Source: a virus
Lineage: Duplodnaviria > Caudoviricetes
IMG/VR virus record: IMGVR_UViG_3300037504_000611
Span: 1-53,700 of that record
DNA length: 53,700 nucleotides
Direction: 5' to 3' (one strand)
In this document: positions 1 to 53,700 of the stretch, piece after piece
Position numbering within the stretch: position 1 is the first letter of the stretch
Layout of the letters: the number at the start of each line of letters is the position of its first letter
Translations under genes and position numbers: made by a program
The notes under the pieces: model-generated
Databases searched by the model: none
The model's input: the letters and a program-made list of their open reading frames with translations, nothing else
What the model was told of the DNA's origin: nothing

Positions 1-127
1 GGGTTTCTTGCGAAACATCTGCGCGATTTCCTGACCACTGACAACGGAGCGTTTGTCGAGATAGTCAGGTCAAGTTCTGCGCGTGGCTCTCGCATCATTG
101 GACTGGTCCATCTGGACAGTATGCGAT
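1..127. repeat. Terminal direct repeat, left copy (circular assembly overlap)
   Basis: 1-127 is identical to 53574-53700; 127 nt is a common assembler k-mer length. Confidence 0.95.
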
Positions 128-1107
128 GCTACCGAACCGGCAACCCTGCTGAGCCGGTGCAATACCAGGATTTGCAGGGCCGCATGCACACGCTGCGAGA
201 TTATCAGGTATTCAGCATCTCGCATATGCCGACCCCAGACGACAGCCTGGCAGGGGTCGGCATATGCAGCGCCTCCACAGCCTACAGCGCCATTGTGAAG
301 TCCGAGGCAATAGAAACGTATTTTGTTGAGAAGGTTTCCGGCACGCGCCCACTGGCCATTCATTTTTTATCCGGCGTATCGTCTCGGCAACTCAATGATG
401 CACTCGCTACAGCAGATGAGCAGCAGGCCAGTCGGGGACTGATCCAATACAAGGGCGTTGCGATGGTCCCTGTGCTGGGAGATGTGCCGGTGCAGGTCGT
501 GAGCGTGCCGATCGCGGAAATACCAGACGCATACAATGTAGACACCGAACGACAGGACGCACAACTGGCCATCGCGCTGTCGGTGGGCATTGATCCCCAG
601 GCGTTGAACCCTGCATTGCTGGCCAGGGGGGCTCTCGGGACCGGCGCGCAATCGGTGGTCATTGCGAACAAAGAAAAGGGGTCCGGGCTGGCCGCGTGGC
701 GACAGGCATTTACGCATGCGCTCAACTGGCATGTGTTCCCCGAGCGCGTGACGTTCTCGTTCCAGGAGGCGGATTTGCAGGACGAGTCCACCAGGGCCGA
801 CATAGCTGCGAAACGGGGCGATTTCGTAGCCAGACAGATAGAGGTGGGTAGCATCTCGCCACAGCAGGCGTTGCAGTATCTCGTAGATGAGGGTGAATTA
901 CCGGAGGGATTTCTGCCGGTTGATGAGACGCCCGGAGGAGTGGTCAGCAGCGAGGAGAAACCGGACGACGAGCAGGCGGAACCTGCAATGCGTATGGCGG
1001 AGCCGTCCATTGATGATTATACGCAAAAACAGGTGGGAGATGTTGGATTGACGATTGAGCGAGAGTTGCCCGCCGCTCGTTTGCTCTATGAGGAGGTATC
1101 ACGATAA
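1..1107 (+). CDS. Portal protein, 3' part (gene starts at 53262 and crosses the junction; about 472 aa in total)
   Basis: The frame of ORF 121..1107 continues without stops back through the repeat to a TTG at 53262 overlapping the TerL stop; position after TerL, size and acidic C-terminus fit a portal. Confidence 0.85.
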   Translation, partial: GFLAKHLRDFLTTDNGAFVEIVRSSSARGSRIIGLVHLDSMRCYRTGNPAEPVQYQDLQGRMHTLRDYQVFSISHMPTPDDSLAGVGICSASTAYSAIVKSEAIETYFVEKVSGTRPLAIHFLSGVSSRQLNDALATADEQQASRGLIQYKGVAMVPVLGDVPVQVVSVPIAEIPDAYNVDTERQDAQLAIALSVGIDPQALNPALLARGALGTGAQSVVIANKEKGSGLAAWRQAFTHALNWHVFPERVTFSFQEADLQDESTRADIAAKRGDFVARQIEVGSISPQQALQYLVDEGELPEGFLPVDETPGGVVSSEEKPDDEQAEPAMRMAEPSIDDYTQKQVGDVGLTIERELPAARLLYEEVSR

Positions 1108-1541
1108 TGGAGCAGCGGCATGTGCAAGGCGGCGCGGCGTGGCCGGTTTCTATCCAGGCTGCGTCCGCTGATGCGATATCCATTGGCGAGGTTACAGCAA
1201 CCAACACCGAGTTGGCAGCGGATGCAATACAGGGGCAACTCGCCAGCATCGAAATTACCCTGTCGGGCACAGCGGGCACGGTCACCACGGTCACGATCCC
1301 TGACACGGCCCGTGGCATTCGGCTCTATCCGCGCAGCGATGCCATTCGGTTTGCGGTCGGGGAAAACCCGGCGGCGGTGGGAACAAGCAGCAGCACAACC
1401 ATTGCTGCCAGTTCGCTGGCAGTGGGCGGCATCGCAAAATCCGACCAGTGGGAAGTACGATTATTGGAGGCAGGGACGAGTCGGACGGTAAGGTTGCGTA
1501 GCACCACGGCGAGCGTCGTGGTGGATATGGAGGTGTTTTAG
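1107..1541 (+). CDS. Hypothetical beta-rich virion protein
   Basis: 144 aa, Thr/Ser/Ala/Val-rich, TAATG coupling to the portal, SD GGAGG. Confidence 0.65.
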   Translation: MEQRHVQGGAAWPVSIQAASADAISIGEVTATNTELAADAIQGQLASIEITLSGTAGTVTTVTIPDTARGIRLYPRSDAIRFAVGENPAAVGTSSSTTIAASSLAVGGIAKSDQWEVRLLEAGTSRTVRLRSTTASVVVDMEVF

Positions 1542-1817
1542 ATGGCAGCAGCAGATAATCAAAAGCAGGCATTTATCAACGCGGCCCGTGCCGCCGCTAA
1601 CCAGCTCTGGGAAGCAGAACAGACGCTCCTCCGCCTCCAGGCGGAGTGGGTCGCATTGGATTATGGCACTGCTCTGGACAATGCAACGGATTTCACCGGA
1701 GCAAACGAGGGCTTGACCAGAGAGGAGATTGATGCGGCGGTCAACACCACCGGAAACGCGATCAAGACGGTGTTTGATGCAGGCAACGGCACGAACCTTG
1801 CGCGGGTGAAATACTGA
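1542..1817 (+). CDS. Hypothetical helical protein, probably structural
   Basis: 91 aa, SD GGAGG, abuts both neighbours. Confidence 0.7.
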   Translation: MAAADNQKQAFINAARAAANQLWEAEQTLLRLQAEWVALDYGTALDNATDFTGANEGLTREEIDAAVNTTGNAIKTVFDAGNGTNLARVKY

Positions 1818-2569
1818 TGCGAGGCGCAGCGTCATACGGTATCCTGAGCCGCGCCGCCTCCCTGGGCGTCCTGGGAGATCGTGGTGGCGGCGCTGCTGCC
1901 TCGTCTCTGCTTGATGGCCTGGTGGCCTATTGGAAGCTGGATGAAACTTCTGGTACCCGCATTGACAGCACGGGATCGAACAACCTGACTGATAATGGCG
2001 GCGTGGGCTCGACCATTGGCAAGCAGGGCAATGCGGCATCATTTAGTGGTTCTAACGACCTATCGTTGACCAGTAGTACAGATTTACGCCTGGACAATAC
2101 TGATTTTACCGTTGCCTTTTGGGTAAATTTTGATACCTTGCCGGTAGGGGCTTTTATTACAATTCTAGGGAAGCACGACGGTCTGGGTTTGCGAGAATAC
2201 TGGTTTTATAGACACCAGTCTACAAATAAAATTGCACTTCTTACATCTCCCAATGGTACCACTGTGGAATTCCTAAACACTGTTGGTCCTAGTCTAAATA
2301 CAGGGCAATGGTATTTTGTTGTTGGAGAGCGTAACAACGCAACGAATACCGCAACGCTCTATATTCACGATGGGATAAATTGGGATAGCGGTTCTTTTAC
2401 ATCAAATGGCGTATGGGCAGGTACAGCATTGTTTGGTATATCCAGGACAGGTGGCTTTGAAAGATTAGAAGGTATTGTTGATGAAGTAGGCATCTGGAAT
2501 AAGTTGCTAACAGCAGCAGAGCGCACACAATTATGGAATAGCGGGAGCGGGTTAACATTCCCGTTCTAA
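1817..2569 (+). CDS. LamG/concanavalin-A-like jelly-roll protein
   Basis: Motifs LVAYWKLDE, FTVAFWV, GQWYFVV, GIVDEVGIWNKLLTAAERTQLWN. Confidence 0.85.
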   Translation: MRGAASYGILSRAASLGVLGDRGGGAAASSLLDGLVAYWKLDETSGTRIDSTGSNNLTDNGGVGSTIGKQGNAASFSGSNDLSLTSSTDLRLDNTDFTVAFWVNFDTLPVGAFITILGKHDGLGLREYWFYRHQSTNKIALLTSPNGTTVEFLNTVGPSLNTGQWYFVVGERNNATNTATLYIHDGINWDSGSFTSNGVWAGTALFGISRTGGFERLEGIVDEVGIWNKLLTAAERTQLWNSGSGLTFPF

Positions 2570-2595
2570 AGGAGAGGAATAGAACAAACAGGCCA

Positions 2596-3144
2596 ATGGA
2601 ACCGGAACTGGAGGAACTCATACGGCGATTTGAGGCCGAACTCACAACGATTATGGACACACTCGCCAGCGGAGAGTTGTCCGTAATCGACTGGCAACTT
2701 CAATTCGAGGCGCTCATAGCGCGCTACTCAGCAGCGGCAATGATGAGCGGCTTCGGCAGCTCGGTGTTGAGCGAAACAGCATTGCGCGCGTTGGGGGCCG
2801 ATGTGGCGGTCCAGTTCGGTTTTCTGGACGGCTTCACACTGGCTGTCCAGGACGCTGATGAGTTTTCCGCCGCGTGGCGGGCGCGGGCTGATATGTATGC
2901 AAAGAGCATCAAGGCGCCCTACTGGCGCGGCAAAACCAGAATGATCCCGTTGCCAGCCATGCCAGCGGAAGGCACGCAATGCCGCACAAACTGCGGGTGC
3001 TCGTGGGACATTCGGACTGTCAATGAGGAACAGGGAGACTACGATTGCTACTGGACACGCGGGAAAGACGACAGTTGCCAGACGTGCATCCAGCGCGAGC
3101 GGGACTGGTCCCCGTTGCGTGTGCGGGGTGGCGTGTTGCTATGA
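2596..3144 (+). CDS. Head morphogenesis / minor capsid protein (Mu F / SPP1 gp7-like)
   Basis: Helical N-terminus, Cys-rich C-terminus (TQCRTNCGCSW...SCQTC), located in the head module. Confidence 0.6.
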   Translation: MEPELEELIRRFEAELTTIMDTLASGELSVIDWQLQFEALIARYSAAAMMSGFGSSVLSETALRALGADVAVQFGFLDGFTLAVQDADEFSAAWRARADMYAKSIKAPYWRGKTRMIPLPAMPAEGTQCRTNCGCSWDIRTVNEEQGDYDCYWTRGKDDSCQTCIQRERDWSPLRVRGGVLL

Positions 3145-3614
3145 AAACTGATTTGCAGGTTGTGCTGCCCCGTCGGCTGGTGTTGGATGGAAGAGCGTTC
3201 GACAGGGCCATCAATAACGGGCTCCAGGCTAGCGCGGAGGCGGCGAGAGAGGATTTTCGCGTCACAACCCAGACGTGGAAAACGGACGTACGCTTCCGCA
3301 TTGTCAAGGGCCGATTTGCCCGAACGGTGGCTACCTCAAACAAAATCTATGGCTATGTCAACGACGGCACGCGCCCGCACATCATTCGCCCCAGGCGAGC
3401 CAGGGCATTGCGTTTTCGCACACCGTACCGTGCGAAAACCAGAGTGGGGAAAATCAGCAGCAGACGTGGCGGGTATGGAGACACTGTCGTTTATACGCGT
3501 ATCGTGCAGCACCCCGGTACAAAAGCACGGGGGTTCGCCAAAGCCATACAGCAGAAATGGCGCGAATTGTTGCCTCGGACAATGCAGCGCGCTATTGATA
3601 GCGAGGTGAGGTAA
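3141..3614 (+). CDS. HK97 gp10-like neck/tail-completion protein
   Basis: Basic protein with YVNDGTRPHIIRP...VQHPGTKARGF motif; ATGA overlap start at 3141. Confidence 0.75.
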   Translation: MKTDLQVVLPRRLVLDGRAFDRAINNGLQASAEAAREDFRVTTQTWKTDVRFRIVKGRFARTVATSNKIYGYVNDGTRPHIIRPRRARALRFRTPYRAKTRVGKISSRRGGYGDTVVYTRIVQHPGTKARGFAKAIQQKWRELLPRTMQRAIDSEVR

Positions 3615-4177
3615 TGAGCTCGATTTCCTGGCAGGACACATGGGAGCGCGTGGCCGATATCACCAGTTGGCTGGAGGAGCCGGAGGCGCGACTGCTATAC
3701 GACCTTGCCACCCCTGGCGCCATAGTGATTGACCTGGGCGTGGCTCGTGGTCGCTCAACAATGGTGATGGCAGCGGCGGGCGCTACGGTGTTTGCCGTGT
3801 CGCTGTGGGATTGGGATTGGGAGGGTACCTGCGAGGAGTTCCAGGCCACACGGGAGCGTTTCCCCGAGGATGCACAACGTCGCGTGATACCTATATACGG
3901 CACTTCGTGGGACGTGCTAGCGTGTCTGAGACAGGCCAGGGTGCAGGCCAGCCTGGTTTTTGTGGACGCATGCCACGATTACGAGTGTGTGAGCCAGGAC
4001 GCAGCAGTAGCAGCGCGCATTCTTACGCCAGGAGGCAAAATAGCGTTTCACGACTACGGTATGCCCAACTGGCCAGGTGTGCAATGTGCTGTTGACGAGC
4101 TGTTGTCTTGCGGATGGAAGATGTCCCGTCGTGTGACGGGGCATACATTGGCTGTGTTGGAAAGGATGTGGGAGTGA
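3614..4177 (+). CDS. Class I SAM-dependent methyltransferase (Methyltransf_24-like, probable sugar O-methyltransferase)
   Basis: IDLGVARGRS, VFVDACHDYECVSQD, LTPGGKIAFHDY motifs. Confidence 0.8.
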   Translation: MSSISWQDTWERVADITSWLEEPEARLLYDLATPGAIVIDLGVARGRSTMVMAAAGATVFAVSLWDWDWEGTCEEFQATRERFPEDAQRRVIPIYGTSWDVLACLRQARVQASLVFVDACHDYECVSQDAAVAARILTPGGKIAFHDYGMPNWPGVQCAVDELLSCGWKMSRRVTGHTLAVLERMWE

Positions 4178-4389
4178 CCGATACGACGCCCGGCCTGACA
4201 GACCGGGAGCGCGATTGTTTCTGGCGATACGTTTACACAGTTAATACGTTGCTGGCTGAGCTGCCACAAAACGACCCCGCCAGAGGCGAACTGATGCGTG
4301 GCCTGCGATGTGCGCAACGGCGGCTGGGTATCGATGGGTCGCCCAGGCGCGCGCGGAGTCGGCTCACGCTCAACATGGTTGACAGGTAG
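4174..4389 (+). CDS. Hypothetical small protein
   Basis: GTGA overlap with the upstream stop; 71 aa. Confidence 0.5.
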   Translation: MTDTTPGLTDRERDCFWRYVYTVNTLLAELPQNDPARGELMRGLRCAQRRLGIDGSPRRARSRLTLNMVDR

Positions 4390-4407
4390 TATATATATAT
4401 ATATAAT
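4379..4407 (+). promoter_or_regulatory. Consensus sigma70 promoter for the head operon, with (TA)8 in the spacer
   Basis: TTGACA 4379-4384, 17-nt spacer, TATAAT 4402-4407. Confidence 0.85.
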
Positions 4408-4563
4408 AACAATTGGTGTATCAGGTTTATATCGTATGTGGTGTGCGGTATCTGATAGCTGACAGTCGGTACACACCGGCGGCCCGGCCAGGGGGGCAAT
4501 CCGCCCCCCTGGCCCTCAAAAATACAGGATAGACGGTCCCGCGTGACCGGCTGAAAAGTCACC

Positions 4564-4602
4564 GCGCGTCATCTCTCTCCGGAGGGGCGGCGCGCTTTTT
4601 TT
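4564..4602 (+). terminator. Intrinsic terminator/attenuator in the head-operon leader
   Basis: GCGCGTC...GGCGCGC stem followed by T7, 6 nt before the protease ATG. Confidence 0.6.
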
Positions 4603-4608
4603 ATCTCT

Positions 4609-6150
4609 ATGCCATACACAACGATACAACGGAATGATATGCATTGTGTGGTCAAGGTTGGGCAGGAGTCGGGCCGCGTGTTCGGTTGCCACCGCTCTCC
4701 ACAGGCTGCATATGCGCAGATTGCTGCGATTGAGGCCAGCGAACAGAAGGACGTCGATTCTGGCGAGCTTGATAGAGTGTTTGCCGCGTATCACGACACG
4801 GTAAACATGAGCGCTTCTGAACTGGAGGCGTGGGGCGATACTGAGGCATCACAACTCGCATCCCAGGACCGGTCTCCCATCCGGCGCAACCTGCGCCTGT
4901 TGCGCACCCCGAAGAGCGAATGGACGCAGCGCGATATTGACGACGCGAACAAAACCATATCGTTCGTGGCGCGTATGAGCGCAGCCGAGCAGGGAGAGCC
5001 GGTCATTACGCAGGGAACGCGAGAGTATAGTAAACGCGACATTTCCCTCCTCAATTGGGCATACGACCCGAAAAAAACAAAATCGTTCACCGTCAACAAG
5101 CAGCGTGACGGGCGTTATCGGTGGGCGGCTGTGACCAGCACCGCCTATCTGGATAGAGACAACGAAATTGTCAGTCGGGAGGCGTTGCGCGGAGTGGTTG
5201 AGCGAGGCGACCGCACAGGCGAGCGAGGTGTCTTGCGCTGGTGGCACGAGCCGGGCATCGACCTCGGCACGATAGATTTCCAGGCTCTCCACGATAACGA
5301 CCGCCTCCTGGTTGAGAGCGGCACATTTGCCAGTCCGGTTGTAGGAGAGGCCGTGGCAGCACACCAGGATGATTTAGGTTTGTCTATCGGGTTCTGGCCT
5401 GGCGCAGGGCAACCCGACACCAGCGGAGTGTTTACCGATATTCGAAAATTCGAAACCAGCCTGCTCCCAAAACAGCAGGCCAGCAACAGGTTTACCAACA
5501 TCACTATCCAGAGAGAGGAGAAAGGTATGCGGGCAGAGAAGATCAATGCTCTTCGTGAGCTATTGAGCGATGATGATACATTGCAGTCATTGCTGGCCAG
5601 TGCAGACAATACCGCCAGCGCTGCCAGTAGTAGCGGGCTGCACTACAAAAACGCCGACACGATTGTAACGCCGGACGGCCACGAGTGGCAATATAGCGAT
5701 GGCTCGTTCGTGGCGGTGCCGCCTCCTGCCGAGCCCGAGCCGGAGCCGGAGCCAACGGTAAAAATGACGTTGCCTGTTAGTCGTGATGAGTTGGCGGAAC
5801 TGATACGGTCCGCCGTTATGGCAATGATGGACAGCTATACCGACCGAATGGCTGACAAAATGCGAGAGGGGATGGAAGGCTATCGCATGAAGGCCGCTGA
5901 TGTGCTGCAATCTGAACTCGCCACGCTCAAAGAGCAGCGGGCCCAGGCTGAACAAACCATTGCTGGCCTCGATGCACGCCTGAAAGAGTTGGAAGGCGAG
6001 CAACCGCGCGCTGCCACGAGCAACGGGTATCGCCCTACGCAGGATGACAGCACCGTTGTGGGCAAGGCGCAGCAGGGCGCGCCGCAGGAAGACACACTTG
6101 AGCACACTGTGAAAGATATGATGGCCACCCTTCACGGGTTTCAGGGTTGA
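4609..6150 (+). CDS. Prohead protease/scaffold fusion with an N-terminal DUF3140-like domain
   Basis: Protease-like core (STAYLDRDNEIV, WWHE, GLSIGF, FETSLLP), coiled-coil C-terminus, directly upstream of the MCP; VNMSASELEAW...SLLNWAYDPKK block resembles DUF3140. Confidence 0.75.
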   Translation: MPYTTIQRNDMHCVVKVGQESGRVFGCHRSPQAAYAQIAAIEASEQKDVDSGELDRVFAAYHDTVNMSASELEAWGDTEASQLASQDRSPIRRNLRLLRTPKSEWTQRDIDDANKTISFVARMSAAEQGEPVITQGTREYSKRDISLLNWAYDPKKTKSFTVNKQRDGRYRWAAVTSTAYLDRDNEIVSREALRGVVERGDRTGERGVLRWWHEPGIDLGTIDFQALHDNDRLLVESGTFASPVVGEAVAAHQDDLGLSIGFWPGAGQPDTSGVFTDIRKFETSLLPKQQASNRFTNITIQREEKGMRAEKINALRELLSDDDTLQSLLASADNTASAASSSGLHYKNADTIVTPDGHEWQYSDGSFVAVPPPAEPEPEPEPTVKMTLPVSRDELAELIRSAVMAMMDSYTDRMADKMREGMEGYRMKAADVLQSELATLKEQRAQAEQTIAGLDARLKELEGEQPRAATSNGYRPTQDDSTVVGKAQQGAPQEDTLEHTVKDMMATLHGFQG

Positions 6151-6165
6151 GGAGAGGAAAACACA

Positions 6166-7614
6166 ATGACTGTAGCAATTGATTATCAGCAACTCGCCAC
6201 GGCCCTGTTGCAACAGCAGGGTGGAGCGCAATACAAAGCGGCTGCGACCCCCCCGACCGGCGTATACGCGCACGGCCCAGGGGGGCTGTTTAGCTACCCC
6301 GGCGTTTCTCGCCCATTGTTTTCGGCTATGCCGCTCCCGCGAATGGGGCTGCAATCCATGTTGCCAGTGCGCCCCAGTCGAGACACAAATCCGCTCTATG
6401 GCATACTGACAGGCCAGACCGCAACAACGGGCGATGAGCCCGACAGTGTGTGCGACGATCCGCCGACGTCTGGCCTCCTGAAACTCTGTTTGCAACAGTT
6501 GCCATTCGGGCGCCAGACGCGCCAGACGCGCTCATACGACATTATGACCGCCGGAGAGATGACGAACCGTGGAGAGTTTTCTGATTACATTATCTACGGC
6601 AATCCCGCAGGCATGGAAACCACAGGCAATGTCCCCTCTATCCCCGGCGCGGATTTCGGACGGGCAGCGCAGTCGGATTTTATAACGGCAATGACCGAGC
6701 TGGCCGTGGCGTGGATGCGCGATTTTGCCCGAGAGATATATACCGGTAATCCAGGCGATAACACGGGAGGCCGGGAATATTTCAACGGCCTGGACAGGCT
6801 CATTAACAATTCTCGCATCGATGCGGTCACTGAAACCGCGTGCTCTGCTGCAAATAGCCTGATATGGCCGTTCAATAGCGCTGATGTGGCAGAAAACAGC
6901 GACCTGATTGTCAGGACCATCACGAGCATGTGGCGTGCGCTGAATTACCAGGCCAGCAGGAATGGGCTGTTGCCCGTCCGGTGGGCCATCACAATGCCGT
7001 TTGGGCTGTTCTATGCACTGACTGACATCTGGCCATGCTCGTTCATGACATTTCGTTGTTTAGCCAATACAACGAACACGAACGCGAGTGTTGATGTGGA
7101 CCCGATGGAGGCGGAGCAGATGCGCAGCAATATGCGCGGTGACCTCTACAATCGCAACAATCAGTATCTGCTGATTGACGGTCAGCAGGTGCCGGTCATT
7201 ATTGACGATGCATTGGAGCCATCGGATGGCACAAATGTGTCTGACATATATTTTGTGCCTATGACCGTTATGAATAGCGTTCCCGTCACCTATATGGAGT
7301 ATTTTGATTTCAACTCGCCGGGGGGCGCTCGTGATATGGCAAATAGCATGACTGCCGCGCGCTCGTTTTACACAACGGACAACGGACGGTTTCTGTTCGG
7401 GAACAAACCACCGTCCAATTTCTGTGTGCAAACCGTTGCCGGAGCACGGCCACGCCTCGTGCTGCTCACCCCGCAGATTGCGGGGCGATTGACCGACGTC
7501 GGCTGGTCAGAGCTCATTACGCCGGCGCCCTGGGACCCGTCCGCGCCATCGTTTGTGAACGGCGGTCAAACGGGCTACAACTGGCCATCTGATTTCTACG
7601 GCCCTAGCAGTTAG
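6166..7614 (+). CDS. Major capsid protein
   Basis: 482 aa after protease/scaffold, strong SD, HK97-like pattern (EIYTGNP...EYFNGLDRLI; SDIYFVP). Confidence 0.8.
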   Translation: MTVAIDYQQLATALLQQQGGAQYKAAATPPTGVYAHGPGGLFSYPGVSRPLFSAMPLPRMGLQSMLPVRPSRDTNPLYGILTGQTATTGDEPDSVCDDPPTSGLLKLCLQQLPFGRQTRQTRSYDIMTAGEMTNRGEFSDYIIYGNPAGMETTGNVPSIPGADFGRAAQSDFITAMTELAVAWMRDFAREIYTGNPGDNTGGREYFNGLDRLINNSRIDAVTETACSAANSLIWPFNSADVAENSDLIVRTITSMWRALNYQASRNGLLPVRWAITMPFGLFYALTDIWPCSFMTFRCLANTTNTNASVDVDPMEAEQMRSNMRGDLYNRNNQYLLIDGQQVPVIIDDALEPSDGTNVSDIYFVPMTVMNSVPVTYMEYFDFNSPGGARDMANSMTAARSFYTTDNGRFLFGNKPPSNFCVQTVAGARPRLVLLTPQIAGRLTDVGWSELITPAPWDPSAPSFVNGGQTGYNWPSDFYGPSS

Positions 7615-7622
7615 GAGCCTGG

Positions 7623-8273
7623 ATGTACACCGTTCTGGTGACGACCTACAACCGCAAAAACATGCTGCTGGAGTGCCTCGCACGCCTCCAGCAGCTATCG
7701 CCTGCCCCTACTGCTGTGGTCGTGGCCGACGACGGCAGCGACGACGGGACTCCCGCCGCTGTAGCGGAACGGTTCCCGAGCGCAGACGTGACAGCAACCA
7801 ACCGGCGCGGGCTAGGAGCCAATACCAACACCGGGCTACACGCTGCATTCGGCAGTGCTGATATTGTTCTGCAATTGCAGGATGATATATTTTTGCGCAC
7901 CCCATTAGACCTGACGCCGCACATTGCCGCTCTGCAATCAGAGGAGTATGCCGATGTGGCCTGGATACGACTGGCAAATGTGCATAGTCACGGCCTCAAT
8001 GCTGCTATGCGGCGCGATTACTGGATTATCGATTGGAACAGTCCTGGTGTCTATATTGCCAGCGACCAGGTGCATATAAAGCACAGGCGGTTCCACGATG
8101 TGTATGGATACTATCCCGAGGGATTGCGCATCGGCGATACCGAAAACACATGGTGCGGAGATGTAAAAGCCCGTGGGCAGCAGCTAGGAGCTCCCCGCGT
8201 GGCTGTGCCCGTCTATCTGAACGGACAGCAATGGACGCACGAGGGCGCCTCGTGGCAGTCGCAGGGGTTGTGA
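7623..8273 (+). CDS. Glycosyltransferase family 2
   Basis: LVTTYNR, ADDGSDD, LQLQDD motifs. Confidence 0.9.
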   Translation: MYTVLVTTYNRKNMLLECLARLQQLSPAPTAVVVADDGSDDGTPAAVAERFPSADVTATNRRGLGANTNTGLHAAFGSADIVLQLQDDIFLRTPLDLTPHIAALQSEEYADVAWIRLANVHSHGLNAAMRRDYWIIDWNSPGVYIASDQVHIKHRRFHDVYGYYPEGLRIGDTENTWCGDVKARGQQLGAPRVAVPVYLNGQQWTHEGASWQSQGL

Positions 8274-8274
8274 T

Positions 8275-10926
8275 ATGCGTGTCTACCTCCCGCCATTGGC
8301 AGATATCAATCACGGAGTGGGGCAGGTTCTGGCGGCTCAGCATAGGCACCTCCCCGCGTCTGGAGTAGAGATAGCGGTCAGTCCTGACGATGCCGATATA
8401 GTGGCAGCGCACATCATCCCCGATACGGACCGCGTGCCCGATGTGTTGCATTTGCACGGCCTGCACTACGATAGCGCGGCTCCCGACGATCGCGACGTGA
8501 ACCGCCGTATTGTGCCGCATATCAGAAGTGCTCGTGTTGTGACTATGCCGTCTGAGTGGGCCGCGTTGCCCCTCCGGCGCGATATGCGTATAATTCCCCA
8601 GGTTATCCCTAACGGCATCGATGTGGATAGATGGCAACCAGGCGACGCACGACCGTACGCGCTGTGGAATAAAAACCGCATGGACGCAACCTGTAATCCC
8701 GCAATGGCTCTCGAACTGGCACGACGCGGCATTCCGGTGGTGAGCACCTATGCGCCCGCTGTACAGCGCCCCGACACCCTGACTGTGACGGGGAAAATGC
8801 CACACGAGCAGATGCGAACGTATATCCAGAACGCGGGCGTGTACCTCGCCACGACACGCGAGGTACACAGCATTGGAGTTCTGGAGGCGTTAGCGGCGGG
8901 CGTCCCGGTCCTTGGTTGGAATATGGGCGGCACGGCAGAGACGGTGCTGCACAAGGTGACGGGATGGTTGGCAGAGGAGGGCGACATTGAGAGCCTGATA
9001 GAGGGCTATCACTGGCTGATGCGCAACCGACACCTCATTTCTGGCGAGTGCCGCATCCTCGCACAATCGTATGATTGGGGGGCGATTATGCCGGAGTATG
9101 CGCGTGTGTATCACGATGCATTGACCGGCAAACAACAAGACACGAACAGGGTTGCAGTGGTCATTCCCTGCTATAACTATGCTCACTATCTTGCACAGGC
9201 GATAGAGAGCGTCTTGCCGCAATTAGAGGAGGGCGACACCTGCATAGTCGTTGATGATGGCAGCAGCGATAATACGAGCGATGTGGCCGAGCGATATCCT
9301 GTTGAGTTTATCCGGCAGCAAAATCAGGGCGTGAGCGCGGCCAGGAACGCGGGGGTTGCCGCTGTGTCACAACCATATATTATCTGTCTCGATGCCGACG
9401 ACCAACTGGTGCCGGGGGCTATCGACACATTGCGCGGAGCTATTCAGACTCGGCGCGACATCGGCATTGTCTATGGCTCGCTACGCACAATGGACGCACA
9501 GGGCAATGATACCACAGGCGGATGGGCGCGCCACTGGCCACCGCAATTTGATTGGCAGAACCACCTAGAGCACGGCAATCATATCCCGTGTGCGGCAATG
9601 TTCCGCCGGGAGATGTGGCGCCGCGCTGGCGGCTATCACGTTTTTGGCGGGTGCGAGGATTACGAATTCTGGTCACGCGGTCTGTCGATTGGTTTTACCG
9701 CCCTCAGAGTCACAGACCAGCCTACATTTTGTTACCGCCAGCACCCTGAGGGCAGGAGCAATCACCTGGAATGTCCTCCGTTGGCCAGCAGGCACCCGTG
9801 GGCTATAGACAGACACTACCCAATGGGCGCTCCTGCTGCACACGGGCCGATTGTGCGCTCCTATCGCAGGCCAGTTGTCAGTGTCATTGTGCCCGTAGGA
9901 CCTGGACATGAGCGCTATGTGAGCACGGCAATAGAGAGCCTGTTGTCGCAAACGTTCCGTGATTGGGAATGCGTTGTCGTTGACGATACACACGACGGCA
10001 TCCCACGCCTCAATCTGGAGGCATATCCGTTTGCGCAGCCTGTTCGTACGTCGTGCGGAGCGGGCGCAGGCGCGGCGCGCAATGCCGGACTGGATGTTGC
10101 CAGCGCTCCGTTGTGTCTGTTTCTGGACGCCGATGACTATCTATTGCCTGTCGCAATTGAACAAATGATCGATGCGTACCAGACAGCGGACAACGTGTCC
10201 TACATCTATACCGACTGGTTTGTATGGAGCGACGGCAAACCAGAGCGGCGCCATTGCGCGGCGTATCGCCAGAATGCATGGCTCACAAATGGATTACACA
10301 GTGTAACCGTCCTGATGGACACAGAGCACGCTCGTGCGGTTCGTTTCAACGAGGATATGCCCTCCTGGGAGGATTGGGATTTTTTCGCACGCGCTGCTAT
10401 AGCCGGGTATTGTGGGCAACGTCTGGCGCTGCCACTGTTAGGCTATCGGGCCGATACGGGCCAGCGCCGCCGCTACGCGATGCAAAACAGCACAGAATTG
10501 CGCAACGAGATAACCGCCCGCTATGGCCCGTATGCAAGAGGAGAAAAAACAATTATGGGATGCTGTGGAGGAAAAAAGACCTCTCCGCCGATGGTGGACA
10601 GCACACCGATACTCGGCGCTGCCGCCGCCACAGACGGCAACGTGCGTATGGAGTATCTGGGTCAGCAGTCCGGGGCAATAACCTATCGAGGCGCGCAGGG
10701 ACGCGCCTATCGGGGAGGCAACAACCCGCATCGGAAATACGCGAATGTTCACCCTGACGATGTGGAGCGTCTGGCCAACACCGGCAAATGGCGAGTCGTT
10801 GAGGCACCTGCTCCGATTGCGCGCACGGCAGAGATTGCACCGCCGCCGGAAACAGCCACACCAGAGGAGCCATCTGATGATGAGCAACAAACAGCGCCAA
10901 AGCGCAAGCGCCGCTCCCGCAGTTGA
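8275..10926 (+). CDS. Multidomain glycosyltransferase GT4-GT2-GT2 with a C-terminal extension
   Basis: GT4: VIPNGID, EVHSIGVLEALAAGVPV; first GT2: VVIPCYN, VVDDGSSD, CLDADD, CEDYEFW; second GT2: VIVPVGPGH, FLDADD, WEDWDF. Confidence 0.9.
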   Translation: MRVYLPPLADINHGVGQVLAAQHRHLPASGVEIAVSPDDADIVAAHIIPDTDRVPDVLHLHGLHYDSAAPDDRDVNRRIVPHIRSARVVTMPSEWAALPLRRDMRIIPQVIPNGIDVDRWQPGDARPYALWNKNRMDATCNPAMALELARRGIPVVSTYAPAVQRPDTLTVTGKMPHEQMRTYIQNAGVYLATTREVHSIGVLEALAAGVPVLGWNMGGTAETVLHKVTGWLAEEGDIESLIEGYHWLMRNRHLISGECRILAQSYDWGAIMPEYARVYHDALTGKQQDTNRVAVVIPCYNYAHYLAQAIESVLPQLEEGDTCIVVDDGSSDNTSDVAERYPVEFIRQQNQGVSAARNAGVAAVSQPYIICLDADDQLVPGAIDTLRGAIQTRRDIGIVYGSLRTMDAQGNDTTGGWARHWPPQFDWQNHLEHGNHIPCAAMFRREMWRRAGGYHVFGGCEDYEFWSRGLSIGFTALRVTDQPTFCYRQHPEGRSNHLECPPLASRHPWAIDRHYPMGAPAAHGPIVRSYRRPVVSVIVPVGPGHERYVSTAIESLLSQTFRDWECVVVDDTHDGIPRLNLEAYPFAQPVRTSCGAGAGAARNAGLDVASAPLCLFLDADDYLLPVAIEQMIDAYQTADNVSYIYTDWFVWSDGKPERRHCAAYRQNAWLTNGLHSVTVLMDTEHARAVRFNEDMPSWEDWDFFARAAIAGYCGQRLALPLLGYRADTGQRRRYAMQNSTELRNEITARYGPYARGEKTIMGCCGGKKTSPPMVDSTPILGAAAATDGNVRMEYLGQQSGAITYRGAQGRAYRGGNNPHRKYANVHPDDVERLANTGKWRVVEAPAPIARTAEIAPPPETATPEEPSDDEQQTAPKRKRRSRS
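10555..10926 (+). CDS. Putative nested in-frame gene (123 aa, MGCCGGKK...KRKRRSRS)
   Basis: GAGGAG at 10538-10543 and A-rich spacer before an in-frame ATG, right after the last GT2 domain. Confidence 0.5.
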   Translation: MGCCGGKKTSPPMVDSTPILGAAAATDGNVRMEYLGQQSGAITYRGAQGRAYRGGNNPHRKYANVHPDDVERLANTGKWRVVEAPAPIARTAEIAPPPETATPEEPSDDEQQTAPKRKRRSRS

Positions 10927-11194
10927 CATAGCGGCCATATTGGCAGTCTATCGTGCTGCGCATATGATTGCGAGAGAAGACGGGCCGGGCGCCTGTTTTG
11001 AGCGACTACGCGCTGCCGCGTTTCGCTGGCCGATACTCGCGGACGGTCTGCATTGCCCGCTCTGTGTGTCGTTCTGGCTGGCGTTGTTGTTGCCGCACGC
11101 TCCCCGATGGCTGCTGCGATGGCTGGGCGTTGCGGGAGCCGTGCTCGTTATTCATCAGGCATTGGAGGGCTGGAATGAATTTACTACCGATTGA
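10877..11194 (+). CDS. DUF1360-like small membrane protein
   Basis: YRAAHMIAREDGP...LHCPLCVSFW plus hydrophobic helices; SD GAGGAG 7 nt before ATG 10877. Confidence 0.7.
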   Translation: MMSNKQRQSASAAPAVDIAAILAVYRAAHMIAREDGPGACFERLRAAAFRWPILADGLHCPLCVSFWLALLLPHAPRWLLRWLGVAGAVLVIHQALEGWNEFTTD

Positions 11195-12410
11195 GACATT
11201 TCGGGAGCACATTAGCTACCATCCATTCCATTTTTGGCAACTGGCCAACAGCGATATACCTGTTCAGTCGAGTTGTAATACGCTGGTGTACGAACACGCA
11301 TGGCAGGGAACAGACGCGGCGGGGCGCGCCACCGTGCGGCGGGCGATAGAACAGGCTGAAGAGCGGTTGCGCACATATTTACTGTATAGTGTAGCTCCCC
11401 GCTATGCCAGTATGACGCTCCAATACCCTGATTACTATCAGCCCGCACTGTATCGCAGCAGGCCAGCGAACAGCAGAGGGCAATGGTTGAGCGTCGAGTT
11501 GCCCGAGGGGTATGTACAGGCGTTAGGCACAGAGAGGCTCAGCCTGATAGACAGTCCAGCGGTTTTGCTCTCTGACAGCGATAGCGACGGGTTGAATGAC
11601 ACATTCACGCTGACTGTCAGCACCACTGTCACAGATGCCGACCAGTTAACGGTGTTTTTCTCCGAGCCGGATCGGCTCGACAACGACCTGGCGCGGTGGG
11701 AGATACGACCGGTGGCTGTTGCACTGGATGCGGAAACCGAAACCGCCATCATCACGGGGAGGCTATGGCAAATTGTGCGACCGGTGCTATACCAGGGCGT
11801 TGTGCTGCGCACGATAGACCCGGCAGACAGCGCCAACCTGGCCGCCACACTGGATGTCTATCAGCGCACAACCGACAGCAGCCAGCAGGCGACACTGATA
11901 TGGGAGACGCTGCCCTGCCCCTCCTGGTGTGATACTCGCACGGGGAGCACAGACCCCGCTGCCATTGCCACCGCTACAGCCCGCGTGGGAATACGGGATG
12001 CCAGGAACGGCATCCTCAGCCCGGCAGAGGCAGTCTATAACAGCGACAGCGGTACATGGACCAGCCTATCGGGTTGCTGGTGGGGCGATAGCCGATTGCC
12101 GGACCGGGTGAAAATCAATTATCTGGCTGGCTACCCGCTGGAAAACCGTCGCATAGCCGCGTGGTTACGCCCTGTTGTGACGCGATTTGCCATAGCGGAG
12201 CTAGCGCAGCGCATTTGCACCTGCGACTATGCCAATCGAGAGCTCTGGCACTGGCAATTTGATCGGGCCAGCACCAGTGGAAACAACGATGAAACCTATC
12301 AGGTGAGTGAAGAGGATTTAACCAATCCGTTCGGAACGCGTCTGGGCCATATAGACGCGTGGCGTCGCGTGCGTGGCGAGCGGAGAATGCCCGCCATATT
12401 ACCGTATTAG
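11175..12410 (+). CDS. Head-to-tail adaptor-like protein
   Basis: RRAIEQAEERLRTYL helix and VKINYLAGY motif; lies between head and tail genes; start with SD GGAGG. Confidence 0.6.
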   Translation: MNLLPIETFREHISYHPFHFWQLANSDIPVQSSCNTLVYEHAWQGTDAAGRATVRRAIEQAEERLRTYLLYSVAPRYASMTLQYPDYYQPALYRSRPANSRGQWLSVELPEGYVQALGTERLSLIDSPAVLLSDSDSDGLNDTFTLTVSTTVTDADQLTVFFSEPDRLDNDLARWEIRPVAVALDAETETAIITGRLWQIVRPVLYQGVVLRTIDPADSANLAATLDVYQRTTDSSQQATLIWETLPCPSWCDTRTGSTDPAAIATATARVGIRDARNGILSPAEAVYNSDSGTWTSLSGCWWGDSRLPDRVKINYLAGYPLENRRIAAWLRPVVTRFAIAELAQRICTCDYANRELWHWQFDRASTSGNNDETYQVSEEDLTNPFGTRLGHIDAWRRVRGERRMPAILPY

Positions 12411-12425
12411 CAGCAGGAGAGTGTC

Positions 12426-13952
12426 ATGCCACAGGTTAAAAAAAGCAACATTATAACCCAACAACACAACCGAGTTTTCCGCCAGCCAGGTGGAGCGTTT
12501 CCCGGCAATCCGGTGGAGTATAGCGGAACTGATGGTCAATATATGTCGATTATGGGCGTGAGCAATCCCGTGTCGGGAGGCATAGACCCGATCCAGGTGG
12601 GGGACCCCTACCGCGCCAAACAATACGCAAGTGTAGCTCGGAGCGTCAGCCCTCCCGATTTTGCCACCGCCACATTGATGCTGTATGAGGACCAGGGTGG
12701 CGAACTGCCCTGGCAGATCATAGACGCGTCTTGCCCATTCACTCTCTATATTATTTCAACGACGTGCGGCAATCCGTCGGATTTCCTGGCGGGGTGGTCG
12801 AATTTTGTTGAGGTGTTTTCTCAATGCGAGGTCACGGATCGCTCTGGCGGGGACCGTGCGCCATTCGATAGCGATGAAGCGATCAGTGACGAGCTTTCCA
12901 TCACGATCCAGGCGCACTACGCGGTGGGTAAACTGGGGTTTGGTGAGCGCGCTGCGACGCAGGTGGAGCGAGAAGTTGTGGCGATTACCTATGGCGACAC
13001 CTTCCAGTGCGCCGATTGCGGCGTGCCGAACGATGGCACAAAATGGCTCTATGCTGCAACTAAATTTGACGCCGGTTCTGTCATTAGCGCCGAGGTAGTC
13101 TATTCAACTGACGCGGGGTTGACATGGTCTGACGCAACCGTCGTCGCTGATGAGAACCCGGTCGCTATTGGAATAGCCGGAAACAAACTGGTAGTTGTCA
13201 CCACGGCTTCGTTGTATTGGGCAGAGATTGACGAGGACACGGGTGTTCCCGGATCGTTTACGACCGTCACCCCAACGACCTGGGCAGCAAATGCGCCAGC
13301 AGACGCGTTTTTTGCCGGGCCGCGCGAGGTGTATGTGTGCGGTGCGAACGGGTATGTGTGGCTGTTTACAGACGTTACGAGTGCGCCGGTGGTGCTCACC
13401 GATGGCAGCACGACCGCAGAGGATTTGAAGCGCATTAAAGCGGTTGATGCTGTGGTCGTGGCGAGTGGGGCGAACGGCACGGTAATCGTCAGCACGAATC
13501 GCGGCCAGACGTTTGCGCAAACCAGCGCCGATCCGTCTGCCGATACGCAGCAAGCGCTGGGAGTTGTGAGCGACAAAATTATGTGGACAGGCACTGACGG
13601 GGGAGAACTCTACTACACGCGAAACGGCGGCAAAAGTTGGACTGAAAAGGTGATCGACGGATCGGGCACTGGGGAGGTCTACGACATCCTGATTGCTACA
13701 GCCGAGGTGGTATACGTCAGTCATAGCGACGCCACGCCACGGGCGCGGTTGTTTTCGAGTTGGAACGGTGGTGAAACGTTCACTCGCATGGCGCCCCGCA
13801 TTCTGAATTTTCCTGATTTTGATAGAGCAACGCGCCTGGCCGCTCCTCTGACAGGTACGCCAGGCATCGCTGCGAATAACATCGCCATCGCCGGGCTGGC
13901 CGACAACGCCACGGACGGTATTATTTTGCAGGGTATTGCAGGGGTGAAATAA
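12426..13952 (+). CDS. Probable major tail tube protein with a C-terminal Asp-box (BNR) beta-propeller
   Basis: Directly upstream of chaperone and TMP; repeats YSTDAGLTW, VSTNRGQTF, YTRNGGKSW, SSWNGGETF. Confidence 0.6.
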   Translation: MPQVKKSNIITQQHNRVFRQPGGAFPGNPVEYSGTDGQYMSIMGVSNPVSGGIDPIQVGDPYRAKQYASVARSVSPPDFATATLMLYEDQGGELPWQIIDASCPFTLYIISTTCGNPSDFLAGWSNFVEVFSQCEVTDRSGGDRAPFDSDEAISDELSITIQAHYAVGKLGFGERAATQVEREVVAITYGDTFQCADCGVPNDGTKWLYAATKFDAGSVISAEVVYSTDAGLTWSDATVVADENPVAIGIAGNKLVVVTTASLYWAEIDEDTGVPGSFTTVTPTTWAANAPADAFFAGPREVYVCGANGYVWLFTDVTSAPVVLTDGSTTAEDLKRIKAVDAVVVASGANGTVIVSTNRGQTFAQTSADPSADTQQALGVVSDKIMWTGTDGGELYYTRNGGKSWTEKVIDGSGTGEVYDILIATAEVVYVSHSDATPRARLFSSWNGGETFTRMAPRILNFPDFDRATRLAAPLTGTPGIAANNIAIAGLADNATDGIILQGIAGVK

Positions 13953-14440
13953 TGCCACAAAAAACGAGGGTGTTCCATTTTAGCACGGGTGTTGTGGGGA
14001 AGCTGAAACCAGTTTCCCCGTTCATTCGGCAACAGGTAGACCGGAGCCTCCCCATGCCGGACCCTCCTATGGCAGAGGTCAGGTATGCTGAAAACGATAT
14101 CCGACAGGAGCCGAACCCTGCTGATCCGGCATACATAGCAGCAATCGAACAACGCAATGTGGAGCTGGGGCAAATATTGCTCGATGTGATTTTTGAACAC
14201 GGCGTTGATGTGCCGATTGATTACGATAAGCTAGGCGCTGCCCGCGGCATCATCGAGGGCGCCGGGGGCACCTGGCCAACAAAGCAGAGCGATAAACTGT
14301 GCTACATCAAATTTTGCTGCATCGGGGTGGATGGTGAGGACGCGCTGCTCCTAGATGCCATACGCAGGGGCTATGAGGTTACAGAGGAGGACGTGGCCGC
14401 TGCGCTGCGCACGTTTCAGCGTGACGTATCGAGGACGTGA
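13952..14440 (+). CDS. Tail assembly chaperone (G-like)
   Basis: Lies between tube and TMP; overlaps a downstream open frame. Confidence 0.7.
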   Translation: MPQKTRVFHFSTGVVGKLKPVSPFIRQQVDRSLPMPDPPMAEVRYAENDIRQEPNPADPAYIAAIEQRNVELGQILLDVIFEHGVDVPIDYDKLGAARGIIEGAGGTWPTKQSDKLCYIKFCCIGVDGEDALLLDAIRRGYEVTEEDVAAALRTFQRDVSRT

Positions 14441-14693
14441 CATTTTTTCCTATCGGACCCCGCGCGGCCAGATAGAATACTCATTGGAATACGCACTTCT
14501 GGAGACGATGCGCTGGAAACGGATGAGCGAGCCGGAGTTTTTAGCACTCGACATCGAGCAGCAGGCACGCGCCATTGCGCACTATCGCGTGCATCACCAG
14601 CTACAGGCCATCATTCAGCAGGAACAGGAGCGCCAGGCGCGTCAGGCGAGAAACCAGGCGAAACAGCAATCGCGTGGCAGGAGAAAGCGATAG
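14415..14693 (+). CDS. Tail assembly chaperone frameshift extension (T-like)
   Basis: +1 frame open to the base before the TMP ATG, with no good start of its own; ACG TTT CAG at 14411-14419. Confidence 0.55.
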   Translation, partial: FSVTYRGRDIFSYRTPRGQIEYSLEYALLETMRWKRMSEPEFLALDIEQQARAIAHYRVHHQLQAIIQQEQERQARQARNQAKQQSRGRRKR

Positions 14694-17492
14694 ATGCCAT
14701 TGCAAGAGGTGGGCGTCAAACTCGTTGCGGAGGACGCCAGACAATTTGACAGGACGCTACAGCGCGCCTCGCAGTCTGTAAGTTCGTTCGGTTCTGACAG
14801 TCGCAGCGCCGGTTCGGGCGTGCAACTATTGGGTAAAGAAAGCCAGTCGGCGTCGCGTATGATCGGCCTCTCTGGCGATGCCATGCGCGAAGCGGGAGAT
14901 GCCGCTGGCACGCTCTCCTCTGGTTTGCGCAGCACTGAACGAACATACGACAGCACCACGCGCGCCGCACGGGTAGCTGAGCGCAGTATGCGTCATCTCA
15001 AGACCGCCAGTATTACCCTGGTTGACGCGCTCGGAAGCCTTGGACTGGCATTCGGTGCGGCGGAAATTGTCCAGTTCGGCCTGGGCGCTATGCAATCAGC
15101 AAATCAATTGGAAGCCACACAGGCCAGTGTGCGTGCATTGGCGGGCGACACCGTAACATACAACGAGATACTGAGAGTGGCCAGAGAACAGCAGCGGTCG
15201 TATGGCGGCACTCTGAACGACAATATCGCACAATTGGGCAGCCTGGCCACGACTGCGCGAAACGCAGGAGTGGGCATAGAAGACCTCAACATGGCTGCAA
15301 AACGATTGCTGATATTGGACCCGTCCGCAACGATGGGTGATGCCACTATTGCTCTGCGTGAAGCAATGGCGGGTGACCTCACCAGTTTGCGGGCGCGGTT
15401 TGAACTATCCCGACAGGCTACCGCTGCACTGGCGGATGAGAGCCTGTCCGGCGCCGAGAAAATGGTTGTGTTGAATGACGTTCTTAACGAACAGGGCGCC
15501 ACATTGGAGGCAGTCACCGCTGCCTCTGAAACGACAGCGGGCAGCTACACCGCTCTAGGCGCGGCAGCCAGCAACGCCACCGATGAGCTTGGCGGCATGT
15601 TGTCACGTGGTCTTGAGCCAGCGGCGCGGGGTCTAACAGGCGTCGTCAATAACGTCACAATGGCGTTTCGCTCATTTGAGAATTTAGCTAACGAGTCGCA
15701 GCAGGCCACACGCGGTTACGAGGGGTTTATTGAGGCGCAATCCGCATATCAGTCTGTGAGCGAGGATACGCAGGCGCAATTTAGCGGTGAGATAGGCCAG
15801 CTTACCGCATTGCAGCAGGAACACCGCAACGCCATTGTGTCACTGCTGGAGTTGCAGGTAACACACGGTGAGCAATCGGCTGCATATCAGGCGCAATTAA
15901 TGCGCACGAATATGCTCTCTGGCATGTTGGAGGAGCAGTCGCGCAGCCTGGCGGACACCATAACCGGCGAGGAGGCGCGCATAACTGCCACCAGAGAACA
16001 GGCCGAACAACAGGCGCACGACCGTGCGCTGGCCGAGGCGCGTGCTGCGGGCGATATTGGCGCAGCACTGGCGTTGATGCGCCAGGATGTTGAACTGACT
16101 GAGGATCAGTTTGAGGAGCTAAACGAAACTATTCAAAAATCGGCAGAAGAGGGCGCACAGGCGTTTGGCGATGCGGTGCAAACTGAGACGACTTTTTTGC
16201 AAGAGCGAGAACGCACACAGCAGGAGCATGCGGTAACACTGGACCAGATAGAACAGCAATATCAGCAAAACCGTGCTGCAACTGCACAGGAGAGCAACGC
16301 TCGTGTGCAATCATTGATAGAGGCACACAATCGCAAAATTGCCGACCTGGAGAACGACTACGGACGCCGCATGGTTGGCTTGCAGGAGGATTTCAACCGG
16401 GCTGAAACCGACAGTCAGCGCGCCTCTATTCAGGAGCGCATGAACGATTTGTCCGAGAGCCACCAGCGACGCATCGCAGATGCACAGGCCAGCCATCAGC
16501 GCAGTCTCTCAGAGCAGCAAAGCGCACTGAACGCAGAACTCACAAACCTGGAAACGAACAATGCCGATAAAATCAGAGCGCAAAATGAGCGTTTCAAAGA
16601 ACAGGAACGCATTGCGGCGGAAGAGTATGCGCGGCAACAGGCCGCGCAACTCGCACACCTGGGCCAGATGCTGATAGATTACGTCACGGCTCAGGCCACG
16701 CTGCACGGGGTCTCTGAGAGCGCATTGCAGGAGATGACTGCCAGTCTACGCGCTGAATATGGCGTACAAACGAGCCTGGTTGATCGTTCGTTTGCCGATA
16801 TGAAAACGTCTATGGACGCATGGGTTGCAAACGGCGGGCAAAATACGGGCCAATACATTCAGCAGCAGCAGCAAATCAGGCAGAACGCCACGCAAACACA
16901 GCAGCAGGTAGATGCCGCCATACAGCGCATGACCAGCGAGGCAACGGCGGCATTCCAGCGAGGCGATATTTCCGCACAGCAGTACGCCGAGCAACTCCGC
17001 AAAATACCCGCCGCTGCTGAGGCGGCAGCGGGGGGCACCGTGAATGCGCTCAACACGATACCGCGCGAAATAACTACGGTGCACAAAATCGTGACCCAGG
17101 GGGGAGCGTCTGCCGGGCGCGGCGCCGCTGACCTTGCCAGTGAAATTATGGGGCGGGCGCGAGGCGGACCGGTAGGCAGCAGCAGTTTGTACGAGGTCAC
17201 CGAGCCGGGAGTGGGACCGGAACTGCTCACGTATGATGGCCGTCAATACCTGATGACGCCTCCCTACGGCAGCGGTATGGTGGAGCCAATGAGTGGCCGG
17301 GCGAGCGCGTCGGGGGCCAGTGCTGGCATGGCGATGGCGCCCTCGCTGACACTCAATCTCTCCAATCAGTTCAGTATTGCCGGTGGTGGGGACAATCCTC
17401 GCCAGATGGTGCAACAAATCAGTGCGGCTATTGAGTCATCGGTGGTTGAGGCGTTGCTATCCGGTTGGAATAGAGCGGAGAGCGCGCAATGA
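14694..17492 (+). CDS. Tape measure protein
   Basis: 932 aa, helical, Ala/Gln-rich; N-terminal EVGVKLVAED; C-terminal RARGGPV...YEVTE...GPELL. Confidence 0.9.
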   Translation: MPLQEVGVKLVAEDARQFDRTLQRASQSVSSFGSDSRSAGSGVQLLGKESQSASRMIGLSGDAMREAGDAAGTLSSGLRSTERTYDSTTRAARVAERSMRHLKTASITLVDALGSLGLAFGAAEIVQFGLGAMQSANQLEATQASVRALAGDTVTYNEILRVAREQQRSYGGTLNDNIAQLGSLATTARNAGVGIEDLNMAAKRLLILDPSATMGDATIALREAMAGDLTSLRARFELSRQATAALADESLSGAEKMVVLNDVLNEQGATLEAVTAASETTAGSYTALGAAASNATDELGGMLSRGLEPAARGLTGVVNNVTMAFRSFENLANESQQATRGYEGFIEAQSAYQSVSEDTQAQFSGEIGQLTALQQEHRNAIVSLLELQVTHGEQSAAYQAQLMRTNMLSGMLEEQSRSLADTITGEEARITATREQAEQQAHDRALAEARAAGDIGAALALMRQDVELTEDQFEELNETIQKSAEEGAQAFGDAVQTETTFLQERERTQQEHAVTLDQIEQQYQQNRAATAQESNARVQSLIEAHNRKIADLENDYGRRMVGLQEDFNRAETDSQRASIQERMNDLSESHQRRIADAQASHQRSLSEQQSALNAELTNLETNNADKIRAQNERFKEQERIAAEEYARQQAAQLAHLGQMLIDYVTAQATLHGVSESALQEMTASLRAEYGVQTSLVDRSFADMKTSMDAWVANGGQNTGQYIQQQQQIRQNATQTQQQVDAAIQRMTSEATAAFQRGDISAQQYAEQLRKIPAAAEAAAGGTVNALNTIPREITTVHKIVTQGGASAGRGAADLASEIMGRARGGPVGSSSLYEVTEPGVGPELLTYDGRQYLMTPPYGSGMVEPMSGRASASGASAGMAMAPSLTLNLSNQFSIAGGGDNPRQMVQQISAAIESSVVEALLSGWNRAESAQ

Positions 17493-17875
17493 GCAACTAC
17501 GAGGCGTTTTTTACATTTACGGACCCCACAGACGGCACCACATCGTTGCGTGCATACTATGGCGAGATAGCAGCCACAGACCGCGCAGAGTGGGAACCGG
17601 GAGTAGAATGGGAACTGCTGCGATTTATCGGCACAAATCAGGCCAGTGCGCATGTCTATCATCAACAATATATCCTGACGCAGGAGATAGTGATCGGAGA
17701 CCAGGCCAGCTATGATAATCTTGCACTGGCCCACCAGTTCAAACCGTCGGGGACATGGCAATACGCCGGAGAGGCTTTTACTAGCGTGATTATTGACGCA
17801 TTCCAGGTGCCGCGCCGCCAGGATTGCGACGGTGTGTGGCGCGGCACGATTGTGTGGAGGAGGTTGGCGGGATGA
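17489..17875 (+). CDS. Distal tail (Dit-like) protein
   Basis: 128 aa directly after the TMP, ATGA overlap. Confidence 0.5.
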   Translation: MSNYEAFFTFTDPTDGTTSLRAYYGEIAATDRAEWEPGVEWELLRFIGTNQASAHVYHQQYILTQEIVIGDQASYDNLALAHQFKPSGTWQYAGEAFTSVIIDAFQVPRRQDCDGVWRGTIVWRRLAG

Positions 17876-20800
17876 CCTGGCCAGATAGAGACACATACGT
17901 CTACAAGCTGCGCTGCTGGATAGGAGGCGTGCAGTACGCTCTCGCGTCGTTCCCGGCGCGGCGCATCCAGCTTGGGCAGCGGACTACCTGCAGTCTGGAA
18001 CTCACCTCCTCTGTTCCTGGCGCCAATACACCGCAGCCGGTGCGGGTTGATGTCGGGTTGCTGATTGGCGGGTCTGTCACCTGGTATCGATTCGTCACAG
18101 GCTATTTTGTTCATGATCAGACGCGGGGCGGCCCGCAGGCGTGGCGCGGGATTGTCATTGACTGTATGTGGAAACTTGAACAGGCATTGCAGTCAGATAT
18201 AACGTGGTCCAGCACACCCGTCGAAACCGCGCTGCTGGACCTGTTGCAGCGCGCTGGCCTGGACGATAGCGAGATCGGGTTTCTGTTCGCGCCGGGGTCC
18301 GTTTGGAACCTGGGCAATTTTGAGGACATTGTCATTGAGGCAGGCGAGCAGATACGCGGCATTTTTGATCGTGTGCTGGAGCACGCCGGATTGACGTTTT
18401 TCGTCAATGCGGGCGGCGCGGTCAATGTGGTACCGGATGTGTCCATTCCATCGCAGGACGGATCACCGGTTTTTGCCAGCGGCGTTGCGAATGGGTTTGA
18501 ACTCCCTGCTGACACAATAGGCTTTGCCGCGCCGGAACGGCTGTGGACTGATTGGCAGGCTGTCATTATCGAGTACACAGCCACCGGTCCATTGCGCAGC
18601 GACGGGTTTCAACCAAACGCCACGGTTGCCACGAGCATCCTGGACGACGGCGTCGCCGATGGTCGGCAATTTCCGTATTTCCAGACCACGGCGGTTTGCG
18701 AGGCCAGAGGCAGGCAGGTAATACGGCGCTCTGCTGCTCGCACTCGCTCGATCACATTCCAGACCAATTTGCAACCGCTCATCTATCCCTGGCAATCGTG
18801 CAAAATCATCTCGCCCGAGATAGACCTGGACACCGAAACAGGCATCGTTATTCGCAGCAGCGCCAATGACGGCGGGCTGACGACATTTATCGCCGCGTTG
18901 GGCCCGTCTCTTGTGGCAACTGATACCGATATACAGCCTGTGGAGGGAGAGGATGCAGGGGAGGGCGGCACCGGCGGGCTGGGGGACGGAGGGCTGGACC
19001 CGGTCACGGGAGAAATCGCCGGAGTTGAACCGATTGCCAGTATTACTACCACAATAGACGTGGAGCCGCTCTCGGGCAGCGGGAGTATCGCGTATGTGTT
19101 TGCAGATGGGTCGCAATCGCTCAGCAACAACGGCGGCACATTGACCTATTCCTGGACCGCTACTCCCGGCAGCGGGAGCGTCTCTCCCAGCACATCCACA
19201 GAGGTCAGTCCCCTGTTCAAATTCGACACCCTGACTGGCTCTACGCTGGCGCTGACTGTTGCTGAGAGCACAGACCCCACACTGACGAACACCCTGACCA
19301 TAGAACTGGACGGGCCGGATATAGAAGAGTTCACGCGAGTAGTGCAATACGCGCTCGCGGACGGTACCTGGGGCGTAGAGTACAGCACGCAGGCTGGACC
19401 AGCAGAATACACCTCAGACATCCCTGGCGCAACGTTTGATTGCGTTGGCGTGCCACGCTACAACGAGCAAGGGAAGCTGTGGGCGCTGTTTTCAAGCGGC
19501 CTCAACACAGCGCTCTATCGGCGCGAGCCGTCTGATTTTTCGCAGTTCCCTGAGTTTATAGACGCCACAAACTCAGGCGAACAGGGCACCACCTGGCTTG
19601 GAGTGCCGAGCGATATTTTTGTCGGCGAACCGTTTGTAAACGAGCAACTGCTGAACCTCGTACTGGTAGGACTGAGGCAGCCTGTCACTGGCGGGTTCGC
19701 CTATGTTGTCCTCTACAGCACCAATGCCACCGCAGACGTGCCCACATTCCAGCGGAGCGCAGCGTTGCCCACAATCACCGCAACGGCAAGCGTTAATTTT
19801 GGCGCCGTGTTCGTGAGCGCGTACGATAGCAACAGGTTCACAGTATGTGTGGGGCGGTATCTGTTCGAGTCCACCAACCGGGGAAACTCGTGGACTATCG
19901 GCATTACGAACCCTGACGCCAACGCGGTTGCTGAGGATCTGGCGATTGCGCCCTGGGGCACTGCGTGCGTGTTTTCCAATGTGGCCACCGATGCGAACCG
20001 GGTGCGGTTTACCGATGCGAGCCTGTCAGTTGACTGGTCGGGAGTTGTCACCACCGGCATGGAGATGCAAACCATCACGCCACTGCTCGCCAGGGAAGGC
20101 TACAAGGTCGGGAGCAACGACGGGAGTGTATTCCTGTTGCTTTTGTCGGGCTCTGTGTTCACCGCTACTGACATAGCACAAATCAGCAGCGGGAATATAT
20201 TCCGCGGCGTGCGAGATGGCGAGATACCTCTCGCGTTTTTCGCCTCAGACGGAGGCGTCTACAAACAGGCCAACGACGACTCCACACTGGAGAAAATAGT
20301 TAACGGAGACGCCGTGTCGGTGGGGTATGGGGGCATAGGACTGCCCCAACTCAAGCCTGGCATTGAGGTGGTGATAGGCGACAATGACGGCAATGTCTGG
20401 TATTACAATCAGACAGCAGGGTGGCAAAAACAGGTGGTCACGACATCGGGCGTACGCATACGCGAGGTTGTCGCAAACCCATTCAACCCCGATGAGTGGA
20501 TAGCCGTCGGACAGGACGGGGTCCATTACACCAACGACACCGGGAGCACATGGACACAACTGGTAACCGCTTCAGGTACAAGGGATTTCCTCTCGGCGTC
20601 GTTTCACGATTTCGTAGATGGCGCCTGGATGGCGTCAGGCCAGGACGGAAACATTAGAACTGGCACAAACAATGGGCCAGTAACCACCGTGAACAACACG
20701 CTCGGTTGGCAAAACTCGCGCACTATTTTTTGTGTGTCAGGCACAGGAACCGACTGGATACTGGCCGGAGTCCAATCGGGACTGGGCATCGAATTCGGAT

Positions 20801-21390
20801 TGAACACGCATACCGCTACTGGTGTGTCGCTCATTGTCAACAATAAACGCGATGGCGGGCTAGGGCGCGGCACCGCATTCATTGATCGTAGGCCAGGAGA
20901 CAGCCGCGTCATTATTGGTACGGCACGCGCAAGTGCTTCTATTGGGTATTATGTCGTCAAGGACTACAATGTTGACGATCTCATCCTCTACGATGATGAG
21001 TTGAGCACTGGCAATTATTGGAACACATTCGCCAAAGACGGGCTGTACAAATCGGGGGAAAACCTGGACCAGGTGCGGTTTTACTCCTCTCCCCTCACTG
21101 TGCCTCCTTCCTCTCCCCTCGTGCCTATTGATTACCCCGCGTTTACCCTGGTCACGCCAGAGATAAGCGGCACCGTGGGCGCGATACGTGCCGCGCGCCA
21201 GTCCAGAGAGACAATCAAAACACTCGCATGCCGTCGCATATCGGCAAACGAGGCGCTCAATCGCGATTGCCTGGTATTCACCGAGGATGTGGGAGCCTGG
21301 CAAATCCTGACGGGCCCGCAGGTGAGTGACGGACTAGCTAACGGGGGGGACCTGGAAAATAATATCGAGTGCATTCTGAGGCTGACATGA
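17872..21390 (+). CDS. Tail hub/tip protein with PKD/Ig-like and beta-propeller regions
   Basis: About 1172 aa; DGSQSLS...LTYSW PKD-like motif; Asp-boxes ESTNRGNSW, YTNDTGSTW. Confidence 0.7.
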   Translation: MTWPDRDTYVYKLRCWIGGVQYALASFPARRIQLGQRTTCSLELTSSVPGANTPQPVRVDVGLLIGGSVTWYRFVTGYFVHDQTRGGPQAWRGIVIDCMWKLEQALQSDITWSSTPVETALLDLLQRAGLDDSEIGFLFAPGSVWNLGNFEDIVIEAGEQIRGIFDRVLEHAGLTFFVNAGGAVNVVPDVSIPSQDGSPVFASGVANGFELPADTIGFAAPERLWTDWQAVIIEYTATGPLRSDGFQPNATVATSILDDGVADGRQFPYFQTTAVCEARGRQVIRRSAARTRSITFQTNLQPLIYPWQSCKIISPEIDLDTETGIVIRSSANDGGLTTFIAALGPSLVATDTDIQPVEGEDAGEGGTGGLGDGGLDPVTGEIAGVEPIASITTTIDVEPLSGSGSIAYVFADGSQSLSNNGGTLTYSWTATPGSGSVSPSTSTEVSPLFKFDTLTGSTLALTVAESTDPTLTNTLTIELDGPDIEEFTRVVQYALADGTWGVEYSTQAGPAEYTSDIPGATFDCVGVPRYNEQGKLWALFSSGLNTALYRREPSDFSQFPEFIDATNSGEQGTTWLGVPSDIFVGEPFVNEQLLNLVLVGLRQPVTGGFAYVVLYSTNATADVPTFQRSAALPTITATASVNFGAVFVSAYDSNRFTVCVGRYLFESTNRGNSWTIGITNPDANAVAEDLAIAPWGTACVFSNVATDANRVRFTDASLSVDWSGVVTTGMEMQTITPLLAREGYKVGSNDGSVFLLLLSGSVFTATDIAQISSGNIFRGVRDGEIPLAFFASDGGVYKQANDDSTLEKIVNGDAVSVGYGGIGLPQLKPGIEVVIGDNDGNVWYYNQTAGWQKQVVTTSGVRIREVVANPFNPDEWIAVGQDGVHYTNDTGSTWTQLVTASGTRDFLSASFHDFVDGAWMASGQDGNIRTGTNNGPVTTVNNTLGWQNSRTIFCVSGTGTDWILAGVQSGLGIEFGLNTHTATGVSLIVNNKRDGGLGRGTAFIDRRPGDSRVIIGTARASASIGYYVVKDYNVDDLILYDDELSTGNYWNTFAKDGLYKSGENLDQVRFYSSPLTVPPSSPLVPIDYPAFTLVTPEISGTVGAIRAARQSRETIKTLACRRISANEALNRDCLVFTEDVGAWQILTGPQVSDGLANGGDLENNIECILRLT

Positions 21391-22742
21391 GCAACTCACG
21401 GTCCGATTATCTAATGGAGCGACTGCGGCAATTTACCACCGCGAACGATAATAACACACTCGTCCTGGCTGAGCAGCGCGCTGCAACCATTGCGAACACT
21501 ATCGGCATAAATTTAATAAACGAGGATAATATGGTCAATGGAGATGCGGCAGGGAGGCGGCAGGTCGTTGAACCAACAACGCTATACGATTTTCAGCATG
21601 AGTACGACCAGCAACCGGTCACTGAGGAAACACTGGCCACCGGATCGGGGAACACAGCAACGCACAACGCCAATGAGGCAGCGGTGGACATGACGACAGG
21701 GGGCACTGCTACAGGCCGCGTAGTCAGGCAATCCAGGCAATACATACGCTATCAGCCGGGCCGGGCACAACTCATTCTCTGCACCGGTGTGATGGGTGCG
21801 GCGACCGAAAATATCACCCAGCGCATTGGGTACTACGACGACAACAACGGGGTGTTTTTTGAGCAAACGGCAACCGATGTCGCAGTTGTCGTGCGCTCTA
21901 ATACATCTGGCAGCGTTGTGGACACGCGCGTTGCGCAGGCCAGTTGGAACCAGGATGTACTGGACGGCACCGGACCGTCTGGCGTAACACTAGACCTGAC
22001 GAAAAATCAGGTGTTCGTGATCGATTTTCTCTGGCTTGGCACCGCACAGGTACGCTATGGGTTCTACCTGGAGAGCAATACGGGCGATTTCGGCCTGAAA
22101 TGGGCGCACGAGGCGTATTATACCAATACGCAAACGGTGTCTTTTATGCGCACGGCAAATCTCCCCGTTCGTTACGAATTGGTGAATGACACAACGCCGG
22201 TGGCGTTCACGATGAAGGAAATTTGTTCGAGTGTTATCAGTTGGGGGGGCTTCGAGAGCGATCGTGCATTGCCGTTCGCTGCCAGCAATCAGGCGACGTC
22301 CGTTTCCTGCGGCACAGGCGCGCTTACTGGCACGCTGGCTATTCGAGCAGCGGACACGTTCAACAGTCTGGTTAATCGTGCCGGAATACGACCACGCGGC
22401 CTGAACCTGTTCACTGAATCGAGCGGCATCTACTGGCAATTGGTGTATAATCCCACAGTCACCGGAGGCGCATGGGTGAGCGCTGACGCAAACAGTGCTG
22501 TTGAGTACAATGCCACGCTCACCAGTTTTAGCGGCGGCATCGTTATCGAGATGGGGTATCTCCCGGTGGGGGGCGGTAACCAGGATATTGCACAGTTCGT
22601 CCAGGACATTGCAAGCCGCCTGCCCTACGGACTGGACGCGGCGGCAACAGCCGGGAGCGGTACAACGCTCCTCATTGCAGCGCAGGGATTGGGCGGCACG
22701 GCAGATGTGTATTCGGCCCTGATGTGGGACGAAATAAAATAG
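21387..22742 (+). CDS. Minor tail / receptor-binding-like protein
   Basis: 451 aa, beta-rich (RQSRQYIRYQPG, IGYYDDNNGVFF, WLGTAQVRYGF), last structural gene. Confidence 0.6.
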   Translation: MSNSRSDYLMERLRQFTTANDNNTLVLAEQRAATIANTIGINLINEDNMVNGDAAGRRQVVEPTTLYDFQHEYDQQPVTEETLATGSGNTATHNANEAAVDMTTGGTATGRVVRQSRQYIRYQPGRAQLILCTGVMGAATENITQRIGYYDDNNGVFFEQTATDVAVVVRSNTSGSVVDTRVAQASWNQDVLDGTGPSGVTLDLTKNQVFVIDFLWLGTAQVRYGFYLESNTGDFGLKWAHEAYYTNTQTVSFMRTANLPVRYELVNDTTPVAFTMKEICSSVISWGGFESDRALPFAASNQATSVSCGTGALTGTLAIRAADTFNSLVNRAGIRPRGLNLFTESSGIYWQLVYNPTVTGGAWVSADANSAVEYNATLTSFSGGIVIEMGYLPVGGGNQDIAQFVQDIASRLPYGLDAAATAGSGTTLLIAAQGLGGTADVYSALMWDEIK

Positions 22743-22755
22743 CGGGGGCGCATAG

Positions 22756-22944
22756 ATGCATATTCAGGACATTCGCGACCAGTTACCGCTCAATCACCGA
22801 TGGCACGGCGCAACCATCGGCACACGAGGTCAAACGTGGTTCATCACGCTGCACTACAACGGCCCGGAGGTTCCCGCAGCACGCCAGAGCAGAAGCCGGG
22901 TCAGGATTGTCATCGCTCGGCCCGGCTCATCAGCGCGGCTCTGA
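22756..22944 (+). pseudogene. Truncated N-acetylmuramoyl-L-alanine amidase (endolysin) N-terminus
   Basis: MHIQDIRDQLP...FITLHYNGP resembles the first Zn-ligand strand of Amidase_2; lysis position after the tail; no later catalytic motifs seen in any frame. Confidence 0.5.
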
Positions 22945-22949
22945 AAGAT

Positions 22950-23306
22950 TTATGTCCTGCCTCCACACACTGCCATCGTGTCATGTGTGTCGATATCTAT
23001 AACAACACGTTCGTCAACGGTGATAGAACAGGTGACCTCATCGGCAGTCTCACTCAGTGCTACCAGAGTTATTTCCGCACCTTCTACAACGTTGTCTAAT
23101 GTGATTGCCCACGGCAACCGAACAAGCCTGCCGTCCTCCATAAAATCTCTGCCCGGTATCTGGTATCCCACCACGGCGGTACCCTCCCCGCTAACGCGGT
23201 ACACAACTCGGTGAGCGGGCACCACCGTTCGTTTTGAAGTTTGGAGATACAATACCCCGCCGAGCAGAACGATAACCAAAATCAATCCATAGATAAGCTT
23301 TCGCAT
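22950..23306 (-). CDS. MmpS-like membrane-anchored protein
   Basis: N-terminal TM helix, VVYRVSG, VRLPW, VTCSITVDERVV...C pattern. Confidence 0.65.
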   Translation of the reverse strand: MRKLIYGLILVIVLLGGVLYLQTSKRTVVPAHRVVYRVSGEGTAVVGYQIPGRDFMEDGRLVRLPWAITLDNVVEGAEITLVALSETADEVTCSITVDERVVIDIDTHDTMAVCGGRT

Positions 23307-23318
23307 GTTTTATCCTTG

Positions 23319-23528
23319 CTACGCTTCCACTTCCTGTACTTGCTGCTCCAGAGTCGCCAGCACCAGCCGCCGCACGCACGCGGCGCGGCTCTCTCCAGGC
23401 TGGCGTTCGGCTTCGATGCGTTCAATCTCCTGTGCTGAAAATTTACTGCTCACCGTTCTCAGCCAGGGCTTACCTTTAGGCTTGGGGCCGCTCCCTGGAC
23501 GGCGGCCCCCGCGGGTGTGTCTGGTCAT
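23319..23528 (-). CDS. Small DNA-binding protein (GGRRPGSGPKP motif plus RHH-like region)
   Basis: Basic Gly/Arg/Pro motif followed by a strand-helix-helix pattern. Confidence 0.6.
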   Translation of the reverse strand: MTRHTRGGRRPGSGPKPKGKPWLRTVSSKFSAQEIERIEAERQPGESRAACVRRLVLATLEQQVQEVEA

Positions 23529-23537
23529 TTGCAATCG

Positions 23538-23744
23538 TCAATCCACCTGGTCATCGAAGCCGGGTTCTCCGCATTCCCATCCAAACACCAGGTTGTCCTC
23601 GTTGTCACTGTACAGTCCGCCGCTCTGGTCATACCACTGTACCAATTCCAGGTTGTTCTCAACCGCTACGTCGTGTGCTGTTTTGCCATCCGTCATCTGC
23701 GCGTTCAGTGCATCAATTCGTTTCTGCGTCATTACGTTTGCCAT
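23538..23744 (-). CDS. Small acidic hypothetical protein
   Basis: 68 aa, SD AAGGA, first gene after the promoter at 23787-23815. Confidence 0.65.
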   Translation of the reverse strand: MANVMTQKRIDALNAQMTDGKTAHDVAVENNLELVQWYDQSGGLYSDNEDNLVFGWECGEPGFDDQVD

Positions 23745-23786
23745 TGTGTGTGTCCTTTCAGTAATGTGTATCCTTAACATGAATAC

Positions 23787-23815
23787 AGTATACACTATTC
23801 AACGCTGTTTGTCAA
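23787..23815 (-). promoter_or_regulatory. Sigma70 promoter with a palindromic operator
   Basis: TTGACA-17-TATACT; imperfect palindrome gaatacagtatacactattc at 23781-23800 over the -10. Confidence 0.8.
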
Positions 23816-23847
23816 GGCTTCAGAAAGCCAAATAGGAAGAGTTTTGT

Positions 23848-24000
23848 TCAATCCAGCGTCTTTGCTCGGACGAACCCGCTAATCCGCGCCGCTGCCTCCT
23901 CGGTTCCGGCCCGGTGGCCGTGGCCGTAGCCGAGTCGATACGCGGCGACCAGGAGTGCGAGAAGCACCACCAGCGCTACAATGCCCAGACACTCAATCAT
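23848..24000 (-). CDS. Small single-TM protein
   Basis: MIECLGIVALVVLLALLVAAYRLG..., overlaps the ATPase stop. Confidence 0.55.
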   Translation of the reverse strand: MIECLGIVALVVLLALLVAAYRLGYGHGHRAGTEEAAARISGFVRAKTLD

Positions 24001-25462
24001 TGCGCACCGCCTCCCGAATGACGGCCTGTGCCTGCTGGCTGGCTTCGGTGTAGCGCCTGCCGTTCCTTGCGCCGCTGATCTCCCTGGCAATCTCTGCAAT
24101 ACTGGCCCCTCCAGCGAACATGTCAAGAACACGGCGCTCTGCTGCGGTATGCGCTTTTACCGAAGTGTTGCCAGCGTCTTGCCGTGGCATCGCTATGTCA
24201 ATGGTTTCCGCCTGCTGGTGCAGGTCGTCCGGCAACAGTCTGGCAATGCCTTCATTGCTGGCGAGTGGCACCCGTGCTAGTGTTGCGCGGGGCGTCGCTG
24301 CGCTGCGCAACAGCACCACGCCCTGGCCGAGTTGCTCTTCATAGGTAAACACGTCACGCTTGGGCATATCCAGCAATCGTACCACGCTATCCGCAGCGCC
24401 GCCGGAATAGTAGCACGAGCGCAGGTTATCCCGCACCTCGCCGGGTGTCTTGAGCACATCCGTGAGCAGGGATTGCGAACTGGTGACAACATACAAAAAG
24501 ACCTTCCGCCCCTCCTGTAGGAGCTTTGCCAGCGTGGCCATCGCCCCTGGCACATTGGCAATAATGGCGGGCAATTCGTCAACGTAGCACACCAGCGGAG
24601 CGCCCCATTTCTCGCCCGCTTCACGCAGGTCATAGCGTCGCCGCATCTCGCTATCCAGCCAGACAAACAGGTCTTGTATGTCGCCTGCCTTACGCGCTGG
24701 GGCCAGCTTCAACCGCCGCGCGATAGGTCGCCAGTCCTCACCCGACTCGGCGTCGAGTTCGGCGAAGTGCGGGTCGGCCAGCACGCACGGCACCTTGCAC
24801 GCTAACAGTTGGGCCAGCAGCAGCCTGCCCGTGTTGCTCTTGCCTCCGCCCGTGTTGCCGACGATGCCCGTGTGCATCAGTGCTGCTGCTGGCACCGTGA
24901 GCGGTTTCCCGTCCTCGCCCAGCCCCAACAGCAGCCGCCTGGGCGACGGCACAAAGTCCAGGTCGGCCAGGTCAATCAATCCAGGCAAACCGGACGCAGG
25001 CTGCTCATCTGGCACGCTCGCGGTATCGCCAGGTATGGCTTTGCTGCTGGTGTGCGGCGCATAGGCAATGTGCGGGGCGTAATGGTGCGCTGGCAAGGCG
25101 TGCTGATACTGGGCTTGTGCAATTAGTACACGCTCTTTGCTGGCAAGCTCCCGCATCGCATAGCGTCGCTCGAAGTTCAGCCCCCGTGCCCAGTTCCACC
25201 CGGCCAACGAGACGAACCCGAACACCGCCAGACTGAAGCCGACCAGGCCAATCACGGCCACCGAAGCCGCGCTTACGAGCACAGCGTCAAACACCGGCTG
25301 CTGGTGCTCCTGCCAGCGCCGCTCCTGCTGGCGTTCCAGCGCCAACATTGCGCGTGCGTGGCTGTTCTCTATCTGGCGGCGCTCTGCTGCCTCAGGGTCC
25401 AGTGTGACTGCCAGGAGCCACACCGCAACGAAGACAACAGACAACGGTATCAGTTTTTCCAT
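23993..25462 (-). CDS. Membrane FtsK/HerA-superfamily ATPase (TraB-like TM-ATPase-HTH architecture)
   Basis: Two N-terminal hydrophobic segments, Walker A GNTGGGKS, Walker B YVDELP, QEGRK...TSSQS, C-terminal HTH (GASIAEIAREI). Confidence 0.8.
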   Translation of the reverse strand: MEKLIPLSVVFVAVWLLAVTLDPEAAERRQIENSHARAMLALERQQERRWQEHQQPVFDAVLVSAASVAVIGLVGFSLAVFGFVSLAGWNWARGLNFERRYAMRELASKERVLIAQAQYQHALPAHHYAPHIAYAPHTSSKAIPGDTASVPDEQPASGLPGLIDLADLDFVPSPRRLLLGLGEDGKPLTVPAAALMHTGIVGNTGGGKSNTGRLLLAQLLACKVPCVLADPHFAELDAESGEDWRPIARRLKLAPARKAGDIQDLFVWLDSEMRRRYDLREAGEKWGAPLVCYVDELPAIIANVPGAMATLAKLLQEGRKVFLYVVTSSQSLLTDVLKTPGEVRDNLRSCYYSGGAADSVVRLLDMPKRDVFTYEEQLGQGVVLLRSAATPRATLARVPLASNEGIARLLPDDLHQQAETIDIAMPRQDAGNTSVKAHTAAERRVLDMFAGGASIAEIAREISGARNGRRYTEASQQAQAVIREAVRND

Positions 25463-25494
25463 AGTGTGACCCTTCCAATTGGATAACACGCGTT

Positions 25495-25791
25495 TTATAC
25501 GCTAATCCCCACGTCCCAAAAATCGTCACCGTCGTCGCTCACTGGCGCTGCTGGTGGTGCCTGCTGCCGGGGTTGCGCCAGTGCCGCCAATTCGCGGCGC
25601 AATGCGTCGGAGATCGTATCGCTCTCCAGAACCTTGTGTACTTCTCCGCGATGCTGCTGCACGTCACACCCCAGGCGATACAGCCCCAGGATGATGACCC
25701 CGCGCACGGCAAACGACGGATCGCCATGCGCCAGGATATCCTCACGCAGCGCTTCGGTTACACGAGCGAACAGCATGCCCCGTCGTGTCAT
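25495..25791 (-). CDS. Putative ParR-like adaptor
   Basis: 98 aa coupled to parM (ATGA), RHH-like N-terminus, acidic-hydrophobic tail DDFWDVGISV. Confidence 0.5.
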   Translation of the reverse strand: MTRRGMLFARVTEALREDILAHGDPSFAVRGVIILGLYRLGCDVQQHRGEVHKVLESDTISDALRRELAALAQPRQQAPPAAPVSDDGDDFWDVGISV

Positions 25792-26762
25792 TTGCCCGCC
25801 TTTGCTATGCGCTGCGCCAGATACGCATAGCCGCGAGCGACGGCCATTTGTGGCTCTGCTACCACATGCGCGTGCGGGAACTTGCGTTGTATCGCATCAG
25901 TCAATTGCGGCAATTCAGCCCCACCGCCGCCGATCAGGATGGTATCCAGGTGTGCCCCATTTTTCCAGCGTTCAACCAGACGGGAGGCAACGGTTTCGCC
26001 GTGCTGCGACAGAGGCGTGTCCCATCCATCCGGCAACGCCACCCGTTTCCCGCGTATCTTGAGGCATTTATTACGAATAACCTCATCGGTTTCCTGGAGC
26101 GTCAGGTTGCGCCCTGAGAAGTTGCTCAAACGGCTTCGCACCGCGCCCAACGGCTCTGACGTGCCGATGTCCCAGGTGTCCAGGCTGCCCGACACCGGAC
26201 GCTTACCCTTGACCTCACTCACGTCTATGGTGAGGTGCCCCATATCCACAACGCCCACGCGCCCGGACGCCAGCGCCTCATCACCTACCACTGCCCCCGT
26301 GCTATCGAGCAACGCAGAATAAAGGAGGCCAAGCGGCTCGGCAATCACCCGTATCTCTGTGAACGTGTCCGATCCTTCACGCAGGCGGGCACCGAGTGCC
26401 TGGGCCTTGCTCATATCCTCGGCCTGGTTCGCGGGTAGTCCGGTCACGCACACGCCCGGGTCAGCACCGTTCAAACTGGCGCGTTGCAATGCGCTGCGCA
26501 CCAGCACCGGAATAAACCGACCGTCATTGAGCCGCCCGACGGACAGGTCGGTCAGTGGGCTGCCTATCTCCACATCCTCGCCCGTCCAGAACTGTTGACC
26601 GCCGTGTTCCGTGACCACCGCGTTGTCGATTGCCCCTGCCAGTTCAGGCGCAGCAAAAGCAATCACCGATGGGAACACCAGCGAACACTGTTCCGAACCG
26701 TCCTCGTTGAGTACCACGTACTTAGTAAAGCCGTGCCCAACATTCAAGCCGTGTACCAACAT
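25788..26762 (-). CDS. parM: ParM/StbA-family actin-like partition ATPase
   Basis: GLNVGHGFTK, CVTGLP, AEPLG, VVDMGHLTID, IGGGGAE, MAVARGY; start at 26762 with SD AAGGAG. Confidence 0.85.
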   Translation of the reverse strand: MLVHGLNVGHGFTKYVVLNEDGSEQCSLVFPSVIAFAAPELAGAIDNAVVTEHGGQQFWTGEDVEIGSPLTDLSVGRLNDGRFIPVLVRSALQRASLNGADPGVCVTGLPANQAEDMSKAQALGARLREGSDTFTEIRVIAEPLGLLYSALLDSTGAVVGDEALASGRVGVVDMGHLTIDVSEVKGKRPVSGSLDTWDIGTSEPLGAVRSRLSNFSGRNLTLQETDEVIRNKCLKIRGKRVALPDGWDTPLSQHGETVASRLVERWKNGAHLDTILIGGGGAELPQLTDAIQRKFPHAHVVAEPQMAVARGYAYLAQRIAKAGK

Positions 26763-26799
26763 ACCCCCCCCACTCCTTTCTCGATAGAACGCTGCTCGT

Positions 26800-26843
26800 A
26801 TCATACCTGCTTGTCTATCAGTTGTCAATCAATCGATAGACAA
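26800..26843 (-). promoter_or_regulatory. parM promoter overlapped by an inverted repeat (parC/operator candidate)
   Basis: TTGACA (26828-26823)-17-TATGAT (26805-26800); TTGTCTATC 26811-26819 / GATAGACAA 26835-26843. Confidence 0.7.
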
Positions 26844-27001
26844 TTCCTTCAAAATTGCCCCGAAAACCCCTTGACAACCCTGCCCGGCGCGGCACCCCAA
26901 AAGCCGCGCGCTTTGACCCGGTGCCGTCAGGATTGACGGTCGAAGCCGTTGCCCGCGCCATTGATGCGGCATGGGAGCGATAGACAACTCCAAGCGATAA
27001 C

Positions 27002-27031
27002 GAAAGCCCCTGGCGTCGTGCCAGGGGCTTC
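27002..27031 (-). terminator. Intrinsic terminator
   Basis: 11-bp perfect stem AAGCCCCTGGC/GCCAGGGGCTT downstream of the leftward operon. Confidence 0.7.
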
Positions 27032-27074
27032 ATGTTGCCTGACAGTGGGTATATCACGCTGCCTGACAATCTGT

Positions 27075-27482
27075 TTACAACAAATGGCGAAAACTGCGCC
27101 CGTGGACAATATCGCCCATCGTCACTTTGCCCACTGCATATTCCCGCGCCATCTGCGCTTGCAAGCCGTGCCGTCCGCCTTCTGCTGCCCAGCGTTGACG
27201 TATTTCAAGCACCTGTTCATCGGTCAGCTTGCGCGGGGAACGCTTGCGCGGCGCGCCTGCGTCAAGCTCCTTTCTGCGTTGTCTCCAGTGCTGTTTCGGC
27301 GGCGCAGCCTGCCCTCCCGGCGGCGCAGCACGCTTTTCCAGCGGTGCAACGTCAGCACGCTCGGCGCGATAGCGTTCATAGAGGTGGTGGATTTCATCCT
27401 GGACACTCTGGAGATGCACGCCGCTCGCGTGGCCCTGTTGTAGCTCGCGGGTTTTCATTTTGATTTGCTCAAGTGTGGTCAT
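27075..27482 (-). CDS. Protein with a C-terminal HTH of the type found on HNH homing endonucleases
   Basis: KLTDEQVLEIR...MAREYAVGKVTMGDIVHGRSFRH; no HNH motif. Confidence 0.6.
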   Translation of the reverse strand: MTTLEQIKMKTRELQQGHASGVHLQSVQDEIHHLYERYRAERADVAPLEKRAAPPGGQAAPPKQHWRQRRKELDAGAPRKRSPRKLTDEQVLEIRQRWAAEGGRHGLQAQMAREYAVGKVTMGDIVHGRSFRHLL

Positions 27483-27484
27483 TA

Positions 27485-28051
27485 TTATCGATGCTCCATC
27501 ATATTCCCCTGGCGGGGCAACATCGCCTGCGGTGTCCACTCTGTCTCTGGCGTGTTGTAGCGACCCGTGTAGAGGGATGTGTTGTCTTCAACACGATGAA
27601 ACTTGACAATGCCCACGCGCATGCCAGGATACAGCAAGACGGCATCGGGACCATAGTTGAACAATTCCAGCGTCCATCGGGAGCAATACCCGGCATCACC
27701 TATGCCAGCCGAGACGTGCGCCGTCAGGCTCCATCGGGCGGCAGTGCTACGGGTCTCAAGGGCCGGTTCGATATCTGGCACGGTGGTGCCAACGTACTCA
27801 TCGGTGTGCCCCAGCGCGAACGACAGCGACGGCAGTCGGAACGGTTGCCCTGCCGACACGTCGTCAACGAGCATAAATCGCTCCTCGGGTGCCTGGGTGG
27901 CAATATCCACATTGCGCCCCATCGGGCGCGGCAGCCAGAAATTATCTCCCAAGTGGACGTCGAGGTGTGTTTCAATCTTCTCTGGCTCTGGCGTGCAGAC
28001 GATGCTGCCATCGGCCAGCGCCGCACGAATAGCGTCATTCCCCAGTATCAT
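27485..28051 (-). CDS. dcd: dCTP deaminase
   Basis: LDVHLG, RSTAARWSL, GDAGY...TLELFN, YTGRY motifs. Confidence 0.9.
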   Translation of the reverse strand: MILGNDAIRAALADGSIVCTPEPEKIETHLDVHLGDNFWLPRPMGRNVDIATQAPEERFMLVDDVSAGQPFRLPSLSFALGHTDEYVGTTVPDIEPALETRSTAARWSLTAHVSAGIGDAGYCSRWTLELFNYGPDAVLLYPGMRVGIVKFHRVEDNTSLYTGRYNTPETEWTPQAMLPRQGNMMEHR

Positions 28052-28268
28052 GCTTCCCCTCCTTCAGATAATCTGTTTCACTTTCTCCGTGGCGTTGACA
28101 CAGCGTCGCGACAATGCTGCGTAGCCGTTCAAGCTCCTGCTGCAACTCGCAGATATGCGCTATCAGCCCCTCGAGTGACTCGTCGCCTTCCGGTTGCACC
28201 AGCATATCAAGCAGGTTGTATGCCCGTGCCAGTTCTTCATTATTCAACATCTCGACACTCCTCTTCAA
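28035..28268 (-). CDS. Hypothetical coiled-coil protein
   Basis: 77 aa within the operon. Confidence 0.55.
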   Translation of the reverse strand: MKRSVEMLNNEELARAYNLLDMLVQPEGDESLEGLIAHICELQQELERLRSIVATLCQRHGESETDYLKEGKHDTGE

Positions 28269-28644
28269 TCCAGTCCAGAGCGACTAAACAGATAGCGTGT
28301 GGGGCTGTTTTGCCTTCGGCGGCGTGTATCTGCGCATAGTTCGGCCAGTGTTCGTTTTGATACTGCATGATGCGGGCGACAGCACGAGCACCATAGTGCT
28401 CGGTAAAAACTGCCAGCATTGCTATATTGATGCGGTAGATGACAAGCTCAGCGTCTTTCGGGAGGGCGCTATAGTACGGCACCCACATACCCAGATCGTC
28501 CCCCTGGTTGTTCAGGAGATAGTAGTCTCCTGCTATATCGTCAAACATGGTCCGATAACCCATGACGCGCTCGGCAATAAGCACATCGAGTTCGCGCTCT
28601 GCGGGGTAGCGGGTTGCAATCGGTACGTCGTTTTGTGTGCTCAC
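28240..28644 (-). CDS. Phage ABA-sandwich-like protein
   Basis: RELDVLIAERVMG...PYYS...TAPHAICLVAL pattern; GTG start overlapping the upstream stop. Confidence 0.6.
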   Translation of the reverse strand: MSTQNDVPIATRYPAERELDVLIAERVMGYRTMFDDIAGDYYLLNNQGDDLGMWVPYYSALPKDAELVIYRINIAMLAVFTEHYGARAVARIMQYQNEHWPNYAQIHAAEGKTAPHAICLVALDWIEEECRDVE

Positions 28645-29267
28645 TCCTGTTTCTCCAGTACATCCACCACGAGGCGCGCCACCATCGCAGCGATTTGCAC
28701 CGCTTCTTTTCGCATTGCTGCGTGGTCGCGGTGCGCCTGCTTGACCTTTACCTCTTGCCACAGCTCCTCCACTTCTTCCAGGATGACCGCATAGGCTTCA
28801 TGTGCGCTATTCAGGCGTGGATAGCACTCCATTGCCCTGGTGAGTTCCTGGTCAACGTCTCGGTAAAACCGCCGCAGGTTCTCTGGCAGCACGCCCTGAT
28901 AGACGTGGCGCTGGCACATATTGGATTTCCGGTATACCTGTGTTTGCTCCTCGTATGCCTGTATTAGCTCCTGGCGCACCTGTCTTAGCTCATGATAAAA
29001 CGTGCGAACATGGGCCAGCAACACGGGTACATCCTGACGAGCGTGTGCGATGAATGCGGCGTTGTTTATTGCATTCGGGAAAAACTCGTCTATTGTTCCG
29101 TCGCCAAATGCACTATAGAGCAATGCTATATCCTCCTTGCCTGCATTAACATATGCCGTAGCGTACGACCACGGCCCTGGCGTTGCCGCGTTCGCTCGTG
29201 CCTCAATCGCGTTTAGATCTTTCTCAGACGTCCTCTTGATAATCGCGTTTAGTTCTTTCTCAGTCAT
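28641..29267 (-). CDS. Ea22-like N-terminus fused to a MazG-like helical domain
   Basis: AATPGPW...NAAFIAHARQDVP; SAHEAYAVILEEVEELWQEV...KEAVQIAAM. Confidence 0.6.
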   Translation of the reverse strand: MTEKELNAIIKRTSEKDLNAIEARANAATPGPWSYATAYVNAGKEDIALLYSAFGDGTIDEFFPNAINNAAFIAHARQDVPVLLAHVRTFYHELRQVRQELIQAYEEQTQVYRKSNMCQRHVYQGVLPENLRRFYRDVDQELTRAMECYPRLNSAHEAYAVILEEVEELWQEVKVKQAHRDHAAMRKEAVQIAAMVARLVVDVLEKQE

Positions 29268-29269
29268 CC

Positions 29270-29641
29270 TTACATCTCCACATTCTTCAAAAATGCCCGT
29301 ATATCCGCCAGTGTGTCCATATCCAGACTGAATCCACCCTCCCAGCCAGTGACTACGCGCTGCAACAGGTCCAGCGCATAATTCAGGTTGTCGTTGCTGC
29401 TGTAATGGCCCTCCAGTGCCTTTTGCACATCCCCGCGCAGGTGCGGGTGGGCAGCGTCCCAGCCGGATATGTCCTGCACGCTGGCAAGCTCCGCCAGCAG
29501 GTCACGCAGCGCGGCCCGCTCCGCACGGGCCTTGTGCAGCGCATCGGTGAGCACTGCCATCGTGGCACGTTCTCGTTGTTCGATGGCTGTGTTGTATTCT
29601 CGCACAATCTGCTCTGACCGTTTGTCTATGTGTGGTTGCAT
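29270..29641 (-). CDS. Hypothetical protein
   Basis: 123 aa, SD AAGGAGG. Confidence 0.6.
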   Translation of the reverse strand: MQPHIDKRSEQIVREYNTAIEQRERATMAVLTDALHKARAERAALRDLLAELASVQDISGWDAAHPHLRGDVQKALEGHYSSNDNLNYALDLLQRVVTGWEGGFSLDMDTLADIRAFLKNVEM

Positions 29642-30417
29642 GTTTCCTCCTTATGTCTCTCTAATGCTGTCCTGACCGCTCCTGCTATTGCCTTGCCCAT
29701 CGGCAGCGGAACCCCGTTCCCGATGGCCTTGAGCTTGCCCGCCACGGTGAACGGGGCACCGTCTAAGAAATCCCCCGGCAAGCCTTGCAAGCGGCAATTC
29801 TCTTGCAGAGTTCTGCCATTGCGTGCGTTCGGAGGCAACTCCGAACGCACCTTGTCTTTGACAACCTTCTTGGGTTTCCCGTTGCCATTCAGGCGAATGG
29901 GCGTGCCGTTCCAGTTGCCGCCGCCAGATGCCACAACCGCATAGGCCCACTCGCCAGGCACCGCGCCCCACAGGTCGAGATGGGGGAGCAGGCTTATGGC
30001 CTTTTCGCCGCGCACGCCAAATACGAAACGGCGCTCGCGGTTTTGTTCACCGCCGCACTGGCGATTGTTGATGACCACAACCGACTGTGCATAGCCCGGT
30101 GTGACTGGACATGGCGCAGCGGGCACATTCTCCATCAAAAACGCACGCGGTTGCGCTTCGAGGACAACCCGCGCAAACTCCGGTATCAGATCGGGCGCAA
30201 GTTCATAGCCGTTGTGGCGCACCATATGCGCCAATCGGCTAAAACGCTGGCACGGTGGCCCGCCGATAACCAGGTCAAACTTGCCTGCTGGCGGGCGGAA
30301 CGTGTGAATGTCACCGCCCCACAGGCTGTCCGGCCCGCGCACGACACAAAAGCCGTGCGCTTCAAAGGCCATATCAATCAAACCAATGCCAGGAAACAAC
30401 GACAATACCAGCATCAC
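29626..30417 (-). CDS. DNA cytosine-5 methyltransferase
   Basis: LFPGIG, GGPPCQ, MENV, QNRERRF, RLQG, IGNGVP motifs. Confidence 0.92.
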   Translation of the reverse strand: MMLVLSLFPGIGLIDMAFEAHGFCVVRGPDSLWGGDIHTFRPPAGKFDLVIGGPPCQRFSRLAHMVRHNGYELAPDLIPEFARVVLEAQPRAFLMENVPAAPCPVTPGYAQSVVVINNRQCGGEQNRERRFVFGVRGEKAISLLPHLDLWGAVPGEWAYAVVASGGGNWNGTPIRLNGNGKPKKVVKDKVRSELPPNARNGRTLQENCRLQGLPGDFLDGAPFTVAGKLKAIGNGVPLPMGKAIAGAVRTALERHKEETCNHT

Positions 30418-31265
30418 GCCACCCCCTCTCGTTCTAGCAGATCAAACAGCGTGCGCTCCTGCTGCGTGCTCCGATTGCACACCCATACCACCTCCACGCG
30501 TTGGTTTGCGGTGCGTGTTTTACTGTTCTCCGCGCTCATCACGGCCTGTATTTCTATCCGTCGTTGTGCCGACGCTGGTTCTGTCGTCTGCGGGTAGTTG
30601 TTCAGGATGTAGCTCCCCTGGCACGTATCCAGCGCGCTACACAGCGCGTGCCAGTCTTCCAGTGTATAGCCACTGTAATGGCCCTGGTTTGCGCCAGGGT
30701 AGGGCGGGTCGCAGTAGAACAGCGTGTCTGGACTATCCCAACGCTGGATACACCTGATGGCATCCTCGCACGACACATAGACACCGCTGAAACGCTCCAG
30801 GATGGTGGGAAGCCATTGCAGATACGTTGCCCATGCCTGTGCGCTGTTCCGTGTCTTTACGTTTGTTCCCCACCCCTTCCCTATGCCGTTTGCAAACGAC
30901 TGGCGGGTTTGCACGACCACCGCCCAGGCGACGCGCAACGGCGTGTAGTCGTGCGGCGCTTGCAAGACGGCGTACGCCTTGCGATACTCCGACTGACTGT
31001 ATGGCGTGTATTGCAGCAGGTGTAGCAGGTCGTCCTTCTGCTCCTGGCACACGCGATAGAGCGTCACAATGCGCTCGTCCCTATCGTTGACGCATTCCCG
31101 ATAATCATCACGATTATCGGGGCGAGGCTTGCCCTTGGCGAACAGCACCGCCGCGTCGCCTGCGAACGGCTCTACATAGACAGTGTGCGGAATGGTACGG
31201 ATAATGTCCACAATGCGCGATGCAATGCGCTGCTTGCCGCCGTAGTAGCTGATGATTGGTTTCAC
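30414..31265 (-). CDS. DNA adenine methyltransferase (D12/Dam class)
   Basis: YYGGK, VYVEPFAGDAA, FYCDPPY. Confidence 0.9.
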   Translation of the reverse strand: MKPIISYYGGKQRIASRIVDIIRTIPHTVYVEPFAGDAAVLFAKGKPRPDNRDDYRECVNDRDERIVTLYRVCQEQKDDLLHLLQYTPYSQSEYRKAYAVLQAPHDYTPLRVAWAVVVQTRQSFANGIGKGWGTNVKTRNSAQAWATYLQWLPTILERFSGVYVSCEDAIRCIQRWDSPDTLFYCDPPYPGANQGHYSGYTLEDWHALCSALDTCQGSYILNNYPQTTEPASAQRRIEIQAVMSAENSKTRTANQRVEVVWVCNRSTQQERTLFDLLEREGVA

Positions 31266-31354
31266 GCCTCCTTCTCTCCGAACATCGCGTCAACGGTAAA
31301 GCCGGACGGCGTGTGTATGGCGCGTTTGGCGGCAAGAAAATCGGTGTAGTTCAT
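31262..31354 (-). pseudogene. 30-aa stub resembling the N-terminus of phage SNF2-type helicases
   Basis: MNYTDFLAAKRAIHTPSGF; coupled to both neighbours, SD GAGG. Confidence 0.35.
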
Positions 31355-32631
31355 CGTGTATCCTCTAGTGAGAGCAGGAGCGGCTGCTCGATGCCCTCGG
31401 CCAATATCTGGGGCAGCAACTCGGCCCCGTTCGGCTCGGTGCCGTCCCATTTGCCAGGCCAGGTATTGAGGGCGTGCAGTTGCACAATGCGCCCATACTC
31501 GCGCCCGTTGATAAGCTCCATTGCTGGCATATTGTTCTGGTGTGCCCCCTGAAAGACCTCGCGCTGAATTTGCAAAATCTCGGCCAGTCCCCACTGCCGG
31601 GCCTCCATCGTGAGCGGCCCTTTGCGCCCCGGGTTTTTAGAGAGCGTGCCGTCCTTCTTGCGCTCGGTGCCGTCTTTTTGCAGCCGGTTGCCGTGCTTGC
31701 GCAGTTCGAGGCTGATCGGGCGCAGGCGTTTCAGGGGAGCCAGGTGCCCCCAGCGCTCCGGGTATTCGCTCAATAGGTGGTCAAGGGCTACGTCTGTCGT
31801 CGCTAGTTCGCAGCCCGTGCAGCCGGTGCGGGCGTTGAGTTCTTTCTGGTCTCCCTCTTCACTCACGCCGTATACATCTGCAATCATCTGCGTATCGAAG
31901 CCGTGTGACGGCGCAAAGAACATCAGCCAGTCCCAGACGTGGCACAGCCGCCAGTGCAGCAACGGAGCCAGGGTGTCAGCCAGGGCTGTAGGCGTAGTCT
32001 CCTGATACCATCCCTGCCCACATTCGCCACCGTCTTTGCCGCAGGCCAGGGCAATGCGCTGGTCACGCGCTGCACTTTCGCCCATCCGCAACCCGGTCAG
32101 CATCAGGATTTTCTCATTGCCATACCCCTGGTAACGCCAGCGTTTGTGGCGCTTATCCCAAACCATCTGCCCCAGGCCCAGCACGGCACCGTGCTGGGCA
32201 AGTGCGTTATTCATTGGTTCGATTTTGATTTGCCGAGTACACCAGCGGAAGGTCATATTGTTGGGCGGTGGCACGCCTCGGCCTAACATATAGACATAGA
32301 AACGCTCATCAAGCGGCGGCAATACCACCTGTGCGTTGACCTCGCGCTGCCTCATCGTGCGCAGCAGGTGCAAGGCACTGGCTTGCAGCGGCGGCAACTC
32401 GCGCCGGGTATCGGCATAGAGCACAGTCAGTGTCTCAGGACGCGGCACCTGCCCTGACTCAATGAGCCAGAGCACCAACGTTGTTGTGGCGGTGCTGTCC
32501 TTGCCCCCACTGAACGCTATGGCCCAATGTCGATAGTTTGCAGCATAGGCGTACAGGCTATCAATGGTCATCTGGATGGCATCGTTCATCGTCATGCGTT
32601 GCTCTTCCCAGAGCGAAAGTTGTCGTTTCAT
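31351..32631 (-). CDS. PAPS-reductase family protein (DndC-like)
   Basis: AFSGGKDS, YADT, RWCTRQIKIEP, GLRMGESAARD, APLLHW...VWDWL, RTGCTGC. Confidence 0.85.
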   Translation of the reverse strand: MKRQLSLWEEQRMTMNDAIQMTIDSLYAYAANYRHWAIAFSGGKDSTATTTLVLWLIESGQVPRPETLTVLYADTRRELPPLQASALHLLRTMRQREVNAQVVLPPLDERFYVYMLGRGVPPPNNMTFRWCTRQIKIEPMNNALAQHGAVLGLGQMVWDKRHKRWRYQGYGNEKILMLTGLRMGESAARDQRIALACGKDGGECGQGWYQETTPTALADTLAPLLHWRLCHVWDWLMFFAPSHGFDTQMIADVYGVSEEGDQKELNARTGCTGCELATTDVALDHLLSEYPERWGHLAPLKRLRPISLELRKHGNRLQKDGTERKKDGTLSKNPGRKGPLTMEARQWGLAEILQIQREVFQGAHQNNMPAMELINGREYGRIVQLHALNTWPGKWDGTEPNGAELLPQILAEGIEQPLLLSLEDTR

Positions 32632-33104
32632 GCTCTCTCCTCCGGTGCTATCAATCCGAAACGGCGCGCTGTGAGTCTGTGTGCAATATTTTGCGCTTCT
32701 ACCTCCAGAGGATGATCACAGTATGCTGCTGTCCCGTCATCAATCGTCGACTCGCCATAGCCGCGCTGCCATTGCACATGATGCACGGCTTCGTGTGCAG
32801 CGAAAAAATAAAACCCCACATCGTTTCGCACATCATTGGGCACACCGATGACGTTTTTACCAACCCCTTGCCACCAGCAGCGAACGGCGCAATCCTTACT
32901 CGTATAGCAGGCGTGTATTTCCGCGTCGTAATTGTCTATGATGGGTCCCTCGGAGATGTGCGCTATGGGTAAGTCCCCTATGAAATCCATCTCGTGGAGT
33001 GCGTCAGCAATTCCCTCCCTAACGAGATCAATCACTGAAGTTGGCACATATCCATATGTGACAACCTGTATTGACGCTTTCATGTGGTCCTCTACGGTGG
33101 TCAT
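32628..33104 (-). CDS. HExxH zinc metallopeptidase-like protein
   Basis: AHEAVHHVQW...YCDHPLEVEA. Confidence 0.65.
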   Translation of the reverse strand: MTTVEDHMKASIQVVTYGYVPTSVIDLVREGIADALHEMDFIGDLPIAHISEGPIIDNYDAEIHACYTSKDCAVRCWWQGVGKNVIGVPNDVRNDVGFYFFAAHEAVHHVQWQRGYGESTIDDGTAAYCDHPLEVEAQNIAHRLTARRFGLIAPEERA

Positions 33105-33349
33105 TGTGTGCTTCCTTTCTGTGTGTGTTGTGCCCTTCTCCTATATTGTTGCCGTTCGCTCAGTTCATCGAACGGCTTTCGCTGCCTTCGCTCGGCTGCG
33201 TAGCGCTCCACCGAGGCGCGTGCGACGCGGGCCTCGCGTCCGGTGCCAGGGACACGCTCCAAACGCCCGCGTTTGATGGCCTGCCAGATGCTGCTGCGGT
33301 GGATGCCGAGCAGTGCGGCGGCTTCGGCTATAGTGATAGTGTCAGTCAT
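33101..33349 (-). CDS. HTH_17 (excisionase-like) DNA-binding protein
   Basis: ITIAEAAALLGIHRSSIWQAIKRGRL. Confidence 0.85.
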   Translation of the reverse strand: MTDTITIAEAAALLGIHRSSIWQAIKRGRLERVPGTGREARVARASVERYAAERRQRKPFDELSERQQYRRRAQHTQKGSTQ

Positions 33350-33351
33350 TC

Positions 33352-33573
33352 CTATACCTGGGCTTTGAGGTATTGCAATACCTCCGACACATCAAATCCG
33401 TTGGCTACGGACAGGTCATACATGTTTTTGTACATGACAGCTTCATACACCATGCCGAACTCCCGCGCTGCATTGACCACCGACATCGCGTCGGGCGTAT
33501 GCACGGTTATGCGGATAGTGTGGTCTGATATCTGGCGTATCGTTGCCTCTTCTGCTGGTTGCGGTTTATTCAT
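33352..33573 (-). CDS. Hypothetical small protein
   Basis: Starts MNKPQ after the SD inside the 23-bp repeat. Confidence 0.6.
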   Translation of the reverse strand: MNKPQPAEEATIRQISDHTIRITVHTPDAMSVVNAAREFGMVYEAVMYKNMYDLSVANGFDVSEVLQYLKAQV

Positions 33574-33578
33574 CTCCC

Positions 33579-33853
33579 TCTCCTTGTCGCTATGGGCGGC
33601 TGTATCGAAATGGTCTCTGGACAACCCACATCCGAGACACAAAATACCAGCGCTCACCATCGGGCGTTACCACCATCAAACCGCCGCCTTCATCGGGCTT
33701 GCTGCCCACAACCTTGATGGTGTCTACCTCATCGCCCGTCGGGGTGTTTTTGACCGCCGCCAGAACCGACTCGCCCCTGTCGAAAGCTTGCTGGAGTTGT
33801 TCGTGTGTCCAAGAAGTTGTCATCGTGCTGTCTCCTTGTCGCTATGGGCGGCT
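33579..33853. repeat. 23-bp direct repeat pair containing an SD (33579-33601 and 33831-33853)
   Basis: TCTCCTTGTCGCTATGGGCGGCT occurs twice, flanking gene 33590..33823. Confidence 0.9.
33590..33823 (-). CDS. Hypothetical small protein
   Basis: 77 aa, SD AAGGAG. Confidence 0.6.
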   Translation of the reverse strand: MTTSWTHEQLQQAFDRGESVLAAVKNTPTGDEVDTIKVVGSKPDEGGGLMVVTPDGERWYFVSRMWVVQRPFRYSRP

Positions 33854-33877
33854 TGCGCCGCCCCTGGATGATTTGGT

Positions 33878-34117
33878 TTATGCTTGCTCTGCGTTCCATC
33901 CGATGTCGCCATTGTCGCCCATTTTGACAACCTTACAAGCACCGCCAGTCCGGTTGTTGTGAAACCAATTATCAGCCCATTTGCGAGCACCATTGGCGCT
34001 TTTCCACATTTTCGCTTTATTCGGATGGATAGTTGTTTCCAGTTGATACACCGATGTGCGCTTGTCGGGCCATACTGTTGCGGATGTGTCTTTTTTGATG
34101 ATTACTACTGTATACAT
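33878..34117 (-). CDS. Hypothetical small basic protein
   Basis: 79 aa, SD AGGAG, first gene after the promoter. Confidence 0.6.
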   Translation of the reverse strand: MYTVVIIKKDTSATVWPDKRTSVYQLETTIHPNKAKMWKSANGARKWADNWFHNNRTGGACKVVKMGDNGDIGWNAEQA

Positions 34118-34162
34118 TGCTGTGTCTCCTGTGTGTGTTCGTTGTGTCTCTCAACCGACATC

Positions 34163-34191
34163 AGTGTACCACTATAGTACAACAATGTCAA
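34163..34191 (-). promoter_or_regulatory. Sigma70 promoter
   Basis: TTGACA-17-TACACT; TGTAC-N7-GTACA dyad at 34165-34181. Confidence 0.7.
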
Positions 34192-34236
34192 TAGCCAGGG
34201 GGGATATGGTAGAAAGCTTCTGTGAAACTCCTCAGA

Positions 34237-36432
34237 TCAATAACCGCTGCTGTGCTCATTCAACCATTGCGTAACCTGATTTTGTGCAGCCTCTTTACTA
34301 TCGAAAGAATAAAGCCAGAGTGCATTGCGCTCATCGTCGGTCAGCCAGTACGCGCCATTGTCGTCTGTGATGCGGAGTGCCCCCGCTTTGTACGCGTCCA
34401 GCACATCCCCGATGTATTCTTTTTGCGTTTTTTTGCCTATAGAATCGGTGTCACTCTGGTTACTCTTGCCATTTTTGGCCGTTTTATGGCTTTGTGATGC
34501 ATCGTCAAGAGTGACACCCCCAAAGTCACTCTGGGGTACTCTTGAAGGGTCGTGCGTCACTCTCGGAGAAGAGTGACTAGAGTAACCAGAGTGACTAGAG
34601 TAACCAGAGTGACTAGAGTGACACCTTTTTGACAGCCGTTTTTCGTATTTCCCATACCCCACCTTGGCAACAAGAAGATCATCGGTCACCCGGCGCAACA
34701 GCTTTTTAACTGCTGTCTCAGGCTTCTCAAGGATTTCTGCCAGTTGTTTGGGTGTATACGTGATACCCGGTTGCATTGCATCCAATAGAGCCTTGCGCTC
34801 CTGCGAGATTGCGTGTGTAGCCGCGTCGCCTTCAATGCGATGCTCGGTAGCGTAATCGTCCCAGGAGAGCGCCAATTCCTCATCATCGACGTCGCGCCCG
34901 CGAATATGCAACACCATATCATCAGAGGATGGCACACGCCCAACAATCCACATCGTTGCCACGCCGCCTGTCAAACCAGTAGAGCCGCTGATTTCATCAA
35001 ACACGTCATCGGCCTTCGCTTTGCGCGTGTGGTGGATAGCAACAATTGTGATGCGATGGCGCTCTGCAAACTCGTTCAGCGGTTTCACGGCGTTGTAATC
35101 GTCGTCGTATGGATTTGCATTTTTGTCGCGTGGTGCCCTGATATTCTGGAGGATATCCACAACAATCAGTGCTGTTGTTGGGTGGTGTTGCATCCATTCC
35201 TCAAGCATCTGAATGCCCGCCTCGCCACGCTCCCATTTTGTGAACAAGTGGAAGTTATCAGGCCACTCGATAGTATCTTCCAGCATTGCCCCCACGCGGC
35301 TTTTCATGCGGCGCTGGTTGCTCTCCAGGTCTAAATACAGCACTTCGCCAAGCCGTGTATCCAGACTGTCAAACGCCTTTCGCTGCTGCTGCTGCATTGC
35401 CACAGCCAGCGACAGACCCAACGCCAGCCAACTCTTTTTGGTCTTCGGTTTGCCAGCCAATAGACAGCAACCTTCTGGCAACAGCCCCGGCACAATCCAT
35501 TGCAACTCATCAAACTCTTTACGACGCAATGCGAATAACGTGATACCCTCTTGCATCCAGGATGGAGTGTATATTGTGCCTATTCGGGCGCGCTTTTCGA
35601 GTGCCTGCAACGTCTCTTCAGGATTGTCACGACAGAAATCAGCAAGGTCGTAACCGAAATCATTGCCCAAATCTATAGCCGTTCCCATCACCTGCTCAGC
35701 AATCTGCGGCGCAACCCTGCGGCCTTTGTCGTCGCTGTCGAGTGCCACATAGATACGACCTCGCCAGCGATCCTGTAGCTCTTCAATCAGGTGTTGTGGC
35801 AACTTTTTCTCGCCACCCGGTACACAGATGGCTGGCACGCCGTAGTGATGCGCCACTACGACAGACGCCTCGCCATTGCAGACCACCAGACAATCATGTT
35901 GCATACCGATTGCAACACCGAGGCCGTACCAACACGGTTTCCAGCCTTTTTCGTGATCGTATTTGAGTCCGGCCTTCTCTTCATTCAGATACCGATACCG
36001 GGTGCCTGTTTGTGTCGCAATAGCCAGCACTTTATGACCGCGCCGTTTCGCCTCTTTCCACCCGGCCTTGCTGAATACTTGCTGACTCACGCCGTGCTTT
36101 GCGGCGTAATCTTCGAGTGAGGTATATGCGGGCCTCGGTGTGTAGGTGGCGCCCTGCATTAACCCGGCGCGCTCCCATACGGTGCCCGATGATTGCGCGT
36201 CGCTGATTGTCTGGATATTCAGGCGCTCGGCCAACTCTCGTTGCGTGCCGCCTGTTTCGTCTTTGTGGTCATACCAAACCAGATAGCCATCATCATTTTC
36301 CGATACTGACAGCGTGCCACCATCAGCATCAGGCCGCCACGGTGTGTTGTAGCGGCCTTCGCCGTGTTGTGTGTTCCGGTATGGTTCAAGGGCTTGTAAG
36401 ATAACGGTTTTTGTCTCGTGCATCTGCATCAT
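34237..36432 (-). CDS. Primase-helicase (Toprim plus AAA_25/RepA-type helicase)
   Basis: VCNGE, ALDSDDKG, DLAD; Walker A GKPKTKKS, YLDLE, IVVDIL, HHTRK, SGSTG. Confidence 0.85.
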   Translation of the reverse strand: MMQMHETKTVILQALEPYRNTQHGEGRYNTPWRPDADGGTLSVSENDDGYLVWYDHKDETGGTQRELAERLNIQTISDAQSSGTVWERAGLMQGATYTPRPAYTSLEDYAAKHGVSQQVFSKAGWKEAKRRGHKVLAIATQTGTRYRYLNEEKAGLKYDHEKGWKPCWYGLGVAIGMQHDCLVVCNGEASVVVAHHYGVPAICVPGGEKKLPQHLIEELQDRWRGRIYVALDSDDKGRRVAPQIAEQVMGTAIDLGNDFGYDLADFCRDNPEETLQALEKRARIGTIYTPSWMQEGITLFALRRKEFDELQWIVPGLLPEGCCLLAGKPKTKKSWLALGLSLAVAMQQQQRKAFDSLDTRLGEVLYLDLESNQRRMKSRVGAMLEDTIEWPDNFHLFTKWERGEAGIQMLEEWMQHHPTTALIVVDILQNIRAPRDKNANPYDDDYNAVKPLNEFAERHRITIVAIHHTRKAKADDVFDEISGSTGLTGGVATMWIVGRVPSSDDMVLHIRGRDVDDEELALSWDDYATEHRIEGDAATHAISQERKALLDAMQPGITYTPKQLAEILEKPETAVKKLLRRVTDDLLVAKVGYGKYEKRLSKRCHSSHSGYSSHSGYSSHSSPRVTHDPSRVPQSDFGGVTLDDASQSHKTAKNGKSNQSDTDSIGKKTQKEYIGDVLDAYKAGALRITDDNGAYWLTDDERNALWLYSFDSKEAAQNQVTQWLNEHSSGY
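34450..34622. repeat. Iteron-like AGAGTRAC repeats, candidate replication origin
   Basis: 18-bp tandem unit about x3 (34570-34622) plus direct/inverted 8-mers at 34450, 34459, 34508, 34525, 34535 and 34556. Confidence 0.75.
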
Positions 36433-38222
36433 CGCGTCCTAATTTGCAATACCAATTCTTCGCCCTTCGCATACGCTCTCAGAAGAGCGCCTTTGACTTC
36501 CAGTTCGCCGCCCGCGTCCACCACCAGCCTCGCAAGTTCCTGGCGTTTTAATTTACGATCCATCTTAATGCGGCTGTACTCACAATCCAGGTTGTTGACC
36601 TGTTCATACAACGATTGTGGTGTATCTGAGCGGCACGGAGGCATGTTACTATCTGGTTCTGCGGTGTCTGACACCTGTTGTTCCTGTTCCGGGTCTTGTG
36701 GGGCTTCTGGTGGCTTCTCCTGATGCACGAAACAGAGATAGTGTTTGCTGCGAGTGAGTGCTACATAGCGCAGGTTCCATTCCTGTTCGGTTTGCCACTG
36801 CTGTGGATTGCGGAGTTGTAACGGTAGTTTGTCAGGGCGCAGGATGAATACTCGCTCCGCCTCCAGCCCTTTGGCACGATGGATGGTAGACAGCGTGATG
36901 ATACTGTCTTTGTCGTTGAATAAGCTCTCAAGCCGCGCCTTGAAAGTATCGGCGCTGGTACTCTGCCATTCCTGATAGCAACGTCGCACAGCATTCACAC
37001 GATCTTCCAGGGATTGCAGTTTTTCATCGTCGTCACCCAGTTTCGCGCCCTGCTCAGTATAATAAGTATCAAGGTGCCAAATAAACCGCTCCCAGGATTT
37101 GTCACCATTGTCGGTGGCCTGATCAACGATCTTTGTCAACTGCTTGCCAATATCGCGCCCGCGCACGGTGGCAGGTGTGCCACGCGCTATCAATTCCAGG
37201 CACGCATCAATCAATGGTGCCGTGAGGCGGCAAAGTATCAGGTCGTTCGGCTGTAGGTAGTTGTGCAAGTCTTGCTCACCAATATGTTCAACGATACCAT
37301 CAGGCGCATTGTCTCGGGCTTCGATCTCTGGTACAATTTCACGGGCCAGGTCGAGATGCCCAGACGGGCAGCGATAGCAGATGGATAGCGGCAGCCGGGT
37401 TGCATCGGTTGCACTGGCGATTTTCTGAAAACTGGCAGCATCGGCGCCCGCAAATCCATAAATAGCCTGCCTGCCATCGCCCACCGCCACAATGCGCCCG
37501 GTTTGATTGACGCATTTCAGCACGAGATCGAGTTGTGCCGCATTCAGGTCTTGCGCTTCGTCAATTAACACCCAATCGTACTGCTCTGGTGTCAATGCCC
37601 ACCGATGCGGTAAATAGAGTTGATCAACAAAGTCTATCGTTTTTTGTTCTGCCGCCAGATCGTTCCCGCGTTCAATGGTAATCTTGACCAGTAGCAATAG
37701 CTCGGTAGTGACATCTTCGATGCCATAGTGTCGTATCAGCCGCTCCAGTGCTGTCTGATCGCCAGGATCGCTCAACGTAATGCGCACAAACCGACATAGG
37801 TCATACAGCGCGCCTGACAACTTGCGCCGCTCATCATAATCATTTGCCAGTGGTGCAGTCAGGTCTTTCGCAATGGTGCGATATTTCCGATCATCCAGCG
37901 ACACGCGGCCCAAATACCGCGCCACCGTGCGATGGCCGATGCTATTGATCGTGCTCACGTTCGCGTTTTGCAGTTTCTTCTGCATTGGCTCTGCGATGTG
38001 CTTATTGAAGGCACAAAACAGGATAGAGCCGTTCAATCGTCTGGTGAGTTGTTCGAGTGTGGTGCTTTTACCGCTGCCAGCCACAGCTTCTACCAATGCG
38101 TTTCCGGTGTCTTGTTGTGCCCATTCAAAGATGGACGTCTGGTATTTCGATGGTAAAAACCCATTTGTTTGTGATGGTTCGGTCATCGTGTCCACTACCA
38201 TCGCCTGTTGTAATAAGTTCAT
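36429..38222 (-). CDS. UvrD/Rep-family (SF1) helicase
   Basis: AVAGSGKS, CAFNK, IDEAQD, VGDGRQAIYGF, CYRCP, STIHRAKGLE, YVALTR. Confidence 0.92.
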   Translation of the reverse strand: MNLLQQAMVVDTMTEPSQTNGFLPSKYQTSIFEWAQQDTGNALVEAVAGSGKSTTLEQLTRRLNGSILFCAFNKHIAEPMQKKLQNANVSTINSIGHRTVARYLGRVSLDDRKYRTIAKDLTAPLANDYDERRKLSGALYDLCRFVRITLSDPGDQTALERLIRHYGIEDVTTELLLLVKITIERGNDLAAEQKTIDFVDQLYLPHRWALTPEQYDWVLIDEAQDLNAAQLDLVLKCVNQTGRIVAVGDGRQAIYGFAGADAASFQKIASATDATRLPLSICYRCPSGHLDLAREIVPEIEARDNAPDGIVEHIGEQDLHNYLQPNDLILCRLTAPLIDACLELIARGTPATVRGRDIGKQLTKIVDQATDNGDKSWERFIWHLDTYYTEQGAKLGDDDEKLQSLEDRVNAVRRCYQEWQSTSADTFKARLESLFNDKDSIITLSTIHRAKGLEAERVFILRPDKLPLQLRNPQQWQTEQEWNLRYVALTRSKHYLCFVHQEKPPEAPQDPEQEQQVSDTAEPDSNMPPCRSDTPQSLYEQVNNLDCEYSRIKMDRKLKRQELARLVVDAGGELEVKGALLRAYAKGEELVLQIRTR

Positions 38223-38773
38223 TCTGCTACCTCTGCATCTATAATCGTGTTATCAAACTCGCTCGCCAGATATAAGCCGGCTAGCAGGTCAGGCACCACA
38301 ATGCGGGCGCACATTGAAATAGCGCGCCAGCGACACATATTCGCTGGGTACTTCCTCCAGTTGCTATCGGGCTTGACCAGCCCGGCCCGCTCCGCATCAT
38401 CCACGCTATAGGTGAGCGTGAAGCGAAACCCGGTCCTGCGCACCATCGTGACAGTGCAGGCGTCGTCTGTGCTGCTGTCAATCTGGAGGCGCACAATGTC
38501 GGGGCGGCTCTGGATTTTCGCCAACATCCCTTGTGAAGTGAGCGCAACCTTGCCCATCACCACTTGCAGGTTGTCGCCCACGCTTGACAGTGGAAACCCA
38601 AGCTCATACGCCTTCAGCATCACGAATGCAGCCTGTTCTGGCTTACTTACGCCTGCTACTAGACGGCATTCATAGACGGTTTCAGACATAGACATGATTA
38701 GGTTCCACGCCTCCGACGTCACTTCGCGGCGTGCTAGTTCGGTGGTTGTAGTCGGTGCTAATTCGTTCGTCAT
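38219..38773 (-). CDS. RecT-like single-strand annealing protein
   Basis: MLKAYELG, VVMGKVAL, AERAGL...SNWRKYPANMCRWRA...PDLLAGLY. Confidence 0.75.
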   Translation of the reverse strand: MTNELAPTTTTELARREVTSEAWNLIMSMSETVYECRLVAGVSKPEQAAFVMLKAYELGFPLSSVGDNLQVVMGKVALTSQGMLAKIQSRPDIVRLQIDSSTDDACTVTMVRRTGFRFTLTYSVDDAERAGLVKPDSNWRKYPANMCRWRAISMCARIVVPDLLAGLYLASEFDNTIIDAEVAE

Positions 38774-39414
38774 GTTGCCTCCTCTGGCTCGTGAACCTCT
38801 ACGCGGAAACTCATATCATCGTGCAATCCGAGCACCTCTCGTATATTGCGGCGGGTTTCCTGGCCGATGCCTGGGAACTCATATTCATCATCGGTGAGCA
38901 CCATCAGTGCCCACGCAGCGCTTTTGCAATGCTCCAGGAGCGCTATAGCCTTCTTCTCTCCGAGCCCTGGGAGTGCCAGCAGCATATCCAGCTCGGGATC
39001 GGCAAACAGCACCTCACGCGGCGGGCGCACGCGGCGGGTTGTACGGTCGCGTTTTGCAAGGCGTTGCACTGTTTCGACCAGCGTTTCCTGCTTGATATGC
39101 AGCGTGCCAACGCCAGTTTCTTGCACGCTGAGTAACGCACTAGACAGGTCATCGTCAAGCGTGCGCTTCTCTTCCAGCGTGATGAGGTATGCCCAGGGTG
39201 AGAGACCGCGCAGTTTTAGCATATCAGCATAGAGCGTCTTGTTGCGCAATGCGTGACGCAGATCATTCGTAGTCATCACAGATATCGCCAGTTGCGCGCC
39301 ATCGGCGCATACGGCCAGATACGATGCTGATGTAATCGGCGCGCTAATGGCAGGTACACCCCAATCTGGCTGTGCTTGCATATCTAGTCCATTATAGAGT
39401 ATGCTAGTCAGCAT
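38770..39414 (-). CDS. ERCC4-like fold plus (HhH)2, catalytic motif apparently degenerate
   Basis: HhH pair LPGLGEKKA / FPGIGQET; N-terminal layout resembles ERCC4 but lacks GD/ERK. Confidence 0.5.
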   Translation of the reverse strand: MLTSILYNGLDMQAQPDWGVPAISAPITSASYLAVCADGAQLAISVMTTNDLRHALRNKTLYADMLKLRGLSPWAYLITLEEKRTLDDDLSSALLSVQETGVGTLHIKQETLVETVQRLAKRDRTTRRVRPPREVLFADPELDMLLALPGLGEKKAIALLEHCKSAAWALMVLTDDEYEFPGIGQETRRNIREVLGLHDDMSFRVEVHEPEEAT

Positions 39415-40048
39415 TGTTCTCTCCTGACAGTCCATACAGACCATAGTTAATGCGCTGAATTGCGCCGCGTTTTACTAGCCTGAGCAGGCGCTTTTGTGCG
39501 GTGTTAGGAGTAACATTAAGATGGCGTGCAATCAACTTGACACGGGCGCGACCTCCGAGCGCCCGCAATGCGTCAATGGTTTCACGGTTGCATTCGAGTG
39601 CCAGATAATCGTCCTGGTGCGGCGGAACCCTGGTGCTCTTCAGTTCCTCTTGCACAATGCTACGCACGTCTTCACGGCTCAGGGTAGACGCGGATGGCTG
39701 TGGCTGGCGCTGGCTGTCGAGAATGAACCGCAGGCATGCCAGATGCAAAGTGGGCGAAAGATACATTGCATAGGCGAGTGCTAACTCCTCGCAGTACCAG
39801 GTAGAGCCGCCGCCGCGCTGCCCACCTTCCGTAGTACCTTTGCGTGTCTCTGTGATTGAAGTGGTTTCAGCCCACTTCAAAAGTTCCTCAACAAGTTCTT
39901 GTGTTTGTTCTTGCCGAAACCATTCAACAGGGCGCTTGTGTTCGGGCGCGCCGCTGGTTTTGAACATTTCGGTTACGTTGATCAGGCGATGGCTACGATC
40001 TGCCTTGTCGATTGAAATACCGTCGCCGTATGGTATAATGTCATACAT
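39404..40048 (-). CDS. KilA-N domain protein with C-terminal winged HTH (paralog 1)
   Basis: INVTEMFK...WF...TW...LALAYAMYLSP. Confidence 0.85.
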   Translation of the reverse strand: MYDIIPYGDGISIDKADRSHRLINVTEMFKTSGAPEHKRPVEWFRQEQTQELVEELLKWAETTSITETRKGTTEGGQRGGGSTWYCEELALAYAMYLSPTLHLACLRFILDSQRQPQPSASTLSREDVRSIVQEELKSTRVPPHQDDYLALECNRETIDALRALGGRARVKLIARHLNVTPNTAQKRLLRLVKRGAIQRINYGLYGLSGENNAD

Positions 40049-40064
40049 AATATTGTCCTTTCTG

Positions 40065-40100
40065 AAATACCTGTGCGGTGGTTGCCGCACAGGTATTTTT
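40065..40100. terminator. Perfect 14-bp hairpin, probable bidirectional terminator
   Basis: AAATACCTGTGCGG / CCGCACAGGTATTT. Confidence 0.65.
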
Positions 40101-40108
40101 GATTATCA

Positions 40109-40831
40109 TTAGTAGGGTAGTATTCCGGTTAGCTCTGTTACTTCCGGGCTGGTCATCGTGATGCCCGCGTCATTCATCAGCGGGTTGGCTTCGAGCATCT
40201 GCTGAAACGCTGCATTCGGATCGCTCTGCTGCTGTGCTGCCGTCCACATCGCAGGCAGTAGCGCGAGCAACATGGCGCGTTGCGGGTGCTCTTCAACAGG
40301 CTGTGGTACGTTTTTGGCCTGGACATCGTGACCAGAACCATTGCGGCGCTCATCCCAGAACGCCTCTGCAGCGGCCTCACAGGCTTCGCTGCTCTCGAAA
40401 ACCTCAACGAACCGGGGCGTCGTCAAATCCTTCTGCTCTCCATCTTTGTTCGTGTACTCGCCAACTTTGACCAGCTCGATGTGCACCCAATGCTTATGCA
40501 CCTGGGTCATCGGGTCGGCAATACCGAGCGCTTTGAGTGATGGGAGCACAACCTTCGTCCAGTCGGGCCGCTTGCGGGAGCGTGCCTGCATCGTGCGTGT
40601 GATGGTGTATGTGGCACCATCACGGCTTGTTCCGTAAAAATGGAAGGCAATCTCAACATCCGGGTTTTTGTGTTCTGGATTGCCAGCGTCATAGTTGATC
40701 AACTGCCAGCGACCGTCTATCTGCTGAAACACGACCTCGCGTGTGTCAATCTCACACTCCACAAAATAGTCCTTTGTCCGGGATTGCGGTTCGGTCGTTG
40801 CGTTCATTGCGTTTGTCATTGCGTTGTTCAT
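40109..40831 (-). CDS. Hypothetical protein, possibly ssDNA-binding
   Basis: 240 aa in the recombination module, beta-rich N-half, ends ILPY. Confidence 0.5.
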   Translation of the reverse strand: MNNAMTNAMNATTEPQSRTKDYFVECEIDTREVVFQQIDGRWQLINYDAGNPEHKNPDVEIAFHFYGTSRDGATYTITRTMQARSRKRPDWTKVVLPSLKALGIADPMTQVHKHWVHIELVKVGEYTNKDGEQKDLTTPRFVEVFESSEACEAAAEAFWDERRNGSGHDVQAKNVPQPVEEHPQRAMLLALLPAMWTAAQQQSDPNAAFQQMLEANPLMNDAGITMTSPEVTELTGILPY

Positions 40832-40901
40832 CGTTTGTTCCCTCCGTTATTTAATGCTCTTCGTGCCGTATCGTTGCTCCCCGTCCCCACCGGGGAGCTT
40901 T

Positions 40902-41426
40902 CTATGTTGCTCGTTCTGCTAGTACGCGCCCTCGGATGACACACTCTGTTGCCAATGCCACACCAAGCGCGTCGGCTATGGCTTCTCGGTCTGCCTTGCG
41001 GCCCTCCTGTGCTACGCCATACGCTGCTGCCATTGCTACCATCTGTGCCTTATCAGCCGTGCCAGTGGTGGCGAGCGCCTGCTTTGCCTGGCCTGGCTTG
41101 ACCATATACCAGCGTGCCCCATAGGTATCAGCGAGTCGCTGAATATGGCCCACGAGGTAACTCGTTTCTATCAGGCTGCGCACGTTGTATTTCGCGATCT
41201 GCTCCTCAATGCCCACTTCAAATATGAAGTGATTCCTGAATAATGGTGTCAAAGACTCCGTGGCAAGGTCCAGGCGTTTTTGCAGCGGGATTTCTCCTGG
41301 TTTCTTGCCTGCTTCCAGGCGATCAAACCGGAATGTTTGCGATTGGATAACCCTCCGCTCTGTTGTGTCAAACAACACAACCCCCATCGGGTTGCTAATG
41401 CTGGGGTCTATTCCAAGGATAATCAC
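40902..41426 (-). CDS. ruvC: RuvC-like Holliday junction resolvase
   Basis: ILGIDPS, GIEE, KQAL...GTADKAQMV, IADALGVA. Confidence 0.85.
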   Translation of the reverse strand: MIILGIDPSISNPMGVVLFDTTERRVIQSQTFRFDRLEAGKKPGEIPLQKRLDLATESLTPLFRNHFIFEVGIEEQIAKYNVRSLIETSYLVGHIQRLADTYGARWYMVKPGQAKQALATTGTADKAQMVAMAAAYGVAQEGRKADREAIADALGVALATECVIRGRVLAERAT

Positions 41427-41635
41427 GCTGCCACCTCCACTGGCTCTGGGTCAGGGTCGTCGTAATACACCGCGCCGCGCACGGTGTACCCGAATGTGTG
41501 TTCCTGGCTCGCCAGAAGATACCCGAACACCTGACAGTCAGTCAGGCCAGCGACAAACGCGTCAATGTGCCTTGTCACGATGTCAATCGCCTCTTGCCGC
41601 TGTGGGCGGGTGACGGTCATCTCACTCCGCTTCAT
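41423..41635 (-). CDS. Hypothetical protein
   Basis: 70 aa, SD GGAGG. Confidence 0.6.
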   Translation of the reverse strand: MKRSEMTVTRPQRQEAIDIVTRHIDAFVAGLTDCQVFGYLLASQEHTFGYTVRGAVYYDDPDPEPVEVAA

Positions 41636-41951
41636 ATACCCTCCGCTCTATCTCCTTGATAACGCTCAGTGCATCCCCATGCCAGGGGAGCGCTCGGTTG
41701 TACTCCAGGTCGTCCCGTGGCACGTGCCACGGGAAATGGCGCAATTCCTTGTATGCCTGCAATGCCTGAGAAAATGACATACCAGGACCAATTGCCAGGC
41801 CAGTTGGGGTATGGTAGACACAATATTCGTCGTACTTGTCGGGTTGTAGTAAGTGTTCTCCTGAGGGAGCGATGGCGAGATTACCGTCAACAAATCCCTC
41901 AGTTTCTACTGTGTAATCCTTTGCGATTCTCACACTAATAGGGACCATCAT
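41622..41951 (-). CDS. Hypothetical protein
   Basis: 109 aa, SD AAGGAG. Confidence 0.6.
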   Translation of the reverse strand: MMVPISVRIAKDYTVETEGFVDGNLAIAPSGEHLLQPDKYDEYCVYHTPTGLAIGPGMSFSQALQAYKELRHFPWHVPRDDLEYNRALPWHGDALSVIKEIERRVYEAE

Positions 41952-42162
41952 CCCTGTTCTCCTTTCGTGCTACAATGGAGGGCGAGGCTGCGCTCTCCTC
42001 ATCGTGGCCCCTGGTGCTGCCCTGAACAGCCCTGTGCGCGTTTTCATCCGGCCCGAACAATGCCAGTGTGCGTGCGCGCCATACCGCGCCAAAGTCCCAC
42101 CCTGGCTTTTTTCGCGCCAGTGGTGAGGTCAGGGCGCGGTATGCCTCTCGTATTTTGATCAT
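41935..42162 (-). CDS. Hypothetical protein
   Basis: 75 aa, SD AAGGAGG. Confidence 0.5.
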   Translation of the reverse strand: MIKIREAYRALTSPLARKKPGWDFGAVWRARTLALFGPDENAHRAVQGSTRGHDEESAASPSIVARKENRDDGPY

Positions 42163-42173
42163 CCCTGTCCTCC

Positions 42174-42860
42174 TTAGTTATTCGAGCATTTTACCATGTC
42201 GGGCATGAGCTCATATGTGCCATACAGCACCCGCTTTACAAGCCCGCGCTCTTCTAGGCGGCGCAAACGACGGCACACCGTGTTGTTTTTCTCCGCGCCC
42301 ATATGCGTTGCAAGGTCTTTTACTGTGGCCTTGCCCCCCAATGCCCTGAGCGCGTCTAGCGTTTCCTTGTTGATCGGCCACAGGACATAGCTCTCTGTGC
42401 GAGGGATGCGCTTTTGCTTCGCTGGCTTTCTCCTCCCGCGCATCTCTTCCTGTATCATCTGCCGCACATCTTCACGGCTCAGGCCGTGCGCGGCTGGCTG
42501 TGACTGGCGCTGGCTGTCCAGAATGAAGCGCAGGCACGCCAGATGCAACGCAGGCGAAAGATACATCGCATAGGCCAGGGCTAACTCCTCGCAATACCAG
42601 GTAGACCCGCCGCCGCGTTGCCCGCCTTCCGTGGTGCCTCTCCGTGTCTCAGTGATTGAAGTCCTCTCAGGGGACTTCAAAATTTCCTCAATAAGCTCCT
42701 GTGTGCTTTCGTGCTCAAACCATTTGGCGGGCTTCTTGTGTTCCGGCGCGCCGCTGGCCTTGAACATCTCGGTCACGTTGATGAGCCGATGGGTGCGCTC
42801 AGCCCGGTCTATGGGTATACCTTCACTATTGCCATACGGTATGATGTCGTACTCTTGCAT
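42174..42860 (-). CDS. KilA-N domain protein with C-terminal winged HTH (paralog 2)
   Basis: KilA-N region near-identical to 39404..40048. Confidence 0.85.
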   Translation of the reverse strand: MQEYDIIPYGNSEGIPIDRAERTHRLINVTEMFKASGAPEHKKPAKWFEHESTQELIEEILKSPERTSITETRRGTTEGGQRGGGSTWYCEELALAYAMYLSPALHLACLRFILDSQRQSQPAAHGLSREDVRQMIQEEMRGRRKPAKQKRIPRTESYVLWPINKETLDALRALGGKATVKDLATHMGAEKNNTVCRRLRRLEERGLVKRVLYGTYELMPDMVKCSNN

Positions 42861-42938
42861 ATCCTGTTCACCTCTCGCTCTGGACGGGTGACGGTCACCT
42901 CACTCTGCCTCATAATAGTTTTCCCTCCGTGCTACAGG

Positions 42939-43754
42939 TTATGGTACAGGCTCCAGGAGAGTGAGCCGCTCGCAGCGCGCCTTTCCGTCGGTACCGAACG
43001 GCACAACCACTCCTGGTAGGTCGCGCCAATTGATGATGCATCGCCAGATTGTGGCGTGTGGATATTCTGCCACACACCACTCCATTGTGGCGAAATTGAC
43101 CCCGCTCCCGCAGTCAGTGGCGCGGTCTGGGTTGCAAACCTCCGTCAGAGCCGCCCCGGGGGCGATTTCCCAATGTGCGGGGGGCGAGTACTCCGTGCCC
43201 CCGAGCGCCTTATAGACGACGTACCCGTCGTCCGTTGCCTCAAAATTTCCCGCAATCCACTCGGATTGCGATTTGACTCCCACGGCCCCTTGCAGGTCTG
43301 CCCTGCTGAGGTTCGCCCCGCGCAGGTCTGCTATGTGCAGGTTCGCCCCTCGCAGGTCGGCCCCTCGCAGTTCGGCTCCGCTGAGGTCGGCCCCTCGCAG
43401 GTCTGCCCTGCTGAGGTTCGCCCCTTGCAGGTTCGCCTCTCGCAGTTCGGCCCCGCTGAGGTCGGCCCAGCTGAGGTCGGCCCAGCTGAGGTCGGCCCCG
43501 CTGAGGTTGGCCCCTATCAGGTCGGCCCCTCGCAGGTCGGGCCCGCTGAGGTTGGCCCCTTGCAGATTGGCCCAGCTGAGGTCGGCCCCTCGCAGGTCTG
43601 CCCTGCTGAGGTTCGCCTCTCGCAGGTCGGTCCCTCGCAGCTCGGCCCTGCTGAGGTCTGCCCCGCTGAGGTCTGCCCTGCTGAGGTCGGCCCTGCTGAG
43701 GTCGGCCCAGCCGAGGTTCGCCCCGCTCACAATATCGTGTCCGTTCACCTTCAT
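42939..43754 (-). CDS. Pentapeptide-repeat protein
   Basis: About 29 A(D/N/E)Lxx repeats (15-bp units, about 43280-43730) plus a C-terminal domain DCGSGVNFAT...DGKARC. Confidence 0.92.
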   Translation of the reverse strand: MKVNGHDIVSGANLGWADLSRADLSRADLSGADLSRAELRGTDLREANLSRADLRGADLSWANLQGANLSGPDLRGADLIGANLSGADLSWADLSWADLSGAELREANLQGANLSRADLRGADLSGAELRGADLRGANLHIADLRGANLSRADLQGAVGVKSQSEWIAGNFEATDDGYVVYKALGGTEYSPPAHWEIAPGAALTEVCNPDRATDCGSGVNFATMEWCVAEYPHATIWRCIINWRDLPGVVVPFGTDGKARCERLTLLEPVP

Positions 43755-44014
43755 GCCACCCTCCTCTCTGGCCTGGTCCCGGAGGGCACACTCCGTTTTT
43801 CTCGTTCTTCAATCCTAATGGCCTCTTGCCGTGCAATCCATCGTAACCACTCGGACAGGTTCATCCCTTCCGCTGCAATCACTTCTAGCACATCAAACCT
43901 GTCAAGCAGTGCCCTGTGGGCAGCCCATCGGCCATTGATACCTACGCTTCGTCCGATGTATTGTTTGCCCGTAATCGTGTTGGTGATAGTGTAGATACCA
44001 CTGGTGTCAGGCAT
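43751..44014 (-). CDS. GIY-YIG N-terminal fragment fused to an RHH-like tail
   Basis: SGIYTITNTITGKQYIGRS...RWAAH, then AAEGMNLSEWLRWIA. Confidence 0.55.
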   Translation of the reverse strand: MPDTSGIYTITNTITGKQYIGRSVGINGRWAAHRALLDRFDVLEVIAAEGMNLSEWLRWIARQEAIRIEEREKRSVPSGTRPERRVA

Positions 44015-44240
44015 CGCGTATCCTCGCTTTCAACCGCTCCACTTCTGCCCGCCGATTTGCAAACTGCCGCATAACGCTCTCCGGGACAAGCATGCGGCCC
44101 TCTTCCCGTCCGTACGGTACGTAATCAAGCTGCCCTTCTTTTATCCACTGATAGACAGCCTGATTAGATACCCTCAACTCGTTCGCCACCTCTGTAACTG
44201 TCCAGAGGCGATCATCCGGATATCTGCTGTGTCGTTTCAC
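44007..44240 (-). CDS. HTH_17 (excisionase/Cro-like) regulator
   Basis: WTVTEVANELRVSNQAVYQWIKEGQL; first gene of the leftward operon. Confidence 0.85.
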   Translation of the reverse strand: MKRHSRYPDDRLWTVTEVANELRVSNQAVYQWIKEGQLDYVPYGREEGRMLVPESVMRQFANRRAEVERLKARIRDA

Positions 44241-44265
44241 GCCCCCTCCTTTCTATTATAGAGAC

Positions 44266-44294
44266 AGTATACATTACAAGTTGGTATATGTCAA
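44266..44294 (-). promoter_or_regulatory. Leftward early promoter
   Basis: TTGACA (44294-44289)-17-TATACT (44271-44266). Confidence 0.8.
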
Positions 44295-44308
44295 TCGCAA
44301 ATTAGTAC

Positions 44309-44337
44309 TTGACAGGTGTAAAGCACTATGCTATACT
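44309..44337 (+). promoter_or_regulatory. Rightward early promoter
   Basis: TTGACA-17-TATACT with extended -10 TG. Confidence 0.85.
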
Positions 44338-44375
44338 TATCTCAGTGAACAAAACAGCAGCGAGGAGATAGACAG

Positions 44376-44612
44376 ATGACAATCAAAGAAATACAGGAAC
44401 AGATGGCGGCAACGGTTCAAAAAGAGACGGGCGCAGAAGTCGAGATAACCTTTTTTAGCGATGCTCCATTGCGATTTTCGATGTTTACAATGGATGGAGA
44501 CAACTATCGCGCAGCAAAAAACTTGCTTGCTCAGACTGCCACTCTGGACAGCCAGGAAACTTATGAGGATGAAGAGGGCACTGAGTATTACGCATTTTTC
44601 ACGACGCTGTGA
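44376..44612 (+). CDS. Small acidic hypothetical protein
   Basis: 78 aa, SD GAGGAG. Confidence 0.7.
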   Translation: MTIKEIQEQMAATVQKETGAEVEITFFSDAPLRFSMFTMDGDNYRAAKNLLAQTATLDSQETYEDEEGTEYYAFFTTL

Positions 44613-44676
44613 CGAACAAAAAAGCCCGCCCGATGCGGAGGCACCAGGCGGGCAAGGCTCCTCAAGAAAGGACTTT

Positions 44677-45264
44677 ATGATGAACAAGATTATAACACTC
44701 CATCGCCTCGAAGACGGCAGCGGCGTCGAGTTTGAGGCCGAATTGAACGGTGTGCTCGTCGGCTACTACAACACTCGCCAGGAAGCTGAAGCGGCCCTCG
44801 ACGCACGCGCATACGAGTTGCTGGAATTGGAAGCCCGCCGTGCCCCGGTGGCTGAAGAAGCCAATGCACTGCCCGTCTTCAACCCCGACTGTGACCAGCT
44901 TACCAGCGCCTATGAGCAGGCCAGCGCCCGCGAGATGTCGCAGGCGTGGCGAAACGCCCTTGAGCGCGCATTTGACCTGCTGCTCGCCAGCGACGGCATT
45001 ACCGTTGAGTATGCCCCAGACGGCAGCATTGCCCACGCCTACATCCCCAGCCAGAGCGAAGCGGGCAAGACGCACCACGTCAACGGGCAATGCAATTGCA
45101 CGGCAGCGCAGCACGGCAAGCCGTGCGCACACAGGGCAGCGAAAAGGTTGCTGGCAATCTGCCACAACAACGCGGCGCGCCTGGAATTGCCGAAGCGAGA
45201 TAACGCTTTCCCGGCCTGGGCCACGCGGAAGCGGCCAGATGATTTGTTCAAGGATGAAGGCTGA
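44677..45264 (+). CDS. SWIM zinc-finger protein
   Basis: CNCTA...KPCAHRAA. Confidence 0.75.
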   Translation: MMNKIITLHRLEDGSGVEFEAELNGVLVGYYNTRQEAEAALDARAYELLELEARRAPVAEEANALPVFNPDCDQLTSAYEQASAREMSQAWRNALERAFDLLLASDGITVEYAPDGSIAHAYIPSQSEAGKTHHVNGQCNCTAAQHGKPCAHRAAKRLLAICHNNAARLELPKRDNAFPAWATRKRPDDLFKDEG

Positions 45265-45322
45265 AGCAGCAGTAAGCGGGTCGGGCGCGGTGCTCGGCCC
45301 TGACACCGAAAGGACAGATGAG

Positions 45323-45757
45323 ATGCATGTACACGCAGTAATTCAGATCAAGGACATCCCCTACATCGTCGGCGCTATCTTTCACGCGCAGCGCCTTATG
45401 GACGGACGGTTCGTGTTCCGCGAGACGCACCCGAATCGCATCACGATTTGCGGCCCCGACCAGTGCCACGTGTTGGAGGGCGAGGACATCCCGCCACAGT
45501 ATCGCGTACCGGAGACACAGCACCCGCGCCTGCGGACGGAATGGGACGAGGACGAACAGGGCAAGCTGAACGTCTGGTTCGGTCGTCTGTTCCAGCGCGG
45601 CGTTATCCGTCGCCGGGACGTGGACGGGGTGGCTGTCGGCTGGCAGGTGTGGGATCACAACGGGTACAAGGGCGAAGCGCCCAGCAGCGCGGAAGCAATG
45701 AGCTTCTTTGCCGGGCACGACTGTACGTGGGCACTTTATCCGGGGTATGGTTCTTAA
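45323..45757 (+). CDS. Hypothetical protein
   Basis: Starts MHVHAV after AAGGA. Confidence 0.55.
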   Translation: MHVHAVIQIKDIPYIVGAIFHAQRLMDGRFVFRETHPNRITICGPDQCHVLEGEDIPPQYRVPETQHPRLRTEWDEDEQGKLNVWFGRLFQRGVIRRRDVDGVAVGWQVWDHNGYKGEAPSSAEAMSFFAGHDCTWALYPGYGS

Positions 45758-45817
45758 CAGCGACAAGCGGTAGGTCGGAACGGTGCTGGCCTGCCTCATT
45801 AGAAAGGACAGAGACCA

Positions 45818-46003
45818 ATGGAACACCGATATGCAGGAATAAAAACCGAGATCATCGAACTCGCACGCGAGATTCTTCGTGCAGAGGGCTGTACCCGCCA
45901 TGCCGCGATGCTTTATGCATGTTCATTGGTAGACGAACTGTACGAGTTTGCTCGCCAGTGGGATGCCGCTGCCGCCGATGAGCGGGCCGTGGTTGAGGAA
46001 TGA
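45818..46003 (+). CDS. Hypothetical protein
   Basis: 61 aa, SD AAGGA. Confidence 0.55.
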   Translation: MEHRYAGIKTEIIELAREILRAEGCTRHAAMLYACSLVDELYEFARQWDAAAADERAVVEE

Positions 46004-46066
46004 GAACTGAGGCAGCAGCAAGCGGGTCGGCAATGGGTCGGTCCCTGATATGGAGAGAAAGAAACG

Positions 46067-46288
46067 GTGAACACATTACGTATGAACCAGCTTCGGGCGC
46101 AGGTCGAACGGGCTATTGAAAAGCTCGACCCGCTCTTGCAAGACGAATATGCAACCAGTGCATACCAGGCGCTTGCCGAGTTGACAAGAGAGCTTGGCAG
46201 GCTCATTATTCAACAAGACCGCGTCCTGGTGCTGGCGGAAGAATTAAACGACCTGCTGAGTGCCCGCAAAGGAGAATCAGGACTATGA
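46067..46288 (+). CDS. Hypothetical coiled-coil protein
   Basis: 73 aa, coupled to the next gene. Confidence 0.55.
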   Translation: MNTLRMNQLRAQVERAIEKLDPLLQDEYATSAYQALAELTRELGRLIIQQDRVLVLAEELNDLLSARKGESGL

Positions 46289-46668
46289 CAATCCTGGATA
46301 TGATGACACATTTAGAGGACTTGCATGCACGGCGACAACTGGCAGTGACGGAGCATGTAGAAGCAGTTAAAGAGATTATCCCTGCGGATATCCGCGCCAA
46401 CATAGAGGCACTGAATGCCGATTACGACAGCACGATGGAGGAGATAAACGACGCCATACGCGCCGCCGAAGACCGCGTGAAGCAGGCGGTTCTCAAGGCT
46501 GGCGAGACGGTCAAGGGCACGCGCTATCATGCCATCTGGTCTAAGCCGCGCGTTAGTTGGGATGACAAGCGCCTTGAGGAGTATTTCAGGGCAAACGACC
46601 CGAATGCGCTGGACCGTATGCGTAAGGTCGGCAAGCCATCGGTCAGTATCCGGCAAGTGAAGGCGTAG
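46285..46668 (+). CDS. Gp157/Gam-like coiled-coil protein
   Basis: Helical N-half, then RVSWDDKRLEEY...KPSVSIR. Confidence 0.45.
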   Translation: MTILDMMTHLEDLHARRQLAVTEHVEAVKEIIPADIRANIEALNADYDSTMEEINDAIRAAEDRVKQAVLKAGETVKGTRYHAIWSKPRVSWDDKRLEEYFRANDPNALDRMRKVGKPSVSIRQVKA

Positions 46669-46719
46669 CATACTATAGCGGGGGCATCGTTCGCATCGGT
46701 GCCCCAGGGAGGCCAGGAG

Positions 46720-46920
46720 ATGATACAGGTAGGAACGAAGGTCAGGCATCGAGTAGACGGGGTGGAGGGCTACGTTATCGCCATAGAGCGCGCCGGGGAT
46801 AGCGAGATAACAACAGAGATGGGCATAGCTCCTGATGAGCGCCTTGTTTGGGTGTGCTGGGATAACACCGGGGGAGAAGGGGACACGGAAAGCGAATCAG
46901 ACCTGGAGGTGATTGAGTGA
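46720..46920 (+). CDS. Small SH3-like hypothetical protein
   Basis: MIQVGTKVRHR...GYVIAIE...WVCWD; SD AGGAG. Confidence 0.55.
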   Translation: MIQVGTKVRHRVDGVEGYVIAIERAGDSEITTEMGIAPDERLVWVCWDNTGGEGDTESESDLEVIE

Positions 46921-47201
46921 ACATTATCAAACTAGGCGAACGGTACATCAATATGGACACAGTGAACGAGATCGAGTTTACCGAACGCGGCTGCGCGAAG
47001 CTCTACCTCAATATGTTGATGTGGAGCGGCGAAGGTGGGGGCGTGTTCGGGACTGATGGGCGGGAAAGTATCCAGATATCAGGCGAAGATGTGCGGCACC
47101 TGCGGACGTGGCTCGACCAGCACAGTGCCGACGCGGCTCGCTTTGCGGAGATAGTAGGTGTCTGTACGTCACACCCCAGTCAGTCTGATGCAGGTGTGTA
47201 G
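46917..47201 (+). CDS. Hypothetical protein
   Basis: 94 aa, GTGA overlap. Confidence 0.6.
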   Translation: MNIIKLGERYINMDTVNEIEFTERGCAKLYLNMLMWSGEGGGVFGTDGRESIQISGEDVRHLRTWLDQHSADAARFAEIVGVCTSHPSQSDAGV

Positions 47202-47482
47202 TGATGACCGACCTCTTCACCCTGGCCGGGGTGGACGTGCCCAGCACCGCCCCGGCCTACCTGGACACCCCGCTGGGGGCATTGTTGGAGATACAGCAGC
47301 AGAAAGAGAGGGAAATGGAAGACACAATCAAAGTACGGGTTTTTGTGGAACTGAACGGAGAGCATCGCGAAGAGACGGTTGTGATTTACCGCGCCGCTCT
47401 GGTAGAGTTCGAAGATAACGAAGAGCCGTTGTCGATTATGATAGGGCTTCTCGACAACTGGGGCTGGGAGGTTGTGCAATGA
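47201..47482 (+). CDS. Hypothetical acidic protein
   Basis: 93 aa within the operon. Confidence 0.5.
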   Translation: MMTDLFTLAGVDVPSTAPAYLDTPLGALLEIQQQKEREMEDTIKVRVFVELNGEHREETVVIYRAALVEFEDNEEPLSIMIGLLDNWGWEVVQ

Positions 47483-47877
47483 TCTTCATAAGTCCACTCT
47501 TTGAAAAAGTGCTCGACGGCAGCAAGACGCAGACGCGCCGCCCGGTGAAAGATGGACAGCGCCTTATTCACATAGGCATCAACGGGAACGATAAAGCGGT
47601 AAAACGAGAGTTTAACGGCAGCACTGTCAGAACCGTCTGGCGATGGGGAGAAACCTACGCCGTGCAGCCAGGGCGCGGCAAGCCCGCACAGGGCCGTATC
47701 CGAATCACGCTCATTCGCTACATCGACAAAGCCCGCCACATCACGATGGAAGACGCGGTAGCGGAGGGCTTCAGCACGCCAGAGGAGTTCCGCCAGCGCT
47801 GGGCGGAGATGTACGGAGAGCAGGCATTGAATGAGCCATGTTGGGCATTGACGTTTGAACCGGTTGGAACGACATAG
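47479..47877 (+). CDS. ASCH domain protein
   Basis: VLDGSKTQTRR, EDAVAEGF, WALTF. Confidence 0.85.
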   Translation: MIFISPLFEKVLDGSKTQTRRPVKDGQRLIHIGINGNDKAVKREFNGSTVRTVWRWGETYAVQPGRGKPAQGRIRITLIRYIDKARHITMEDAVAEGFSTPEEFRQRWAEMYGEQALNEPCWALTFEPVGTT

Positions 47878-47897
47878 CTACAAAATACACCGTAGCA

Positions 47898-47927
47898 ATA
47901 GCACATCTTGTGTGGGTGTGCTATAAT
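47898..47927 (+). promoter_or_regulatory. Extended -10 promoter with an inverted-repeat operator (candidate late promoter)
   Basis: TGcTATAAT 47919-47927; ATAGCACA 47898-47905 / TGTGCTAT 47917-47924. Confidence 0.6.
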
Positions 47928-47936
47928 GCCTCTATA

Positions 47937-47976
47937 AGGGCGCACTCACGATGGGATGAGTACGCCCTCATTTTTT
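47937..47976 (+). terminator. Terminator immediately after the promoter
   Basis: AGGGCGCACTCA / TGAGTACGCCCT stem, then CA and T6. Confidence 0.6.
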
Positions 47977-48027
47977 CCCTCGTGAGTGACCCCGAACTGA
48001 ACCGAATGCGACATAGATAGAACTATA

Positions 48028-48477
48028 TTGTTTCTCGCAGCACAACCCGGTATCCTGGAAGCCGCTACCTCACGCTTGCTTGACTACGGCGTGCTTGGTT
48101 TTTTTGCACTTCTCCTGCTGCTGGCAGGTTGGCGGCTCTGGCCGCGCCTTGAGCGCCTCATAGACAGCTACATCGAGAACGCTGCCAGGATGGCCGAGGC
48201 GCGCATAGCCAGGGAAGAGGAAGAGGAGCTAAGCGAGGCCGCAACCGCGAAGGCATTGCGGATGGCTTTACCAGCCATCACAGCGCAAATGGAGCGCATA
48301 GCCCGCACGATGGACAGTATGGACAAGCGCATTGAACGCCTGGAAAACACGCGTGCAGCGGTGTGTGACCCATCAACGTGCCGGTTTGCCCAGGCCGCCC
48401 TGGACGTGCAACGCGCTAGCGTAGCAGGCAGGCCCCTGGAACGGCGCACCGACCTGACATTGCAGGGGGAAACGTAG
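48028..48477 (+). CDS. Holin-like single-TM coiled-coil protein
   Basis: YGVLGFFALLLLLAGW TM followed by a coiled coil (BhlA/UviB-like layout); start codon uncertain. Confidence 0.45.
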   Translation: MFLAAQPGILEAATSRLLDYGVLGFFALLLLLAGWRLWPRLERLIDSYIENAARMAEARIAREEEEELSEAATAKALRMALPAITAQMERIARTMDSMDKRIERLENTRAAVCDPSTCRFAQAALDVQRASVAGRPLERRTDLTLQGET

Positions 48478-48771
48478 ATGCTCACACAAGACGACGCCTA
48501 TACGCTCGTTGAACTGCTCTACAACGTTCGCGAGAAATGCCAGGAGCAGTTGAGGCCAGTCCAACACGACCTGGATGCTGCTATACGGCTATGCGACCCT
48601 GAGGCGGGTGCCCACATCAGTCGTGCCAAACGGTTACTCATTGTCGCATACGGACAGGTTGACGCTGACCTGGAAATCGCCATCGCCAGACTGCGCCAGG
48701 AGGAAACCGAGGCCCGCGCACGCGAGGCGCATACGTCCGAATACACCGATCCGCGAAACGAGGTGCGATAG
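48478..48771 (+). CDS. Hypothetical protein
   Basis: 97 aa. Confidence 0.55.
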   Translation: MLTQDDAYTLVELLYNVREKCQEQLRPVQHDLDAAIRLCDPEAGAHISRAKRLLIVAYGQVDADLEIAIARLRQEETEARAREAHTSEYTDPRNEVR

Positions 48772-48808
48772 TGCAGATAGCAGGTGAAATGGGTATAGAA
48801 CGGCAGCC

Positions 48809-48964
48809 ATGTTTTTTGGCGCTGTGTTGGGTGGCGGATTTGCGGTGCTGGTTGCAATAAAAATGTTTGACCTGCTCGAGTGGGTTATTGATGGCATAGA
48901 ACGTATCCGCTATCGACACGAGCGCAGGGAGTTTTTTTGCGGCGAGGGAGACGCAACTAAGTGA
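48809..48964 (+). CDS. Small membrane protein (not in the ORF track)
   Basis: MFFGAVLGGGFAVLVAIKMFD..., 51 aa, GTGA overlap with the next gene. Confidence 0.45.
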   Translation: MFFGAVLGGGFAVLVAIKMFDLLEWVIDGIERIRYRHERREFFCGEGDATK

Positions 48965-49179
48965 CGACACACACCAACGTCACCATCGAATATCGCACCC
49001 GGCGGCTCTGGGCGCTTCACGCTACCGTCTGGCTTGCCAGACACTTGCCGCCGCGTGTCGGGTTTGCCCTGGCGCGCATTGTGGCTTGTTTGATTGTGGT
49101 GGTGGAGTTTCGTATGGGGACGCGTGAGGTGTGGCGGCGGGTGGCGGTAGATGAGTATATCGAGTATGGGGTGGAGTAG
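48961..49179 (+). CDS. Hypothetical protein
   Basis: 72 aa. Confidence 0.5.
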   Translation: MTTHTNVTIEYRTRRLWALHATVWLARHLPPRVGFALARIVACLIVVVEFRMGTREVWRRVAVDEYIEYGVE

Positions 49180-49197
49180 GTAGGCAAGGAGAACACT

Positions 49198-49380
49198 ATG
49201 TCAGAAGAAACATTTCACATGCAGATCGGCAAAGAACTGGAACAAATCCGCCGGAAGATCGCCGACAACAAGCCGAATGACCGCAGCGACGCAGACCGGA
49301 ATTACGCTATTGTGCTGACCGACCTGCAAAAAGTGCAGGCATTCTGGGTGACATATTGCGAGAGGATAGACGAGCAATGA
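49198..49380 (+). CDS. Hypothetical protein
   Basis: 60 aa, SD AAGGAG. Confidence 0.65.
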   Translation: MSEETFHMQIGKELEQIRRKIADNKPNDRSDADRNYAIVLTDLQKVQAFWVTYCERIDEQ

Positions 49381-49838
49381 CCCGTGATTATGACAGCACG
49401 CTGGATACAGTTACACACATCCTGCGTGTTCAAGGATTTCTCACTGAGGCGATCGTCAACCTTAATTGCCGTTCAATCAATCACGACTTGAGCAAACTGC
49501 AAGAGCCAGAGAAGCCTATGTTTGACCACTACACGCCGCTGTTGCGCGAAGTGGAATACGGAACAGATGAGTACAAACGCATTCTTGATGAGATGCGCAA
49601 AACTGCCTTGCAGCACCACTATGAACACAACAGCCACCACCCTGAGTATTACGAGGATGGCATACGCGGTATGTCATTGTTCGATGTATTGGAGATGCTT
49701 ATTGATTGGAAGGCGGCAAGTGAGCGGCATCCGTCTGGTGATATTCGCAAGTCTCTAGAGATGAACACACAACGCTGGGGGCTGTCTGATGATATGGCGC
49801 GCATCCTCGCAAACACGATAGAGGAGTTCGGCTGGTGA
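49377..49838 (+). CDS. DUF5662-like HD-related protein
   Basis: HDLSK, HHYEHNSHHPE, EMLIDWKAAS. Confidence 0.75.
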   Translation: MTRDYDSTLDTVTHILRVQGFLTEAIVNLNCRSINHDLSKLQEPEKPMFDHYTPLLREVEYGTDEYKRILDEMRKTALQHHYEHNSHHPEYYEDGIRGMSLFDVLEMLIDWKAASERHPSGDIRKSLEMNTQRWGLSDDMARILANTIEEFGW

Positions 49839-49933
49839 GTTTTGTAATGTTTTACATAGGCAGTGGGATTGTTTCTGTTTCGCTCTTGCTGATTGCAATG
49901 TTAGTGCGATGGCTGCCTGTGGCGAGGATGTGA
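49835..49933 (+). CDS. 32-aa hydrophobic peptide
   Basis: GTGA overlap, SD GAGGAG, single TM-like stretch. Confidence 0.35.
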   Translation: MSFVMFYIGSGIVSVSLLLIAMLVRWLPVARM

Positions 49934-49961
49934 TGACAGAACCGATAGGGAGTACAGATAG

Positions 49962-50210
49962 ATGAATACACACACCGATATAGATAACAAGCCGCTCGCT
50001 ATTGGCGATAGGGTGTATTGGTGCGCTGCCATCAATGACCATATGTTCGGCACCCTCCGCGCCTATGCAGAGCGACTGCAATTATTTACGGTTGAGTGGG
50101 ACGATGGAACCAGCGGAATGATGTCAGGCAATAAACTCACAAAAGTCGATGCTCAATTTATGGCTACTGATGAATACAGACGAGCTACGGAGCCGATATT
50201 CCTGAGATAA
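49962..50210 (+). CDS. Small SH3-like hypothetical protein
   Basis: LAIGDRV...TVEWDDG. Confidence 0.6.
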   Translation: MNTHTDIDNKPLAIGDRVYWCAAINDHMFGTLRAYAERLQLFTVEWDDGTSGMMSGNKLTKVDAQFMATDEYRRATEPIFLR

Positions 50211-50243
50211 TTATCAGCACCGTAGATGACGGACGGCAGGTGA

Positions 50244-51467
50244 ATGAACGAACCAACAGAGCACACACGCGGTATTGACACGCTTGTACCGCACCCGCGC
50301 AACTATAATCAGCACCCGCCTGCGCAGATTGAGCGGCTCGCCGCCAGTTTGCAGCAGTTCGGACAGGTGCGGCCTATTGTGGTGCATAAGAATACCATAA
50401 TCGCAGGCCACGGCGTATACCTGGCTGCACAGCACCTCAACTACCAGGCGTTGCGTGTCACCCAACTACCAGACGACTGGACAGACGAGCAGGCGATGGC
50501 TTATCTGGTGGCCGACAACGAGACGAGGCGCGGCGCAGAACCCGACGATGCCGAACTGGCGGCGCTGCTTGATGAGTTGCGTCCGTCGTTTGACCTGGGT
50601 AGCCTGGGTTTTGATGAGGCCGAATATAGCGCGCTGTTGGATGGGTTGACGCCAGACCTGCCCGAACCAGGCGGCGGCGGTGATGAGTTTGAACCCGATG
50701 AGGCCGCGCCCTGCCGGGTGCAGACGGGTGACGTGTGGCTGATTGGCGGCGTGCATCGCCTGATCTGTGGAGACTGCACCGACCCGGCAACGGTGGATCG
50801 GTTGATGCAGGGCGAGCGGGCCGACATGGTGTTTACCGACCCGCCCTATAATCTAGCAGATAGTGACAAGTTGCTAGCCGCCAGTGCCATATCTGATAGT
50901 TATGGTGTCTTAAAGGATAGTGCATGGGATAAGGCGTTTGATCCAGAGCCAGCACTAAGGCAATTGTTGCGCATATTGGCCCCTGATTGTGTTGTGTATA
51001 TTTGTACGTCTCAATTCTTGGCAGGTGCTATATGGGGTTGGATGGCGCAATGGGCAGACTTTTATAATTATGTGGTTTGGTGCAAGCCCAATCCAATGCC
51101 ATCATTGACGGGGCGACATTGGACATGGGGGACAGAGTTGATTTGTTATGCAACACGAGGGAAGCATGCCTTTAATGGTGTCCAGGGTTCTCACTTGTTG
51201 AACTGGTGGCAGATCAATCGTGCATCTCATGTTTCAGAACATCCAACCGAAAAGCCTGTCCAAGTACCCTGTCATGCTATAGAACACAGTAGCAACAAAA
51301 GCAATCTTGTCCTTGACCCCTTCCTCGGCTCCGGCACAACCATCATCGCCGCCCACCGTACCGGGCGCCGCTGCTACGGCTGCGAGATATCGCCGGAGTA
51401 TTGCGAGGTCATACTGCAACGCTGCGAGGCCGAGGGGTTGACGGTGGAACGAGTAGAACAGGGCTAG
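50244..51467 (+). CDS. ParB-like N-terminal domain plus N6/N4 DNA methyltransferase
   Basis: PRNYNQH, IIAGHG, ADN; HRLICGD, FTDPPY, HPTEKP, DPFLGSGTT. Confidence 0.9.
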   Translation: MNEPTEHTRGIDTLVPHPRNYNQHPPAQIERLAASLQQFGQVRPIVVHKNTIIAGHGVYLAAQHLNYQALRVTQLPDDWTDEQAMAYLVADNETRRGAEPDDAELAALLDELRPSFDLGSLGFDEAEYSALLDGLTPDLPEPGGGGDEFEPDEAAPCRVQTGDVWLIGGVHRLICGDCTDPATVDRLMQGERADMVFTDPPYNLADSDKLLAASAISDSYGVLKDSAWDKAFDPEPALRQLLRILAPDCVVYICTSQFLAGAIWGWMAQWADFYNYVVWCKPNPMPSLTGRHWTWGTELICYATRGKHAFNGVQGSHLLNWWQINRASHVSEHPTEKPVQVPCHAIEHSSNKSNLVLDPFLGSGTTIIAAHRTGRRCYGCEISPEYCEVILQRCEAEGLTVERVEQG

Positions 51468-51470
51468 TAT

Positions 51471-51959
51471 GTGCTACCAGAACAGCTACCAACCGAGAGC
51501 GCCAAAGCCTACGCCGCGTTTGTGGCGTACTGCGAAATGGGCAGCCAGCGCAGCCTGGAGAAACTCTGCCAAAAATGGGGCAAAAACGGGGCATATGTGG
51601 GGCAATTGGAACGCTGGTCATCACAACACCGCTGGCAGGAGCGAGTACGCCAGTACGACGCGGCGGTCCTGGAAGAGCACAACGCCGCCCTGCGCGCAAA
51701 GCGCAATCAGGAGATCGAACGCCTACGGCAAGATGCGCTGCTTGATGCCAAAACGCTGCGCCAGTTGGGTCGTGGCATGTCGGGCAAGCTTGGCGAGACG
51801 ATCAGGGATATGCAGCCAGGAGACATAGAGGCGAAGCACGTTGCCTCGCTCCTGCGCACGATAGCACAATCATTAGAGGCCGCAACCAATATAGACGCGG
51901 CGGCACTTGGCATAGATGAGGCACTGGAACATGCCCGGAACACTGACACGACAGAGTAG
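51471..51959 (+). CDS. terS: Terminase small subunit
   Basis: ESAKAYAAFVAY...RSLEK...WSSQHRWQERV HTH-like N-terminus directly upstream of TerL. Confidence 0.7.
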   Translation: MLPEQLPTESAKAYAAFVAYCEMGSQRSLEKLCQKWGKNGAYVGQLERWSSQHRWQERVRQYDAAVLEEHNAALRAKRNQEIERLRQDALLDAKTLRQLGRGMSGKLGETIRDMQPGDIEAKHVASLLRTIAQSLEAATNIDAAALGIDEALEHARNTDTTE

Positions 51960-53265
51960 GCAATGGCTACGCCAGCGATGGCGCAGCAGTAGTGGACTGG
52001 AACTCGCTCCCAGATCAGATGTGTCTCCTGAGCCAGCTTACGAGCCACGGGGCGCAGCGAAAGCCCTCCAAACCATTACCGCTCCCGAGGTAGTGGTAAG
52101 CGGCCCTGCCGGCACGGGCAAAAGCCGAGCCTGTTTACATAAGATACACACCGCAGCAAAACGGAACGCTCGTTTTCGCGGGCTAATTGTGCGGAAAACG
52201 CGCGAAAGCCTGTCGGAAACGGGGCTTTTTACGTTTGAAACTTATGTGCTTGGCAGAGAACACCCGCTCGTTATTGACGGCAAGCCGCAGCGGCGGTTTC
52301 GGCAGGTGTACAGCTATCCCAACGGGGCGCAAATCGTGGTGGGGGGACTGGACAAGCCGTCAAAAATCATGTCCACCGAGTACGATATTGTTTTCGTGCA
52401 GGAGGCAACCGAACTGCAAGAAAGGGACTGGCAGGCGTTGCTCACCAGGCTCCGCAATAATGCGCTGCCATACCAGCAACTAATAGCGGACTGTAATCCA
52501 GACGCTCCGACGCACTGGCTGTATTTGCGCTGCTTGTCCGATGCGGCGCAGCTCTTGCACAGTCACCACGAGGACAACCCGCGCCTGTATGACGATGGCG
52601 AGTGGACGCCTGAGGGCCGGGACTATCTCGCGAAACTGGACAGCCTGACAGGCACCGAGCATGAGCGCCTCCGGTGGGGCAAATGGGTGCAGGCCAGTGG
52701 GTTGGTCTATGATATGTGGTCTGACGACAATGTCACCGCCGATGCCGACTACACCCCCGGCGCTGGACCGGTTCTGTGGGGCGTTGACGATGGCATGCAG
52801 GGCGAACGCGATAGCACGGGCCTGTACACACTCAACAGCCACCCGCGCGTGTTTTTGCTGGCGCAACTCAGGCATGACGGTCGCCTGTGCATATTTGCAG
52901 AGCACCATACTATAAAAACACTGAGCGATACGCAATTGGGGGACGTGCTCGCATTGCCGTACCCGTTCCCGGATTATGCCGCCGTTGATAAATCGGCCTC
53001 TGATTTGCGCGCGCGGATGCATCAGGCGGGAGTTGAAACGCGCAACAGTCCGAGCAGTGTCGAGGAGAGCATTAAAACATTGCAGCATATGATTGCGCCT
53101 GACACAAACGACTGGCGGCGGGTGCTGGTGCATCCTCGTTGCAAACTGGTGCGACATGAGATGGTGTCGTATCAACGCCACCAGGCCACCGGGGCACCCA
53201 TCAAAAACAACGATCACGCTATGGATGCGCTGCGCTATCTGGCGTGGACTGTGAGGTATGATTGA
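51931..53265 (+). CDS. terL: Terminase large subunit (PBSX-like)
   Basis: SGPAGTGKS, VFVQEATE, DCNP, GVDDG, NDHAMDALRY. Confidence 0.92.
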   Translation: MPGTLTRQSRQWLRQRWRSSSGLELAPRSDVSPEPAYEPRGAAKALQTITAPEVVVSGPAGTGKSRACLHKIHTAAKRNARFRGLIVRKTRESLSETGLFTFETYVLGREHPLVIDGKPQRRFRQVYSYPNGAQIVVGGLDKPSKIMSTEYDIVFVQEATELQERDWQALLTRLRNNALPYQQLIADCNPDAPTHWLYLRCLSDAAQLLHSHHEDNPRLYDDGEWTPEGRDYLAKLDSLTGTEHERLRWGKWVQASGLVYDMWSDDNVTADADYTPGAGPVLWGVDDGMQGERDSTGLYTLNSHPRVFLLAQLRHDGRLCIFAEHHTIKTLSDTQLGDVLALPYPFPDYAAVDKSASDLRARMHQAGVETRNSPSSVEESIKTLQHMIAPDTNDWRRVLVHPRCKLVRHEMVSYQRHQATGAPIKNNDHAMDALRYLAWTVRYD

Positions 53266-53700
53266 CTGTAGAGGACATACAGAAACAGAGCGTCACCAGG
53301 CACGATAATGTGCTGCATTTTGTCCCCTGGTACGGGTATGGCTATGGGCGCGGAGGAGTGACGCTGCCCACATTTCCGCCCGAATACTGGAGTCGAGAGC
53401 GCGATGCTGTGTTACGCAGCACCGTGCATCATAGCGCGGTGTGGGGGAACGCCATAGCTATCGCTGTGTCAAAAATGGCCTCGTTGACCTGGCAGGTGGA
53501 GAGCGACCGACCGCTCCGGCGCAATCGGGCATATGACCTGCTGCATAGCGCGGGAGGCGGGGGCGGGTGGGTTGGGTTTCTTGCGAAACATCTGCGCGAT
53601 TTCCTGACCACTGACAACGGAGCGTTTGTCGAGATAGTCAGGTCAAGTTCTGCGCGTGGCTCTCGCATCATTGGACTGGTCCATCTGGACAGTATGCGAT
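53262..53700 (+). CDS. Portal protein, 5' part (continues at the window start)
   Basis: TTG start overlapping the TerL TGA; open frame MTVEDIQKQ...DNGAFVEIVR...LDSMR joins ORF 121..1107. Confidence 0.85.
   Translation, partial: MTVEDIQKQSVTRHDNVLHFVPWYGYGYGRGGVTLPTFPPEYWSRERDAVLRSTVHHSAVWGNAIAIAVSKMASLTWQVESDRPLRRNRAYDLLHSAGGGGGWVGFLAKHLRDFLTTDNGAFVEIVRSSSARGSRIIGLVHLDSMR
53574..53700. repeat. Terminal direct repeat, right copy
   Basis: Identical to 1-127. Confidence 0.95.

What the first reader, a model, noticed from the sequence alone, without database searches (positions are those of the whole stretch)
10538..10926. Nested in-frame gene: the triple glycosyltransferase is fused to a small head-type protein
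Seen: right after the last GT2 domain there is a strong SD (GAGGAG), an A-rich spacer and an in-frame ATG giving MGCCGGKK..., 123 aa, with a small beta domain, a Pro/Glu linker and a basic KRKRRSRS end. This resembles small proteins found after MCP genes. Inference: one locus makes both the free small protein and a GT fusion that could dock the enzyme on the assembling capsid. I know of no description of this targeting arrangement.
Basis: partly seen in the sequence, partly recalled or inferred. Interest (0 to 1): 0.7.

Follow-up and report, generated by a model that had tools for sequence, protein, structure and literature searches.

The report
Nested capsid-binding gene inside phage glycosyltransferase
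The last 123 codons of a large phage sugar-transferase gene carry their own conserved ribosome-binding site and start codon, so the phage probably makes a small free protein and an enzyme-linked copy of it, and that shared module is predicted to bind the likely capsid protein.

Summary
GAGGAG (10538-10543), an 11-nt A-rich spacer and an in-frame ATG (10555) open a 123-codon reading inside the 883-codon GT1-GT2-GT2 gene (8275-10926).

In the window alone this site is not exceptional: it ranks third of 58 in-frame start codons by SD strength. Comparison with relatives makes it significant.
- 39 of 40 distinct fused relatives keep an ATG 1-3 codons before the CC motif.
- SD pairing averages -8.7 kcal/mol, against -3.3 for 1793 control codons.
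- Gly codons there are skewed to GGA/GGG (34/42 vs 869/2184), and local RNA structure is weaker.
- Three further relatives use GTG or TTG with a strong SD.
- Where separate free copies exist (L013), the fused copy has lost both the Met and the CC.

The module has a confident small beta core (pLDDT 96) and belongs to no curated family. It is predicted to bind the upstream 482-aa protein (ipSAE 0.62, best control 0.00), whose weak fold matches are mostly phage capsids.

Best reading: a nested in-frame gene that gives a free capsid-binding protein and a copy tethered to the glycosyltransferase. This matches herpesvirus UL26/UL26.5, with a glycosyltransferase in place of a protease. No protein-level evidence exists. 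Most "stand-alone homologs" in databases look like gene calls on short contigs. This scan has not noted it on other DNA.

The parts
8275..10926 (+). Full ORF, 883 aa: GT1-type domain, two GT2 domains, then the C-terminal module. The source database calls it from a later start, as 841 aa.
8275..10554 (+). Glycosyltransferase part (aa 1-760). GT1/GT4-like matches at aa 51-252. Glycos_transf_2 best stretch aa 295-447. Glyco_tranf_2_2 best stretch aa 536-634.
   Evidence: Glycos_transf_2 3.8e-49, Glycos_transf_1 6.8e-15, Glyco_tranf_2_2 3.1e-11.
10538..10543 (+). Internal Shine-Dalgarno GAGGAG, coded by the residues R-G-E.
   Evidence: Pairing energy -9.1 kcal/mol. An equivalent SD is present in 39 of 39 fused relatives that have the ATG.
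10544..10554 (+). A-rich 11-nt spacer (AAAAAACAATT).
   Evidence: The 60-nt windows around the junction ATGs fold more weakly than controls.
10555..10557 (+). In-frame internal ATG (Met761 of the long protein, Met1 of the nested product).
   Evidence: ATG sits 1-3 codons before the first Cys in 39 of 40 distinct fused ORFs.
10555..10926 (+). Nested in-frame ORF of 123 aa plus the TGA stop.
10561..10566 (+). Cys-Cys codons of the MGCCGG motif. C763, C764 and G765 are invariant among the 19 aligned fused proteins.
10642..10800 (+). Conserved beta core (aa 30-82 of the nested product): VRMEY..G...GA.T..G..GR.YRGGNN..RY.NVHP.DV..L..TG.WRVV. It holds the predicted contact residues 36-46, 48-51, 56-60 and 76.
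10801..10899 (+). Pro/Glu/Ala/Thr-rich linker, modelled with lower confidence than the core.
   Evidence: 10-residue block mean pLDDT 78-63 after aa 80.
10900..10923 (+). Basic tail KRKRRSRS. Relatives carry basic tails or small HhH-, PSBD- or HTH-type modules at this position.
6166..7614 (+). 482-aa protein, the major-capsid-protein candidate and the predicted binding partner of the module.
   Evidence: ipSAE 0.62, best control 0.00; the low-confidence model's best fold matches are phage capsids, best E 8.8e-3; conserved position after the protease/scaffold gene.
7623..8273 (+). Separate GT2 gene (216 aa) between the capsid candidate and the triple GT.
   Evidence: Glycos_transf_2 4.4e-15.
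10877..11194 (+). Next gene, in another frame: 105 aa, hydrophobic, with a CxxC. It overlaps the tail of the nested ORF, and its own SD GAGGAG is coded by P-E-E-P.
   Evidence: Similar genes follow in relatives. No Pfam match.

Best explanation
The 3' end of the triple glycosyltransferase gene is a nested in-frame gene.

Ribosomes that start at 8275 read through and make a protein of about 97 kDa: GT1-GT2-GT2 plus the C-terminal module. Other ribosomes bind the internal GAGGAG and start at ATG 10555. They make a free 123-aa protein identical to that module. The free protein has an N-terminal GCCGG once the Met is removed, a small beta core, a flexible Pro/Glu linker and a basic tail.

The beta core binds the major capsid protein encoded two genes upstream. 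Free copies therefore occupy sites on the capsid lattice, and the rarer enzyme-linked copies are carried to the same lattice. This places the glycosyltransferase domains next to their presumed substrate, the capsid surface.

Shown here:
- the continuous ORF;
- conservation of the internal SD and start codon, with codon-level bias;
- natural split forms of the locus;
- the confident fold of the core.

Predicted only: binding to the 482-aa protein.

Inferred:
- that the 482-aa protein is the capsid protein;
- that the glycosyltransferases glycosylate the virion;
- the relative amounts of the two products.

My odds by step: about 0.75 that the internal start is used, about 0.5 that the module binds the capsid protein, and about 0.4 that the purpose is to dock the enzyme for capsid glycosylation.
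For: 1. Fusion is the rule and not an assembly accident.
- 18 further proteins of 882-1006 aa share the GT1-GT2-GT2-module layout.
- 0 of 26 further loci show a stop between GT and module: 21 have both in one frame and 5 are cut by the contig end.
- A Logan contig of a tidal-flat run matches 9800-11300 with 0 differences, though it may come from the same sample.

2. The internal start is conserved.
- 39 of 40 distinct fused ORFs have ATG 1-3 codons before the first Cys. By my count's list they carry 34 different upstream 22-mers.
- Mean SD duplex energy is -8.66 kcal/mol, against -3.31 for 1793 other in-frame ATG/GTG/TTG codons of the same ORFs.
- 39 of 39 reach -5 or better, against 434 of 1793 controls (Mann-Whitney p 7e-23).
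- L026 and L038 use GTG and L040 uses TTG, each with a strong SD.

3. Selection acts on the bases, not the residues.
- The residues coding the SD vary (RGEK, KGKL, EGVE, GRID, AKES, LKEN, PEEV and others).
- Gly codons in the 7 codons before the Met are GGA/GGG in 34 of 42 cases, against 869 of 2184 elsewhere (Fisher p 9e-8).

4. The start site looks like a start site. The 60-nt windows around the junction ATGs fold more weakly than those around 559 control Met codons: mean -11.3 vs -16.0 kcal/mol, p 1.4e-8.

5. Natural experiments point the same way.
- L013=L020 has two free copies starting MGCGC and MGCRC, and its fused copy lacks both the Met and the CC.
- L004 has a fused copy plus a free copy.
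- L014 has the module as a separate gene in the +1 frame, with an SD and an ATG 4 nt after the GT's TGA.

6. The SD at 10555 (-9.1) equals that of the capsid-candidate gene (-9.3) and exceeds the GT's own start (-6.0).

7. Binding is predicted.
- The model supports binding; it does not show it. Score 0.62, best of 3 controls 0.00.
- The mark was reached by 58 of 80 solved complexes and 2 of 110 mismatched pairs. These counts hold only roughly because my own alignments were used.
- The runs agree in at least 59% of contacts, and the partner's pLDDT is at least 58.
- The contact residues on the module (36-46, 48-51, 56-60, 76) lie in its most conserved stretch.

8. Context fits a head operon. 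Protease/scaffold, capsid candidate, GT(s), triple GT with module, small membrane-like protein and BNR protein keep this order in relatives. The window has no Tet_JBP or thymidylate-synthase-like gene that could supply a hydroxymethyl base for DNA glycosylation.
Against: - No protein, N-terminal or ribosome-profiling data exist for this uncultivated phage, and no RNA run is listed.
- In the window alone two other in-frame start codons (9088, 9364) have equal or better SD scores.
- The relatives share ancestry, so the 39 ORFs are not 39 independent events.
- A conserved Gly-rich hinge could account for part of the purine richness, although the codon test argues against this.
- The capsid-protein identity of the partner is weak. 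It has no Pfam, PHROG or PDB sequence match. The model's mean pLDDT is 52.5, and no Foldseek match reaches E 0.001.
- By the complex-prediction tool's own description (its instructions, not a call output), 7 of 44 blindly chosen neighbouring gene pairs passed its binding test.
- The basic, HhH, PSBD or HTH tails would fit DNA binding as well as capsid binding.
- The many short 'stand-alone' homologs cannot be counted as support. 10 of 10 checked lie on contigs of 508-4054 bp. P0033 is 98% identical over its whole length to L084 and L085, where the frame is open upstream into the GT.
- Three distinct relatives have an in-frame TGA at the junction and no obvious start codon for the module. The model does not explain this.
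Confidence: 0.5

Rival explanations
1. The segment is simply the C-terminal domain of the enzyme and is made only as part of the long protein. The purine-rich stretch and the Met would then be a linker feature, for example a translational pause that lets the GT domains fold. They could also be a relic of an old gene fusion.
For: The ORF is continuous in nearly all relatives. Nothing shows the short product. SD-like sites of equal strength occur elsewhere in the window's ORF.
Against: A relic would not survive at about 40% protein identity with ATG in 39 of 40 ORFs, correct spacing, GGA/GGG codon bias and weakened local structure. The relatives without ATG use GTG or TTG, which are start codons and not just any codon. 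The one lineage with free copies has lost the Met and the CC in its fused copy.
Confidence: 0.15
2. Both forms are made, but the free copy serves the enzyme and not the capsid. It would bind the same module in the long protein, or the GT domains, as a stabilising or regulating subunit. This would resemble the short SpaO isoform of the Salmonella type III sorting platform.
For: The internal-start evidence is the same. The SpaO long/short pair is a known bacterial example of this kind (abstract of 10.1101/2025.05.15.654217 seen in the listing). Fused and free copies co-occur in L004 and L013.
Against: Self-association was not tested, because the single complex job went to the capsid candidate. 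The predicted contact with the 482-aa protein uses the module's most conserved residues. The variable basic and HhH tails are not explained.
Confidence: 0.15
3. The tail of the module binds DNA. It would tether the glycosyltransferase to phage DNA so that modified bases can be glycosylated.
For: C-terminal tails in the family are basic or carry E3_binding (7 of 81), HHH_5, HTH_17 or RNA_pol_A_CTD matches (1 each). The window has a C5 cytosine methylase at 29629-30417. Phage GTs that hypermodify DNA are known (abstracts of 10.1101/2023.12.21.572611 and PMC13326640, listing).
Against: No Tet_JBP and no thymidylate-synthase-like hydroxymethylase is found in the complete 53.7-kb genome. The genes keep a fixed place inside the head operon. 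The conserved core, not the tail, is what the family shares, and it is predicted to contact the capsid candidate.
Confidence: 0.07
4. Assembly or sequencing artefact: a stop codon between two genes was lost.
For: The window is a single metagenome assembly. The only run that spans the junction may be its own source.
Against: The same continuous frame is seen in 39 other distinct ORFs from many samples. A second assembler's contig agrees with 0 differences.
Confidence: 0.01

Closest known systems
Herpesvirus UL26 / UL26.5 (protease-scaffold nested genes); from recall also phage lambda C / Nu3
   Same: A long product carries an enzyme at its N-terminus. A shorter product from an in-frame internal start is identical to its C-terminal part. 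That shared part binds the major capsid protein, so the enzyme accumulates in the assembling capsid (PMC4498786, Introduction and Conclusions passages read).
   Different: The enzyme here is a three-domain glycosyltransferase and not a maturation protease. The shared part is a 55-residue beta domain with a disordered tail, not a coiled-coil scaffold. The window has a separate protease/scaffold-like gene at 4609-6150. UL26.5 has its own transcript, whereas an internal SD on the same mRNA is inferred here.
Mycobacteriophage virion glycosylation (Che8 and other cluster F1 phages)
   Same: Phage-encoded glycosyltransferases are linked to glycans on the major capsid protein, forming a glycan shield. 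I read this in the abstract and one passage of PMC11256854, which cites Freeman et al. 2023. That paper is not held.
   Different: According to the Maravista passage, the glycosyltransferase genes lie near the 3' end of that phage's genome. The passages I read mention no fused capsid-binding module or nested gene. Whether the present phage's virion is glycosylated is unknown.
SpaO long/short and other bacterial internal-initiation proteoforms
   Same: One gene gives a full-length protein and a C-terminal fragment from an internal start, and the two act in one assembly (abstracts of 10.1101/2025.05.15.654217 and PMC13515050 in the listing).
   Different: These come from a different protein family and a different machine. 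No homology to them is claimed.
DUF7302 (PF23976) / phrog_748 'head-tail connector protein' / small uncharacterised phage proteins in BFVD
   Same: The second half of the core and the linker (aa 62-110) align weakly with both profiles. Foldseek finds small phage proteins of 58-130 aa with the best E at 0.019.
   Different: The DUF7302 score of 22.7 bits is below the cut-off of 24.9. Only 4 of 81 family members match either profile. The N-terminal CCGG motif and the YRGGNN block are not part of those matches. I found no paper on DUF7302.

Membership tests
Nested in-frame gene with internal translation initiation | One continuous ORF holds both products. | tested here: met
   ORF 8275..10926 has no stop. 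The same holds in 39 other distinct ORFs.
Nested in-frame gene with internal translation initiation | The internal start codon with a ribosome-binding site is conserved beyond what the protein sequence requires. | tested here: met
   ATG in 39 of 40 ORFs. SD energy -8.66 vs -3.31. GGA/GGG in 34/42 vs 869/2184. Weaker local folding. GTG or TTG in three further loci.
Nested in-frame gene with internal translation initiation | The shorter product is detected as a protein, or as an initiation peak. | not testable with these tools
   The phage is uncultivated. Only DNA contig runs were found.
Enzyme/capsid-binding nested pair (UL26/UL26.5 type) | The shared C-terminal part binds the major capsid protein. 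| tested here: inconclusive
   Prediction only: ipSAE 0.62 vs best control 0.00. The partner's capsid identity is weak.
Enzyme/capsid-binding nested pair (UL26/UL26.5 type) | The enzyme is the capsid maturation protease and the shared part is the scaffold. | tested here: not met
   The N-terminal part consists of GT1 and GT2 domains. So it works like this pair but is not a member.
DUF7302 (PF23976) | The score reaches Pfam's gathering cut-off. | tested here: not met
   22.7 bits against 24.9. 4 of 81 relatives match at E <= 0.01.
Phage virion glycosylation system | Phage glycosyltransferase genes sit in or next to the capsid gene module. | tested here: met
   The GT2 gene (7623-8273) and the triple GT directly follow the capsid candidate. 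The order is kept in relatives.
Phage virion glycosylation system | A glycan is attached to virion proteins. | not testable with these tools
   This needs virions.
Selenoprotein (for the relatives with TGA at the Cys codon) | A SECIS hairpin follows the UGA. | tested here: not met
   No Rfam family matches in L012, L031 or L037. The three 70-nt folds differ, with z-scores of -1.96, +1.02 and -0.71.

The most novel reading that the evidence does not exclude
The free 123-aa protein is a capsid decoration protein that also serves as the glycan acceptor. The glycan would attach either at the Gly-flanked Cys pair exposed at its N-terminus (S-linked, as in the sublancin-type GT2 enzymes, which I recall) or on the Thr/Ser/Pro-rich tail. 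The enzyme-linked copy would then be a self-priming, lattice-docked glycosyltransferase. In some relatives the ratio of free GT to tethered GT would be set by leaky reading of a UGA that sits exactly on the second Cys codon. That would make this a new way for tailed phages to build a sugar coat, using a dedicated carrier protein.
Probability: 0.15. Interest if true: 0.85.

Novelty: new variant of a known kind. Interest (0 to 1): 0.62.

Why it matters
Capsid glycosylation by phage enzymes has been reported for some mycobacteriophages and is said to shield the capsid from antibodies. I know this only from one genome announcement (PMC11256854) that cites the original study, which I could not read. 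That text says nothing about how a soluble glycosyltransferase finds the capsid.

This locus offers a testable answer: the enzyme borrows the capsid-binding module of a small protein that is encoded inside its own gene. If true, three things follow.
- The herpesvirus-type 'enzyme rides in on a nested structural protein' design extends to a new enzyme class.
- A widespread but uncurated small phage protein family gets a defined role. One search found 247 representatives at E <= 0.001.
- A short capsid-docking tag becomes available that could be reused to display cargo on related capsids.

The case also warns annotators. The short proteins of this family in large catalogues are, where I could check them, calls at the internal start on contig fragments.

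Tried and rejected
- **GenBank phages.** A megablast of 4600-14500 and a tblastn of the 123-aa segment found no match.
- **Word-indexed protein search.** The segment alone, against proteins of 67-216 aa, gave none at E <= 0.001.
- **ESM Atlas.** The best scores were 0.82-0.83, to unnamed viral and bacterial clusters. I treat these as leads only.
- **PDB by sequence.** The family profile gave nothing below E 0.1, and the capsid-candidate profile gave nothing.
- **PDB by fold, for the module.** The best hit was E 0.32 (a GINS subunit). B. subtilis prophage protein YqbF (2hjq) came at E 3.6. I did not use either.
- **Other collection scans.** GTDB genome contigs with the RxYRGGNN pattern gave 19 pattern matches and none confirmed. 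The same pattern found only 2 loci in viral contigs.
- **Selenocysteine.** I considered it for the TGA that replaces the second Cys codon in L012, L031 and L037=L024, and rejected it for lack of a SECIS. Readthrough or reinitiation remains open.
- **Counting stand-alone homologs.** I rejected the 93 short proteins as evidence.
- **RNA evidence.** No RNA holder is listed. Runs X2 and X3 cover only parts of 9800-11300 and do not bridge the junction.
- **Supplements.** Supplementary files of papers were not consulted, so those of the virion-glycosylation literature might bear on GT targeting.
Full report
**What is in the sequence.**
The window is a complete 53.7-kb phage record with direct terminal repeats. 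Its DNA is held by a tidal-flat metagenome run.

ORF 8275..10926 codes for 883 aa. Pfam finds GT1-type matches at aa 51-252 and Glycos_transf_2 (3.8e-49) in two stretches, the best at aa 295-447. Glyco_tranf_2_2 has its best stretch at aa 536-634. Only a sub-threshold DUF7302 match (22.7 bits, cut-off 24.9) falls in the last 123 aa.

At the junction the DNA reads GAGGAG (10538-10543), AAAAAACAATT, then ATG (10555), all in frame. The reading gives MGCCGGKK...KRKRRSRS, 123 aa, ending at TGA 10924-10926.

In the window alone the site is good but not unique. Its SD pairing energy of -9.1 kcal/mol equals the upstream 482-aa gene (-9.3) and beats the GT gene's own start (-6.0). It is still third among 58 in-frame start codons of the ORF.

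**The fusion is conserved.**
A search with residues 700-883 found 18 other proteins of 882-1006 aa with the same domain set. All carry a C-terminal block of the form M-x(0-3)-CCGG ... VRMEY.G...GA.T..G..GR.YRGGNN..RYANVHP.DV..L..TG.W. In the alignment, C763, C764, G765, R791, G796, G800, Y812, R813, G814, D829 and W839 are invariant.

Viral contigs gave 80 loci, of which L002-L040 and L081 hold the multi-domain GT. Metagenome contigs gave 24 more loci with the module. Among the 26 loci L082-L107, none has a stop between GT and module. In 21 both lie in one frame, and in 5 the frame runs open to the contig's first bases.

**The internal start is conserved at the level of the bases.**
I used an iterated HMM of the module over all stored loci. 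Of 40 distinct long ORFs, 39 have ATG 1-3 codons before the first Cys. By my count of the list they carry 34 different upstream 22-mers.

| Measure | Junction sites | Controls | Test |
|---|---|---|---|
| Mean duplex energy of the 22 nt upstream with the anti-SD motif | -8.66 kcal/mol | -3.31 (1793 other in-frame ATG/GTG/TTG codons in the GT parts) | Mann-Whitney p 7e-23 |
| Sites reaching -5 kcal/mol or better | 39 of 39 | 434 of 1793 | - |
| Gly codons in the seven codons before the Met that are GGA or GGG | 34 of 42 | 869 of 2184 elsewhere | Fisher p 9e-8 |
| Mean fold energy of the 60-nt window around the ATG | -11.3 kcal/mol | -16.0 (559 control Met codons) | p 1.4e-8 |

The residues that encode the SD differ widely (RGEK, KGKL, EGVE, GRID, AKES, LKEN, PEEV and others). 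The Gly codon bias shows that selection acts on the bases and not the residues.

A first, simpler pass over the window plus L002-L040 and L081 (41 sources) found ATG with an SD in 31. One site, in L034, was mislocated there and corrected. Of the ten loci without an ATG:
- L026 and L038 use GTG, and L040 uses TTG, each with AAGGAGG, GGGAG or GAGGAGG at the right distance;
- L013=L020, L014, and L012, L031 and L024=L037 are the variant forms described next.

The sequences are related, so these are not independent events. Even so, at about 40% protein identity a functionless signal would not be kept together with its codon bias.

**Variant forms of the locus.**
- L013 (and the identical L020) has a fused copy that lacks both the Met and the Cys pair. 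Two separate small genes follow it, starting MGCGC and MGCRC (77 and 74 aa). Each starts at or next to the preceding stop.
- L004 has a normal fused copy plus a free 76-aa copy without the Cys pair.
- L014 has the module as its own gene in the +1 frame. It has an SD-like AGAGGAAAGG, and its ATG lies 4 nt after the GT's TGA.

So three lineages make the module as a free protein, and one of them has dropped the internal start from its fused copy. This is what the nested-gene reading predicts.

Three distinct relatives (L012, L031, L037=L024) instead have a single in-frame TGA exactly where the others have the second Cys codon. The conserved beta domain continues in frame behind it. I found no SECIS and no shared hairpin. 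How the module is made in these relatives is unexplained.

**A caveat on 'stand-alone homologs'.**
The exhaustive HMMER search found 247 representatives at E <= 0.001. Of the 148 new proteins listed, 93 are 230 aa or shorter, and many start M-x-CCGG. These cannot be taken at face value.
- P0033 (110 aa) is 98% identical over its whole length to L084 and L085, where the frame is open upstream into the GT.
- All 10 short proteins I looked up lie on contigs of 508-4054 bp.

They are most simply gene calls at the internal ATG on fragments of fused genes.

**What the module is.**
AlphaFold2 on 81 sequences gives a compact core, with strands at 30-34, 42-45, 51-54 and 62-65, a helix at 67-75 and a strand at 79-81. 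Mean pLDDT is 96-97 in the 10-residue blocks spanning aa 31-80. The N-terminal 29 residues and the tail score low.

No curated family covers it. DUF7302 and phrog_748 each match 4 of 81 members. No PDB structure matches below E 0.3. BFVD gives only small uncharacterised phage proteins, from E 0.019.

The tails vary: basic runs, E3_binding-like modules (7 of 81), and single HHH_5, HTH_17 and RNA_pol_A_CTD matches.

**Predicted partner.**
The 482-aa protein at 6166-7614 follows a DUF3140/protease/scaffold-like gene. It keeps this place in relatives. It has no Pfam, PHROG or PDB sequence match. Its model is poor, with mean pLDDT 52.5. Eight of the nine best Foldseek hits are phage capsid proteins, the best at E 8.8e-3 and none at or below 0.001. 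I call it the capsid candidate.

For the capsid candidate with the module, the model supports binding; it does not show it.
- The score is 0.62 and the best of 3 controls is 0.00.
- The mark was reached by 58 of 80 solved complexes and 2 of 110 mismatched pairs. These counts hold only roughly because my own alignments were used.
- The runs agree in at least 59% of contacts, and the partner's pLDDT is at least 58.
- The contacts on the module (36-46, 48-51, 56-60, 76) fall on its most conserved stretch.
- Those on the capsid candidate include the nearly invariant G194, G216 and R441.

**Mechanism.**
The best reading is a nested in-frame gene. The long product is the glycosyltransferase carrying the module. 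The short product is the free module, probably made in larger amounts because its SD is as strong as the capsid candidate's. Both bind the capsid lattice through the same core, so a minority of sites carry the enzyme.

That the enzyme glycosylates the virion is inferred from three points:
- its place in the head operon, together with a second GT2 gene and a Methyltransf_24 gene;
- the lack of any Tet_JBP or thymidylate-synthase-like gene for a DNA route;
- the mycobacteriophage precedent (PMC11256854, abstract and passage).

Rivals are listed with their odds: domain only, enzyme-regulating subunit, DNA tether, and artefact.

**Comparison and novelty.**
The design is that of herpesvirus UL26/UL26.5. 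There the protease and the scaffold share a 3' end in frame, the shared part binds the major capsid protein, and the enzyme therefore accumulates in the capsid (PMC4498786, passages). Lambda C/Nu3 is the phage example that I recall but did not check.

I found no paper on DUF7302. None of the papers listed in my searches on phage glycosyltransferases and capsids describes a glycosyltransferase with a nested capsid-binding gene. In those three searches I saw only listings and abstract openings, and no listed paper held the phrase 'internal start codon'.

I rate it a new variant of a known kind. It rests on strong comparative evidence for the nested start and on prediction-level evidence for the docking role. 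No look-alike on other DNA was on record.

Noticed in passing
L012:8356-8358, L031:8347-8349, L037:8329-8331 (L024 is the same sequence): A single in-frame TGA sits exactly where relatives have the second Cys codon of M-x-CCGG. The conserved beta domain continues in frame behind it, with no obvious SD and start codon. No SECIS match and no shared hairpin were found. Readthrough or reinitiation remains open.
   Followed up: partly
L013:5992-9041 (L020 is identical); L004:8688-8918; L014:8008-8415: These are natural split forms. L013 has a fused copy without the Met and CC, plus two free copies. L004 has a fused copy plus one free copy. L014 has the module as a separate gene in the +1 frame.
   Followed up: yes
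window 10877-11194 (+): A 105-aa hydrophobic protein with a CxxC overlaps the tail of the nested ORF in another frame. Its SD GAGGAG is coded by the P-E-E-P of the linker. Similar small genes follow the GT in many relatives. It has no Pfam match, and a membrane-like protein in a head operon is unexplained.
   Followed up: partly
proteins P0020-P0167: Short catalogue proteins of this family that start M-x-CCGG lie on contigs of 508-4054 bp in 10 of 10 checked cases. They probably are calls at the internal start of truncated fused genes. This is a trap when counting 'stand-alone' homologs.
   Followed up: partly
C-terminal tails of family members (alignment A2): The tails behind the conserved core are swapped among basic runs, E3_binding/PSBD-like modules (7 of 81), HHH_5, HTH_17 and RNA_pol_A_CTD (1 each). 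A short ...LDLPE... end motif also recurs in several members.
   Followed up: no
window 12426-13952 (+): A 508-aa protein with weak BNR/Sortilin-type propeller matches (all below the Pfam cut-offs) is conserved downstream of the GT locus in 28 sources, the window included.
   Followed up: no
window 29629-30417 (-), 30417-31265 (-), 50244-51467 (+), 31354-32631 (-): The phage carries three DNA methyltransferases (C5, Dam-like D12, N6_N4) and a PAPS-reductase-domain protein, but no Tet_JBP or thymidylate-synthase-like gene.
   Followed up: partly
window 9088 and 9364 (+): Two other in-frame start codons inside the GT ORF have SD scores of -9.3, as good as the junction site. Met272 (codon at 9088) is not among the conserved columns of alignment A1. 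The site at 9364 was not checked.
   Followed up: partly

Follow-up and report, generated by a model that had tools for sequence, protein, structure and literature searches.

Operons that join an actin-like gene to a DNA-translocase gene have been described in phages. A 2012 account reports them from 0305phi8-36 (orf200-207) and SPO1 (gp27.3-27.9) (PMC3357382). Its authors already raise cell-to-cell movement of phage DNA, and deletion of the analogous operon of 0305phi8-36 is described as causing no laboratory growth defect (PMC3357382). A second precedent is the AlpAC system of the Corynebacterium prophage CGP3, which is reported to drive the DNA of the phage to the membrane; when AlpA or AlpC is lost, CGP3 replication falls to half, and phi29 p16.7 and MreB are mentioned alongside it (PMC4446434). 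The plasmid transfer protein TraB of Streptomyces is stated to form a complex with Spd proteins (PMC4447253). Similar blocks of actin and ATPase genes are thus already known in other phages, and the idea that such blocks move DNA between cells is not new, having been voiced in 2012.

The operon considered here resembles each of these systems in part. The preferred reading, held at a little below even confidence, is that it is a composite: two DNA-handling modules, transcribed together and carried by a complete tailed phage, that act on the phage's own dsDNA. This reading builds on the identities of the genes, the layout of the operon, the fold class, the modularity and the recurrent synteny, all of which were observed, and it would have DNA as the substrate, septa as the location and cooperation between the modules.

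Phage genome, operon and candidate DNA site

The window, that is, the whole 53,700-nt stretch analysed, is a 100%-complete, 53.7-kb genome of a tailed phage; an earlier note on this DNA had taken it for a tailed phage-plasmid. It retains a full virion module including terminase. No integrase was found in the complete genome, tyrosine and serine recombinases both being absent, and a plasmid-like carrier state is suggested. The host is probably a filamentous member of the Chloroflexota. Two of the 20 loci returned were true relatives, both on contigs of an Oscillochloris MAG, and the sole names found were 'Chloroflexota bacterium'; this likely host lineage includes filamentous forms.

The absence of a relaxase and of a type IV secretion system (T4SS), also claimed earlier, held up within the searches made: PF13814 and PF03432 had no match in a six-frame search of the window, relaxase and T4SS families had none among the 38 window ORFs scanned, and no VirB4-, VirB6- or relaxase-type partner was detected in the window. 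The claim of an adjacent broken lysin was not confirmed. For the 62-aa ORF at 22756-22944 Pfam gave nothing at E<=1, and a search of all frames for Amidase_2 came back empty at E<=0.1; none of six tested lysin families was found in the window.

Four tightly coupled minus-strand genes lie behind one conserved sigma-70-like promoter, and ORFs and family matches bear out both the place and the parts given in the earlier note. In order, the genes encode a ParM-like actin-family ATPase (324 aa; 25788..26762), a ParR-like adaptor (98 aa; 25495..25791), a membrane-anchored P-loop ATPase of the FtsK branch with a C-terminal helix-turn-helix (HTH) domain (489 aa; 23993..25462), and a single-pass membrane protein (50 aa; 23848..24000). 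Translation of parM starts at an ATG behind a GGAG-type ribosome-binding site; a TTG start giving 346 aa was rejected, as it would overlap the promoter. The adaptor ATG overlaps the parM stop codon by 4 nt, GGAAGG stands 8 nt ahead of the ATPase ATG, and the 50-aa gene overlaps the ATPase stop codon by 8 nt and is translationally coupled to it. The operon sits on the replication-gene strand and side of the genome, and the block lies where the early and late arms converge.

The promoter before parM (26800..26828, minus strand; TTGACA-17-TATGAT) matches 11 of 12 consensus positions. Its -35 and -10 elements and its leader are kept in a second phage (L036), where the sequence further upstream diverges. 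In 22700-27300 a scan detected two sigma-70-like sites, each of them on the minus strand, and nothing promoter-like inside the operon; since shuffled sequence gives 1.7 such sites, the promoter count alone is within chance. The next promoter of this type (23787..23815, minus strand; TTGACA-17-TATACT) lies just past the 50-aa gene and marks the downstream end of the operon. On its other side lies a perfect 11-bp inverted repeat with a T-rich tail (27004..27030, minus strand), a hairpin that the terminator scan of the region did not list; it probably ends the gene before the operon and insulates the latter.

Inverted repeats near the parM promoter form a candidate operator or centromere (26811..26989). 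The inverted repeat TTGTCTATC / GATAGACAA at 26811-26843 straddles the -35 element, the related 8-mers GTTGTCAA and TTGACAAC lie at 26821 and 26871, and a third GATAGACAA copy lies at 26979. The two 9-mers occur four times in the 53.7-kb genome, three of them near the parM promoter. The repeats are few, with three copies of a 9-mer and two related 8-mers within 180 bp, and their TTGTC and TTGACAA cores are kept in L036. The adaptor presumably binds them.

The four proteins

The ParM-like protein matches phrog_691, 'partition protein' (9.5e-32, residues 23-343), and PF21522 (2.4e-10; 41.5 bits against a cut-off of 27.8). Its scores against the NCBIfam models for ParM and PRTRC-D fall far under their cut-offs (50.7 versus 417 bits and 48.4 versus 214.8 bits). 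Seventy-one homologues carry PF17989 (ALP_N) or PF21522, and N7-G9-G11-K14, D173-G175-T178 and G279-G280-G281 are invariant across 17 sequences; the glycine-rich loops among these are presumably the phosphate and adenosine loops. Profile alignment with SPO1 gp27.9 (hhalign probability 98.6%, 301 columns) indicates that the two are true homologues. Plasmid partition is not assured as the function, because virulent SPO1-like phages have homologues, as do records classed as provirus.

The adaptor has no family match in Pfam, PHROG or NCBIfam. Its place is always immediately behind ParM; relatives stand there in seven of 11 viral ParM loci and in one further element (L068), and their alignment shows a conserved C-terminal motif, an acidic and hydrophobic peptide at residues 90-98. 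ParR adaptors have a ribbon-helix-helix DNA-binding fold; an AF2 monomer model of the window adaptor has an extended N-terminus followed by four helices, and Foldseek against the PDB gave a best E-value of only 0.79. In complex with ParM the model scores 0.65, against 0.07 for the best control, with contact agreement between runs of at least 61% and a partner pLDDT of at least 69. Fifty-eight of 80 solved complexes and two of 110 mismatched pairs attain that mark; the pass in this case may reflect likeness to solved ParM-ParR complexes. The modelled interface joins adaptor residues 90-98 to ParM residues 114-125, 136-144 and 315-322, and the C-terminal peptide is accordingly predicted to dock on ParM.

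The 489-aa ATPase belongs, by its modelled fold, to the FtsK/TcpA/EssC branch. Foldseek ranks the FtsK motor best (2ius, 6t8b; 4.3e-11), TcpA second (PDB 6o1w/6o1x; 4e-10 to 9e-10), then EccC/EssC (6e-9 to 3e-8), with HerA only at 1e-6 to 1e-5. A family profile searched against solved structures likewise places FtsK first (3.5e-6), ahead of EccC5 (1.9e-4) and TrwB (only 0.26). Among Pfam families, PF01580 FtsK_SpoIIIE scores 26.3 bits (cut-off 24), and PF01935 scores 31.9 bits over the P-loop only (residues 201-241); the NCBIfam match is EccCb (2.9e-3). The family is large and unnamed, with 394 representatives at E<=1e-30. Invariant in 13 sequences are the Walker A motif G-x-T-G-x-G-K, D295-E296, R319 and Q330. 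Hydrophobic N-terminal segments span residues 4-21 and 58-89. The C-terminal domain (440-488), kept across the family, is predicted as three helices lacking a strand or wing (pLDDT about 90), and its matches to GerE, HTH_20 and HTH_38 are sub-threshold.

A tblastn search of 72,556 plasmid records with the ATPase (E<=0.01) returned two, from Pseudanabaena and S. aureus, the former being the nearest (4e-8) and annotated as a T4SS DNA-transfer family protein. In the Atlas the closest models by structure belong to Chloroflexota FtsK clusters (TM 0.56), which is no more than a lead, and several mostly viral clusters of FtsK-like ATPases, of 55-91 members each, are also present there. Phage-encoded ATPases of this kind are common, and a tested function was found for none. 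No over-represented or strand-biased 8- to 10-mer that might guide the motor was found in the whole genome outside a coding repeat. The 50-aa protein has a transmembrane (TM) segment at residues 1-26, and matches phrog_26748 (5.5e-4); in one relative (L002) the gene right behind the ATPase encodes a homologue of it with 43% identity.

Two modules and how they may act

The operon is a composite of a parM-adaptor cassette and an ATPase-TM unit. The promoter, parM and the adaptor form an independently mobile cassette: they share 78% nucleotide identity with another viral contig (L034), and this identity ends exactly at the adaptor stop codon. ParM or adaptor was found at none of 11 loci of close ATPase relatives (seven viral, one metagenomic and three in genomes) and phrog_691 in none of five whole viral records, and seven of 11 viral ParM loci lack such an ATPase within 7 kb. 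Beside the ATPase in relatives lie an integrase gene (L007), Xis-like HTH genes (L004, L005) or primase genes (L003, L005), and the ATPase therefore works without ParM. The expectation that the ATPase would be linked to parM elsewhere is only partly borne out. It fails for the close relatives and holds for a broader family: cousin TM-ATPase-HTH proteins follow ParM-ParR in four of the 11 other viral loci that bear ParM, and also in a genome from the class of the Oscillochloris MAG. L036, L040, L045, L046 and L068 all show the arrangement ParM, ParR, (multi-TM), TM-ATPase, (TM); their ParM proteins are 39-89% identical to that of the window and their ATPases about 25-28% identical.

The first module of the preferred reading would be a type II, ParMRC- or AlpAC-like system. 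The adaptor would bind the inverted repeats around its own promoter and, through its C-terminal peptide, couple phage DNA to growing ParM filaments, which would drive genome copies away from one another or to the membrane and the poles. The second would be a hexameric-type motor of the FtsK branch whose N-terminal helices, together with the 50-aa partner, anchor it in the membrane and whose C-terminal HTH reads DNA. The actin system would thereby deliver or separate copies of the phage dsDNA and the membrane motor would reel or clear them at division septa, so that the cells of a filament keep a phage copy.

The separability of the two modules favours a different and unlikely reading, in which they are unrelated neighbours. 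ParMR would be an ordinary plasmid-prophage partition cassette, and the ATPase and its TM partner an independent accessory gene, for example in superinfection exclusion or defence on incoming DNA at the membrane, at a place where accessory genes collect. The position of the block at the convergent end of the two arms would suit this, as would the int and xis genes beside the ATPase in relatives, the usual site of exclusion genes expressed from prophages. Weak PADLOC matches (mad8, 2.3e-6; HerA models, 2e-3 to 7e-3) point the same way; however, they are no better than generic P-loop matches, and no nuclease, Sir2 or other effector partner was found among the eight proteins scanned. Translational coupling of the genes argues against unrelated neighbours, as does retention of the order ParM, ParR, TM-ATPase in five other elements despite low identity.

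A quite unlikely reading, by analogy with TraB and Spd, has a septal or contact pore pumping phage dsDNA into neighbouring cells without virions, with ParM delivering it. The complex of TraB and Spd cited above offers a precedent, and a TM anchor, an FtsK-type motor and a C-terminal DNA-binding domain follow the domain logic of TraB. Membrane proteins, either small or multi-pass, are encoded on the flanks of the ATPase in relatives, whose int, xis and rep neighbours recall actinomycete integrative elements, and the ParM clusters of L036 and L044 include TM-anchored M23 peptidoglycan hydrolases. The lack of a relaxase is expected for dsDNA transfer, and the six missing lysin families and the filamentous forms of the likely host lineage also fit. 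Against this, the two plasmid matches among 72,556 are neither from Streptomyces nor annotated as TraB, no clt-like repeated 8-mer was found, and the HTH is three-helical and wingless. The earlier grouping of the ATPase accordingly stands as to the FtsK branch, by fold, and not as to kinship with TraB. Virions remain the obvious route because the virion module is kept and the terminase is shared by four of the five records of ATPase relatives. The more specific proposal of virion-free passage along a Chloroflexota filament, with ParM filaments, loaded by way of the adaptor at the promoter repeats, delivering dsDNA to a septal pore made of the TM-FtsK-HTH motor and its small membrane partner, is decidedly unlikely; if true, the virus would also be spreading like a Streptomyces plasmid. 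Cell-to-cell spread is speculation.

It is rather improbable that the operon organises lytic replication with no part in partition or spread. ParM would move replicating genomes to the membrane, where the TM-ATPase-HTH protein would tether or spool them, forming a replication or packaging site by analogy with AlpAC and phi29 p16.7. The AlpC filaments that push CGP3 DNA to the membrane, and the halved replication on loss of AlpA or AlpC, are one model for this; the ParM homologues in virulent phages and in provirus-classed records and the location on the replication-gene strand and side speak for it. A tether, however, would not need a complete FtsK-type motor whose catalytic motifs are invariant, and a host-type consensus promoter with an overlapping candidate operator resembles an autoregulated maintenance operon; the absence of an integrase also counts against it. 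Protein export by a minimal type VII-like (EssC/EccC-type) or lysis-associated ATPase with small membrane proteins is highly improbable: the EccC, EssC, EccC5 and EccCb matches and the nearby membrane proteins and M23 hydrolases in relatives speak for it, but the protein has just one ATPase domain and neither FHA nor DUF domains, no WXG100-like gene was seen, the conserved HTH points to DNA, and FtsK ranks above EssC/EccC by both fold and profile.

For the composite of two DNA-handling modules, the compactness of the operon, with its conserved promoter, four genes, candidate DNA site and predicted contact, means that the actin system and the motor can be tested together. If they cooperate, the locus would show how the DNA of a phage comes to be shared out among the cells of a multicellular filament, or even handed from one to another; for phages that question dates back to 2012 or earlier. 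Should they not cooperate, the operon is an ordinary partition cassette beside another unexplained accessory ATPase.

Comparison with described systems

The 2012 operon shares with the window an actin-like protein, small proteins and a membrane-associated ATPase of DNA-translocase type, and its authors relate gp27.4 and orf201 to TraG-type coupling proteins (PMC3357382). The window ATPase is instead of the FtsK branch, and against SPO1 gp27.4 it reaches an hhalign probability of 2.4%, with no homology beyond the P-loop. The order in SPO1 is gp27.9 (actin-like), gp27.8, three small genes and the gp27.4 ATPase; the actin-like gene of 0305phi8-36 is orf207. That operon goes with a MobC-type relaxase, whereas in the window PF13814 is absent and no VirB6-like gene was seen; its host is Bacillus and that of the window probably a member of the Chloroflexota.

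ParMRC of plasmid R1 and AlpAC-alpS likewise pair an actin-like NTPase with a small co-transcribed adaptor that has sites at its own promoter, where the window has candidate repeats, and the predicted binding of the filament protein by a terminal peptide extends the likeness. The parC site of R1 has ten iterons; the window has only three to five short repeats. No family or fold match is detectable for the window adaptor, and the pair shares one operon with a membrane motor, unlike ParMRC and AlpAC.

Among ATPases, HerA fits less well than FtsK, TcpA and EssC, with PF01935 matching at the P-loop only, a lower fold rank and no nuclease or Sir2 partner found among the eight proteins scanned. TcpA of Clostridium perfringens pCW3 is of similar size and FtsK-like fold, but the window ATPase has a C-terminal HTH and T4SS partners were not detected in the window. 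FtsK and SpoIIIE are laid out like it, with a membrane anchor at the N-terminus, a linker, a RecA-type motor and, at the C-terminus, a domain that binds DNA. The window ATPase differs from them in a motor of about 250 residues, and from FtsK in the lack of Pfam matches to PF17854 (FtsK_alpha) and PF09397 (FtsK_gamma). FtsK has four TM helices and a winged-helix gamma domain that reads skewed 8-mers, compared with two hydrophobic segments and a wingless three-helix HTH here, and the window genome has no KOPS-like skewed motif.

TraB acts at clt, a locus of repeated 8-bp recognition sites, and a whole-genome k-mer scan of the window gave no clt-like repeated 8-mer. Its HTH type also differs, and no Streptomyces plasmid matched among the 72,556. 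Streptomyces TraB and the window ATPase are nevertheless alike as single TM-anchored FtsK-like motors with a C-terminal DNA-binding domain, adjoined by small membrane proteins and unaccompanied by a relaxase; unlike TraB, the window ATPase is encoded by a phage whose virion module is complete.

Gene order and the actin pair

The operon is read here, tentatively, as a positioning cassette of the ParMRC/AlpAC type that shares its transcript with an FtsK-type dsDNA motor in the membrane; the two modules would act on the phage's own DNA, the motor at the membrane or septum. The four minus-strand genes of the earlier note were confirmed in place. The parM-like gene (25788-26762; 324 aa) has an ATG start behind a GGAG-type site, and the gene for the 98-aa adaptor (25495-25791) begins within it, overlapping its stop by 4 nt. 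The ATPase gene (23993-25462; 489 aa) follows, its ATG preceded at 8 nt by GGAAGG, and the gene for a 50-aa transmembrane (TM) protein (23848-24000) overlaps the ATPase stop by 8 nt. Upstream lie a hairpin that closes the preceding gene (27004-27030) and a sigma-70-like site, TTGACA-17-TATGAT (26828-26800, minus strand). This promoter and its leader are kept in a second phage (L036), whereas the DNA upstream differs. The four genes are regarded as a single transcription unit.

A second sigma-70-like site (23815-23787, minus strand) directly follows the 50-aa gene. These two, both on the minus strand, are the only such sites in 22700-27300, a count that carries no above-chance signal (mean of 1.7 in shuffles). 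The second, also consensus-like, precedes three small minus-strand genes in 22950-23815, including those for a 118-aa membrane protein weakly similar to Mycobact_memb (PF05423, 1.4e-4, slightly over the cut-off) and for a basic protein of 71 aa that has no family. A search of 50,697 phage records with the operon DNA gave no match.

Profile searches link the 324-aa protein to phrog_691, 'partition protein' (9.5e-32), and to PF21522 above the family cut-off. At E<=1e-5 it has 71 homologues, many with ALP_N, and its plasmid matches are ParM/StbA genes, on 161 records. The adaptor had no match in family-profile searches and nothing significant in a fold search. Among 11 other viral ParM loci, seven have a relative of the adaptor directly 3' of ParM, as does one genomic locus. 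The C-terminal peptide of the adaptor, acidic then hydrophobic, is conserved in all eight aligned sequences. In a model of the complex, adaptor residues 90-98 contact ParM residues 114-125, 136-144 and 315-322. The complex scores 0.65 against 0.07 for the best control, a mark that 58 of 80 solved complexes attain but only 2 of 110 mismatched pairs; runs share at least 61% of contacts, and partner pLDDT is at least 69. The model supports binding of the adaptor tail to ParM, although its score may be helped by resemblance to ParM-ParR peptide complexes of solved structure. The surroundings of the promoter hold TTGTCTATC / GATAGACAA inverted repeats and related TTGACAAC words; three of the four genomic copies of the 9-mer repeats lie there, and their cores are kept in the second phage.

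The membrane ATPase and its small partner

The ATPase was placed by ranking fold and profile matches, and both rankings put FtsK first. An AlphaFold model built from 13 sequences is confident at residues 160-410 and 440-488 (mean pLDDT 75). Its best PDB fold matches are the FtsK motor (4e-11), pCW3 TcpA (4e-10), EccC/EssC (~6e-9 to 3e-8) and HerA (1e-6 to 1e-5). By sequence, the family profile of the window ATPase matches FtsK best among solved proteins (3.5e-6), with TrwB at 0.26. All 13 sequences keep Walker A, the Walker B D-E, an R-E-G-R-K motif and one glutamine unchanged. The N-terminus has hydrophobic stretches at 4-21 and 58-89 with a charged helix between them, followed by a low-confidence linker, and the C-terminus is modelled as a three-helix HTH without a wing. 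Pfam typing of this HTH stays below threshold (HTH_20 0.071, GerE 0.14 and, in the closest phage relative, L002, HTH_38 0.0023).

The family is large and unnamed; its representatives number 2998 at E<=1e-3 and fall to 1056 at 1e-10 and to 394 at 1e-30. As leads only, the nearest Atlas clusters hold 'FtsK/SpoIIIE' proteins of 470-570 aa, mostly viral, and those closest in structure are of Chloroflexota FtsK. A tblastn search of phages returned 25 records, 23 of them Bacillus phages annotated FtsK/SpoIIIE, that are too distant to inform, all being below 60% identity and none covering at least 80% of the query. A metagenome search with the ATPase profile gave at least one true relative among the 8 loci listed. 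The 50-aa TM protein has a homologue, 43% identical, directly after the ATPase in L002; an ORF at the same position in another viral relative, L003, has no clear relationship to it.

A k-mer search found no motor-guiding repeats. The sole strong repeat has a 15-nt coding period (43294-43708) inside a minus-strand gene (42939-43754): one 10-mer (<=1 mismatch) matches 24 times against 4.0 expected, 20 of the 24 within the repeat. The product of that gene resembles repeat families, among them phrog_31265 (1.4e-46), and looks like a five-residue repeat protein. A defence reading was set aside, PADLOC returning nothing beyond a weak hit to mad8 and P-loop hits to HerA.

Linkage of the two modules

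Whether parM and the ATPase keep company elsewhere, as the earlier note would expect, depends on the side from which one looks. From the ParM side, a same-strand TM-anchored P-loop ATPase lies 0-4 genes after the adaptor in 4 of 11 viral ParM loci (L036, L040, L045 and L046). These ATPases align with the family profile at hhalign probabilities of 96-98%. Three of the four show an HTH-like C-terminus, and multi-pass membrane proteins are placed between the genes or behind them. L068, a genome locus from the class of an Oscillochloris MAG, keeps the order of the window: a ParM 40% identical to that of the window, a same-tailed adaptor, a protein with three TM segments, a TM-ATPase (99.4% by hhalign) and lastly a TM protein. 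Six elements, the window included, thus have an actin pair with a membrane FtsK-type ATPase after it.

From the ATPase side, by contrast, none of 11 loci with close relatives matches the ParM or adaptor profiles; these are seven viral (L002-L008), one metagenomic (L048) and three genomic (L014, L058, L069), three of the 11 with short flanks. Likewise, phrog_691 is in none of five whole viral records of ATPase relatives, of which three have a completeness of 99% or more and four share the window's terminase. The four ParM-linked ATPases resemble one another at 1e-7 to 1e-17 (one pair 2e-6) but the window ATPase at only 1e-3 to 3e-4, and the slot in the window is occupied by a different subfamily, normally ParM-free. 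Searches of ParM-holding records with the family profile gave no match in 5/5 and in 1/5, blanks that were left uncounted; this profile is insensitive to the cousin subfamily, since it misses the L045 and L046 ATPases though hhalign detects both.

The actin pair and the ATPase each occur without the other too. The segment from promoter to adaptor (26853-25495) is 78% identical in nucleotides to a 75-kb viral contig, and since this identity ends at the adaptor stop, the segment is a mobile cassette. That the modules are unrelated neighbours, or that the ATPase serves exclusion, is unlikely; the ParM-free loci speak for it, and the recurrence of the order in five other elements speaks against it.

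Several neighbouring genes are of separate interest. TM-anchored Peptidase_M23 genes lie inside the ParM clusters of L036 (8907-10175, 6.8e-20), between adaptor and TM-ATPase, and of L044 (9278-10075, 1.5e-24). In L045 a membrane protein with a CyanoTRADDas_TM two-helix domain (8558-9151; PF20712, 1.4e-17) directly follows the ParM-linked ATPase. In more distant phages with relatives of the window ATPase, its gene lies directly 3' of a tyrosine integrase (L007, 263-1198) or of Xis-like, that is excisionase-like, HTH genes (L004, 5068-5331; L005, 3235-3450), and Prim-Pol or D5-type primases lie downstream (L005, L003).

The phage, its host and published systems

The window is a complete virus record with direct terminal repeats (completeness rating 100%). 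Virion genes occupy the plus strand from ~1 to 22.7 kb (e.g. phrog_1645, 1.3e-88, for 21369-22742), and the large terminase lies at 51916-53265. Between 22.9 and 43.8 kb the minus strand holds replication and nucleotide genes, among them primase/helicase, helicase, methyltransferases, a PAPS-reductase-like gene and dCTP deaminase. No tyrosine or serine recombinase was detectable in six frames of the whole window. Three DNA methyltransferase genes and the PAPS-reductase-like gene (phrog_12882, 4.7e-143) fall within 29626-32631 and 50244-51467, and their presence in one phage suggests heavy DNA modification.

Named relatives of both ATPase and ParM are 'Chloroflexota bacterium' only. Among 20 loci returned by a profile search of genome contigs, two were true ATPase relatives, both on Oscillochloris MAG contigs, and 6 of 151 genomes sampled from the class of that MAG have a match at E<=1e-10. 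One Oscillochloris MAG (G017) has three separate ATPase-profile matches (contigs C394, C47 and C439; 2.5e-165, 4e-124 and 7.6e-11) and one ParM match on a further contig, which suggests several such phages or prophages within one host bin.

The earlier note had proposed a phage-plasmid that couples actin-based segregation to a TraB-like septal translocase and spreads along or between filaments, with a broken lysin adjacent. What the note observed is confirmed, and its interpretation is supported in part: the actin pair and the FtsK-type membrane ATPase stand, whereas the broken lysin is not confirmed and kinship with Streptomyces TraB is not supported. The 62-aa ORF at 22756-22944, earlier taken for a truncated amidase, matches nothing in Pfam at E<=1, and six common lysin families (Amidase_2, Amidase_3, Phage_lysozyme, GH25, Peptidase_M23 and Peptidase_M15_4) have no match in six frames of the window. 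A tblastx comparison of 22701-23900 with L002 found no similarity and neither backs nor counters a truncated lysin.

TraB-like spread is distinctly improbable. The window ATPase and its TM partner share the logic of the Streptomyces TraB/Spd complex, as far as the available text describes it (PMC4447253), but the ATPase matches no Streptomyces plasmid and no clt-like repeats were found in the window. An organiser of lytic replication is just as improbable. Protein export is highly improbable, EccC/EssC ranking behind the FtsK motor in fold.

A positioning cassette joined to a dsDNA motor, the reading preferred here, is compact and testable, which is its appeal, and it is not unprecedented. The literature searches turned up no account of this operon; the single FtsK passage in the accessible part of one preprint (bioRxiv 10.64898/2026.09.15.751708) concerns inovirus pI and is irrelevant to it. 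In the available text of Pathria et al. 2012 (PMC3357382), a 'DNA translocation operon' of phage 0305phi8-36 comprises a relaxase-like gene, a coupling ATPase, a VirB6-like gene and an MreB-like gene, and its SPO1 counterpart is gp27.3, gp27.4 and gp27.9, a gene order confirmed here. Deletion in 0305phi8-36 caused no growth defect that those authors found, and they speculated on cell-to-cell passage of phage genomes. The window ParM is homologous to SPO1 gp27.9 (hhalign 98.6%), whereas the SPO1 ATPase has no homology to that of the window; the window also lacks the relaxase family represented in the 0305phi8-36 operon as described there. The promoter-parM-adaptor segment, with candidate adaptor sites at the promoter, has the same layout as ParMRC and as AlpAC-alpS of prophage CGP3. 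In the CGP3 system, according to the accessible text (PMC4446434), the adaptor attaches upstream of the operon that encodes it, filaments drive phage DNA to the membrane, and replication is halved when either AlpAC protein is lost.
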